Positions 1 to 64,000 of a stretch of DNA of 64,000 nt are shown here, in pieces (the stretch's first letter is position 1; each line of letters opens with the position of its first letter). A program made the position numbers and the translations under genes. Origin of the DNA: Octopus sinensis (lineage: Eukaryota); the NCBI RefSeq assembly GCF_006345805.1, contig NC_042999.1:23808001-23872000 (forward strand). Direction: 5' to 3'. The notes below the pieces were generated by a model that searched no databases, had not been told where the DNA came from, and saw only the letters and a list, made by a program, of their open reading frames with translations.

Positions 1-3000
1 CAGTGAAACCAGGCTCTCCGACCCGCAGGAACTCGCAGCCCTTTTCGGCGGATACGAGATATTTCTATCTCCGTGTCGGCCGGGAGCGGGCGGTGGTGGT
101 ACTGCGGTGTTGTTTCGGAAGGGCCTGGACTTGAAAATAAGGACAGTCTTCTTGGATCCGGAAGGTAAGTTGGTGGTCCTCGACGTGGACGGTAGTGACG
201 GCGGTGCTTTCAGACTGCTGGCTGCCTACGTTCCGACAGGAGCAGGGCAGTCGGATTATTTCAAACGTCTGGAAGTTTTCCTGGGAACGTCACGCACTCT
301 AGTGCTAGTTGGGGATTGGAACGCTGTCTTAGACGAACGTTTCGATCGGGTGGGCAGGGGAGCGTCTGATAGGAGAGGGGGAGGGTGCAAGAGCCTCGCC
401 AATCTACTCGGCCGCTTTCAGCTGTCCGACAGGTTTCGACTAGACAACCCGAATGTGCCAATGTGGACTTGGACCAACCGCATCGGGTCGTCTAGATCGT
501 ACTTAGATAGAGTGTTTTGTAGGCCAGCGGATAAGGACAGCGTAGGGTGTCCACAATTCCACCTAGTCGAATATACGGACCACAAATTAGTGATCTGTAC
601 GGTCGACTTAGATAGGCTACATAGACAGGGATCCGGCTACTGGAAGCTGAACGCGTCGTTAACGACGTGCAAAGCTTACAGAGACCGGATTAGTTTACTA
701 GTTAAGCGGGCGCTCACAGGGGCAATCATCAACAACAACTGGCGGTTTGCCCTCAAGAGAGCAATTAGAGTAGAGTCGATTAGGTATAGTAAGACTCTAG
801 CTATTGAACGTGGGAAGAGAGAGCGGGATTTAGTTAAGAAACTAGACGAGGCTCTCGACACTGGCATCGCGACCGACGTGTTGGCGGTAAGGTTGGCCCT
901 CGACCAACACTTCGACGCCAAACACGAAGGCTGCGTTGTCAGAGCTAAGGTACGTTCGCTAAGCGGGGAGGGGACTAGAGCCGCTCGATGGGCCCGCGTG
1001 GCGGAGGCGAAGCGAGGCAACAAAGCAACCATTCGGTCTTTGGTGGACCAGAACGAGCGCGAGGTTACCGAACCGAAGCAGATGTGTACGGTGCTTCAGC
1101 GGCACTTTGCTCAACTGTTTGGGACGAGCGGTGGAACGGACACCAACGGTACAGACATCGGTGTGTACCTGGACGGACTGCCGCAACTCTCGGACAGCGA
1201 GGCAGAGTGCTGCGAAGGACCGATATCTGCCTGGGAAGTGCAGGAAGCGATGAAGAGTTGTACGAGAGGTAGATCGCCGGGTTTGGATGGTCTGCCCTAC
1301 GAGCTTTACGTTTCAATGCCAGACTTGTTTGCGGGCCTGTTGGCAAACGTCTACTGCAACTGGCAGCAAAACGGGAGAATTCCTGCTTTTGTCTGTCGAG
1401 GGGTGGTGGCTTTTCTGAAGAAGGACACAAACAAGGGGGACGTTATAGGGAATTTCCGGCCCATCACTCTGCTCAATGCAGAGTTGAAGATTTTAGCCAA
1501 GGTGCTAGCCAAGAGATTGGTCGGCAAGACGCAGACATGCGCCGTGCCGACCAGGTCGATACACGACAACCTCCATCTCATGCGCTACATCATAGATAGG
1601 GTGGGTAACGACGCTGGCGCGGGTGGGGCTTTGATCAACTTGGATCAGAGTAAAGCCTTCGATAGAGTCGACCATCGGTACCTGGCAGCTGTCCTCAAGG
1701 CAGCCGGCTTCGGTCCAGTCTTCCGCGGGTGGATAGCTGCTTTATACAGCAACATCTGCTCGGTGATACGGGTGAACGGTCACCTTTCGGAACCGTTCGA
1801 CATCTCGCGTTCGGTCCGCCAAGGATGCCCTCTCTCCTCCCTCTTGTACATTTTGACTCTCGAGCCATTACTGCGCAAGTTGGAGGCTTTGAGGGGTATC
1901 CCGCGCGATCTAGGAGGCGGAAACAGCGTGTCTGCTTATGCCGACGACGTCACCGTGGTGGTGTCGAGCCACAGGCACATTGGCCTGATTGGCGAGACGC
2001 TAAACCAGTACGAAGCGGTGACAGGGGCAAAGATTAACGCGGAAAAGTCTGTGGGCTTGCAACTGGGCACCTGGAGAGGCAAGCCCATGCCGTCCAACAG
2101 CGTCGTAGGGCGCTGGACAGACGGACCCGTTAAACTGCTCGGGGTCTGGTTCGGTCCGGACCTCCAGGTGGATAAGAACTGGGAAGAGGTGACGAGCAGG
2201 GTGGCACGTCTCACCCAGAAATGGGCCGAGAGGAAGCTGTCCCTGAAAGGTCGAGCGGAGGTGGCGAATGCGTACATCGCATCCGTCATCTATTACCGCT
2301 TGACCGTCGTCCCTTGTCCCGACCGCTGGTTGGCCAAGCTGGTACGCCTGCTCTTCGACTTTTTGTGGAAGGGTCAGGTGCCACTGGTCAGGCGATCCAT
2401 CTGCTGTCAACGACCGCTGAACGGAGGCCTTGGAATGCCGTGGTTGCTGTTGCGCAGACATGCGCTCAGGCTGCGGCATCTCAAGCGCTTCCTAGACGGT
2501 GAACAGGTGTGGTCGTCTTTTGTCAGACGCGATTTTCCGCAGCTCGTCTCTTTGGCGGAGCTGCAGACCTGGATCAAACGTAGACCTAGAAAGGGCGCTT
2601 GGCACCTCGAGTGCCGTCAAGCCCTCTCCGCCCTCCGTCGGGCGGGCAATGCGATCGGTTACAGCTCCACTCTAGCGTTCTATAGAGGGTTAGTGGAGGA
2701 AAAATGCGACGACGTTCTCGGGGAAACTCTAGGCGTTGAAGATGACGAACCGTGCGGTCTGTTCGGGAGGACTTTCGGGCCGGGGCTCGCCTGGCAATGC
2801 TACCGGGCCGGTCGCTCGCCTGGCAGTGCTACCGAGGGGCTCTGCCTGTTCGAGATAAACTCTACTGGCACGGAAGTGCCGTCAGCCGGGCTTGCTCGAG
2901 GTGTTGCCAGGACGACGAAACCGTTCTGCACGCACTCGTCCAGTGCCCGAGTATTGCTGAAATATGGGTTTACGTCGAACAGCTAATGTCACGTGTAGGA

Positions 3001-3134
3001 CGGATCCGACTATCGGCCAAATCCATAGTGAAGATTGCCCCGCCGACCTCCTTTAACAAGGAGGGCGAGGCCGTTTTCTTGTGCCTAGTGGCTGTGGCGA
3101 AAGAGGTCGTGTGGTGGACTCGTTTGAAAGGGCT
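1..3134 (+). mobile_element. Tx1/L1-clade non-LTR retrotransposon ORF2 (APE endonuclease, reverse transcriptase, RT zinc finger); runs in from the left edge, 3' end missing
   Basis: The frame of ORF 107..2986 is open from base 2 (SETRLSDPQ...). APE motifs GDWN, SYLD and TDH; RT motifs PGLDG, FRPITLLN, DQSKAFD, QGCPLS and YADD. The C-terminal HALVQC zinc-finger region continues in the 2752..3336 frame. Confidence 0.93.
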
Positions 3135-3203
3135 AAATAATAATAATAATAATAATGATAATAATAATAATAATAATAATAATATAATAATAATAATAAT
3201 AAT

Positions 3204-3234
<31 letters not shown>

Positions 3235-3290
3235 TTAATAATGATAATAATACAAATAATAATGATAATAATAATAATGATAATAATACT
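3135..3290. repeat. (AAT)n microsatellite
   Basis: Direct reading of the sequence. Confidence 0.97.
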
Positions 3291-3862
3291 GATGCAGTAC
3301 CAGGCAGTGGCTCTCATGGCTTCTGATCTTAACTGATTGGAAGTGTTATCATGTACATTGTTTTGTCTTGGTATAAAAGATGGGCTACAGCAAATATTCT
3401 GCTCAATGCCACAGATTTGCTTGTCAGTTGTTTGACCGTAACCAGTTGACCATGTCCCTTAGTGGCTGACGATATGTGCATCTCTGATCACGAGCAGAAT
3501 TAGTGGGGGAGCATCATAGACATGTGTTGAGAGGGATTGTTTGGGGTTTGAATAGTTCACCTCTGGAAACATGGGTGGTTCTTTCAACATCCTTAAACAA
3601 CCCTTATTCAGGGACCGTTTGAGCGGGATGGGCTACTCAACCTGAAGAAAATTCTAACTGGGCCCCACCTGCAAGGTCATGTGCTGTTTATCTTGATATG
3701 AGATCACCATGTCGCGCACATATGATTGTGATGCATGTGCCTGGTGTACCTTTATCAGACGGGTAGTCATGATGGGTATATTGGGCTTCGTATATTTTAC
3801 CCCAGTGTCACTTTGATGGCATGAACTGCTCTCTCACTCAATAATAATAATAATAATAATAA
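3291..3862 (+). mobile_element. Probable 3' UTR fragment of a non-LTR retrotransposon, flanked by and ending in (AAT)n
   Basis: About 550 bp of mixed-base sequence between two (AAT)n tracts, with no ORF. The family assignment is inference only. Confidence 0.45.
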
Positions 3863-4321
3863 AAGAATAAGAATATCGATATGTCTTTATGTTATGTAAT
3901 ATGATTTAAAACAAGCCTTGAACGTGATTAAGTAAACTGGCAACAGATGCCATAAGGCGTGTACTTAATCATTGAGGTTCTAAAAATGCGTTAAAACAAC
4001 AGTTCACTTATTGAACGTTGTGTCAGAATGTTGATGATTATCTGTAAGAATTGAAATAAATATTGACAATGTTTTCAAACGTGATTTCAAACATTAAAAA
4101 GTAAACACCTGTCAGTATTAAGTTTATTTTCTTGTTTTCTTCTTTCTTCCTTTTTCTTTTATAGGAATCCAATAAAAGAAACGAAACACTGCAGCACACA
4201 TGCACACATGCACATACGCATGCACGAACATATATACTCATACACTTCCACACACAAACACACGTAAAACACACATATATATATAATCAATAATTATATA
4301 TGCATATATGCATATTCTTTT

Positions 4322-4497
4322 ACTCTTTTACTTGTTTCAGTCATTTGACTGCGGCCATGCTGGAGCACCACCTTTTAATCGAGCAACTCGACCCCGGGAC
4401 TTATTCTTTTGTAAGCCCAGTACTTATTCTATCGGTCTCTTTTGCCGAACCGCTAAGTAACGGGGACATAAACACTAGGGGACAAACACACACACGC

Positions 4498-4530
<33 letters not shown>

Positions 4531-4670
4531 TACGACGGGCTTCTTTCAGTTTCGGTCTTTCAAAATCCACTCACAAGGCTTTGGTCGGCCCGAGGCTATA
4601 GTAGGAGACACTTGCCCAAGGTGCCACGCAGTGGGACTGAACCCGGAACCATGTGGTTGGTAGACAAGCT
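4322..4670 (-). mobile_element. SINE family A (tRNA-like head, central microsatellite, LINE-like tail), 5'-truncated
   Basis: Matches many other copies in the window; tail GGCGGTGCTCCAGCATGGCCGCAGTCAAATGACTGAAAC followed by (AAGAGTAA)n. Confidence 0.88.
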
Positions 4671-4695
4671 AGACGTAAACATACATACATATATA

Positions 4696-4731
<36 letters not shown>

Positions 4732-5004
4732 TGTATGTATATATAAATCCACACGCGCACATATAATTCGATTGATGTATGAAGATACCAATTTCGGTGA
4801 TATAAAAAACAAACTTGTATGCACGTGCGAGCATGTTGGCTTGTATGCATATAGATATACACACATATCTACAAACATGCACACACACACACACACACAC
4901 ACACACCACACATACATAGAGATAAACACGTATAAAAATCAAGGCCATATACACGCTTATACAAATACATACACTTGCTTACATTCACACACGCACACAG
5001 GCAC

Positions 5005-5047
<43 letters not shown>

Positions 5048-5121
5048 TATATACATCCCTCTATATATAGATGTGAAGATATGAGGAACGTACATCATTT
5101 GCCGAGTATTCACAGAGCAAC

Positions 5122-5161
5122 ATGTTTAACGTAGGAGCATTCAAACTGCTTGCAATAATTG
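5122..5161 (+). CDS. Gene A exon 1, signal peptide start (MFNVGAFKLLAII)
   Basis: ATG at 5122, hydrophobic stretch, donor G|GTAAGA, ends in phase 1. Confidence 0.72.
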
Positions 5162-5274
5162 GTAAGATCAAATCTTCACTATTCAACAAAAGATCTTATT
5201 TTCATTGTAGATTTCTTACAAAGAACGCGTCTTTTGTTCTGTTCATTTCTAACATTCTGGTTTCTTTATTTCAG

Positions 5275-5313
5275 CTTTCCCTGCGATTATTCTGCCAGCC
5301 AGAGGAGGTGCCA
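5275..5313 (+). CDS. Gene A exon 2, end of signal peptide ((A)FPAIILPARGGA)
   Basis: Acceptor TTTATTTCAG, donor GTAAGT, 39 nt, phase 1 to phase 1. Confidence 0.72.
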
Positions 5314-5393
5314 GTAAGTATATACACATATATATATATAAACAACTTGATGATAATATAAGTTAAATTTTTAAAAAGCAAGTTTAATATCTA

Positions 5394-5849
5394 TTGGGTT
5401 GCCCGGAAAGTTCATGCCGATCTTTAAAGGAAAGAAAAAGGTCAATAAATTCTTGCCATTACATTTTTAATCAACCAAATATGAACCATTTTGTTGCACA
5501 ATTTTTCCTTTAACTTGAAAATACTTATTTCTTTACTACCCACAAGGGGTTAAACACAGAGGGGACAAACAAGGACACAGAAAGGTATTAAGTCAATTAA
5601 TGTGTTTAGTTGATACTTAATTTATCGACCCCGAAAGGATGAAAGGTAAAGTCGACCTCGGCGGAATTTGAACTCCGAACGTAACGGCGGACGAAATACT
5701 GCTAAGCATTTCGCTTGGCGTGCTAACGTTTCCGCAAGTTCGCCGCCTTATTAACTTGAAAATACCATCTTCTCAGAACTGAGGTGCCTGGGAGGGTAAG
5801 TCGAAAGGTAAGCTACTATAAATCGGCACGAACTTTCCGGACAACCCAA
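5394..5849. mobile_element. Tc1/mariner-type MITE
   Basis: 28-bp TIRs at 5394-5421 and 5822-5849 with 2 mismatches; TA on both flanks. Confidence 0.85.
5525..5750 (-). mobile_element. SINE family B nested in the MITE
   Basis: 15-bp TSD TTAACTTGAAAATAC at 5510-5524 and 5751-5765; B-box-like GAGTTCAAATTCC on the minus strand. Confidence 0.88.
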
Positions 5850-5894
5850 TATTTAATTTAGGGATATCAGAACATTATTCTACGAATAATATCA

Positions 5895-6272
5895 TAGATA
5901 CATGTCACTGGCACAAGAACTCGAGGACGACTTCATCTTCGTTTCAAGGAGGTCTGCGAGAGAGATATGAATTCGCTTTATCCGGACGTCCTGAGGTGGA
6001 TGGATGTAGCAAATAATGGCCGCCATTAGAGATATTGAAAAGGGGATGAATGAGGGGAAGAAAAACAGGAACTCACCACAAAAAAAAAGTACACCCGACG
6101 GAAGGTAAAACCAGTTGCGTCGGCAGAGAGCTCCTTCAAATGTAGTCGGTTCATGCGTGACAGCCACTCCTGTGTGGGCATTTAAAACCACAGCAGACGA
6201 AGTGCCGTTACCAGCTGCTGACACTATTTCTTCGGACGCAGATCCACGGACTCTCGAGACCACCGAATGTCT
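5895..6272 (+). mobile_element. RTE-clade LINE 3' fragment, degenerate
   Basis: Translates to GTRTRGRLHLRFKEVCERDM...FKCSRFMRDSHSCVG, resembling the RTE C-terminus. Confidence 0.65.
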
Positions 6273-6311
6273 ACGTGCATGCATACATACATACATACAT
6301 ACATACATACA

Positions 6312-6345
<34 letters not shown>

Positions 6346-7210
6346 CATACATGTATACATATATACATAGATACATACATACATAGATACATAATACATA
6401 CATATATACATACATACATACTATATACATAGATATATACATACATACATACACACATGCATACATAGATATATACATACATATATAATTATATACATGT
6501 ATACATATATACATAGATACATACATACATACATACAAACATACATACAACATACATACATACATACATACATACATACATACATAGATATATACATACA
6601 TATATACATACATGTATACATATATACATAGATACATACATACATACATACATGCATGCATACATATATATATAGATACATACATATACACATGCATACA
6701 TAGATATATACATACATATATATATATATATATACATGTATACATATATACATAGATACATACATACATATATAGATACATACATGCATACATATATACA
6801 TACATACATACATACATACATACGTACATACATGCATACGTACGTACATGCATACATACATACATACATAAATACATACATACATGCATACGTACTTACA
6901 TACATAAATACATACATACATGAATACATAAATACATACATACATATATACAAACATACATATATACATACATACACACATACATACATACATACATACA
7001 TATATACATACATACATACATACATACATACATGCATACGTACGTACATGCACACATACATACATACATACATACATACATAAATACATACATACATATA
7101 TATAAACATACATATATACATACATACACATATATACATACATATATACATACATATATACATACATATATACATACACACACATACATACATACATGCA
7201 TACGTACATG
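6273..7210. repeat. Complex (CATA)n satellite-like microsatellite block; a further block lies at about 7645-7950
   Basis: Direct reading; source of the YIHT/MYVC junk ORFs. Confidence 0.97.
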
Positions 7211-7336
7211 CAAAAGAGACCGATGGAATAAGTACTTGGCTTACAAAGAATAAGTCCCGGGTCGAGCTGCTTGACTAAAGGCGGTGTTCCAGCATGGCGC
7301 AGTCAAATGACTGAAACAAGTAAAAGAGTAAAAGAG
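7211..7336 (+). mobile_element. SINE family A, 3' part
   Basis: Tail sequence matches other copies. Confidence 0.8.
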
Positions 7337-7346
7337 AAAGAGTTAC

Positions 7347-7471
7347 CTGTAATCCAGCGAATCTGGCTTTCGCCGACATGCAAGCATGTAAGCAGTACTC
7401 AATAGAACGTGAACTAGCAACCATGCGCATGGCTGGAGAATGATATGAATCCTTAAAGCAACCAACATAAC
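7347..7471 (-). CDS. Gene A exon 3, N-terminal half of the WSC domain, on the opposite strand
   Basis: Minus strand reads TTATTTCAG|GT-YVGCFKDSYHSPAMRMVASSRSIEYCLHACMSAKARFAGLQ|GTAACT; 125 nt, phase 1 to phase 0. Confidence 0.85.
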
Positions 7472-7843
7472 CTGAAATAAAGAAATAACGAACAGTTTTA
7501 ACAATATTTTCTAAATAATATCTACTCTATTTCTGTTGCGCTTATTGTATTTAACATTCTAAGTATAGAACACAATTGAATATGAAATCCATTATATTTG
7601 TATATGTAAATACCTAAATATTGTACGTTTACAAGTAGGGTAGTACATACATACATACATACATACATACATACATACATACATACATACATGCATACAT
7701 TCATACATATATACATGCATACATACATGCATACATACATACATACACGCATACAAAGATACATGCATACATGCATGCATGCATACATACATTCATACAT
7801 ACATACATATATACATGCATACATACATACATACATACATACA

Positions 7844-7877
<34 letters not shown>

Positions 7878-7949
7878 CATACATGCATTCATACATACAT
7901 GCATACATATATACATGCATACATACATACATAAATACATACATACATA

Positions 7950-8840
7950 TATTTCTAAGTATTACAGCCGATTAAAGAAAATTTGGACCTTAGAACTCTC
8001 TCCATTCAATAAAACAGTGACCCACAATGTGTTTGCAGTGCCAGTTCTCTTACCAGCATTTGAGCGCTTGATGAGATCCGAGCTATTTATGTGAAAACTC
8101 GAAAAATACTAACATGCACACATAATTTCCACATAAACAGTGACGTAAACTGCTTCTGCCTAAAACGAAAACAAGGTGGCAGAGGTTTAAAATCGATCCA
8201 AAATGTCGCAACATTTTTTAACCACCAAGCATCGAAGTGCATCTTTTGACCAAGTTTGCATACATGGGGCTGATAACATTATAAGACGTGGAAAGCAGCT
8301 CTTTGAGCAACACTCTTTGTCTGATAACCTGGAATACATGCCCAAAGAAATCGTACAACTCTACCGCAACTTATCATCAGATGAATACATGAGCCTATAT
8401 GAGCGGAAGACTACGCATGGATATGTTACTAGAAATCTCCGTGATGATAGTAACATCGATCATCAAAGCAGTTTATCATGGACGAGTAGCCGGATTACTA
8501 CTTCCCAGGATGTACAAAAGGGATAGAGACGCAGGAAAAGCCGTAAAATGTGACAACCGATGCAGCCTTTGTGGAGTTCACAGTGAAGATATCACCCACA
8601 TCATAAGCAGTTGTCCGTCATGTCATCACGGAATTATCTACCGATGAGACATGACGCTGTGGCTAGGACACTCAATAATGAAATCCGTCGGAAGGGTTAT
8701 CCCGAGGACAAAGAAATAAGAACCCACAATATGGTTGAAGCCATAGCCACTCATAATGAAAAGGAATACTGGTGGAATGTCCCAGTGAAGACCTCAATAA
8801 AGTGTAAGCACAACAGACCTGATATAATGATTTGGAATTT
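7950..8840 (+). mobile_element. R4/Dong-type non-LTR retrotransposon fragment (end of RT, CCHC knuckle, restriction-like endonuclease), frameshifted
   Basis: YYSRLKKIW, GGRGL, CSLCG..EDITHIISSC, RHDAVA and NRPDI motifs spread over ORFs 7771-8919. Confidence 0.8.
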
Positions 8841-8986
8841 CAACATCAACAAGAGGGATTTTCTGCAAGGATTGTCTCATCAAAATTTAATATATCAAAC
8901 CAGTGTATATCTTGGATAAATATCCCTATAAGTGTTTTGAATATTCTCATTGTGACTATATGTACATTCACACATACCTACATATA

Positions 8987-9019
<33 letters not shown>

Positions 9020-9066
9020 CACTCATACATACAAATATATATATATATATAGATATACATATATAG

Positions 9067-9161
<95 letters not shown>

Positions 9162-9237
9162 CATACATATATCACCGTGACCGACCAGGCTATCAGATGT
9201 TGCTACAGAATGCACTTCGCATTGCTTTAGCCTTTTT

Positions 9238-9955
9238 CTTTACCGATTACATTAGGGATAATTTCAAATGTCTTAGCTCTGGTGCGCTAAAAATTCCGGA
9301 AGCGAAGAACTGCTGTAAATAATTTACTGCGGTTAGTGCTGCCTATTAGAGAACATATTTATTTTAATATTTAAAAAATGAGGGAGATAAAGTAATATTA
9401 ATTTAATTAACACCAATTTAAAACCAGTAGCCTAGCATACAAAAGTCTGAAAAATCAGAGAAAATTCTAATACATGTGTATATTCAAAGGGCAAGACCGC
9501 TAGGTAGTCGGCCGTATGCTAGAAATAGATCACCAACGATCAAACTACAAAGAATATTCTCTAGAGGAAAATTCAGCAGACACCAGAACAATTAGGCAGG
9601 CAAGACATATGATAATTATATAAAAAAACATAATTACTCACGACCGGCGGTTTCAACTATTAACAAAAGAATTACTTATATAATCCAATTGTCCGTAGTT
9701 TCGTCAGTATGATCGTTCCGACAGGTAATGTAATTTGAAAAACTAACCCCAGCTTTCTGTGCCAAAACAGACACGTGTTTAGTTTTACCGATTACATTAG
9801 GGATAATTTCAAATGTCTTAGCTCTGGTGCGCTAAAAATTCCGGAAGCAAAGAGCTGCAGTAAATAATTTACTGCGGTTAGTGCTGCCTATTAGAGAACA
9901 TATTTATTTTAATATTTAAAAATTAAGGAAATAAATTAATATTAATTTATCTCCC
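9238..9955 (-). mobile_element. Tandem Penelope-type terminal repeats (about 170-bp direct repeat, 545 bp apart)
   Basis: 9238-9410 is similar to 9783-9955; a hammerhead-like motif lies between them; a Penelope ORF lies about 1 kb to the right. Confidence 0.6.
9638..9712 (-). ncRNA. Type I hammerhead-like motif with a bulged helix I
   Basis: Minus strand: TCAT-a-CTGACGA-AACTA...TAGTT-GAAAC-cgccg-GTC-GTGA. Confidence 0.5.
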
Positions 9956-9966
9956 GCATTTTTTAA

Positions 9967-10002
<36 letters not shown>

Positions 10003-10062
10003 ATGCATGCATACATACATACATGCATGCATGCATACATACATGCATACATACATACATAA

Positions 10063-10108
<46 letters not shown>

Positions 10109-10625
10109 AAAAAATGAAGTTCGAAAATGCTGCTGTATTATACAATTTTTAATTTTTATATATACATTATAACATGTTTCAGTTCCTGAAATGAACCTTA
10201 TCAAAAAAGTTATATATAAAAAAAGACAGCTCATGCCGTCAAACACAAGAAATTCATTATAATACACAACGGAGTCAGACATCTTAGAGTTCATGTATAG
10301 TTGATATATAGTTCATGTATAGTTGATATATAGTTTGAAGTATATGTCAAAGTGTTCGATGCAGTGGCCCACGGTGGCGATACGTATTCAATACAAAAAA
10401 CAGATCAAAGTGGTGGAAAGCGGTCAATACAGAAGATTGATGTTTCCGACAGAGCGAGGAATTCATTTTTACCTTAAGCAAATGTGGTGACCCATGGTGG
10501 ATGTTCGCTGGGTGGTTCTAATGAGTTTTTTGTGAAGTGCTCGGTTTTATAATGCCTGTTAGGTGGTCAATCCAGCGTAGCGTGACGTCATCAACGTTTT
10601 GACCAATCGTTTCGTTAGGTGGCTT

Positions 10626-10820
10626 TAGTCAAGTAGAACGGGACGTCATCATTATTTTGACCAATCGCTGCATTATAACTGCCTCTTGTTTGTTTCCTGT
10701 TTTGACCAGTCGCTTCGTTAGTCAAGTAGAACGGGACGTCATCATTATTTTGACCAATCGCTGCATTATAACTGCCTCTTGTTTGTTTCCTGTTTTGACC
10801 AGTCGCTTCGTTAGTCAAGC
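10626..10820. repeat. 93-bp tandem repeat (two units plus a partial unit)
   Basis: TAGTCAAG recurs at 10626, 10719 and 10812 with identical units. Confidence 0.92.
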
Positions 10821-10968
10821 GTCATGCAGATTCTGCCCAATCACGACTTATAGCTACATTAGATCTGCCCCCTGTCTGTACTTGTTAGGTGACTATTCAA
10901 GCAGAAAAGGACGTCATCAATTTTGACAATGACTGTCCCCTGTTTGTATCCTGTCCATTCTAGCTGAG

Positions 10969-12170
10969 CTAGACGTCATCAACTGTTGACCAATCAGAAT
11001 CGGGTCTGACCCTTAGCTGTATCGTATGTATCAGGGTCAGATTTGCACGAAAGAATTTTTCTCCTTTTTTACTTAGGCATATTTCCGTCAGAGTGAGTGT
11101 CTGTTTGAAGTAGCGGCCGTGGTGGATGGAATTTTGCTTCTCCTTTTCGGAGGACTTATCTTTTGTTTTAGTATTCCTGGCCAGGGTGTTTAAACTTGGT
11201 CTAAATTTTTTTATGAAATATAGTTCTTTATTTTGGCGTTGTGTGAAGGTTGCGTTGTCACTGAATTTATAGAGCGGGTTAGTTGTAAATTTCGGATTTA
11301 CATTTCCAGCACATCTATCTATGTGTCCGCTGACCGGTATTTTGCGGTAATCAGGGTTTCTAATTTGTGAGTTATGCACCGCCATCCGTTACGTAAGCTA
11401 TTTTTTGTATGGCCTATATACTGCCTATTGCAGCCTGCGCATGTTATGACGTAAATTAAGTTTTCTGATGCGCAGGTGAAGTTTGTTCTAATGGTGAACT
11501 GGTGGCCTTGTTCCAGTATAATTCTGATCCTTCTTTCAAGATGACACAGATTCCGCAGTTGGGCCTTCCACATTTTCTAACTGCTGGTTTTGTGGTTGAT
11601 GTTGAGTGCAGTGTAGCTTGGGTTAAAATCCTTTTCAAGGATTTTGGTTGCCGTTTACTTTTAATGATGGTGTGGTTTCGAGGATCCGGTTCATCTTTGG
11701 GTCTCCCTTTAGTAGGGCTGTGCTTTGTAGTATGGTGTTGAAGGCCTCATTGTTGAGTGGGTTGTGTGTAGAGATGTAGGGAAGGGTTTTTAATTGTTCT
11801 TCTTTTTTGGTTTTGTTTGTCTCAGGTCTTCTATACTTAATTTAAGTACCCGTTGGATTGCACTGTCTATTAGGGGCTGTGGATAGTTTCTATTTGTGAG
11901 TGTGGTTCTAAGTTCCTGGAGACGTGTGTGTCGGGTGTTTGTGTCTGATATTATGGTGCAAATCCTTCTAGCTAAACAAAAAGGGACATTCATTCTAGTG
12001 TGCGTGGGTGGCATGAATCAAAGGGTAGGTACTATTTAGAGTCTGTCGGTTTATAGTAGATATCTGTCTCTATTTTGTTGCCGGGTTCTTAATGAGGATG
12101 TCTAAAAATGGTAATTCTTTTTCGTTGTGGTCCATCGTGAATTGTATATTGTCATTTATTCCATTTAATA
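10969..12170 (-). mobile_element. Penelope-like element fragment (RT thumb and GIY-YIG endonuclease), 5'-truncated and frameshifted
   Basis: NVPFCLARRICTII and NYPQPLIDSAIQR; FTCASENLIYVITCAGCNRQYIGHT (GIY-YIG). Confidence 0.85.
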
Positions 12171-12180
12171 GTATTTATAC

Positions 12181-12213
<33 letters not shown>

Positions 12214-12237
12214 TAATATATATATATTATATATATA

Positions 12238-12278
<41 letters not shown>

Positions 12279-12399
12279 TATATATACATGTAAGTTTTTT
12301 CAGTTTCAATAACTTTCTTTGTGTTTGTGTTTGCCCTTTTGGCTAATTAACAGATTAGAATTTATTTGATGTAATTATCTATTTTATTTATGCATTCAG

Positions 12400-12526
12400 A
12401 ATGGTGGAAAAATATGTTCTTGTGGCAAAAGATATAACAAATATGGTCCAGCCCATAATTGTAATATGAAATGCAAGTCAGGGCAGACGTGTGGCGGTAT
12501 CTTGGCAAACAGTGTTTTCACAGTTG
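12400..12526 (+). CDS. Gene A exon 4, C-terminal half of the WSC domain
   Basis: TTCAG|[43 protein letters not shown]|GTTAGT; phase 0 to phase 1. Confidence 0.85.
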
Positions 12527-13649
12527 GTTAGTTAATGTTTATTCATTTTTCGATTATGTTTTTAAAAGCTTATATGTAATTATTACAAGGTTTTAATCGG
12601 CTAAATAGTTACACATTAATATGAAATTAACAGGATTCTTAATGAAACTAGCAGGTTATAATTAATTACACTTATTGAAATTGCTACATTCAAAATTACA
12701 TGCCACATCAGAAAAATTACAAGGCTACATCAGAAAAAACTAAAAGGGTGAGTAAATCTATCCTCATAGGAACTTCGTTTTAAATTTCCCACGGAACCAA
12801 ATTTACACTCCAAGTCTTTCGAATGATTCCTTCATAAGTGCGTTAGATATTACACGAAAATAACCCAGCAAAACACTCTTGAAGATATTTACTCATTCTT
12901 GCAACTGGGAGGCCCTTACTCAGTATCGCAACTTTAGCAAGACCATCATTCGAATCGCGAAGTGTGACTGGGTGCATAAACTACAAAGTACCAGATCTCG
13001 CACCTTACAATTTATAGCCAATCCTTTTTGTCCTTTGCTTGAAGAATATCTATCACGTTTGCGAGTTCCCCAATTCTTCTAATTCATAACAATGATGGTT
13101 CCGTAAGTAGCACTCCTCGGCACAAAAATTTTCTCGGTGGCTAATTTTGGATAAAATTTTATGCTTTACTTTTCGTTGTTATAGCAAATTATTATATGAA
13201 AAATCCAATAAAGTTTCTTACTCAGAGGGATGAAAACAAAGAAAATAAATATATACAGAGATAAACAATAAGTACAACGATAAATAGAACTTTCGTTAAA
13301 TGATACTCTATCGTTATACCCTTATAAATATATAAAACACTGTGGAATAAGGCTCATATTTATTTTATACACTAGTCAATCCATGCCATAGGAGACCCCT
13401 CTCTCTAATATACATGTATATATACACATACTCGCATTAACTGAATTTCCCGTCGTTGCCGGGTAATTTTCGCAATTGAGTGACTTGGCGGACTTCAGAA
13501 TTGTACACCGAAACAGGTTGGATTTTCTCAATTGCGACGGTTAATCTTCAGTTTTTCTTCCTTAGACCCTTTCAAATGACGATTTGGGGAACTTTTCATT
13601 GGAAGAAAATGTTTGAAAATTTATTAATCTCGGCTCCCAGCCTCGACAC

Positions 13650-14290
13650 TGAGACCTCGACATCTCTGGCACTTCATAGACGACGGTGAACAGGTGTGGA
13701 CGCCTTTTGTGCGACGCGCTTTCCCACAGCTCGTCTCCTTGGCCGAACTACAATCGTGGATCAAACAGAGACCGAGGCTAGGCGAATGGCACTGCGAGTG
13801 TCATGTTGCTCTCAAGCAACTCTGCCGTCCGGGACCAAATTTGTGCGACTTCATTAGAACAAAGGCGTTTTATAGAGGATTAGTGGAGGGGAGGTGCGAC
13901 GACGTTCTCGGGCAGAATCTGGGCGTCGACGAGAGACACCTGACTCGCCTGTTCAAGATAACTTTCGGGCCTGGACCTATGGACAATCACCAAAGATCCC
14001 TGGCCTGGTAGTGCACATCGAGAAGCATTACCTGTTCAGGATAAGCTCTACAGGCACGGTTCGAGACACACTGGACCTACTTGCCCGAGATGCTGTCGGA
14101 GCGACGAAACCGTTCTGCACGCTTTCGTGCAGTGTCGATCCATTTCGGACCTGTGGGCTTATACCGAACGGCTGCTGTCATGTGTGGGACAAGTCCGCCT
14201 GTCGGCCGTATCTATCGTGAGAATTGCACCAGGAAGACAAGGCAGTTTTCATCGTACTGGGACCACTGTTCTCATTGTTATTGCTCCGAT
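13650..14290 (+). mobile_element. Degenerate Tx1-family ORF2 3' fragment, same family as 1-3134
   Basis: WTPFVRRAFPQLVSLAELQSWIK aligns to WSSFVRRDFPQLVSLAELQTWIK of the 959-aa ORF; has stops and frameshifts. Confidence 0.88.
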
Positions 14291-14718
14291 TCGGTCGCCA
14301 ATAATTTGTATTTAGTTTAGAAGGCAGTAAAAATAGGGTGGGAGTGGGGACCAAATTTGGCGGCCCTGAAAAAATTATAGATCCCCTTGGGACATTCATT
14401 GGGATTAGGGGAGCTGCTGGTTTTAATTTCGTTGACCTTTCATCATACTGTTATTTTCTGCTTCTGAAAAGGATGAAAATGAATCTTGTAAAATTATGTA
14501 AAATATATTCATTTCATAATTTTACAAAATATTTAGTTCGTAATTTTACAAGACTCTCATTTTCATCCATTTCAGGTGCAGAAAATAGTAGTATGATGAT
14601 GTTTTTAACGAGACTCATTGTAACTTCATTCACGTTACCAACGTACTGATGTGGATCTAATCGACTGGAACCACTCCCTCAAAATTTCGTGCATTGTATC
14701 TAGACGAGAAAAGTATAC

Positions 14719-14788
<70 letters not shown>

Positions 14789-14888
14789 TACTAATAATGA
14801 TATTAGGGAGTATAACTTCAAACTTATAGGGACAAATTCATTTTAATATTAAATCAAATTTCACAGTATAAATATATAAAATATGAAT

Positions 14889-15070
14889 TAGAGATAAAAC
14901 CACTATTATGCAACTCAAACAGTAATAATATTTATCATTCATTTTATACCTTTTGAGATCTAGTTATAAGTTATATATTTAAACAAAAATTATATATATA
15001 TATATTGGTTATTTATGTATTGGTTTATGTCTATTACTGTTTGAGTTGCATAATAGTGGTTTTATCTCTA
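14889..15070. repeat. Perfect 39-bp inverted repeat in a Penelope-type terminal-repeat fragment
   Basis: 14889-14927 is the exact reverse complement of 15032-15070; the same family occurs at about 52100-52300 and about 39070. Confidence 0.85.
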
Positions 15071-15099
15071 TTTTATATTATATATATATATATATACAC

Positions 15100-15416
15100 A
15101 TGCACACACGGACACACACACTCGTGGTCTTCGTCGATAACGTCGTATACTACTCAGACTTATTCCCCGCCCACCGACCGGCCGCACTCGTGCCCGATAC
15201 CGATGCCGACGACCGAGAACTCGCCCCAGAACTCGCCGCTTCGTGCCTCGTCGATAACACACGGACACATACACTCGTGGTCTTCGTCGACATAGAAACT
15301 CCTGGTTTGACAACGTTAAGGACTGGATACTCTACATCACAGCGAACCTGCTACGAAGTGGCGATGGCTGAAAATAAAAGTGTCTTTAGTGGCACCTTAA
15401 GGACTGGCTACATCAT
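15100..15416 (+). mobile_element. GC-rich, possibly solo-LTR-like fragment with an internal direct repeat of about 32 bp
   Basis: CACACGGACACA.ACACTCGTGGTCTTCGTCGA occurs twice; AATAAA near the end; ends ...ACATCA. Confidence 0.35.
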
Positions 15417-15659
15417 TTAACGCATCTTGATTATGGTGGCGATGATGATGATGATGATGATGATGATGATAATGATAAAATTAATTTCTCTTGCTACAAA
15501 TCAGGAAGAATACGGGAGAAAATTATTAAGAAAGTAAAGAGAAATCGAGGAAATAAATAAAAGGATTAGACGGGAAATTCAAAATGCGAATTCTATTATA
15601 TTCCATTGTAAATAAAGATGTGATTGTGAAATACAACTTCGTTTTCTTTTATACTCTAG

Positions 15660-15770
15660 CCGTTCCATGCCATTCGAGACCTTGTAAGAACGGTGGCAAA
15701 TGTACCATAATAAAAGGTAGATACTCCTGTAAATGCAGACCTGGTTACTTTGGAGGCGCCTGTACTAGAT
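15660..15770 (+). CDS. Gene A EGF exon
   Basis: (A)VPCHSRPCKNGGKCTIIKGRYSCKCRPGYFGGACTR; 111 nt, phase 1 to phase 1, AG and GTAAGT splice sites. Confidence 0.92.
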
Positions 15771-15974
15771 GTAAGTATAACATAAAAAATAGCCATAATT
15801 TATAGGCATAGATTTATCATAGATTTTGTTTCACAAGTATATTTAAAGCTAACGTAGGTTCCTCATGAATAGATATTGAGAAAGGCGCGATTGGTTGAAT
15901 GGCTTGTTTAAGGGAAATATGGCTTGGTTAGGAACTTAAAAGAATGTTTGCATGTTATTTCACAAAATTCCCCC

Positions 15975-16065
<91 letters not shown>

Positions 16066-16070
16066 CTACA

Positions 16071-16116
<46 letters not shown>

Positions 16117-16260
16117 TTAACTGAGTATCTCGTCGTTGCCGGGTAATATTCACAATAGTGTGCCTTGGCGAACTTTCGGAATAGTATATCCATGCTATAA
16201 ACCAGGGAGAATACTGGAGAAAATGATTGAAAAATTAAAGAGAATTTCATAATGGGAATT

Positions 16261-18501
16261 CAGAAGTGGCTGTGTGGTAAGTAGCTTGCTCACCTCATTG
16301 CGCATGTGCGATTCAGAGTTGTATTTAACACTGAAGTGATAAAGATGTGTTTTTGAAGCCGTCTTAAATTGAAGATTTTTGAAACTCAGCTGTAAGGTAA
16401 GACTTTTTTGGCGGGTTCAGTGGGGGGCCTGTTATTCGCCGCAAATATTTTTTACAAACAAGAAGTCCTCACTGGATTCTAGTCTGCCGGCAGCTGAGTG
16501 AATATTTTTTCACTTAATTGTAAAAATTATTATTTTGGTGGGCGTATCCTGCCTCAAAATTTTGCTTGAAAATTATGTTTGTCCAGAAATAACTCTGTGG
16601 GAATTTCAACAATATTGGAGTACATATGAGAAGAAAATTGGAATGATTTTTCAGCAATTAACTGTTTAACAATTGCGTTAAATGTTTGGCCGGGAGTACC
16701 GTGTGGTCCAAAGTTTTGTTGTGTTCTGAACTGTTTCTCTCTCTTCATCTTTTATTTAAAAAAAAACTCTTTATTGAACTGTTAATTTTTTTCTCCTTCC
16801 TTTTGTTTGGACTTTTTTCTCGTCTTTTTCCTTAATTATTTTGTATTTTAAGAACTGTGTTTTTGAACTTTTTTTAAAAACATGGCAAAGAACAATTAAA
16901 AGTTGGTAGAGTGGGAAATTACACCACCCAAAAGATGGTTAAAAGAACTTGAAAGTAAGACGGTTGTTTTGAGAACCTACTCTAGGACCCTCGACACCAT
17001 TGCCGTTTTCAAAAAATATATATATAATCGAAAGAGAACTGGCAGAATTTAAGCCGGCGATTAAGTTTATCTCTCGGGGGGGATGGGTCAAATATGTAAC
17101 CGTGTGGTTGCTGTTTGACTCCCTAGAAGTGGCTTGTGAATTTGCGAGCCAGCCCCAGGAGGGCAATTAAATTTTTTCTTCCCACTTATTGTGGGAAGAA
17201 GTTGACGAGGGCTAGGGTTTGCAGCTTGCCACCCGGAGTTGGGCCCATGTGGATAGGAGATACTATCCGCCAGGGTCTGGGTGGCAGTAGCACAAAGCTC
17301 CTCAACGTGAATATTCTGCCTGCGGTTGACTGGGAGGGGTCAAAACAGCCTTTGACCCTATGGACCCAGTCAGCCGACAGTCTGGTATTTCCAAACTTTT
17401 TGAGAATGGCCGGCTCTAGATATTCGATGATTCTTGAGGGACGCCCCTCCCTCCAAGTTTCGTCGGTGCCTGGATCCTGGCCATATAAAAAAGAACTGTC
17501 CTCAAGGGCAAAGCAAAGTCCTGGAATGCTTGACGGAGACCTCTGTAGAGGAGAGAATGAAGGTGACCGAGGAGACGGAGGACTCGTCAAAGAAGAGCCG
17601 CAAAAGGAAGAAGGTGAGCAATAATGGGTGCTCACCGAAGGGTCCTGGGGATGAGGGAGGGGAGGCGAATCTCCCGGTCACGGAGGAGACGCACCCTCCC
17701 TCAGTTGAGAAGAAAAAAGAGGAAGGCAATCAGAGATAGGGCACCGGAGTGTCCCGGAGTCACGTCGGTGGGATTGCGCCACCGGCGGGAGTGGGGAGAC
17801 ACTATTGGCGGGAATACCTTTGGCCTTCACACGGGAGTCCGAATGGTCACAGATAGCTGTGGAGGTTATAGCGTTGATCGTGTTATATTGGGACTAAAAG
17901 AGGAATATCGCTTGTGGCCGGGTGATGCCGACTCGGATCCCGCCTTAGTTTTAAATGAAGCGTGGCTGATGGTGGAGTACACGGGCACATGCGATGATGA
18001 GGTGGAAAATTGACAAGAGGTTAAAATGTCTCAGTGTTATAATGTGTAAGAGGCTTAGCGCCTCATTTGTAAATGGACTTATTAAGTCAAATAATTGTAA
18101 AAACGGAGGTAAGTGGTTCAATATCTCGGTTTGTTTTTGTGTCTAAATGGCAGTAAGAGGTTCAATACCTCGTTTTGTTTCTTGCGAAAAAAAAAAAATA
18201 ATAATGTTTTAGAGAAGCGAAAATTGGCAGGCGTTTTTATCTTCTCCCATTAATATCATTTTATTTCACCATTCATATCATCCATGTCTCTGTCCAGCCC
18301 GCAAGCTACTCTGTATCATGCCTTTAAGGCAATATTTTTTGCAATAAAGTAGCTTGCTTACCAACCACATGGTTCCGAGTTCAGTCCCACTGCGTGACAC
18401 CTTGGGCAAGTGTCTACTAATATAGCCTCGTGCCGACCAAAGCCTTGTGAGTGGATTTGGCGGACGGAAACTGAAAGAAGCCCGTCGTATATATGTATAG
18501 T

Positions 18502-18568
<67 letters not shown>

Positions 18569-18800
18569 GCGTGTGTGTGTGAGTATGTGTTTGTGTGTCT
18601 GTGTTTATCCCCCCAACATCACTTAACAACCGATGCTGGTGTGTTTACGTCTCCGTAACTTAGCGGTTCGGCAAAATAGACCGATAGAATAAGTACTAGG
18701 CTTACAAAGAATAAGTCCTGGGGTCGATTTGTTCGACTAAAGGCGGTGCTCCAGTATGGCCGTAGTCAAATGACTGAAACAAGTAAAAGAGTAAAAGAGT
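16261..18800 (+). mobile_element. SINE family A split by the Tx1-like insertion (16261-16290 plus 18347-18800)
   Basis: The head AGTGGCTGTGTGGTAAGTAGCTTGCT resumes as TACCAACCACATGG after the insert. Confidence 0.85.
16291..18346 (+). mobile_element. ORF1-only Tx1-like element (degenerate gag-like ORF1, no ORF2) inserted into a SINE head
   Basis: Knuckle remnant CLDPGHIKKNC and LEGRP; 12-bp TSD AAGTAGCTTGCT at 16279-16290 and 18347-18358; ends GCAATA. Confidence 0.72.
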
Positions 18801-18857
18801 ATATTCCGTTGTAAATAAAGATGTGATTGTGAAATAAAACTTCTATTTCTTCTATAC

Positions 18858-18954
18858 TCGAGACCATGTAAGAACGGCCGTACATGTTTCAGTAAAGGAG
18901 ATACATTCATCTGTAAATGCAGACCTGGATACACTGGAAGCTACTGTAATACAT
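18858..18954 (+). pseudogene. Duplicated EGF pseudo-exon; acceptor and first Cys deleted
   Basis: SRPCKNGRTCFSKGDTFICKCRPGYTGSYCNT|GTAAGT. Flanks match 15590-15925, but the 19 nt TAGCCGTTCCATGCCATTC are missing. Confidence 0.85.
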
Positions 18955-19222
18955 GTAAGTATAACATAAAATATAGCCATAATTCATAGGCATAGATTTA
19001 TCATAGATTTTGTTCTACAAGTATATTTAAAGAGCCAAGGTAGGTTCCTCATGAATAGATATTGAGAAATGCGCGATTGGTTGAATGGCTTGTTTAAGGG
19101 AAATATTTCGGGTTAAACTTTGCATATAATTCCAGTCGATCCTCTCTCTTTCTCTCTTTACACACACACACAGACACACACACACACGCACATGCGCACA
19201 TACATATATATATCTGTGTGTG

Positions 19223-19274
19223 CACTGGCTACTATTAAGAACGGATCGAATAATACCTACTTTTCTGTTGAAGT
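19223..19274 (+). pseudogene. Orphan 52-nt copy of the middle of the downstream VWD exon
   Basis: Encodes [17 protein letters not shown]; matches 19701-19753 except at the lesion and one base. Confidence 0.88.
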
Positions 19275-19607
19275 GCACATCTTATGTAAAACACTTTCAA
19301 TACAGTAAGAATAAGAGCATCACAGCAAACCACAGCACATACCCAAGGCACACAAAGCTGCGCTCGATAGTGAAGTGAAAGCACGCTATAAAAATAAGAC
19401 TACTGAATAATAATAATAATAGAAACACGTTACGTGAGGAGAATGGTAATGGGTACGGGGTAGATGATGGTGGTGGTGGGTAACGACAACGATGATGATG
19501 ATAGACGAATATTTTAAATATAAATTTCACATATATTTTTATTTTCAAAGCATTATGCAGGCGCTTATATTATATTGTTTACAAGTTTATGTGTCGAATA
19601 TTTTCAG

Positions 19608-19856
19608 CTTCGGACCCTTGTATATGTAAAGTGTATGGTGACCCTCACTATGGAACGTTCGATGGACAAATGATACATTTCATGGGCACATGTAAATATA
19701 CACTGGCTACTATTAAGAACTATTAAGAAGAATACCTCCTTTTCTGTTGAAGTAAAGAACGAACACCGAGGGAATAACCGTGTATCTTACACACGTTTAG
19801 TGGATGTCAAACTCACTGGTTTCACAATTCGTCTGTTGCCAGCTAACAAGATCTTG
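19608..19856 (+). pseudogene. Gene A VWD exon 1, disrupted
   Basis: SDPCICKVYGDPHYGTFDGQMIHFMGTCKYTLATIKN, then TAA at 19724-19726 and a +1 shift, then [20 protein letters not shown]...ANKIL|GTACGT. Confidence 0.88.
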
Positions 19857-20389
19857 GTACGTACATTTTGTCTCTCCTCACCCTATAGTTATGTAAATGT
19901 ATAAGAATCCAAAAGATTATTCAGCTTGTCACGTTGTATTTTCGTATGCCATGCACTTAAAAAACGGGAACCAATGAACGAATCGATGATAATCGAAATC
20001 CTGGTCTTAATGAAAGAAATTTAAGCCTTAAACTTCTTAAAAGAAAGAATTATGGAAAGAAATATTTGTAATATTGAACATAACGAAACAATATTATGAT
20101 GCTGTATAAATTTGGAGTCGGGAAAAAGATTTCGAATACCGAACTCAAAGCAATTGGTAGCGAGCCGAGTTCGAAATATGTATTTTCAGTGAATAGTTTT
20201 TGATGTCTTACAGAGTATATCATCGACATTCTCAACTAAAGCATGCAATGGTAAGTATTTATATAAACTTAACATAAAGTCACTGGAAGCTGGGATAGAT
20301 AAAACGCAAGACAAAATGAATTGCGTTAGCAGATACGGCTATTTGAATTTAGTTCAAATTAGCACAAAGTAGATGTAGGGGTTTTTAAA

Positions 20390-20578
20390 TCAAAGCTGGA
20401 CCTCTTCATGTCGAGAGTCCCAGATGAGCCTACCTCACGGCAAGAGGTGCAAATGAGGGTAGCTATATCAAACTCCATTCTTCACCAAGTCCCACATATT
20501 AGAGGAGGCCCCTAGTAATAACAGTGTAGCGCAAAACGGCGGTGCATCAGCATGGCTGCAGCTCTGAGCTAAAACTTA
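20390..20578 (+). mobile_element. CR1/L2-group LINE 3' end
   Basis: [25 protein letters not shown]; same family as 48350-48720; A-rich tail. Confidence 0.7.
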
Positions 20579-20812
20579 AAAAAAAAAATTATGCATTAAA
20601 ATAGATATAAAATAATTTATAGAATGTGGAATTAATCATAATATGTATAATAGGATTTATGACGGTTCGTAGGATTTGCCATACAAAAAATAATACAAGA
20701 GTATAACCAAATGATCTCCAATCGTTGGAATAGTAACAAAATATTTTTCAGTTTGTGGTTTGGTAAACACGTCAGCAGCTGACACAGAGTCTACTTATTT
20801 CCAATATAAATT

Positions 20813-20843
<31 letters not shown>

Positions 20844-21294
20844 GCCTGCTCGCTTAGCCAGCGGGGTGGCGTCATTCGAATGCTAAAACAATGCGAACGC
20901 ATTGTGACCAGCGATGTGTAGCAACATCTGATGGTCTGGTCGGTCACGTGATATATATATATATAATTATTATTATTTTTTTTTTTATTTTTTTTTTTAT
21001 TTTAATATTTATTTCTGTAAAAAAAAATTATTTATATTTTATTTTTATTTCTGTAAAAAAAAATTAATTTTTATTTTTATTTTTTTTCGCCCCCGTACAA
21101 AAAAGCAATCAATTGAATATGTACTAGACATGAAAAACAAATAAGGATTTGAGATTTGTTCGACTAAACTTCTCAAGCATGGGCAAAGTCCAATGACTAA
21201 ATCAAGTAAAGTAGTAAAAATAATACATGCATTATATATAAAAAAAAATACTTGATTTCCATACCTGTCCTATTTTCTTGAATTTAATTTTCAG

Positions 21295-21602
21295 ATAAAT
21301 TCAGAAGAGAAATCGTTACCCGTAAGAAATTATAAAGAGTTTTCAGCCACGTACTCTGTCGGGTGGATTACAGTTACCACTGAATGGGGTTTGAAGATCA
21401 TGTTTGATGGTAGACACAGAGTCACTGTTACATTACCACCAATATTCGCCGATCAACTGACTGGAATCTGTGGAGATTGTAACGGAGAAAAAGATAACTT
21501 TCGTCCGAAATCTGGTGAAGATGTTTCTCAGAAAGCAAATAAATTTTCTTTAATTGGTGCCAGTTACCAAGTTGAAGATGACAGTGATAAACCCGAAACA
21601 AA
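21295..21602 (+). CDS. Gene A VWD exon 2
   Basis: INSEEK...FDGRHRVTVTLP...LTGICGDCNG...KPET; 308 nt, phase 0 to phase 2, same length as the gene B exon. Confidence 0.92.
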
Positions 21603-21670
21603 GTAATGATTATTTTCTTTCTCAAACTCCAAAATCAAAAATAAATATTATGTAAATTGTTGATAGTATA

Positions 21671-22953
21671 CGAGGGACGTTCAATAAGTAATGCCCCTGA
21701 CCCACTTGCATTTGTTTGATCTAGCTGAAATTTTGCATGTGCAATTATTTATATCTCTATAGATTAATTGGCAAATTACAGCTCTGAACTAATTGTGGTT
21801 TCTGATTTACAGGTGTTTGAACTGAGTCAAGTGTGAAATGGAGACTGTTGAGTGTCGAGCAGTGATCCTGTTTTTATATTTGAAAGGACGCACACCACGG
21901 GAGACTTTGATGAAATGAAAGTAACTTATGGTGATGATGCCCCATTATATGACCTTGTAAAACGCTAGCATCGTGAATTCAAACATGGTCGGAACTCAGT
22001 GGAAACAGCTCCCAGATCTGGTCGCCCCCTTCTGCCATTGATGAGGCATCTGTCCGTCAAGTTGAGGCTGACATTTTAGAAGCTCGACGCATAACTATTC
22101 GCCAAATAGCCCATGAGGTCAAAATTAGTACCGGGTCTGTGGAAACTATCATTTATGACCATTTGCATACGCAAAAGGTGTCTGTCAGATGGATTCCCAA
22201 GTTGCTCACACCTTTCCAGAAGCAAGAACGCGTCGAGTGCTTGAGGATGAATTTGGAGAAGTGCCAAGAAGATGAGTCAAACTTTTTCAAAAGACTGATT
22301 ACACAGGATGAAACATGGGTCCATCACTATGATCCAGAGACCAAAGCCCAATCAATGCAGTTGAAGCACGGTGACTCACCTCCTCCAAAGAAGGCAAGGG
22401 TTCAGCCCTCCGCTGGCAAGGTCATGCTCACAGTCTTCTGGGTCCAGGACGGAGTAGTGATGACAGATTTCCTGGCAAAGGGTACCACAATTATAGGAAC
22501 CTATTATGCTTCACTTTTGAGGAAATTAAGAGAAGCTATCAAAATCAAGAGGCAGGGCAAGATCAGCAAAGGCATCCTCCTCCTGCAGGACAACGCTCCG
22601 GTCCACAACTCGCTTGTCGCCAGATCAGAAGCACAGGCGTGCGGCTATGAACTCCTCCCCCATCCCCCCTACTCTCCTGACCTTCCACCCTCTGATTTTC
22701 AGCTCTTCCCAGCCATGAAGTTGTTTTTGAAAGGAAAGCGTTTCCCAGATGATGCAGTCTTGATTTCTGAAGTCACGTCGAGGTTGGAGGACCAAGCTGG
22801 TGTCTTCTACAAAAATGGTCTCCAGAGCTGCATCAAACGATGGGAAAAATGCATAACTCTGGGTGGTTCCTATGTAGAAAAAGACTAATAAAGTTTCGTT
22901 GCTCTACTGCTATGGGAAGTGGGTCAGGGGCATTACTTATTGAACGCCCCCCG
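21671..22953 (+). mobile_element. Full-length mariner transposon (D,D34D); transposase inactivated in its 5' part
   Basis: 36-bp TIRs with 2 mismatches; TA TSD at 21669-21670 and 22954-22955; WIPKLL, TQDETW, QDNAPVH and YSPDLPPSD motifs; stop and frameshifts upstream of 22139. Confidence 0.96.
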
Positions 22954-23149
22954 TATCAAATGGCGCAATGAATATGCCACAGTATTATGTCTTATTATCA
23001 AGATTTAGCTGTTTTCACGTTAATCTGTGATTATTCACATTATTTACATTAGACGGATATGTCTCCTGATTTTGTTTGTTGTTACCACAACGTTTCCGTA
23101 GAATTTTGAACCCTTGGTTCTCATTACAAAGGTATTTTTTTGCTTATGT

Positions 23150-23180
<31 letters not shown>

Positions 23181-24262
23181 CTTCTTCTTCTTCTTATTAT
23201 TATTATTATTCAAAGGAATTGAACTCGCAACTTGGATTTAGAATCCCGCGCTCTTAACCATTACGCTATATGCCCATGGGCAGTTATTGAGTCAGTTTTA
23301 GGGGTTATAAAACTAATATAGAACGGTTAATGAGTGAGCTGGCAGAATGTTTAGAGCGTGGCAAAAAATGATTAGCGGCGTTCCCTTGGGTTCCATACGT
23401 TCTGATCTTGGGGTCGATAAAATTACCAGTCAAAACCTAGGTCAATGTTTTCGATTAGCACCCATACCGATAAACCGCTGGTATTGTGCTGAAATCTTGA
23501 AGTATGGTTATTTAAGATGGTCAGCCATAAATAAAAATAGTTTCCGTTACGGCACACATCAAAATGTTTAGTATTATTTCTGTCAGCTTTTTGCGTTCTG
23601 CGTTGAAACGTTGATGAAGACATCTTTGCTTTTCATCTGTTCAGACTCGATAAAGGAAGTAGAAATCGAGATGAAACCGACTTACTCCATCCTCTCAAAC
23701 CTCAGATTTTGTGCCTGTCGTAGAAATAACTATTTATGTTTTAACTTTGAAAGTTTTCAGTCAAAGCGGAGGAAATGTGTTACGAAATTACCGCCGAGGT
23801 CGACTTTGCTTTTCATCCTTTCAGGGTCGATACATTAAGTACCAGTTGCATAATGGGGTCGATCTAATCGACTGGCCCCTTGTCCAAAAATTTCGGGCCT
23901 TGTGCCTAGAGTAGAGAAAGAATTGGACTGTTCTAATCGAGCTGATCGACGATCAAAGAATGCGCGCATGCATGACTTGCATATGGGTTGTTTATTTGCT
24001 TCTGTTTTTATATATAAGGCAAGAAATGAGTTAAGAATGTTGGATGATTTGGTAAGATTTTAGATGAAGGGAATATTTGACATCTGGAATTTTGTTGTAC
24101 ATCAGACGCTACAAAAGTAGAGAGATGTGAATCATAATTAATTAACTCACCAGTAAGTTTTTACTCAGAAAATACGCATGGTTTCTAGTTAGCAAATGAG
24201 AAATCATACATCATAACAACTATTCTTAACTTCATCATTTCGCTTTCTATTTTTATTTTCAG

Positions 24263-24530
24263 ATGCAAAGTGAATGATGTTAATTCGACTTGTTCAAAGG
24301 AGCAGACAAAAGAATGTGATTTAATGAATGACAAATCTTTGAAGCCTGCATTGAAAAGATCGGAGCTTCGCATCTAGAAGAATACTTGGAGTCTTGTAGA
24401 ATCGATGTCTGTAGTTATCACAATGATCCTACGAACCACCACTCTGTTTTCTGTCGAATCATTGAAGGTTTTGCTACAGAATGCGAAAGTGTGGGAATTT
24501 TCGTTAATTGGAGAGAAATATCACAATGCC
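24263..24530 (+). pseudogene. Gene A C8-domain exon with a -1 frameshift at about 24338
   Basis: CKVNDVNSTCSKEQTKECDLMNDKS / EACIEKIG...SCRIDVCS...CRIIEGFATECESVGIFVNWREISQC; 268 nt, one short of a phase-consistent length. Confidence 0.88.
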
Positions 24531-25467
24531 GTAAGATTTACTGTTTCTTTACATTCCTCTAAGAACATGATATATGGCGCATTACATCTTGATGTGTCCA
24601 AGATAAGATATTGTCGAATTACATCTCAGTTCTTCGAGAGACTATGAAATAATATTTGCTAAATCCTTCGAATATATATTGTTCGACTGTTTGGGCTTTT
24701 AGATAACACTAATTCATAAACTCAAGAAAAAACTTTCGATGTCTGATCAGTGAGTATCCGGACTGTTGCTATAGTAACGAAGCCAAAGCAAATATCTGGA
24801 CCACTCGTACATTTGTGCGCGGTGCGTACACTGTCTGCAACTATCCGTCGACCTCTGAGCTGGTATCACCATGACAACTTTCTCTGGCATGGTCAATGCG
24901 ACGATCATATGTTACACGCGTCCATTCCAAGAACTGCTGTAAACAGCAGAAGTGAGCTAGAACTTTAATACTTCATGAGTTTGCACAACCGTATCCAAAG
25001 TGAATTCCTGCCAAGCGGCTTCAGTCTACGTGGTTTAGCTTCGTTACTATCGCAACAGTCCGTATACTTAGTGATCAGACCTCGTATTTCTGTATGTATA
25101 TATAACGAAGTATAGAATTCTGAAATGCCTCCAAGTGCATTACTTAAGAAATTTGCGAATAGATATCAGCCTTTTTTCAACAAACCTTACTGAATACGCG
25201 ACACAATTCTTCTTCGATATATTGTAGAGACTTGGTAGATTTGATTTGTATTTATTAGAATTTAAGTTGATTATTACTTTCGAATTCGATCCATCCCTGT
25301 TTCTTATACATAAATTTTCAGACAAATATTTGATATTTTGTTTGATTCCCAAAACATTGCACTGAAGGTTACATATTATCGACATAGTTATTGTGTTCCT
25401 CGTAAATATTTTGCTATTTATAAGAAAATACCTGTTTGTTATGATTCTCCATTGTATTTTATTCCAG

Positions 25468-25659
25468 CGATGAAATGCAAGGAAAAGGAAGAGTTCCAAT
25501 ACAAGACTAGCAGCTGTCAACCTTCGTGCGCTGATAGATCACCAAATTGCACAGGTTCCAGTCAAGGTGTGTGTTTGTAGACAAGGCTTTATTCTGAGTG
25601 GTGAACAGTGTGTACCTGAAACAGAATGCGGCTGTATCGACAACAAGATATATATGAAG
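25468..25659 (+). pseudogene. Gene A TIL exon with a +1 frameshift at about 25570
   Basis: MKCKEKEEFQYKTSSCQPSCADRSPNCTGSSQG / CVCRQGFILSGEQCVPETECGC; 192 nt versus 191 nt in the intact paralog; TAG at 25578-25580. Confidence 0.88.
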
Positions 25660-26104
25660 GTAAAATACTGTATGAAAATTTGTATACATAGATGAAAATA
25701 GATACTAATACACGCGCGCACGCACACACACATAGACACACATATACACAGACTCAGACAGACTTTGGGCTGTATAATAAATACCATTAGGCATAAAAGA
25801 TATGGATAGGTTATCATTTATTAAATTAATTACTGTTGGTGTTTACTTTGGAACCGACCATCTGGTCACGATGTATATTTTCTTTATATAAAAGCTCACG
25901 TGTTACACTAACAGAAATTAAACTAGGATTATCAATGATAGCGTATTCTAATGTATTATCATACGTGATAAAACAAGGCTTTGAGCTTCAGTCTTAGAAA
26001 CACCATCAATATTCTACTGGAATATTTTAAAGTTTCATTAAATGTTCAGTCCATAAATATACACTGGTATAATAAGGTTTCAATTTATTGAAACTTACCT
26101 ACAG

Positions 26105-26291
26105 GTTAATGAGGAAATTATATCAGCAGCAGATTGTAAACAAAGAAAATATGTAAACCTGGTAACGAAGTCGTAACAGAAGATATCACTCCTTGTGTGT
26201 GAAAACAGCCACTGCGGAATTGAAAGAGGAAGATATGCCTGTGTTTGTAAGGAAAATTTCATTCTTCAGAACGGAAAATGTGTTCACACTG
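26105..26291 (+). pseudogene. Gene A TILa/EGF-like exon, disrupted
   Basis: Near-identical to 41703-41886 but with a -1 and a +1 indel and TAA at 26174-26176. Confidence 0.88.
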
Positions 26292-27062
26292 GTGAGTAAA
26301 GGTTTTGTAATTATTATTAATGCATTTTCATTGAACTGGTAATTTTAGGCAAATATTTGTTCTTCGTTGTTTTCAAGTATAATTGTAATACACTTTTCAA
26401 ATTTTAGTCGAAATCCAATAATTTCTTGTGAGGTTGTAAGTTGATAAAATGGGGACCAGTCTTCAAGTAGTACTTGTTTTATTGATTAGATAAGAATGAG
26501 AGGCACTGCTTGACCTGGGCGGAATCTGGATCCAATATGCCAAGATGGACGAAATTCTGCTAAGTATTTCTGCGGTGAAGAAACGATTGAACCAGCTCTC
26601 TGGCTTTTTTTATAATAATGGTTACAAATTTTGGCAGATCGCTACAAATTTTGTGGAAGGGAAGGAAAGTGGATTACGTCAGCCCAAGTGCTCAACTGGT
26701 ACTTATTTCATTAGCTTTGAGAAAATGAAAGCCAAAATTCAACCACTGAGGAAATTGAACTCAGCGCAGTAACGATTCTGCCCGCGCAGCAGTAACAATT
26801 CTGCAAATTCGTTGCCTGAGATTCAGATATAAATAACAGAATGCAAATATTGGGTTAAAATCTCTTTGAACAGAATAAGTCAATGATTGTTGGGGAGATA
26901 TGAACAATAGAAAGTTAATCGGCCCGGAAAGAGTGAAAGGCAAAGACAACCTCGGCGGAATTTGAACTGAGAACGTAGATGCAGATTAAATACTGCAAAG
27001 CATTACGCAAACACACACAGACATACACACACATGTATATATACATATATATATATACATAC

Positions 27063-27110
<48 letters not shown>

Positions 27111-27119
27111 TATATATAT

Positions 27120-27153
<34 letters not shown>

Positions 27154-27875
27154 ATATATTATATATATATATATATATACATATACATTATTATATATAT
27201 ATATATATATATATACATATGTATGTATATATATAAATACGTATATAGATATAAGCATATACAAAAAAAAATATATATACTTATATATAAATGTATATTT
27301 ATACATGTACTTACGTATATATATATATATAAATAAAATAATGTATAAATATATGCATATATACATACATATAAGTACATACCTACGTATATGTATATAT
27401 ACATGCATACCTGCTTATGGACATCAAAAAAACTTTTAACACAATAAGAAACGAAAACATAAAAACGAAAACATAGAAAACGTACTTTTTTTCGAACAGC
27501 GAAAAATACAGAGAAACGAGACATGCAACAATAAAGAATATTCCCCTTCATAATTTTCCCCTGTTTCATCTACACTGCTTCGCGAAGGCAAGGACAATAC
27601 GCGACTTCGTTGTAACAGTACTTCCCGAAAAGTAAATCAAATAAATTTTGGGATTTTGCGGCGGAGGGTGAAAGTGGTAACAAGAACAGGACAGTGAAAA
27701 CAAGACAGTAAAAACAAACGGTGAAGGCTGTTGAGCCAAGACGATAGATAAATTATTATTAACGCTAGGAGGATGAGCTATGAGAGGAGACAGTTTTGAC
27801 TTTAGGAGAGAAATGGAGAGAAAGATAGATTCCCTTTCGTCACGTGTCAGCAACGAGAGAGCATATATATATATG

Positions 27876-27909
<34 letters not shown>

Positions 27910-27911
<2 letters not shown>

Positions 27912-28316
27912 TCTTTACTCTTTACTCTTTTACATGTTTCAGTCATTTGACTGCGGCCATGCTGGAGCACCGCCTTTAGTCGAGCAAATCGACCCCGGGA
28001 CTTATTCTTTGTAAGCCCAGTACTTATTCAATCGGTCTCTTTTGCCGAACCGCTAAGTGACGGGGACGTAAACACACCAGCATCGGTTGTAAGGAATGCT
28101 AGGGGTACAAACACAGACACACAAACACATACACATACATACATATACATATATACGACAGGCTTCTTTCAGTTTCCGTCTACCAAATCCACTCACAAGG
28201 CTTTGGTCGGCCCGAGGCTGTAGCAGAAGACACTTGCCCAAGATGCCACGCAGTGGGACTGAACCCGGAACAAAGTGGTTGGTTAGCAAGCTACTTACCA
28301 CACAGCCACTCCTGCG

Positions 28317-28320
<4 letters not shown>
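27910..28320 (-). mobile_element. SINE family A, near full length
   Basis: Head, central microsatellite and tail all present. Confidence 0.88.
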
Positions 28321-28364
<44 letters not shown>

Positions 28365-28615
28365 TCGTTCCTTCTCGATCCATGCCTGGCTCATAAGGGC
28401 CGGTTCCCCGGTTTCATTGGAGTAGGTTCCCCATCCGGCAGGGACGCCGGTCCGTCGCAGGTGAGCTGCTAGATGCCAGAAGAAAGACTGTGAGAAAGTT
28501 GTGGTGAAAGAGTCGGTTGTAGTTCGCCATTATCTTCTGCAGGGGCCGCGTGGAGCTTAGGAGTTTCCCTCATAAACACACACATCGTCCTGCTCTAATC
28601 ACGAGGCCATGTGAT

Positions 28616-28650
<35 letters not shown>

Positions 28651-29456
28651 GTGTGTGTTCGTGCGGTTACCATCTGGAGAGGCTCCTAAAAAGCAATGTC
28701 ATATCTGCGAACATGCTATAAAGCATCATGGTTTGTATGGTGACGAAGACACAGTATACGTTGGTAAGTTTACTCTCGATATTGTTGGATATTCGTGAAA
28801 TCAAGTTCCGCCGAGGCTGCATTTGCCTTTCGGTGGTTTACAGAATATGTATCAGCTGTAATCATCGAGTCCCTCCCTCAACGTTTCAGACCTTTTACCT
28901 TTAGCAGAAAGGATGTTATTTGACATTCGAATGTGGCAAACTGGTATAATGTTTAGGAGCATTTTTTCTTCCTTACGTTCTGAGTTCAAATTCCGCCGAG
29001 ATCGACTTTTATCCATTCGGGGTCGATGAAATAACAACCAGTTGCGCACCGGGGTCGATGAAATAACAAATAGTTGAGTACTAAGGTTAATGTAATCGAC
29101 TTGTCCCTTGTATCCCAAATTATAGGCCTTGTGCTCCAAGTAGAATGGATTATTATTGGCAGCCGTATTTCTATTGTGAATTCTGAGACGGACTTTACAC
29201 GCTGCACACATTGAAGACAATTAAAAAATCACGTTAGATATTATTAGTTTGTGAATAAATTAGTTATTCATATAACAATTGCATTAATTATTTAACAGTT
29301 GCATTGTTCTTCTTAATCGCAATTCACTCGACTGAGTGGACTTGTGATCGAAGGTGTTCTAACGATCACCACCTCCTCGTAGAGCCGAGCTAACCATTTA
29401 TTTCTTATCTTTTAAGGTTCTTTCAGAGTAAAATGTAGTTATCTGTCTGTGTTTGG

Positions 29457-29524
<68 letters not shown>

Positions 29525-29557
29525 TATCTATAAATATCTTATCTATCTATCTATCTC

Positions 29558-29610
<53 letters not shown>

Positions 29611-29620
29611 TTATCTATCA

Positions 29621-29697
<77 letters not shown>

Positions 29698-29830
29698 ATT
29701 TGCTTCACTTTGTTTAGTTCTCAGCTTGCTTGTTTCCCGGTATTTGAATTGAAAACATTGTATTTTATATAGATAAATATTGATATGTTTTAAAGATTTC
29801 TAAAGTTTTTCATTTTTTAATACTTTGCAG

Positions 29831-29897
29831 GTTTTTCTGAATGACCTATATCCTAAATTACGTCAAGTAAACCATTATATGTACAAGCACAAATAAA
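29831..29897 (+). CDS. Probable terminal exon of gene A ((G)FSE*), with a polyadenylation signal
   Basis: TACTTTGCAG|GT TTT TCT GAA TGA in phase 1; AATAAA at 29892-29897. Confidence 0.5.
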
Positions 29898-29984
29898 GAG
29901 TCTAAATATCTATTTGAAAAAATTCTTAGTCTTTCTTTAAATTCTTCTTTTAAAAATGTTTCGTCTTTAAAATCTTCTTGTGGT

Positions 29985-30380
29985 TATTAGAAATTGCTGC
30001 TGCTGTTTGTTTGTTTGTTGAGCGAAGCGGTCTTCGTTCTTGGGAGAAGTCCGAAACGTAGTCCTTTGCTATTCGTAAGACCCGCAGAAGAGAAAGCAGG
30101 CCAACCCCCGACACCGAGAGTATCGACGGATAGATGAATGCGCATTCAGTCTCAGCCGTTGCGTAGGAAGTCGGGGACAAGAAACAGGAGGAAGAAAGAG
30201 TGAGAGAAAGTTGGGGCAAAAGAGTACAACAGGGTCGCCACCACGCCCTGCTGGAGCCTCGTGGAGCTTTAGGTGTTTTCGCTCAATAAATACACACAAC
30301 GCCCGGTCTGGGAATCGAAACCGCGATCCTCCTACCGCGAGTCCGCTGCCCTAACCATTGGGCCATTGCGCCTCCACTTG
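29985..30380 (-). mobile_element. SINE family C (tRNA-like head GGAGGCGCAATGGCCCAGTGGTTAGGGCAGCGG); other copies at about 30885-31120(-), 44707-45080(+), 50575-50955(-) and 62158-62460(+)
   Basis: A-box and B-box-like motifs; mutual similarity among copies. Confidence 0.82.
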
Positions 30381-31480
30381 CTACTGCTGTTGATGTCTTG
30401 CTTTTGCATTTAAATTATTTCTAATAACTAATTGATGCATTTGAAAATGTGTTTGCCATACCTTATTCTTAACTTTGTTTTAAAACTATTTGAATGTTCT
30501 TACTAAATATATCTACGACAATCATCCAACCGGCCTCACTCTGAGCTCTGTAAATTTCTTGGTATAAATTTACTAACAACTCCATGATAATAAAAGTGTC
30601 TTGTATTCTTGCATGTGTAGATATACATAGACACAAATATGTGTAAGTTATATACAATGATATAGACAGATACGTGTGTATATATAAACATAAACATACA
30701 AACATACATGCACGCACACACTCATTCACATACAAATACATAAAAATATTTGAAGAAAAAGAGATATCCCACACATGAACAAATGTAGGGTTGGAAATGT
30801 ATCTGTGTTTAAATCGAATTGTAGTTTTTAATTTTTTAAGCAAATGTATTATAATACCTAAAAAAAAAAGAAGCACTCCGTCGATTACGACGAGGAGGGT
30901 TCCGGTTGATCCGATCAACGGAACAGCCTGCCCGTGAAATTAACGTGTAAGTGGCTGAGCACTCCACAGACACGTGTACCCTTAACGTAGTTCTCAGAGA
31001 TATTCAGCGTGACACAGAGAGTGACATGGCCTCGTGGAGTTTTAGGTGTTTTCGCTCAATAAACACTCACAACGCCCGGTCTGGTCTAACGCTGCTCTAA
31101 CCACTGGGCCATTGCGCCTCCGGTATTAACCATAAGATAATGCAGGGTGATTATAAACAAGAAAAAAGCAACAAAAATGGATCGATATTTCGGTACAATT
31201 CGGTGAAACTAAGAGGTTTTTTAAAATACTTTTCCTTTTCAACCTTAAACATACATACACATATATATACATATATATATATAAATAGATGAGTGTATTT
31301 TACCTTGTTAACAATTAACACGGAAAAAATAAATAGTTACCAGGGTAGCAAAAATCTCACAAGTAAAGGATGTTGTAACTCCTTGTTTATAAAGGTAGAA
31401 ACTTCGTGTTTACGTGGAATATTTTGAATAATATATGAATAAATAAATGGAGTTTAACGCAGGTGTAATCAAATATTTTT

Positions 31481-31566
31481 ACTTTCGACACATGTTTCGA
31501 AAATTCCACTGATACTATTCAAAAGAATACATGGTATAAACAATGCAATCTTCTCCTCAGGAAAGT
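31481..31566 (-). ncRNA. Type I hammerhead ribozyme motif in the Penelope 3' pseudo-LTR
   Basis: ACTTTC-CTGAGGA-GAAGATT...AATTTTC-GAAAC-atgt-GTC-GAAAGT: canonical core, 6-bp helix I, 7-bp helix II. Confidence 0.8.
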
Positions 31567-34341
31567 GAAAAAAGCGAAACTCGTCACTAAGACATTTTAG
31601 CAAAAAATGATGGATTTGTATAGCGATAGACAGAACGCTATTAATATTGTTAAAAAAAACGTTATATGATATAACGTCATAAGTAGCTAACAGAAAGAGT
31701 AGGGATATTAATAGTGAATGTTAAATATAAAGGAAATTAAAGTTTCAATTATATATAATGATAGAGGCTACTTATATTCACTAAATGTATGTTTTTGCCA
31801 ATGCTTACATCTGTAGGCTTGCTCTATAACCGTGTTTACTAGAGTATTTTTTAGAAAAAAATAATGAAAAATAGCTCAGAATTGCAGAGAAGACAGAATT
31901 CCTTGCCTTTGTCATATGGTATCGAAATTGAGAGAATCAACTATTCTAAATGAAATTGTTCATTGTGGTCTTTTAAATCCCAAATCAGTTTGCTGAGACC
32001 GGTACTATTACGTTTATTTCTATCCCTAAATGTTGAGTAATGAATAGAAATTCTCTTAGATAACTCTAACGATGTGATTCCAATGTAAAATCGTACTTTA
32101 TTACGAGTACTGATTATACACTGGTATATAGAATTTTAATCTTAGAGTTACTTGACATAAACTTAATTCTATTGGAATTGACTTCAGATACAATAACCTT
32201 GTTATTAATATTTCTAGAGGGTTGGATGGTATTAGCTAAATTAATGTTAGTATTTGTAAATGTATTAATAATTAACAGTTTGTTATTATGTGAAGAGATA
32301 ATTTGCAAGAGATTTTTTGTGTTTGAAAAACCTATCCTAACCTTATGTGAATTGATAGTAGAGTAATATTTAGAATTGTTTGGAAAATTCCCAGCAAAAG
32401 CTTGACGAAACAGCAGTGGGAGATTAGATTTAATTTGTCTCCTGTAAGGAATTATTAACCAAATATTTTTACTAGTATTCATAGCGTAATTACTTTTGAA
32501 GGTGTTATATTTACTTTTAGATCGATAATAGGGGATTAAATAAGGGTTATCTGCCTTCATTCGCTTTGTATCGGTGCGTAATTTATGTTTGTAATCAATA
32601 ATTCTTTTACGACTAGAAATCTTATCTACATTATTGAATTTACAATTAGACTGAGCAGAATCAATGTAGAAAATCTTCTCTGTATAACTTGCTTTAATTA
32701 AGGCAGAGTTATAGAATTTAGCGTTATTATTGAAAATATCAACATTAGCAGATAATTTAGATAATCTAAATGAAATATTCTTAACTAAGTTCTTAGTAAT
32801 TGCTCCAGGATGATTACTAAATTTGCTAATGTACTTTAGATTGGTTAACGGTTTACGATATGGGAAGTAAGTGTCACTGTGTAAATTAAGTGTAATATCT
32901 AAAAAGTTGGCCTTCGTCATATCGTCATCAAAAACGATTTTAAGCCCATTCTACTGAAAAAATTAACTAAACTATTCTTAACTTTTTGTACCTTTTGGTT
33001 GGAAACATTTTGGAGGTAAACAATCATCACGATATAGACCTCCATAAATGTTAGGGAACTCTTCAGCCATTTCAAAAAGAATATATATATACAGACCAAA
33101 TCAGCTATCTGTGCTGAATCAGAACTTCCCATTGGTATATCGAAACTATCTGGTGTGTCTTTACGGACCCACAACTTACCATCAAATTTAATAATAGATC
33201 TTCTGGCTGCCAACACAACATTAATTTCTTCTCGGGTGAGACCAGCTTTGTTATGAGCAAGCCAAAGAGCCTTATTAAGTACTATTGGATTGATAGATGA
33301 ATAAAAATTAGAAATATCAAACTGAATAAACTTAGTACTCACCTTATTGGTAATAGAACTAAACCAGTTAACTACTTCAAACGAATTAGTCCATAAACTA
33401 AGTTTTAATGTTTGATTAAATTAGGATATATTTATCTAGCATATTTTTACTAAGGATACCGATGTCAGAGCTAGAAGGGCAGATAAGCCTTAATGATGGG
33501 TTAGTAAAAAATTTAGTTTGCGATCCTTCAAAATGAACCGAGGTAGCTTAGGATCAAGTGGTTCTGTCTTCATTTGTAGGTTATATTTCACCATGATTTT
33601 CATAGCCTCAATGTTGGCTTTCTTAAGTATTCTTTTATCAGCAATTTTATACTTTTTCTGAATTTTTTTTTTAAGTAATTCCAAATAATAGTCTTTATCA
33701 AGTATGTATAGATTTCCAGTCTTATCAGATTGAACCAACATAGTATCCATAGAATTGATTTCTTTGGTGATGTTGCGAAGATACCTCAGATGTTTATTTC
33801 TTAGTGTTGATCGTTGAAAATTTACATGTCTTACAATGGACCAGAGATCATATTCAAATTGCTTCAATCTTGGGTTAAGCGGTGGACTATTTTTAAATTT
33901 AAATAACTTGTTGAACTCAGATGTTTTATCATTAGCATGTTGTTGAGTGTCATTTTTGTCAAAGAAAAAGGTAAGCCATCTTATTCGGTTGATGAATGAA
34001 TTTATCTTATTGACAAGTTGTTTAAGGAAAACATTCTTAGGTGGAATAGGAATGTCCTTAAGAGATGCGTTAATATTCAATAACTCCATATGCTGTAACT
34101 CTTCAGTTAGCAGGTTATTAATAAACCTGATTAAAGTATATAAATAGATGAGTGTATTTTACCTTGTTAACAATTAACACGGAAAAAATAAATAAATAGT
34201 TACCAGGGTAGCAAAAATCGCACAAGTAAAGATGTTGTAACTCCTTGTTTATAAAGGTAGAAACTTCGTGTTTACGTGGAATATTTTGAATAATATATGA
34301 ATAAATAAATGGAGTTTAACGCAGGTGTAATCAAAATTTTT

Positions 34342-34427
34342 ACTTTCGACACATGTTTCGAAAATTCCACTGATACTATTCAAAAGAATAAATGGTATAA
34401 ACAATGCAATCTCCTCCTCAGAAAAGT
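34342..34427 (-). ncRNA. Type I hammerhead ribozyme motif in the Penelope 5' pseudo-LTR
   Basis: Same motif; its two differences from the 31.5-kb copy both give G-U pairs. Confidence 0.75.
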
Positions 34428-34699
34428 GAAAAAAGCGAAACTCGTCAATAAGACATTTTAGCAAAAAATGATGGATTTGTATAGCGATAGACAGAACACT
34501 ATTAATATTGTTAAAAAAAACGTTATATGATATAACGTCATAAGTAGCTAACAGAAAGAGTAGTGATACCAATAGTGAATGTTAAATATAAAGGAAATTA
34601 AAGTTTAAATTAGTGTAAGCATTGGCAAAAACATACATTTAGTGCATATAAGTAGTCTCTATCATTATATATAATTTAATCTTTAATATCCTTTATATT

Positions 34700-34900
34700 T
34701 AACCTTTGTCTGCCTCTTCTTTTTTCTTAACTTTGCTTCCATGAAGAATTGTCCTTGCAAGACCTCTGCATCTTCTTACATGGTTATGTCTCTCAGCTTT
34801 CTTTTTGTTCGCCGTTGTGACGAATTCATAGGGACCAAAATGATGTAATTTACATAAGTCACATGCCTACGTCAGACAAACAAGGGCGATGCTTCCTGCT
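34700..34900 (-). mobile_element. RTE-like LINE C-terminal fragment
   Basis: Degenerate KRKL..HV.R..GLARTILHG.VK..RRGRQR-like translation. Confidence 0.45.
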
Positions 34901-35032
34901 GCTAGTCCATACATTTAAAACAAGGAGCCATTTAAACTCATTATAATGTAGTATGTTAGTTCACAGCACATGCATTTTTATATCAAATTACACAATAAAT
35001 AAGAATAATTGCAGCAACTTTACTAATAAGAA

Positions 35033-35192
35033 CGCAGGAGTGACTGTGTGGTAAGGAGCTTGCTTACGAACCACATAGTTCCGGGTTAGTCCGACTGCGT
35101 GGCACATTGGGCAAGTGTCTTCTAGTATTGCCTCGGGCAGACCAAAGCCTTGTGAGTGGATATGGTAGATGGAAACTGAGAGAAGCCCGTCG

Positions 35193-35224
<32 letters not shown>

Positions 35225-36330
35225 AGTGTACGTTTGTGTGTGTGTGTGTATGTTTATGTGTCTGTGTTTGTCCCCCCAACATCACTTGACAACCGATTCT
35301 GGTGTGTTTACGTCCCCGTAACTTAGCGGTTTGGCAAGAGACACTGATAGAATAAGTACTAGGCTTACAAAGAATAAGTCCTGGGGTCGATTTGCTCGAC
35401 TAAAGCTGGTGCTCCAGCATGGCCGCAGTCAAGTGACTGAAACAAATAAAAGAGTAAAAGTAAAAAAGAATAAAAATAGCGAAATACTCAATAAATTAAG
35501 CACACAAATGCTTAACACTTAAAAATATATAATGAAAAATAATAAAAAAAGTGTTAAAAAAATCATATCTTGAAATTCATCTGGATTTAACGGTGTATAA
35601 TTTTAAATCCGGAGTTAATAATTTTATCAGTTATAAAATTATTGCCAAGACGTTTTTCAACTTTGTGTAGAACATACGGACAAACACGCCATTACAATAG
35701 TTTATTTTAAGATTAAGACGATCAAAAAGGCTCGGAGTATGAAACTATAGGATTAACAATCGCTGTTGTTCCGGACCAAACATAAAGAACTCATAAAGAT
35801 TTACGACATATATACACAAACAAAAACCATCAAAAAAACATCAAACATGAACATATATACATATGTATACACAAAAAACATCAAACATGAACATAGTCGT
35901 GTTTTTGAATATTATATCTCTTTACTCTTCTTTACTCTTTTATTAGTTTCAGTCATTTGACTGCGGCCATGCTGGAGCACCTCCTTTAATCGAGCCACTC
36001 GACCCCGGGACTTAATCTTTTGTAAGCCCTGTACTTATCCTATCGGGCTCCTTTGCCGAACCGCTAAGTAACGGGGACATAAACACACCAGCATCGGTTG
36101 TCAAGCAATGCTAGGGGGACAAACACAGACACACAAACACACACACGCATATTATATATACATACATTCGACGGGCTTCTTTCAGTTTCCGTCTACCAAA
36201 TCCACTCACAAGGCTTTGGTCGGTCCGAGGCTATAGTAGAAGACACTTGCCCAAGGTGCCACGCAGTGGGACTGAATCCGGAACCATGTGGTTGGTAAAC
36301 AAGCTACTTACACACAGCCACCCTCCGCGC
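35033..36330. mobile_element. Two family A SINEs in convergent orientation (35033-35460 + and 35920-36330 -)
   Basis: Both have head and tail. Confidence 0.85.
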
Positions 36331-37269
36331 CTGTGCAAAAGAAAAGCTGTTCCCTATTTACACATACACACACACACACCACACACACCACACACACAAA
36401 CACACACCACACACACACACACACACACAAGCACCCACAAACACACATGCGTGCGCAAATATATTATATTTATATAAAACTTGTGTTTTGCATTCCGGCA
36501 GATGTTTATTTCCGATAAATATCGATTATAATCACGCAACAAATAATTTGTTGTTTCGTGTTTTATATATTTACCTAGATTTTGTATTGTTTTTCACGTA
36601 ACAGCTCGTAAGTACTTAATCCTTAGTTGTCCATAATATATTGCTTATTGTTGCAGCGCATGGGTCAATGGTTAGAGCATCGGACTCACAATCATGAAGT
36701 AGTGAGTTCGATTCCTGACGAGGGCGTGCTGTGTGTTGTGCTCTTGAGCAAGACACTTTATTCAGGTTGCTCCAGTTCACTCAGCTGTAGCAATGAGTTG
36801 CCACGTCACTGACACCAAGCTGTATCGGCCTTTCCCTTTCCTTTGTGGTGTGGAGAGGAGGAGGCTGGTATGCATGGGTGACTGCTGGTCTTCCATAAAA
36901 ACCTTGCCCGGACTTGTGCCTCGGAGGGTGACTTTGTAGGTACAATCCCATGGTCAGTCATAACTGAAGTGGGTCTTTACCCTTTTAGTGATAGGGGAGT
37001 TGGGTCATCGATTCTCTTGTTCTATCGATCTTGTTAAAATTACGATCGAATGCTTAAGCTTCAACTGATAAATCGTATTCTTTCTTTTTTTCTTTGGCCA
37101 TGTTCAGTCCACATGAAGGACGAAGGCCTCAGCATGTTCTCTCCAACAACCACGGTCTGAGGTGGAGGCCGTGATTTTGAACTTGAGAACATACTGGTTT
37201 GGTGATCGTATTCTGGCACACTGGATTGACATGACTTGGCAGAGGTGTGCAGCTTTTATACTCATATCC

Positions 37270-38170
37270 AGGAGTAAAGTTGCCCAACTGGTACTATTTT
37301 ATCCACCTCAAAAGGAAAATCGACCTCGGCGGAATTCCAACTCAGAACGTAAGCACAGAAAAAATAGCGCTAAACATTTCGCCCGGCGTGGTAACGATTC
37401 TTATTGCTTTATTGCCCACAAAGGGCTACACACAGAGGGGACAAACAAGGACAGACAAACGGATTAAGTCGATTACATCGACCCCAGTGCGTAACTGGTA
37501 CTTATTTAATCGACCCCGAAATGATGAAAGGCACAGTCGACCTCCACGGAATTTGAACTCAGAACGTAACGGAAGACGAAATACCTATTTCTTTACAACC
37601 CACAAGGGGCCAAACACAGAGGGGACAAGCAAGGAAAGACAAAGGGATTAAGTCGATTATATCGACCTCAGTGCGTAACTGGTACTTCATTTATCGATCC
37701 CGGATGGATGAAAGGCAAAGTCGACCCGGCGGAATTTGAACTCAGAACGTAACGGCAGACAAAATACCGCTAAGCATTTCGCCCAGCGTGCTAACGATTC
37801 TTATTTCTTTACTGTCCACAAAGGGCTACACACAGAGGGAACAAACAAGGACAGACAAACGGATTAAGTCGATTACATCGACCCCAGTGCGTAACTGGTA
37901 CTTATTTAATCGACCCCGAAAAGATGAATGGCATAGTCGACCTCCACGGAATTTGAACTCAGAACGTAACGGCAGACGAAATACCTATTTCTTTACTACC
38001 CACAAGGGGCCAAACACAGAGGGACAACTGGTACTTCATTTATCGATCCCGGATGGATGAAAGGCAAAGTCGATCTCGGCGGAATTTGAACTCAGAACGT
38101 AACGGCAGACAAAATACCGCCAAGAATTTCACCCGGCGTGCTAACGTTTCTGCCAGAGCGCCGCCTTCAA
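37270..38170 (-). repeat. Tandem array of truncated family B SINE units (about 180-210 bp each)
   Basis: GGAATTTGAACTCAGAACGTAACGG recurs four times, with a fifth degenerate unit at the left. Confidence 0.88.
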
Positions 38171-38841
38171 AACGTATTATAATACCATACCCGTTTCAAC
38201 AATGCTTTGCTTGTCAATAGTAAAGAAAAACTGTTTAAGAGATACTGAAGATACCCTAGAAAAATCGGTAAAACTGGTTTAAAAATGAAATATTCAAACA
38301 AACTCCAATGTTCAGTTTTAAAATTTAATAGTATCTACTTGTTAGTATAACTATTTTTAATACGCTTATTAAACTACCATAGCGGTTTTAACAAATTTTT
38401 GCATCCAATTTTCAATGGTACACAATAAAGTTTCATAGAGATTGAAAGTATAAGAATAAATTTGGTAAAACACGCTTAAAAATCAAATGTCCATACATCA
38501 TCATAACCACTTGTTAATATAAGTTATTGGAAGCTACTGAACTCAATCAAATATAATCGATATGCAATTCATCAAATATTTGAACCTTTATCATTTTCTA
38601 AATTTATTGAATATTGGTATTTGTATGAACATTTGATGTTTTAATCATGTTTTACTGAACTTTCTTGCTTATCTTCAATTTCTTCCTTATCAGCGCAAAC
38701 CCCAAATTTGTTGAAACCAGTATGGTATATATATATATATATCTATATATATATATATATATATATATAGCGGAGTAACCACATAAATGTGAAATAAGGT
38801 GGAATAAAGAGTACTCAAATACCAGAGGTAGAGTAATATGC

Positions 38842-38947
38842 TTTATTTAAAAGCAGCAGAAATATAACAAAAGCTGTTACTCCGACGAATGGGAACGTGA
38901 AACTCTGAGTAACAGCTTTTGTTATATTTCTGCTGCTTTTAAATAAA
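38842..38947. repeat. Perfect 41-bp inverted repeat with a 24-nt loop
   Basis: 38842-38882 is the exact reverse complement of 38907-38947. Confidence 0.95.
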
Positions 38948-40590
38948 ATATAAATAATAATTTTAAATTTAAATAATTAAAATTTTTTAAATTCTAAATT
39001 TCATATTTTATATATTTTGTAAATTATATTAATTATTTTTATTTTTATGTTTTGGTTTATGTTTTTCACTGTTTGATTTGCCTAATAGTGGTTTTATCTC
39101 TAATTTAATTTATATATATATATACACGGATACCCACGCATATATATACACACACATTGGAATGACAGGAAATACCTTCAAAGCGAGAGACACACCATTT
39201 GGGTTCGTTTAGATATAAGAATAAAAGGGATGCTAATCTCTTTGCCTAATATGGCATGAAACGTCGACAACCTACCCAAATTAAATTGAGTATCATATCT
39301 AAGCTCAGCAAATACAAGGGATGAGGCAGTAGACGAAATCTGTATATCTATATCAGAGAAAAAAGCATAACTTCAACAGCGAACATTTTGAAATTTAGGG
39401 ATGTAAACCGCTCTCTCTGTATGCACAAACAACAATTTAAACGACGAATTTTCAAGCAAGACACCCTCGTCCACCTTGCCACATATCCAACAAGGATAAA
39501 TTTAAGACATGATATTGATTTTAAGAACAATACGCATAACAAACATTTACTTCTAGTAGCTTGTACGGCAGTTCTAAATTCAACAGGTATACTATACATA
39601 CGCATAACACATCTACAAGGCATCACACAATTTGCAAAATATTTTACGAACTTGTAATTTCATGGACTTTACACACGTTCAGAATCTGTTGAAATCCCAT
39701 AATTGATAAGAAACATTCACGTACGCTCCCAAAATACAGGAGTGTATCACATGTTGTATACACGAATATATATTAATACATACAAATATATTTATTTGTA
39801 ATGGCATAAAAAAGCCCCAAGGTTTTACTAAGTAAAATTACTAACAGGCTGTACTATTTTCCGATATACAAATTGAACTTTTGCGGACCAGAATTTACTG
39901 CTAAAATGAGTAGGCCAACTTATAAGCAAAGATGAATTTGGAAGACAAAACATTCTATGTGAAATGCAACATTATCTGGGAAAATAGTGTCGATGTTTGA
40001 ATGTTTACACTATATATTTACACTATATATTACGTCGATTTGTATGCCATAAAATATACTATTACGAAGTGATTTTGGTAACCCTTATTCTCTGAGTGAA
40101 ATTGAGTAGATGGGGGATGAAGCATAAGCTCAAAGAACTGATCTTCGGAAGTTGATAAAACTTAAAGGGAAACATTTGCCCTTTAGTGGGTTACTCACTG
40201 TTGTAAGAACACAGACCAGCTATTACAACCACGAAAAGTAGTAAAGAGATCTCTTGAAAACAAAATAACCAGTGTATCTTTATAATAATTAGTACGTTAG
40301 GTTTCGTATTAGCTAGATTCAACAATGCTCTTCAGTGTTGGTTGGGGTAAGAAATATTAGTAATTATAGAATTGGTAAACTGCAGAGAGAAGCCTAGGTC
40401 GATTCTTCATGGTTATGTGATTAACACAACCGTAGCAAAGCATGCGAGCCAAAAGCACACGGGACTCTCGGAAGGCATCGAAATCATTTTAATCTACGTC
40501 CAATTTGATGAAGCGAATGTTCTGCAATACAGTGCAAGCAAAATGAAACCTTTATGTACACACATTCACGCATATATGTGCACGCCCTTA

Positions 40591-41481
40591 CGCGAGGGTG
40601 AGTCAAAAATCATATGGACACTTGTATTCACTCCTGTCTTTTCAATGCACTTCTAGCGGTTCACAACTTGCTTATTCTATCGAAGACTTTCGGCTGGTCA
40701 CGCAGCCATTCATGCGTCGCTTCTTGCTCTTCTTCACAGCAAATCGACGAACTCGTAAAGGATGTTTGGGCGACCCAAAAGAGGTGATTAACGGAAGGGG
40801 AGAGATCTGGAGTGTATGCAGGGTTTTCCAGCAGCTAAAAATAAAATTTTTCAATGGTTTCAATGGTGTGGGCGGCCGTATATGGGGTGGGCGTGAATTG
40901 TCGTGCTACAATAAAACTTATTTGATGGTAGACCTCGGCGTTTGGTGCAAATTACTGGTTTCAATTTGTTGACTAACATTCTACTGTTACTGGCGACTGT
41001 AGACCCACTTTCCAGGTAATGTTCTTGCATAGGCCCTTTTACACATAAAAAAACAGTTAATGTAATTTATTCTTTGGAAGTTTGAGTTTTTAATGTCTTT
41101 TACGCTTGTGATTTTGGGTGTCTCTACTCTATACTCTGCTGTTTCGATTCTGAATCAAAGTCTCATCCGTGGCTCTTTCCAAAAAACACTTTCCCTTCAT
41201 CGTTGTAGCAGTTGAGTAAGCGTTGGCAGATATCCACAAACTCCGTTTATGCACTTCTGCAAGCTATCTTGGCACCCATGTCGCACAAACCTTACAGAAG
41301 CGAAGTTTGCCGTGGATAATTTCGTATGCAGAACCATGACTAATTTGTAGAGAACATGCCACCTCATCAATGTTCACTCGTCAGTATGCCAGAACCATCT
41401 CTTGAGCTCTTGAAATCTTCACTTTAGCGATGGAGGTTATTGGCACCCTTCTCCCTCTTCGTGTTTCATTCTTGTTTGGCA
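40591..41481 (-). mobile_element. Degenerate mariner, cut by the assembly gap
   Basis: Remnants of YSPDL (YTPDL), FGSPKHPLRVRRF and DET; TA followed by a CGAGGGTGAGTC-like end. Confidence 0.7.
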
Positions 41482-41581
41482 NNNNNNNNNNNNNNNNNNN
41501 NNNNNNNNNNNNNNNNNNNNNNNNNNNNNNNNNNNNNNNNNNNNNNNNNNNNNNNNNNNNNNNNNNNNNNNNNNNNNNNNN
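41482..41581. other. Assembly gap (exactly 100 N, true size unknown)
   Basis: Direct reading. Confidence 1.
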
Positions 41582-41702
41582 GAGCTACAGTCTTAGAAAC
41601 ACCATCAATATTCTACTGGAAAATTTTAAAGTTTCATCAAATGTTCAGTCCATAAATATACATTGGTATAATAAGGTTCTCATTTATTGAATTTACCTAC
41701 AG

Positions 41703-41886
41703 GTTAATGAGGAAATTATATCAGCAGATTGTAAAACAAAGAAAATATGTAAACCTGGTAACGAAATAGTAACAGAAAATATCACTCCTTGTGGTGAAAA
41801 CAGCCATTGTGGAATTGAAAGTGGGAGATATGCATGTGTTTGTAAGGAAAATTTCATTCTTCAGAACGGAAAATGTGTTCACGCTG
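41703..41886 (+). CDS. Gene B TILa/EGF-like exon
   Basis: [61 protein letters not shown]. Confidence 0.9.
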
Positions 41887-44800
41887 GTGAGTAATATTTT
41901 TATAATTATCATTAATGCATTTTCACTGAACTGGTAATTTTAGGAAAATAATTTGTTTTCAAGTATAATTGTAATACAGGTTTGAAATTCTTGTCGAAGC
42001 CCACTAATTTCAAATGAGGTGGTAAGTATATAAAATGGAGACCAGTCCTGAAGTAGCAGCTGTTCTATCGACACCTTAAGAATGCAAAGGCAAAGTTTAC
42101 CTGGGCGGAATCTGGACCCAATATGCCACGATGGACGAATTTCTGCTAAGCGTTTCTTGCGGTGCAGAAATTATTCTGCCTACACGCTCCATTAATTCTT
42201 ATAACAATGGTTACAAATTTTAGCAGAAGGTCAACAACTTCGTGGGAGGAGTTAAACTGATTACGTCAACGGAAGTGCTGAAGTGGTCCTTATTTGATTT
42301 TTTTCTGAGAGAATGAAAGGCAAAATCAACCACTGCGTTATTTGAACTCAGAACGTAAAAACAAACAACATGCGGCTAATCATTTTGCCCGGCGCAGTAA
42401 CGATTCTGCCAGTTCGCTGCCTGAGCTACAGATAGAAATAACAAAATGCAAATATTAGGTTAACACCTCTTTGAACTGAATAAGTCAATGATTGCCAGTG
42501 TGATGTGGACAAGATAAAGTTTAAATTTTTAAAGCAAAGTTTAAACTTTACAAAATAAAGATTAGTTTTGAATATGAAAAAAAATCTACCGTCCAATCTC
42601 ACACAATCATCAAAATATTTAAGATAGTGTTGAGATCAAGAGTCACAGCCTTCCTGGAGCAAAATCATCTCTTTAAATTGCAACCAGCATGACTTTCGTG
42701 GTGTGAGGGACTGTCTAATAGGGATCCTACATCACTTTGATGACATCTTAAATGCACTACATGAGAGTTCCAGCGTGGATGTCATACCCTTGATTTCAGC
42801 AAGGCTTTTGACAGATGTGACCACAATATACTGTTAACCCTTTAGTGTTCAGATTACTCTGTTAAATGTAATACTTTTTTCACTCAAATTGTTTTGAATT
42901 AATCATGCATTATCTTATAGCTTTGAAGTTTCAATGGTATGATAGTTTATTCTTAGAATGTCAATGTAGGTTAGGTGTGAGAGGCTAAATATGGCCAGTT
43001 TGAATGTAAAAACATGTAGGATATTTGGGCTGGATATGGCCGGCTTAAACACCTTAAGGACACATTCCAACGCTGGAGTCGGTGGAAAGCAGCATCAATG
43101 GATAAAGTATTTCTTAACAAACAGGACACAGCATGTTGTGATTGATGGCATCCATTCAAGACAAGCAAAAGTCATCAGTGGTGTCTCGCAGGGTACTGTG
43201 CTGGGACCACTTCTTTTTATTGTCAATATCAATGACATCGCAGATTCCATTGAACATATCACCATTAAAATATTTACACATGACTCTAAGCTCCTGAAAG
43301 TCATTAAGAGAGCATATGATCGAACGCCACTTCAATCGGACCTATGCGCAGTAACCCATTGGACACACACAAAAGAAATCAATATGCAGTTGAAAGAAGT
43401 AAAATTTGAGCTCATTCTCTTTGAAAAAGTGGGCACACTCAAACAACCATATGCACTACCGTCGGGAAACCTACTTGAACCGTCGGATAATATCAGAAAC
43501 TTAGGTGTAACTAGCAGTATCACCCGGCGTTGCTCGGGTTTGTAAGGGAAATAACTATAAAGCATTTTTAGAGAGTTATAGCCAAAAAATAGCAAAAAAA
43601 TGCATTAAAAAAGGAGAAAATATGATGGTAAATTTTTTTTTAAATCGTTAACTCATCGTAGACATTTTTAGAGAGTTACTTCCCTTTAAAAAAATATGCA
43701 GTAAAATGGAAAAAATGATGGTAAATTATTTTTAAAATCGTAGACTCATTGTAGACGCGCGCTAATACACAGAAGGGTTCGATATGAATCACGACTATAA
43801 GATACCCGGTTTTGGCCAAACTGCACCGCAAAATGTGGGAGTAGTTAGGAATCTAAATCGGAGTAGACAGACACACAACCTTACTTTTATATATAAAGAC
43901 TAGCAGTAGCGCCCGGCGTTGCTCGGGTTTGTAAGGGAAATAACTATATAAGCATTTTTAGAGAGTTACTTCCCTTATAAATTCGGGCTTTCTTAGCCAT
44001 TTTTGTTTTGGTGTCTTCAAGCCATGAAGTCGTTGATCTAAAAGAACGCTGGTTTCCTTCACAATGCATTACGACGTTGATTTCTTTACACTCCCTTCCC
44101 CACAGCTTCACGAGGGAGGGAAGGGGGAGAAGCAAACAGGTGCAGCTGTGAGCGTGGACGCCAACTCCGCCGCCATCGACATACGATGCATTTTATGCAT
44201 TAAAATGGAATAAAAAATTATGTTAAATTATTTTAAAAATCGTAGACTCATCGTTGACGCGCGCTAATAGTCAGACGGGCTCGATATGAATCACGACTAT
44301 AAGATACCCGAATTTGGTTAAACTGCACCGCAAAATGTGGGAGGAGTTAGGAATCTAAATCGAAGGGGACAGACACTCACACAACTAGAGTTTTATATAT
44401 ATAGATTGTCGACAACAACCTTAGTTGCAGTGTGGACATCAACAAAAAAGTCGATGTTGCCTGCAGAATGTTCTCATAGATGCTCAGAACTTTTCAATCT
44501 AGGGATTATGAAAACATCGTCCTTCTCTTCTCCACATTCGCTAGGCTCCACCTTGAATACTGCTTTCCATTATGGCTCCCTAGAAAAAGCAAGACATAAT
44601 GAGGATGGAAGCGCACATTGTGCAATCACTTAAAAAAATAAATGGCATGATGGGACTTGATTATTGGGCTTGAGTTAAAGAGCTGAAACTGTACCTTATG
44701 TGCAAGTGGAGGCGTAATGGCCCAGTGGTTAGGGCAGCGGACTCGCGGTCGGAGGATCGCAGTTTCGATTCCCAGACCGGGCGTTGTGTGTGTTTATTGA

Positions 44801-47088
44801 GCGAAATCACCTAAAGCTCCACGAGGCTCCGGTAGGGGGTGGTGGCGACTCCTGTTATACTCTTTCGCTCCAACTTTCTCTCACTCTTTCTTCCTGTTTC
44901 TTGTCCCCGACTTCCTACGCCACCGCTGAGCCTGGATGTGCATTCATCCATCCGTTGATGCTCTCGGTGTCGGGGGTTGACCTGCTTTCTCTTCTGCGGG
45001 TCTTACGAATAGCAAAGGACCACGCTTCGGACTTCTCCCTCTAATGTGACGAAGACCGCTTCGCTCAACAAACAAACAAACAAACAAACAAACCTTATGT
45101 GCAACATGTGGAAAATATTCCATCAATAATATCCAAACGATATTGGTATGATAAAGGCGGCGAGCTGGCAGAAACGGTAGCACGCCGGACGAAATGCGAA
45201 GCCGTATTTCGTCTGCCGTTACGTTCTGAGTTCAAATTCCGCCGAGGTCGACTTTGCCTTTCATCCTTTCGGGGTCGATAAATTAAGTACCAGTTACGCA
45301 CTGGGGTCGATGTAATCGACTTAATTTCCTTGTCTGTCCTCTCTGTGTTTAGCCCCCTGTGGGTAGTAAAGAAATAGGTATTGGTATAATATTTAGAATT
45401 CAGGCAAGACTAGGCCGCCGTGCAGTGCGTCCCCTTCAAATGTCCATATCGCATCACATAAGAACATTGTGACACAATTTCTTCACTGCAAATTGTCTTG
45501 TTCTTTTCAATGTTATCTCGAAAGAAATTAAAGTAGAAAAATACCTCACAACTTTCAATCGGTGTGTGTTCTGGCAAGCATTAAAACAGTTTCTTTTATA
45601 CATCTATGTAAATAAGAAAGATGGTTCGTATCGTGACTTAGTTTTAGATAAATGACCTATGATTTAAAAAAATAGCGTATTTCTTGTATAGCGACTGTAA
45701 CTGGAGCCAATAGTGACCCTCTTGCTAGAAATCAAGACCAATCGCCTTTAAAATTCAAAAGATACATTAGATGTTACTGTTCCAGATATCTTTAATAATA
45801 TGGTGTGGTCGCGGCGGCTGGAAAGCCTTTGATTATATGCCAGCTTGATCAGGATTGACCTTTAGCTAAACAGATATAGCATAATTAAATTTCAGAATGA
45901 GATCGAAACAGTAATTGCTCGATAATGTAAAGTATAGAAGCCATCTTATCATGGCTAACCACATTGGGGAGGGGGTGTTACTGTAGCTTTATAGCCCCAA
46001 GAGATCGTCGTCTCTAGCTGGCTCATTCTGAGATTTAATTATGCTTACTGTCAGTTTTTCGACATCAGTGGCAGACGTCACTAGAAAAACTTATATATTT
46101 GCAAAGCAGCCTTCACTTTCATCGCGACCTGGTGGTTACCGCCCGTTGACAAGGGAGAAAAATCCCGAAACTAGTCCGAGCGTACCACTCAGGCTTGCGA
46201 GGAAGGGATGGCCTCCCTTTGCAAATACTCCAAGGGCACTGATATGGTGTCTAAAGCCAGCTAGAGACGACGATCTCTTGGGGCTATAAAGCTACAGTAA
46301 CACTCCCTCTCCAATGTGGTTAGCTATGATAAGATGGCTTCTATACTTTACATCATAAACAGATATAGTTTCTGAAGAATTAATTCTGACAAAAGACCGT
46401 TATAGTATGACGATGTTATTATCACTCATTGCAGATACCTCTAAAATGCATAATGATTGCAATATTTACGTAGATCTCGAAGACACAAATGTGTTATAAT
46501 TCTAATATTTTAATATAGATTTATATAATTCTATTTTCTTTTGAATGGTAAATCTCGGAAAAGACAAATCTACAAGAAACAGCGTGTAGGATTGATTTAA
46601 CAACCCCTTAGATACACGTTATTCTTTATAGCTTTGTTTGATTCGAGATCCACTGTTTCAAAAATAACTATTATTTCATGTTGTCTTAAAATTTATAAAT
46701 TCTTTTCACATTAAGAAATATTTATATTTCCTAGTTAATCCGTGCCAAAATAATCCGTGTAAAAACGGTGGAACTTGTATAAATAAGGGTTTCGATTACA
46801 CATGTCAGTGTACAGCAAACTATTTTGGACGTTTTTGCGAACAAGGTAAGCCTAACACATTCTACTATAATTCTATAATTCTGGTTTTGCTGTGTTATTT
46901 TAAAGGGGGTTAATTTTCATATGATGCCTAATGCGATAAGGACGTCTTATCAAATCATATTTTCAACAATATTGCGATATTGTGATATTCGGCAGTATTT
47001 ACCCAAAAGGTCCTGTCCCTGCTCCTCCTCTTCTTACTCCTCTGCTGCTGCTCCTGTTCCTCCTCATCCTCCATATCCTCATCATCAC

Positions 47089-47124
<36 letters not shown>

Positions 47125-47277
47125 TATCATCATCATCAGTCATTTGACTGCGGCCATACTGGAGCACCGCCTTTGGTCGAGCAAATCGACCCCAGGACTT
47201 ATTCTTTGTAAGCCTAGTACTTATTCTATCGGTCGTCAAGCGATGTTGGGGGGCCAAACACAGACACAGACAGACAG

Positions 47278-47321
<44 letters not shown>

Positions 47322-49280
47322 GCATACATATACATATATATACGACGGGCTTCTTTCAGTTTCCGTCTACCAAATCCACTTACAAGGCTTTGGTTGGCCC
47401 GAGGCTATAGTAGAAGACACTTGCCCAAGGTGCCACGCATTGGGACTGAACCCGAAACCATGTGGCTGGTAAGCAAGCTACTTACCACACAGCCACTCCT
47501 GCGCATCTTTACATTTTGAGTTCCGTCGAGATAGATTTCGCCTTTCTCTCTTTCGGAACCGATTTAATAAGTACCACTTGAACATAAGAGGCGATGTAAT
47601 CAACTAATATCCTTCCCCATACTTCAGTCCTTGCACCTATAGCAGAAAGAAATACTGGTTTTCAAAATTTGGCACAAAGCCAGCGAATTCCGGGGAGAGG
47701 AGGCTAATGAATTAGATCGACCCCAGTGTATCACTGGTACTTATTTTATCGACTCCAAATGGATGAAAGGTAAAGTTAACCTCGGCGGAATTTGAACTCA
47801 GAACGTAAGGACAGACAGATTGCCGCTAAGCATCTTTCTCGGCGTGCTAACCACTCTGCTAACTTATAGTAGGAAGAAATATTATAGTAGGAAACTCTTT
47901 CATGGTGTTCAAAAGTCCTTAAAAAATTACAGGATATTTTCATTCAAAACGGAATAACGATTATTCCTTCTTCGTCAGTTTTATCTCTAAATGTAAATAT
48001 AAATGCAAGTCAACCCCTGTGTTAAATTTAAATTCTGACATCCTCTTTGATGCAAAATGAAAAAAAAAAACATAACGTAAGAAGGAAACCATTCTTCTGA
48101 GATCGGTGATGTCAAAGAAAAATAAACATTTTATAAAGTATACATAAAGAAATAAGTGCGTGCATCATGTAGAGAAAATAATTCGTATGTTTCGTGCAGA
48201 TGTCCTTCACCGGAGAAGAAATATAGAGAAATAGACGAGGTGGCACTGAAAAGTTCCATGCCTTTGGGTAAAAGAAAATATAGGAGGATCAGTTACTTAT
48301 AATTTTATTCAGCATATTCCCCTCTCAGATTTCATTTTTTTTCATTTTTTCCTTTCATCTAGCTTCAGCTCACGAGCTGTGGCCATGCTGGGGCACCGCC
48401 ATTCGATGTTGCTACATAATTTTACTTCACGAATGCTTTTTAGCAATTGACATTTGGTGCATGAGAGAGTTTGATGCAGCTGCCCTCATCTGCACCTCCT
48501 GCCGTGAAGTTGGTTCATCTGGGACACCTGACAGAAAGAGGTCCAGCTTTATTTTGAAGACATCTGCATCCACCCCATGCAGGTCTCTCAGGTCCTTCGG
48601 GAGGATATTGAAGAGCTGTGGACCTCTGAAGTCCAGGCTATCGCAATATCTTGTCCTACATCTTGATCTCAAATTTGGAGTCCTTGGTACTATGCAGTGG
48701 CGCCCAGTTCAAATTAATATACTTATTGTAGCGATCTTTCAGTTTTATAAACCCTATAAACAGAACACAGTAGTTTGGGCCTCCAACGAAGCCTTTGGCG
48801 ATACCCTTTCAGCCAGGAATATTAATCATTCTTCTCGTACTCGAAATTCGTAAATAGCGATTAAATGTGATGTTATGAGACTCGCTGTGTGTTTTACTTC
48901 CTATTTACTATTTCCTGTCTTTATTTTTCAGTTAGAAAATGTACATGTAATGTTTATGGTGATCGTCATTACAAGACATTTGATGGAGAAAGGATATACT
49001 TCGTGGGAGGCTGTAAATATTCTTTGGCGACAACTAAACAAGGATACAATAACACATATTTTTCTGTCGAAGTAAAGAATGAACATCGAAGGATTGAACA
49101 TGTCACTTATACGCGCTCTCGCTCTCTGGATATAAAGTTGGAAAATAATACCACAATAAGCTTACTGCCAGCCAATAGAATTTTGGTAATGTGGAATATC
49201 TCTTGTTGTTGTTGTTGTTGTTGTTGTTGTTCTTCTTCTTCTTCTTCTTCTTCTTCTTCTTCTTCTTCTTCTTCTTCCTC

Positions 49281-49318
<38 letters not shown>

Positions 49319-49948
49319 CTTCTTCTTCTTCTTCTTCTTCTTCTTCTTCTTCTTCTTCTTCCTCTTGTTGTTGTTGTTGTTGTTGTTGTTGCTCTTCTTC
49401 TTCTTCTTCTTCTTCTTCTTCTTCTTTTTCTCGTCGACAACTATGATTGTCACACGCCGATGATAGGTCAATACCTTGAAACTCGAGTCCGTGTGTATCA
49501 TAAGTTGAAGACGGGAAGGATGACTTGCCTTCACAAATACTGATAGGGCACAGAAAGTGTGTCTATAGCCAGCTGGAGGAAGTGTCTTCCTGGAGCTACA
49601 AACTACAGTAGCATCCACCCTTAGGGGTTAGCCATATTCAAATGGCACGATATATATATATACGTCACGATATATATATATATTTATATATATATATGTA
49701 TGTATATATATATAAATATATATAAATCCCCCTGCCCCCAAAAAACAAGGAACAACAAAAAACAACAATGCGTGTACGTGGTACATGTAAAGTATTAAAA
49801 GACGCTCAGGGAAGGAAAGATGGTTTACGTTTCGAGCAAAGCTCTTCTTCAGAAACAGGAGACAGAGGAAAGTCCAGTAGAAGACGGAGGAAAAAGATCG
49901 CCAACGATTCACATGTGGTTACATTTTGAAACACACACACACACACAT

Positions 49949-49983
<35 letters not shown>

Positions 49984-51322
49984 GACACATATATATATAT
50001 CAAGAATAATAATAAGGCTTATTATGAAGTGGCATAGCATTATGTAACTGAAAGCCAACCGGTAAACGATTTTAGTAATTCCTTACTATTTACACACAAA
50101 CACACAAGCACACATACTGTTTATATCATTTTCATTTATGTTTTTATTTTAGATGAACTCAGTAGAACGATCTCCCCCAATCATAAAGTATGGAGACTTT
50201 TCTGTCAATTTCGCCGTCGGTTGGGTAACGGTTACTACCAGATGGGGATTGACAGTGAGATTTGATGGAAAACATCGAATTTCTGTGAGCCTTCCCTTAT
50301 CATTCGCTAATAAACTGACCGGCATCTGTGGTAACTGTAATGGAATCAAAGATGATCTCCGCACAAAGTCTGGACAAGATGTTTCATCACACCCAAATAA
50401 ATTTACTTTAATTGGAGATAGTTACCAAATCGCTGATGACTCTGATAAGCTCGAAGATAGGTAAGGGCTAATTAGCTAATTATTCACAAATTAGAGTAAC
50501 GATTGAGAGAGTTATATTTTTCTAACATTGCAATAGGCAATGATAATTTTATATTTTTAAGCACTTATTATGGAAGCACTCCGTCGGTTACGACGATGAG
50601 GGTTCCGGTTGATCCGAATCAACGGAACAGCCTGCTCGTGAAATTAACGTGTAAGTGGCTGAGCACTCCACAGACACGTGTACCCTTAACGTAGTTCTCG
50701 GGGATATTCAGCGTGACACAGAGAGTGACAAGGCCGGCCCTTTGAAATACAGGTACAATAGAAACAGAAAGAAAGAGTGAGAGAGAAAGTTGTGGTGAAA
50801 GAGTACAGCAGGGATCACCACCATCCCCTGCCGGAGCCTCGTGGAGCTTTAGGTGTTTTCGCTCAATAAACACTCACAACGCCCGGTCTGGGAATCGAAA
50901 CCGCGATCCTTTGACCGCGAGTCTGCTGCCTTAACCACTGGGCCATTACGCCTCTTTTAAGCACTAAACGTCTATACAATATGCTCTTTCAAGACGAATA
51001 CCGAAGTATTACGAGTTGTTACAGTGCATACACATTAAGTAGGATATAAAGATAAGTATTCAGTACTGATGTTGTTTCCGTCGCTAATATCTAAAGAGAA
51101 GTGTATTGAAAGCTTATAAAGGGGCAGGCGTAGCTGTGTGGTAAGAAGCTTGTTTGCCAACCACATGGTTCCGTGTTCAGTTCCACTGCGTGGCACCTTA
51201 GGCAAGTGTCTTCTACTATAGCCTCGGTCCTCGGGTCGGCCAAAGCCTTGTGAGTAAATTTGGTCGACGGAAACTGAAAGAAAGCCGTCGTATTATATAC
51301 ATACATACATACATACATACAT

Positions 51323-51376
<54 letters not shown>

Positions 51377-51380
51377 ATAC

Positions 51381-51447
<67 letters not shown>

Positions 51448-52032
51448 TGCAGCGGGCTTCTTTCAGTTTCCGTCTATCAAATCCACTCACAAGGCTTTGG
51501 TCGGCCCGAGGCTATAGTTGAAGACACTTGCCCAAGGTGCCACGCAGTGGGACCGCACCCGGAACCATGTGTTTCGTAAGCAAGCTAATTACCACACAGC
51601 CACTCCTACGCCTGGTATACTCTCTCTTTTACTCTTTTACTTGTTTCAGTCATTTGACTGCGGCCATGCTGGAGCACCGCCTTTAGTCGAGCAAACCGAC
51701 CCCGGGACTTATTCTTTTGTAAGCCCAGTACTTATTCTATCGGTCTCTTTTGCCGAACCGCTAAGTGACGGGGACGTAAACACACCAGCATCGGTTGTCA
51801 AGCAATGCTAGGGGGACAAACACAGACACACAAACACACACAAATACATATATATATATATATATAGATATATACGACAGGCTTCTTTCAGTTTCCGTCT
51901 ACCAAATCCACTCACAAGGCATTGGTCGGCCCGGGGCTATAGCAGAAGACACTTGCCCAAGATGCCACGCAGTGGGACTGAACCCGGAACCATGTGCTTG
52001 GTTAGCAAGCTACTTACTACACAGCCACTCCT

Positions 52033-52110
<78 letters not shown>

Positions 52111-52967
52111 AAATATTAGGGAAAAAATCCAAACTTACAGGGAAAAATCAGATTTAGGATTAAATCCAATTTTATAGTATAAATATATTATATTGTATTA
52201 GAGATATTGTATTAGAGATAAAACTACTATTAGGCAAATCAAACATTTAAAGACATAAGCCAATACATAAAATTAATTAATTTATATTATTTTAAATATA
52301 TATCAAAAGTATTAAAAGTTTAATAAAAGATAAGAGTAAAAAACTACGATCGTTTCATGGCTGTACAATTCGTAATAATTCGAGTTATGGTTACAGTCAA
52401 TCTTCAGGTTAATTGAAATATCTAAAATATAATTTGGTCGGCCCGAGGCTATAGTAGAAGACACTTACCCAAGGTGCCACGCAGTGGGACCGCACCGGAA
52501 CCATGTGTTTCGTAAGCAAGCTAATTACCACACAGCCACTCCTACGCCTGGTATACTCTCTCTTTTACTCTTTTACTTGTTTCAGTCATTTGACTGCGGC
52601 CATGCTGGAGCACCGCCTTTAGTCGAGCAAACCGACCCCGGGACTTATTCTTTTGTAAGCCCAGTACTTATTCTATCGGTCTCTTTTGCCGAACCGCTAA
52701 GTGACGGGGACGTAAACACACCAGCATCGGTTGTCAAGCAATGCTAGGGGGACAAACACAGACACACAAACACACACATACATATATATACATATATAGA
52801 TATATACGACAGGCTTCTTTCAGTTTCCGTCTACCAAATCCACTCACAAGGCATTGGTCGGCCCGGGGCTATAGCAGAAGACACTTGCCCAAGATGCCAC
52901 GCAGTGGGACTGAACCCGGAACCATGTGCTTGGTTAGCAAGCTACTTACTACACAGCCACTCCTGCG

Positions 52968-53054
<87 letters not shown>

Positions 53055-56000
53055 AAATATTAGGGAAAAAATCCAAACTTACAGGGAAAAATCAGATTTA
53101 GGATTAAATCCAATTTTATAGTATAAATATATTATATTGTATTAGAGATATTGTATTAGAGATAAAACTACTATTAGGCAAATCAAACATTTAAAGACAT
53201 AAGCCAATACATAAAATTAATTAATTTATATTATTTTAAATATATATCAAAAGTATTAAAAGTTTAATAAAAGATAAGAGTAAAAAACTACGATCGTTTC
53301 ATGGCTGTACAATTCGTAATAATTCGAGTTATGGTTACAGTCAATCTTCAGGTTAATTGAAATATCTAAAATATAATTTGGTCGGCCCGAGGCTATAGTA
53401 GAAGACACTTACCCAAGGTGCCACGCAGTGGGACCGCACCCGGAACCATGTGTTTCGTAAGCAAGCTAATTACCACGCAGCCACTCCTATATATATGTGT
53501 GTGTGGGGGGGGTCTTCGTATCTGTGTTTGTCTCCCACTACCGCTTGACGACCGGTGTTTGTGTGTCTACATGCCCGCAACTTAAAAAGAGTCCAGTAAA
53601 ATAAAAGAGAGAAAACATATACGCGCGTCGATTCATTCGACTAAAAATTCTTCAAGGCGGTGCCCCAGAATGTCTGCAGAGTAACGACTGAAACGGGTAA
53701 GGGAGCAATAAATTTAGAGAGCAACAAGTGAATGAGATGATGCCCAACTAAGACAATTAACGAAGTAATACATTTTATATTTTTTAACTCTTGATGCAAT
53801 CCTAAAATGTGAATGTATAGATGAATAAATGAACGAAAGTACAAAATAAGTAAAATGCATGCACATAGGCGCAGGAGTGGCTGTGTGGTAAGTAGCTTGC
53901 TTACCAACAACATGGTTCCGGGTTCAGTCCCACTGCGTGGCACCTTGGGCAAGTGTCTTCTACTATTGCCTCGGGCCGACCAAAGCCTTGTGAGTGGATT
54001 TGGTAGACGGAAACTGGAAGAAGCCCGTCGTATATCTCTCTATATATAAACGGCAGTTTGTCTGTGCGTGTTTCTGTGTGTCTGTTTGCTTGTACCCTCA
54101 CTCTGACCACGGCTTTCAACCGATTCTGATGAAACTTGACACACACATAGCCCAATGTCATAATTCAAAACTAACGCAGCGAAAATTTTGAAAAGTTCCC
54201 CCAGTTCTGAAAAAAATCGATAAATTCGACATGGGGTCGAGAATCAAAAAAAAACAAACCACAGACTGTCTAGGGGACGCAACTCAACCTTTTTTTACTC
54301 TCAAAAAAAATTTACCATCATTTTTTTGCTATTTTTTGGCTATAACTCTCTAAAAATGCTTTATAGTTATTTCCCTTACAAACCCGAGCAACCCCGGGCG
54401 ATACTGCTAGTATGTATATATATATATGTGTGAGTGCGCGTGTGCGTTTGTGTGTCTGTGTTTGTCCCCCTAGCATTGCTTGACAACCGATGCGGGTGTG
54501 TTTACGTCCTCGTCGCTTAGCGGTTCGGCAAAAGAGACCGATAGAATAAGTACTAGGCTTACAAAGAATAAGTCCCGGGGTCGATTTGCTCGACTAAAGG
54601 CGGTGCTCCAGCATGGCCGCAGTCAACTGACTGAAACAAGTAAAAGAGTAACAGAGAGAGAGAGAGAGAGAGAGTATGTATAAATATTAGCAATACACGT
54701 TCCTTTACATTCTTCTTTTGCTTCAGTTGTAAATCGACTCCTGCGAACTACAATTGTGAAACGAACGAAACCGCGATGTGTGATGTCATTATTAACGGAA
54801 AGGCATTTCAGAAATGTGTTGAAATACTAGGCTCTACGCAGGCTAAACAGTTTATCGATTCATGTAGAATAGACGTCTGTTCACATAAAAACGACGAAGA
54901 TAACGTGCAAAAGGCTTTCTGTCAAATACTTGAAGGATTTGCCAGTCAGTGCGAAAATGCTGGAGTTATTGTGGACTGGAGAAAAGAAGTCAGCTGTCGT
55001 AAGTTTTAATAACAATTTACTTTTTCTATCAAACCACATATATTCCCTTTCGGATTTTTTCGGTTTGAACGGCAGTTTTTAACATAATTTCTAGGTAACT
55101 AAAAAAATTTCAACTTCGTATACTGGTAGAATGTGTTTATAAAACATCTTTTTCTCTTGGTTTTATTGAGACAATTCTATAGTTTCTAAGATATTCGTTA
55201 TTTTTTTTTCTTCAATTTCTGCAATTTCAACCAGTCAATGACCTCCTTTGAGGTAAAAAAAAACATTCTGTGTCGTATGAATATGTCCCTCGTTTAAGAA
55301 ACAGATTGGGTTTATTTACATTTGTGAAGAAAAAAAGATGCCATTCTCTCCACCCCTAATCCTAACTGACCCTAACCCTAAAATAGATTGAAATGCAATA
55401 GATCGATACTAGGGTCATAATTATGGGTGACAATTTCATATGACACCGCTAGAAAAAACTGCCGTTCAAACCGAAAAGATCCTCCCTTTCTTTATAATAT
55501 AAAAAAAATATCTTACTTTGAAAGTAAATATCTTACTTTGAAAGAATAATACATACGATAAATATCAATAAATATCATAGGAAATCTTATTCCTTACTTC
55601 TCATATTCCAAAGAAGAGTGCGGATGACCAAGTGGATGAAGGACCAGTCTAGAGTTTTGAATCCTGTAACTGACAGTATGTTGTTCATGGGTAAGATGGT
55701 GCCTAGATGTAGGCGCAGTATAGCCGAATGGTTAAGAACTATGTTTCGCAACTAATAGGGCTTGGGTTCGATCCCACTGCATGGCATCTTGAGAAAATCT
55801 TTTCTATTATCTCGGTTCGACTTAAACGTTGTGACGGAAATTTCGGGCAGATGGAAGCTGTACAGAAGTCTGCCGTGTGTACTGTACCTGTAATTAAAAA
55901 ATAAAAAAAAAACCGGTGGCATTGTCACACACCGTGTCATTATCATGCACTGTGTCAATTCCCTCTACATGAGAATTATACACATCTATGAAATGTGTGG

Positions 56001-59000
56001 CTACTTTTACGTCAATTTAGGAGCTAGTGATTTAGATAATCGAACAATTGAATCCTCATCGTTGAATGACGGAGATCCAACACTAACGACTCACCATCAC
56101 CACTAACACCACCACCACCACCGCACTGCATAAAACGAGCCATTCTAGACTCTATGCAGCGACGTCGTGATAAAATCTTGTATCCTTTTGTACTACTAAT
56201 ATCTGTAGCTGTATAACTTAGACATACATAGACAAGAAAAAAAAAAGCATTTCGTTTTTGGGTTTGGTTTGCAAGATTCTTTATGTGAGTCCGTGTGTTG
56301 AAGCATATTCTGTTGTATCTGGGGTGAGTCATTTTCTTTTTGTGCCTTATAATCTAACACACTCACAAGACTATTGAAAAGGCTGCAAGACGTAACGAAA
56401 ATTTTAGGAAAATAAAAATAAGAAATAAGTGGAAATATTGATTTCTTAACTACCCACAACGGGCTAAACACAGAGGGGACAAACGAGGACAGACAAAGGG
56501 ATTAAGTCGATTACATCGACCCCAGTACGCAACTGGTACTTAATTTATCGACCCCGAAAGGATGAAAGGCAAAGTCGACCTCGGCGGAATTTGAACTCGG
56601 AACGTAACGACAGACGAAATACGGCTACGCATTTCGCCCGGCGTGCTAACGTTTCTGCCAGCTCGCCGCCTTTAAGTGGAAATTTTGCCGGTGAGTGTGT
56701 TAATTTATAAGGCACAAAAAGAAAATGACTCTCCCCAGATACAACAAAAAAAAAACATGCTTAGTGAAAAACCTTGTGGTAACATATTTCCTTTATAGTA
56801 GTTAGAAGGCAACATTTTATAAAGGGAGAGTTTAATAGATTGAAACGAACCTCAGAAAGTAATTGTAATAATTATTTTTTTACTTGCGATTAAGAATGTA
56901 GAGAAAAATAGCCTAAGTCATCCCCAAATACTCTTTACTCTTTTACTTGTTCCAGTCATGTGACTATGGCCATGCTGGAGCACAGCCTTTAGTCGAGCAA
57001 ATCGACCCTAGGACTTATTCTTTGTAAGCCTAGTACTTATTCTATCGGTCCCTTTTGCCGAACCGCTAAGTTACGGGGACGTAAATACACCAGCATCGGT
57101 TGTCAAGCGATGTTGGTGGGGACAAACACAGAAACACAAACACACATACACATACATATACATATACATATTATACGATGGGCTTCTTTCTGCTCCGTCT
57201 ACCTCCGTTGGGGAGGGGTGGGGACAGACACAAACACATAAACATATACACACACATACATATATATATATATATAGATGTATACGACGGGCTTCTTTCA
57301 GTTTCCGTCTACCAAATCCACTCACAAGGCTTTGGTTGGCCCGAGGCTATAATAGAAGACACTTGCCCAAGGTGCCACGCAGTGGGACTGAGCCTGGAAA
57401 CACGTGGTTCGTAATCACGCTACTTACCATACAGCCACTCCTACGCCTATTGTTTAATTTATGTATAAGTTACTTCTATTTTCAATCCGGTTATCCATTA
57501 GGTTAGCTACCCGGTTAGACTGCGAGCTGGCAGAAATGTTAAGCACGCCGTGCGAAATGCGTAGCCGTATTTCGTCTGCTGTTACGTTCTGAGTTCAAAT
57601 TCCACCGAGGTCAGCTTTACCTTTCATCCTTTCGGGGTCGATAAATTAAGTACCAGTTACGCACTGGGGTCGATACAATCGACTTAATCCGTTTGTCTGT
57701 CCTTGTTTGTCCTCTCTGTGTTTAGCCCCTTGTGGGTAGTAAAGAAATAGGTTAGCTACCCGGTTTCCATGTAGTATAAGCAATCGAGAGCCAACCGTTT
57801 CTCCATTTATTGGGGTGCTGGCCCACAAAAAAGGTTGCTCGTTTACAGCTGCATGGACTGGAGCAACGTAAAGTGAGGTCCTTTGTTCAAGAACACAACG
57901 TACCACTCGGTCCGGGAATTGAAACCACGACCTTACTCCATGATATTACTCTACGATCTTACTATATTGAGTGCAAGATTCTGGTCACTACACCATGTAG
58001 CTCACTGAGTTTTTGATGTAGAACAGTATGACGACAGCCATTTCATTTTGAAAACGCCGAAACTCAAACCCAAAGGTTGTTAAATATTTGTCAGTAAGGT
58101 CTTATTGATAATGACATCCCGTTTTCCCACCTGTAGGATTCTCAGTCTGTAAACAATAGATGAGGCATGGCTCTAACGTGCTCGCAGAAAAATGTAGGTA
58201 TTAACTCTCGTAAAAGTCTTATATTCCTGTGCTATGTATATAAATACGTGAGGATATGAAATTTTCTCTCTACGTGCGAGCACATACGCATTATACCATA
58301 AATGTAGTGTCATAATGGCCAATATATATTGGCCCATTATGAAGAGTGGAGAGGTAAATTATCCAAAAATGGTGAGCTAACTCCAGCTAGAATCGAACCC
58401 ACAAATGAATGCTTCTTGCATATTCGATTAAGCCAGAACATTCACCAATAAATTTAATTCAAATTTAATGTATAGAAACCTAACAATTAAGAACTACATA
58501 TCATATTTGTAAACAAACCCGGAAGCTTGATAAGTTACGGAGATAAATGACTACTAAAGATACGTTTCTATAGATTAAATTTGACTGAAATTTATGGGTG
58601 AGTACTCTGGCTAAATCGAATGCGCAAGGAGCCGTGTAAGCATTGATTTGTGGGTTTGATTCCAGATGGAGTTAGCTTTAAATCGGAGTATTATTGTGAT
58701 ACATTATTGTATAAAGAATAACTTTAGTAGTCTTGTGAGTAGATTTGATAGACGGAAACTGAAAGAAGCCCGTCATATATACATATATATGTATGTGTGT
58801 GTGTGTGACTTTGTGTTTGTCCCCACATCACCGTTTGAAATTAGTACTGGTGTGTTTACGTTCCCGTAACTTAGCGGTTCAACAAAAGAGTTTTATAGAC
58901 TAAGTACTAGGCTTAAAAAATAAGTCCTGGGGGTCATTTTGTTCGACTAAATTCCCACAAGGTGATGATCCAGCATGGCCGCAGTCAAATGACTGAAAAA

Positions 59001-59308
59001 AGTAAAAAAAGAAATATCTGTGTGTGTGTGTGTGTGCGCGTGCGTGTATTCATTTATTCTTTTACTGGTTTCAGTAATTTGACTGCGGCCATGCTAGAGC
59101 ACCGTCTTAAATATTTTTTTAGTCGAAGAAATAGACCTCAGAACGTATTATTTGTAAGCCTAGTACTTATTCTATCATTCTTTTTTGTCGAACCGTTAGG
59201 TTACGGGGAGATAAACACACCAACATCGGTTGTCAAGCAATGGTGGTGGTGGGGGGTGTGGCAAAGACAGGCAGAGAGAGACACACACACACAATCACTC
59301 ACACACAC

Positions 59309-59354
<46 letters not shown>

Positions 59355-61933
59355 ACATATACATATGTTCGGCCCGAGGCAATAGTAGAAAACTCTTGCC
59401 CAAAGTACCATACAGTGGGACTGAACCCGGAACTATGTGGCTGGGAGGCAAGTTTTTTTTACCATACAGCCACGATGTATGTATAATGTGTGTGTATTGA
59501 TATGATTAGATCTATTGAAACTTTTTAACTATTTCTCATTTCTTTGATATTCAGCAAAATTTTGTCCGAGTTTCCAAGAATACAGATACAACACATCTAC
59601 ATGTCAACCTACATGCTTGAATTTGAAGCCAGTTTGTATGACTCGTACTGAAGGATGTATTTGTCAGCCGGGTTATGTTCTGAGCGGAAATGAATGCGTC
59701 AGTCCATCAAAATGTGGCTGCAGGAATGCTAACTTTTATATGACAGTAAGTACTTTCAGTTCTAAAATCATCGACAGAATTCAGGGTGGTAATTAGCAAG
59801 GACAGGGGATTGGTAGGATCGGTGGGGCTTTGGACAAAATGTCTTATAGTATTTAGCACTGTATCTCTATGTTCTGGTATCTAATGCCATCGAAGTTAAA
59901 ATTGCTTCGACCATCATCACCACCGCCATCACTCTCACCACCTAAATCACTTCCCCACTACCACACATTCTACGACCAACACCACCACGACAATCGCCGA
60001 GAATAAATATTTAATACGCCTAATATTTTCGATTAAGAACACTTATTAAAAAAATCATACGAAACAAGTACAAGATGTAATTTACGACTCCATTCCCTTT
60101 GTGGGTTAAATCCATATGGACATTTGACTTACACATATATAAATGTTGTGGCTGTGGATGTCGTCCCATCGGCTGTCAGTGTCTGGGTGGGATGATATGT
60201 GTGAGATGAAAAATTGGACCGAGTCCTCTAATTTACGATGGTGTCTATAAAAACTGGTTATATATTTAGTAGCCACGGCAACTCTTTCGTGTCTTGTCTG
60301 TTAACTGTAGGCCTGGTATTTTTTCCTCAGAAGCGTCTTTTATCTGTAGGTTACCGATATTACGATTTATGGTTTTAATTTTAATTACGATATCTTTGTT
60401 CATGCTGCAGTGTTGTCTTAGATGCTTTTGAATATATGCTTTGTATGAGAGGAGATGCTCTTTCATTCGGACGTGTAATGGCCGAATCACACTTCTAATA
60501 TTACATTTGTTGGATATAGTGCATAGGATCTGATATACGGTGTAAATATACAAGTATGTTTCTGTGTTCCAGATGAGGAAGTTGCTACTGCGCATGGCTT
60601 CTGTCATTGAGGAACCGTTTCTTCCATACATATTCCCGTTGCGATGGGGGCTGACAATATCTGCTGTATATCTAACCCTTTTTTAACAATGATCTTGAGG
60701 ATAATATGGTAGTTTAATGAAACATATTTTGGAAGAGGTCTAACGTTCCTTAAGTTTGACACCTTAAAATTGACTGGTAACAAATATTAAATATACATCA
60801 ACTTCTAGAACGTTTTCGAACTGTACGTTATATATCATCTGTCTCAATGCATCTGTACAACCTAACATGGGTCAGTCTGTTTCGTTTACACCAACCTTGG
60901 CATTGTTAGGTAAGGCTGATCTTTAGCGAGTAAAGAAAAATATTTGAAGACGGCTTTCTTGATGAACCTAGTGTTGATGCTATCGCCTTCTATAATTTTG
61001 AACTGGAAGACGAGTAGAGGGAAGGGTCCAATATGGTTGATTTTTTTCAATGCTGAGATTTATGTGGTTATCTATGCTTGAAAGCGTTACAGATATGCAC
61101 CAGCTTCTCTTTCTCTCTCATAAAGACATATACTGCTTATAATTAAACAAATAATAATAAATCTCTGAACGAGGTATAAACAGATTGGGACCCCTTCGCA
61201 TCGAAGACCGGTGATTGTCGTGCGCTGACGACGGGTAAATATTCAGAAACCCGGGTCCGTGTGTATCACGTCAGGTCGACGATGGGAAGGATGGCTTCCC
61301 TTTGCAAATACTGATAGGGCACAGAAAGTGTGTCAATAGCCAGCTGGAGAAGATGTTCTCCTGGGGCTACAAGCTACAGTAGCATCCACCCATAGTGGTT
61401 AGTCACATTTAAGTGGCAAATATACTTCACAAATTAAAAAAAAATTTTACAACTTAAGGGACTTTCTACATGATCGCTCGCCCTGATATAATACAGTATT
61501 ATAAATGTGCACATCGGATAATGTAATTCTAGGTGTCACTAGAAAGAGAGGCTGATAAGGTATTAGATCAGAGATCAACTCAATCAGGGTTCTCCTCGCG
61601 ATATGCTACGATAGAACTTATTGCAAGCACACTAATTCCTTGTTAACGTACACTCATTTGTATTTAGAACAAAGATCTGAAATTTTACTGTATCATTACC
61701 TGGCAAAGATGAATAAGCGATATTTTAATTTTGCTTTTTCAACAATATTTAGCTTAAAGAAGAAATCTACAGTACCGACTGCAATACAAAATATGTATGC
61801 TTGGGAAGGAATGAGGTACAAAAACGACCAGCAGCCTGTCAAGAAAATAGTCATTGTACACTTGAAAATAACAAGCGAATGTGTACTTGTGATAATGGTT
61901 ATATAATGAGTGAAGGAAAATGTATTAAAGAAG
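41703..61933 (+). CDS. Gene B: intact partial FCGBP/zonadhesin-like gene, exons 41703-41886, 46735-46845, 48932-49185, 50153-50460, 54727-54998, 59555-59745 and 61753-61933; incomplete at both ends
   Basis: Seven GT-AG exons, phases 0/1/1/0/2/1/0/1, 1501 nt with no stop codon: TILa, EGF, VWD (2 exons), C8, TIL, TILa. Confidence 0.88.
42660..43510 (+). mobile_element. CR1/L2-group LINE RT fragment, degenerate, interrupted at about 42835-43060
   Basis: [36 protein letters not shown]; the catalytic motif has decayed to FTHD. Confidence 0.8.
43511..44405 (-). mobile_element. Two head-to-tail non-autonomous Helitrons (43511-43899 and 43900-44405)
   Basis: Each has 5' TC, 3' CTAG and a subterminal hairpin CCCGAGCAACGCCGGG; the outer junctions are A|TC and CTAG|T. 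Confidence 0.78.
45150..45385 (+). mobile_element. SINE family B, full length; other copies at about 23760, 26460, 28980, 42050, 47510, 47660, 56440, 57520 and 63600
   Basis: Head AAGGCGGCGAGCTGGCAGAAAC, GAGTTCAAATTCC box and conserved GACTTTGCCTTTCATCCTTTCGGGGTCGATAA core. Confidence 0.85.
45925..46353. repeat. Near-perfect inverted repeat of about 99 bp around a 231-bp spacer
   Basis: 45925-46023 versus 46255-46353. Confidence 0.92.
46140..46182 (+). ncRNA. Minimal hammerhead-like motif with a mutated core
   Basis: CGCCCG-TTGACAA-GGGA-gaaaaa-TCCC-GAAAC-ta-GTC-CGAGCG. Confidence 0.55.
46735..46845 (+). CDS. Gene B EGF exon
   Basis: (V)[36 protein letters not shown]; 111 nt, phase 1 to phase 1. 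Confidence 0.92.
48350..48720 (-). mobile_element. CR1/L2-group LINE 3' end
   Basis: ORF 48427..48672 ([15 protein letters not shown]...[16 protein letters not shown]), followed by a SINE-like tail. Confidence 0.78.
48932..49185 (+). CDS. Gene B VWD exon 1
   Basis: [18 protein letters not shown]...[26 protein letters not shown]...ANRIL|GTAATG. Confidence 0.92.
49200..49430. repeat. Compound (TGT)n/(TCT)n microsatellite in three blocks
   Basis: Direct reading. Confidence 0.95.
49451..49495 (+). ncRNA. Minimal type I hammerhead motif
   Basis: CACACG-CCGATGA-tAGGT-caat-ACCTt-GAAAC-tcga-GTC-CGTGTG; perfect 6-bp helix I; core has U4 changed to C. Confidence 0.68.
50153..50460 (+). CDS. Gene B VWD exon 2
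   Basis: ORF 50153..50464 ([12 protein letters not shown]...[10 protein letters not shown]); 308 nt, donor GTAAGG. Confidence 0.93.
51497..53488. repeat. Tandem duplication of a composite unit of about 940 bp (SINE head, Penelope terminal fragment, (TA)n, SINE); two units plus a partial unit
   Basis: TTTGGTCGGCCCGAGGCTATAG recurs at about 51497, 52435 and 53379, and the units are near-identical. Confidence 0.9.
52338..52414 (-). ncRNA. Type I hammerhead-like motif; second copy at 53282-53358
   Basis: AATTAAC-CTGAAGA-TTGACTGTA...TACAGCCAT-GAAAC-gatc-GTA-GTTTTTT; canonical core, weak helix I. Confidence 0.6.
54035..54410 (+). mobile_element. Non-autonomous Helitron inserted in a family A SINE (53868-54650)
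   Basis: A|TC start, hairpin CCCGAGCAACCCCGGG, CTAG|T end; its 3' 110 bp are shared with the 43.5-kb copies. Confidence 0.78.
54727..54998 (+). CDS. Gene B C8-domain exon
   Basis: [10 protein letters not shown]...CDVII...SCRIDVCS...[26 protein letters not shown]; 272 nt, phase 2 to phase 1. Confidence 0.92.
55052..55482. mobile_element. MITE with TIRs of about 29 bp and an 8-bp TSD; Merlin-like (TIR starts GG)
   Basis: TIR GGAT(T/C)TTTTCGGTTTGAACGGCAGTTTTT; TSD TCCCTTTC at 55044-55051 and 55483-55490. Confidence 0.8.
56312..56745. mobile_element. Element with 55-bp inverted ends, containing a nested family B SINE
   Basis: 56312-56366 versus 56691-56745, 3 mismatches. Confidence 0.65.
59555..59745 (+). 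CDS. Gene B TIL exon
   Basis: [63 protein letters not shown]. Confidence 0.92.
60260..61000 (-). mobile_element. Degenerate Penelope-like fragment (GIY-YIG remnant)
   Basis: ORF 60266..60631: VYQILC...[10 protein letters not shown]. Confidence 0.55.
61220..61263 (+). ncRNA. Minimal type I hammerhead motif
   Basis: GTGCG-CTGACGA-cGGGT-aaat-ATTCa-GAAAC-ccgg-GTC-CGTGT; canonical core. Confidence 0.65.
61753..61933 (+). CDS. Gene B second TILa/EGF-like exon
   Basis: [60 protein letters not shown]|GTAAGT. Confidence 0.9.
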
Positions 61934-62520
61934 GTAAGTTATAAGATATATATGAAATGTAAAGATACGCACAGACATATATATATACACACATGCATAC
62001 ATACATAGAGTAAATTTTGACCGGCCACCTATTTGGTAGCAAGGTTGTGAAGGAAAGCATCTTGCTTTGCTCATTATCCTTTAAATCTTAAGAAGTGGAT
62101 TTTTATAGTTCCTTGATATCGGGATCGTTTGTAGTGTATGTATATATTATATTATGTGGAAGCGCAATGGCCCAGTGGTTAGGGCAGCGGACTCGCGGTC
62201 GTAGGATCGCGGTTTCGATTCTCAGACTGAGCATTGTGAGTGTTTATTGAGAGAAAACATCTAAAGTTCCACGAGGCTCCGACAGGAGGTGGTGGCGATC
62301 CCTACTGTATTCTTTCGCCACAACTTTCTCTCACTCTCTCTTCTGTTGGCCTGCTCACTTAGCCAGCGGGGTGGCGTCATTTGAAGGCTAAAACAATGCG
62401 AAACGCATTGTGACCAGCGATGTGTAGCAACATCTGATAGCCTAGTCGGTCACGGTGGTCACGGGTATGTATGTATGTATGTGTGTGTGTATGTGTGTGT
62501 GTGTGTGGTGTGTGTGTGTA

Positions 62521-62557
<37 letters not shown>

Positions 62558-62844
62558 TGAGGTACCAAGCAATTGTGCTCATTATTTATTGTTTTAATGA
62601 TTTTTGATTGCATAAAGAAAACTCTCTGCTGGTGCTGGAAAAGAAAAAAAACCAACTCTCCGGTGTTTAGCACCAGTCAGCTCAGAATGAGTAGGCTCAT
62701 GATCAAAGGCTTTCCAGAGGAGACAGTAATTATCTTTATATTCTAGAAATAGCATACACCATACTACGTCATACAACGTCTTTTTATATAAAGGATGTAG
62801 AGCGTATTTGAGGGAAGTTAGACTGTAATAGTAACATTAGCAGG

Positions 62845-62998
62845 AGTGGCTGCGTCGTAAGTAGCTTGCTTACCAGCCACATGGTTCCGGGTTCAGTCCC
62901 ACTGCGTGGCACCTTGGGCAAGTATCTTCTACTATAGCCTCGGGCCGACCTAAGTCTTGTGAGTGGATTTGGTTGACGGAAACTGAAAGAAGTCCGTC

Positions 62999-63082
<84 letters not shown>

Positions 63083-63290
63083 TTGTGTTTCTGTGTTTGT
63101 ACCCTCAACATCGCTTGACAACCGATGCTGGTGTGTTTACGTCTCCGTAACTTAGCAGTTCGGCAAAAGAGAACGATAAAATAAGTACTAGGCTTACAAA
63201 GAATAAGTCCTGGGGTCGATTTGCTCGACTAAAGGCGTTGCTCCAGCATGGCCGCAGTCAAATGACTGAAACAAGCAAAAGAGTAAAAGA
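62845..63290 (+). mobile_element. SINE family A, full length; further copies at about 47130-47505(-), 56930-57470(-), 58735-59010(+) and 59057-59472(-)
   Basis: Head, central microsatellite and tail. Confidence 0.88.
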
Positions 63291-64000
63291 GTATCAAGTA
63301 ACCACATAGATGTCACCCTCATCGACCGGTGAAAATCCGTGTTATCCATTGGTGTCTAACCAGAATTTTAAAAAAGGTTTGACGAAAATTTAAAAAGTGG
63401 GTGGGGCATTATCAAGTATGTGATGTAAGAATATTTTGAGGTTTATACTATTCTCAAGGGGGCATTAGCTGGCGATGAAAGTAAAAGAATGAGTTTCAAA
63501 TGGAAAATGAAATCGTGTTTTGGCCTGAGCCAAAAGGAAGTTATTTCTTGTCCCAGAGCGCTCTGCAATATTTAGAGTTAATATTGGTTTCAAATTGGTG
63601 CAATTTAGAGGGAGGCTTAAGTCTTTTACATCGATTCCAGTACTCAACTGGTACTTATTTTATCGACCTAGAAACGATGAAAAGCAGAGTCGACCTCGGC
63701 GGCGTTTGAACCCAGAACGTAAAGACGGACGAAATGCCACTAAGGATTGTACACGGCGTGCTAACGATTCTGCCAGTTGGTCGCCTTATTTAGTATTAAT
63801 ATTGCGAATCGACTGCAACAGTGGAAAGTATACTTTTGGTAGTAGTTGTTATTACTAAGCCTTAAATCAACCCTGATCCAGCTAATTATTTACAAATTGG
63901 ACATTTCTTCTTATTTTCGAGTCGCTGCATCCAGGAACAAATTATCCAAATGCATTGCCTTTTTAAGACAGTAATTGAGATTTAGTTTGAGAAATTTGGC

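What the first reader, a model, noticed from the sequence alone, without database searches (positions are those of the whole stretch)
7347..7471. An essential exon lies on the opposite strand with intact splice sites and the exact phases needed
Seen: + strand exons 5122-5161 and 5275-5313 encode a signal peptide and end in phase 1, and + strand exon 12400-12526 starts in phase 0 with the second half of a WSC domain. I found no first half on the + strand between them. The minus strand at 7471-7347 holds it, with a polypyrimidine acceptor, a GT donor, phase 1 to 0 and no lesions. Joined, the exons read ...ARGGA-S-YVGCFKD...[14 protein letters not shown]..., one complete WSC domain. Three explanations are possible (inference): a locally inverted contig, a real inversion that helped kill gene A, or trans-splicing from an antisense transcript. 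Established: antisense trans-splicing is known for Drosophila mod(mdg4). The exon sits between long (CATA)n and (TA)n tracts, which favours the first two; I could not locate breakpoints.
Basis: partly seen in the sequence, partly recalled or inferred. Interest (0 to 1): 0.8.

Follow-up and report, generated by a model that had tools for sequence, protein, structure and literature searches.

The report
Flipped exon in octopus mucin-like gene
One exon coding half of a WSC domain really does lie backwards in the Octopus sinensis reference genome, but it sits in a decaying copy of a duplicated zonadhesin-like gene, so it is most likely an ordinary small inversion (or an assembly error), not exotic splicing.

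Summary
Exons 5122-5161(+), 5275-5313(+), 7471-7347(-) and 12400-12526(+) join into a signal peptide plus one complete WSC domain. It scores 38.5 bits against Pfam WSC (cut-off 27.8) and has 8 Cys. A family profile finds exactly one first half (minus strand) and one second half (plus strand) in about 111 kb.

The window is Octopus sinensis GCA_006345805.1, CM016861.1:23808001-23872000.

Context lowers the interest:
- The signal-peptide exons belong to a clustered zonadhesin-like family (EGF/VWD/C8/TIL).
- In a head-to-head paralog, the annotated mRNA joins those exons straight to the VWD exon. WSC is therefore an optional phase 1-1 module.
- The downstream unit in this window carries three frameshifts and a damaged EGF exon.
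- No protein in the 15-billion-protein collection uses these WSC exons.
- The nearest relative is O. bimaculoides XP_014776971.1 (108 aa, 49% identical), a collinear model.

A scaffold-level orientation error is excluded, because all four exons lie in one gap-free contig. A real small inversion (about 0.55) and an intra-contig assembly error (about 0.3) cannot be separated without reads. Trans-splicing would need two events and has no support (about 0.02). Breakpoints were not found.

The parts
5048..5069 (+). TATA-like boxes about 55-75 nt upstream of the ATG; putative promoter of the gene
   Evidence: Pattern match at 5048 and 5062. The same sequence precedes the annotated paralog P0154 in L001. 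Promoter function is inferred.
5122..5161 (+). Exon 1: start codon and first part of the signal peptide (MFNVGAFKLLAII)
   Evidence: The paralogous exon is the annotated first coding exon of P0154, zonadhesin-like.
5275..5313 (+). Exon 2: rest of the signal peptide (AFPAIILPARGGA); ends in phase 1, donor CCA|gtaagt
   Evidence: In P0154 the paralogous exon is spliced straight to the VWD exon.
6278..7209 (.). Imperfect (CATA)n tract, 932 bp, reads CATA on the + strand
   Evidence: TRF; motif counts show no TATG.
7210..7340 (+). 5'-truncated tail (131 nt) of the common octopus SINE. It ends 6 nt from the donor of the inverted exon and has no target-site duplication
   Evidence: Nine other copies all continue upstream of GCAAAAGAG. 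No orphan 5' part was found in window 3000-15000.
7347..7471 (-). Inverted exon 3: first half of the WSC domain (S)YVGCFKD...FAGLQ; phase 1 to 0; donor gtaact at 7346-7341
7472..7643 (-). Single-copy intron flank upstream of exon 3 (minus-strand sense), with a polypyrimidine tract and AG
   Evidence: It matches nothing else in the window.
7644..7949 (.). Second (CATA)n tract, 306 bp, same orientation as the first
   Evidence: It is no closer to any part of the left tract than generic microsatellite similarity.
12400..12531 (+). Exon 4: second half of the WSC domain (NGGKICSCG...NSVFTV). There is a possible phase-1 donor G|gttagt at 12526/12527. Read through, it gives GGT TAG, a stop at 12529-12531
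   Evidence: O. bimaculoides XP_014776971.1 ends at the same point...KIG-stop.
15660..15770 (+). EGF exon a, 111 nt, phase 1-1; in frame with the donors of both exon 2 and exon 4
18858..18965 (+). EGF exon b: tandem duplicate of exon a that has lost about 15 nt, including its acceptor and first Cys
19608..19856 (+). VWD exon of unit A. It is frameshifted at 19720-19730, where 11 nt copied from the preceding bases replace 10 nt
24264..24529 (+). C8 exon of unit A, frameshifted at about 24335 (A4 to A3)
25470..25659 (+). TIL exon of unit A, frameshifted at about 25569 (extra base in a GT run). The annotated start of P0151 (25654) lies just after it

Best explanation
A small balanced inversion, between about 0.16 kb and 7 kb long, flipped the first-half WSC exon with its splice signals inside the 7.1-kb interval between exon 2 and exon 4. 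The gene is the 5' part of one member of a clustered, fast-evolving zonadhesin-like family: signal peptide - WSC - EGF - VWD - C8 - TIL.

The plus-strand pre-mRNA can no longer include that exon. Two outcomes follow.
- Joining exon 2 (phase 1) to exon 4 (phase 0) shifts the frame and stops after 12 codons ([12 protein letters not shown]-stop).
- Skipping to a phase-1 acceptor (EGF or VWD) keeps the frame but loses the WSC domain, as the paralog's annotated mRNA does.

This copy is degenerating anyway. The inversion is one lesion among several and is recent enough that the four small exons are still intact.

Shown: the orientation in the assembly, the complementarity of the halves, the gene-family context and the downstream lesions.
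Inferred: that the orientation is true of the animal's DNA, and the consequences for splicing.
For: - Exactly one first half (-) and one second half (+) exist, lying in gene order between exons 2 and 4 with matching phases. This argues for an in-place flip of one gene's exon.
- The four exons lie in one gap-free contig; the only gap is 29 kb further on.
- The island is single-copy, so it is not the inverted duplication that a missed-adapter read would produce.
- The window is O. sinensis CM016861.1:23808001-23872000, a PacBio plus Hi-C assembly (and my own memory of Li et al. 2020).
- Unit A downstream has three frameshifts against its paralogs. One is a complex 11-for-10-nt replacement that is not a typical read error. 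There is also an EGF exon without an acceptor.
- The annotated protein P0151 starts only after the last frameshift.
- The exhaustive protein search found no product using these WSC exons; the best identity is 50%, to O. bimaculoides XP_014776971.1.
- The region has a history of rearrangement: a head-to-head paralogous copy about 62 kb away (L001) lacks the WSC and EGF exons.
Against: - No breakpoints, flanking inverted repeats or microhomology were found.
- Both flanking (CATA)n tracts read the same way and contain no flipped part. An inversion confined to the 430-bp island would therefore need both breaks exactly at the tract edges.
- All four small exons, their splice sites, the start codon and the TATA box are intact.
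- Two of the three downstream frameshifts are in short runs and could be consensus errors.
- No independent sequence of this locus could be obtained.
Confidence: 0.55

Rival explanations
1. Intra-contig assembly error. The 430-bp unique island between two long low-complexity (CATA)n tracts was laid down in the wrong orientation during long-read assembly or consensus, and the real gene is collinear and intact.
For: - The island is bounded on both sides exactly by microsatellite tracts of the same orientation, with no flipped tract sequence.
- All WSC-gene exons, splice sites, the promoter and the stop are intact.
- The related O. bimaculoides model XP_014776971.1 is collinear.
- The local consensus may be imperfect. 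The adjacent SINE tail has two private one-base homopolymer deletions, and two downstream frameshifts sit in short runs.
Against: - There is no gap or contig join within 34 kb.
- Reads of several kb fix the orientation of a 430-bp segment, so a clean single-copy flip is not a usual long-read error. This point is inference.
- The island occurs once, not as an inverted duplicate.
- NCBI annotated no WSC product here, although that would also follow from the error itself.
Confidence: 0.3
2. Relic of an inverted duplicate. The minus-strand exon comes from a second, oppositely oriented family copy that was later mostly deleted, while the plus-strand first half of this copy was lost independently.
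For: The cluster does contain oppositely oriented paralogous copies (L001 is head-to-head with the window's gene).
Against: - This needs at least three events where one inversion suffices.
- No other minus-strand family exon exists in the window, and there is no plus-strand remnant of the first half.
- The exon sits exactly in gene order between exons 2 and 4.
Confidence: 0.08
3. Functional rescue by trans-splicing. An antisense transcript carries the exon and is spliced twice in trans into the plus-strand mRNA, possibly helped by pairing between the (CAUA)n of the sense RNA and the (UAUG)n of the antisense RNA.
For: - The exon, its splice sites and its phases are intact.
- The direct repeats flanking the inverted block recall the eri-6/7 arrangement.
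Against: - The exon is internal, so two trans events are needed. I know of no precedent for that.
- No promoter or transcript evidence exists.
- No protein containing these exons is in the collection.
- The downstream unit is broken.
- Even in eri-6/7, with one event, efficiency is a median 10%.
Confidence: 0.02
4. The exon belongs to a separate minus-strand gene and only by chance complements the plus-strand half.
For: None beyond its orientation.
Against: - There is no minus-strand second half or signal-peptide exon anywhere in the window.
- The two halves overlap the profile as 2-43 and 38-85 and together give a canonical 8-Cys domain.
Confidence: 0.02

Closest known systems
Octopus bimaculoides XP_014776971.1, 'WSC domain-containing protein 2-like' (P0040)
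   Same: - Same signal peptide (FKLLAIIAFP.IIL).
- A single WSC domain and the same C-terminal end (...[IV]G-stop).
- 49% identity over 109 residues.
   Different: - It is a collinear predicted mRNA in another species.
- At 49% identity it is probably a paralog rather than the ortholog.
- Its genomic locus could not be fetched.
Caenorhabditis elegans eri-6/7 (polymorphic inversion of the eri-6 exons, rescued by trans-splicing; PMC11414722)
   Same: - An exon block of one gene lies on the opposite strand.
- The block is flanked by direct repeats: about 930 bp there; 932 and 306 bp of (CATA)n here.
   Different: - There the block is the 5' end of the gene with its own promoter, so one trans event suffices. 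Here the exon is internal.
- There the fused mRNA and collinear alleles are documented. Here neither is known.
- Here the repeats are microsatellite, not unique sequence.
Drosophila mod(mdg4) antisense trans-splicing (from my own knowledge)
   Same: Exons of one coding sequence lie on both strands of a locus.
   Different: - mod(mdg4) joins common 5' exons to alternative 3'-terminal modules that are independently transcribed.
- It is conserved and abundantly expressed.
- Here a single internal half-domain exon is involved, in a copy with other lesions.
Ordinary gene disruption by a small inversion in a decaying tandem duplicate (for example zonadhesin / IgGFc-binding-protein-like D-domain arrays)
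   Same: - A clustered family with intact and broken copies, frameshifts, lost exons and oppositely oriented duplicates.
- Phase 1-1 modules that can be dropped without breaking the frame.
   Different: Nothing essential. Only the neatness of the flipped exon, with no other lesion in the four 5' exons, stands out.

Membership tests
WSC domain (Pfam PF01822) | Full-length match to the family profile above the curated cut-off | tested here: met
   The joined exons score 38.5 bits against 27.8, over profile 1-82 of 82. The two halves cover profile 2-43 and 38-85.
WSC domain (Pfam PF01822) | Eight conserved cysteines | tested here: met
   Counted in the joined sequence: 3 from the minus-strand exon and 5 from exon 4. 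That eight is the family number is from my own knowledge.
WSC domain (Pfam PF01822) | Encoded so that one transcript can contain the whole domain | tested here: not met
   In this assembly the first half is on the minus strand and the second half on the plus strand.
mod(mdg4)-type antisense trans-splicing | Exons of one coding sequence lie on opposite strands | tested here: met
   This is at DNA level and in this assembly only.
mod(mdg4)-type antisense trans-splicing | The trans-spliced part is an independently transcribed 3'-terminal module, so one trans event suffices | tested here: not met
   The inverted exon is internal, with exon 2 upstream and exon 4 downstream on the other strand. Two events would be required.
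mod(mdg4)-type antisense trans-splicing | Mature mRNA carrying the junctions | not testable with these tools
   No RNA reads are available. No protein with these exons is in the collection.
eri-6/7-type inversion with repeat-assisted trans-splicing | Direct repeats flank the inverted exon block | tested here: met
   (CATA)n tracts at 6278-7209 and 7644-7949 have the same orientation. They are low-complexity sequence, unlike the unique repeats of eri-6/7.
eri-6/7-type inversion with repeat-assisted trans-splicing | Collinear allele or ortholog exists | tested here: inconclusive
   Only a 49%-identical collinear model from O. bimaculoides is known. No ortholog or second individual could be read.
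eri-6/7-type inversion with repeat-assisted trans-splicing | The inverted block is the 5' end of the gene with its own promoter | tested here: not met
   The start codon, signal-peptide exons and TATA box are on the plus strand upstream.
Degenerating duplicate (pseudogene) in a tandem family | Disabling lesions in other exons of the same unit, with intact paralogs nearby | tested here: met
   There are three frameshifts and an EGF exon without an acceptor in unit A. Unit B is open in the same exons. Two of the frameshifts could be consensus errors.
Degenerating duplicate (pseudogene) in a tandem family | No annotated protein product from the affected exons | tested here: met
   The exhaustive search of cluster representatives gives no hit above 50% identity. 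No protein-coding gene is listed for window 15654-25653.

The most novel reading that the evidence does not exclude
The inversion is real and polymorphic or lineage-specific, and the WSC-bearing mRNA is still made. An antisense transcript of the island pairs through its (UAUG)n flanks with the (CAUA)n of the sense pre-mRNA, and the exon is spliced in twice in trans. This would be an eri-6/7-like rescue, but of an internal exon.
Probability: 0.02. Interest if true: 0.85.

Novelty: new member of a known kind. Interest (0 to 1): 0.25.

Why it matters
If real, this is a clean example of how a mosaic extracellular gene loses a domain. One flip of a half-domain exon disables a phase 1-1 module while leaving the rest of the reading frame usable.

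If it is an artefact, it marks a local error in the O. sinensis reference, which has also served as the annotation scaffold for O. vulgaris work.

Either way, the test is cheap: spanning reads and junction reads. The small chance of an eri-6/7-like rescue in a mollusc is the only part that would interest a wider audience.

Tried and rejected
- **Word-index protein search with the joined product**: nothing. It missed P0040, which the exhaustive search then found.
- **Genomic locus of P0040:** not on record.
- **Look-ups of three ORFs of the island, hoping for independent contigs:** none on record.
- **Exact-match scan of metagenome contigs for the exon:** nothing.
- **Search for breakpoints:**
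  - Inverted-repeat search gave only microsatellite pairs.
  - An orphan 5' half of the truncated SINE was not found.
  - The paralog locus L001 has no homolog of the island or of the WSC exons.
  - The right (CATA)n tract is not a specific copy of part of the left one.
- **Pfam scan of the transposon fragments in the intron:** no usable hits.
- **Retrotransposed or transduced exon copy:** considered and rejected. An insertion exactly into the gap left by the missing exon of the same gene is too great a coincidence.
- **Mis-oriented contig in a scaffold:** considered and rejected, because there is no gap.
- **Missed-adapter palindrome artefact:** considered and rejected, because the island is single-copy.
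- **Original O. sinensis assembly paper:** not in the library.

Full report
**1. The observation**

- Exon 1 (5122-5161) and exon 2 (5275-5313) encode MFNVGAFKLLAIIAFPAIILPARGGA and end in phase 1.
- On the minus strand, 7471-7347 is a 125-nt open exon. It is preceded by ttcgttatttctttatttcag and followed by gtaact, and runs from phase 1 to phase 0.
- Exon 12400-12526 starts in phase 0.

Joined, they give a signal peptide and one canonical 8-Cys WSC domain.
- The Pfam WSC match is 38.5 bits against a cut-off of 27.8, over the whole profile.
- The Kremen-1 WSC domain is the closest solved structure.

I built a profile from 390 WSC domains and ran it with all filters off against every six-frame piece of the window and of two related loci. 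It gave two hits only:
- 7278-7526(-), covering profile positions 2-43 (E 2.5e-11)
- 12370-12528(+), covering positions 38-85 (E 7e-16)
- the next best hit had E 1.8

So there is exactly one first half, on the wrong strand, and one second half. No decayed plus-strand first half exists. This is not chance.

**2. Where the window comes from**

The zonadhesin-like protein P0151 and its locus L002 match window 15654-64000 at 100%. The window is therefore Octopus sinensis GCA_006345805.1, CM016861.1:23808001-23872000. That assembly has 20,491 contigs in 13,516 scaffolds. From memory, it is PacBio plus Hi-C.

The only N run is 41482-41581. All four exons therefore lie inside one contig, and a contig mis-oriented during scaffolding cannot be the explanation.

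**3. What gene this is**

Downstream on the plus strand lie these exons:
- an EGF exon (15660-15770, phase 1-1)
- a damaged duplicate of it (18858-18965)
- VWD exons (19608-19856 and 21304-21597)
- C8 (24264-24529) and TIL (25470-25659)
- a second, open unit of the same kind at 46.7-59.7 kb

A paralogous locus lies head-to-head about 62 kb away (L001). It has the same promoter and signal-peptide exons. Its annotated protein P0154 begins MFNVGTLKLLAIIAFPAIILPARGGA|TLKPCICKV..., so exon 2 is spliced in phase 1 straight to the VWD exon. That locus has no WSC or EGF exons.

The signal-peptide exons therefore belong to a zonadhesin-like family built of phase 1-1 modules. The two WSC exons (1 to 0, then 0 to 1) form one such module.

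The nearest relative of the joined product in 1.84 billion cluster representatives is O. bimaculoides XP_014776971.1.
- It is 108 aa long and called 'WSC domain-containing protein 2-like'.
- It has the same signal peptide and one WSC domain.
- It ends ...KIG-stop, just where the window reads ...TVG then TAG (12529-12531).

So the order signal peptide, first half, second half is the normal collinear one. Exon 4 may be either a terminal coding exon (a 111-aa secreted protein) or an internal exon using the weak donor G|gttagt. I could not decide between these two.

**4. State of this copy**

Against the paralogs, unit A has three frameshifts:
- an 11-for-10-nt replacement at 19720-19730 that copies the preceding bases
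- A4 to A3 at about 24335
- an extra base in a GT run at about 25569

The second EGF exon has also lost its acceptor and first Cys. The annotated P0151 starts at 25654, just after the last frameshift. No protein-coding gene is listed for 15654-25653. No protein in the collection exceeds 50% identity to the WSC product. The first frameshift is not a typical consensus error; the other two could be.

**5. Anatomy around the exon**

The exon sits in a 430-bp island (7210-7643).
- 7210-7340 is a 5'-truncated SINE tail on the plus strand, ending 6 nt from the exon's donor. Nine other copies all extend further 5'. There is no target-site duplication and no orphan 5' half nearby.
- 7341-7643 is single-copy.

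The island is flanked by (CATA)n tracts of 932 and 306 bp. Both read CATA on the plus strand and contain no TATG. The rest of the 7.1-kb interval is transposon debris, judged by inspection; Pfam was unhelpful. I found no breakpoints.

**6. Consequence (inferred)**

The plus-strand transcript cannot contain the exon.
- Exon 2 joined to exon 4 reads ...[15 protein letters not shown]-stop.
- Exon 2 joined to the EGF or VWD exon stays in frame without WSC, as in P0154.

**7. Which explanation**

An in-place flip of one exon is the simplest account of one minus-strand half lying in gene order between its partners.

Several points favour a real flip (about 0.55):
- the stretch is gap-free
- the island is single-copy
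- long reads normally fix the orientation of a 430-bp segment
- the locus is decaying and rearrangement-prone

Other points favour an intra-contig error (about 0.3):
- the island is bounded exactly by microsatellite
- no tract sequence is flipped
- all four exons are intact
- there are hints of imperfect local consensus

Only reads or another genome can decide between these two.

The remaining readings are weaker.
- A relic of an inverted duplicate needs more events (about 0.08).
- A separate minus-strand gene has no other exon (about 0.02).
- Trans-splicing would need two trans events on an internal exon, in a copy that is otherwise broken and yields no known product (about 0.02).

**8. Comparison with known cases**

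mod(mdg4) joins 3'-terminal modules with one trans event, and that defining feature is not met here.

The closer formal parallel is C. elegans eri-6/7. There a polymorphic inversion of the 5' exons is flanked by about 930-bp direct repeats that assist trans-splicing, at a median efficiency of 10% (PMC11414722). Here direct repeats also flank the flipped block, but they are microsatellite, the exon is internal, and no RNA evidence exists.

**9. Verdict**

The most likely meaning is ordinary: a small inversion, or a local assembly error, in a degenerating member of a duplicated gene family. Interest is low to moderate, and the test is cheap.

Noticed in passing
window 15660-25659 (+): Unit A of the zonadhesin-like array has three frameshifts against its paralogs. 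They are an 11-for-10-nt replacement at 19720-19730, A4 to A3 at about 24335, and an extra base in a GT run at about 25569. The last two could be consensus errors. An earlier count gave 24355 for the second; 24335 is correct.
   Followed up: yes
window 15600-15800 and 18800-19000: A tandem duplication of about 3.2 kb carries the EGF exon. The second copy lost about 15 nt, including its acceptor and the first cysteine.
   Followed up: partly
window 25654 onward; L002 10001-52236: The annotated zonadhesin-like protein P0151 (656 aa, no signal peptide) starts inside the TIL exon of the upstream unit, just after its last frameshift. It then continues into the next unit. The two units may be one long multi-D-domain gene whose model is truncated.
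   Followed up: partly
L001 (CM016861.1:23727947-23760850, reversed): This is a head-to-head paralogous copy about 62 kb upstream, with the same promoter and signal-peptide exons but no WSC or EGF exons. Its annotated protein P0154 ends in about 40 residues of out-of-frame C8 exon, so that copy looks degenerate too. L001 also holds a second tandem VWD/C8/TIL unit.
   Followed up: partly
window 41482-42583: The only assembly gap (100 N) is followed directly by a copy of about 1 kb, 82% identical to window 25983-26916, the sequence after unit A's TIL exon. Part of a further unit may be missing in the gap.
   Followed up: no
window 5387-5850: A MITE-like element has terminal inverted repeats of about 29 nt (attgggttgcccggaaagttcatgccgat / atcggcacgaactttccggacaacccaat). 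It encloses a different SINE-like insert. It lies in the intron just after exon 2 and is also present in L001.
   Followed up: no
window 107-2986 (+) and 22139-22888 (+): There is a LINE ORF of 959 aa (endonuclease plus reverse transcriptase, open). There is also a mariner-type transposase fragment of 249 aa inside an intron of unit A.
   Followed up: partly
window 49190-49440 (+): A long (TGC)n(AGC)n tract directly follows the VWD exon of unit B. It stays open in frame as runs of Cys and Ser.
   Followed up: no
window 7210-7340: The SINE tail beside the inverted exon has two private one-base homopolymer deletions (GGGG to GGG, CC to C) that nine other copies lack. They are either age or unpolished consensus.
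   Followed up: partly
tool behaviour: The word-index protein search returned nothing for the joined product, although P0040 shares a 10-residue word with it. The exhaustive search did find P0040. Absence in the word-index search is therefore weak evidence.
   Followed up: yes
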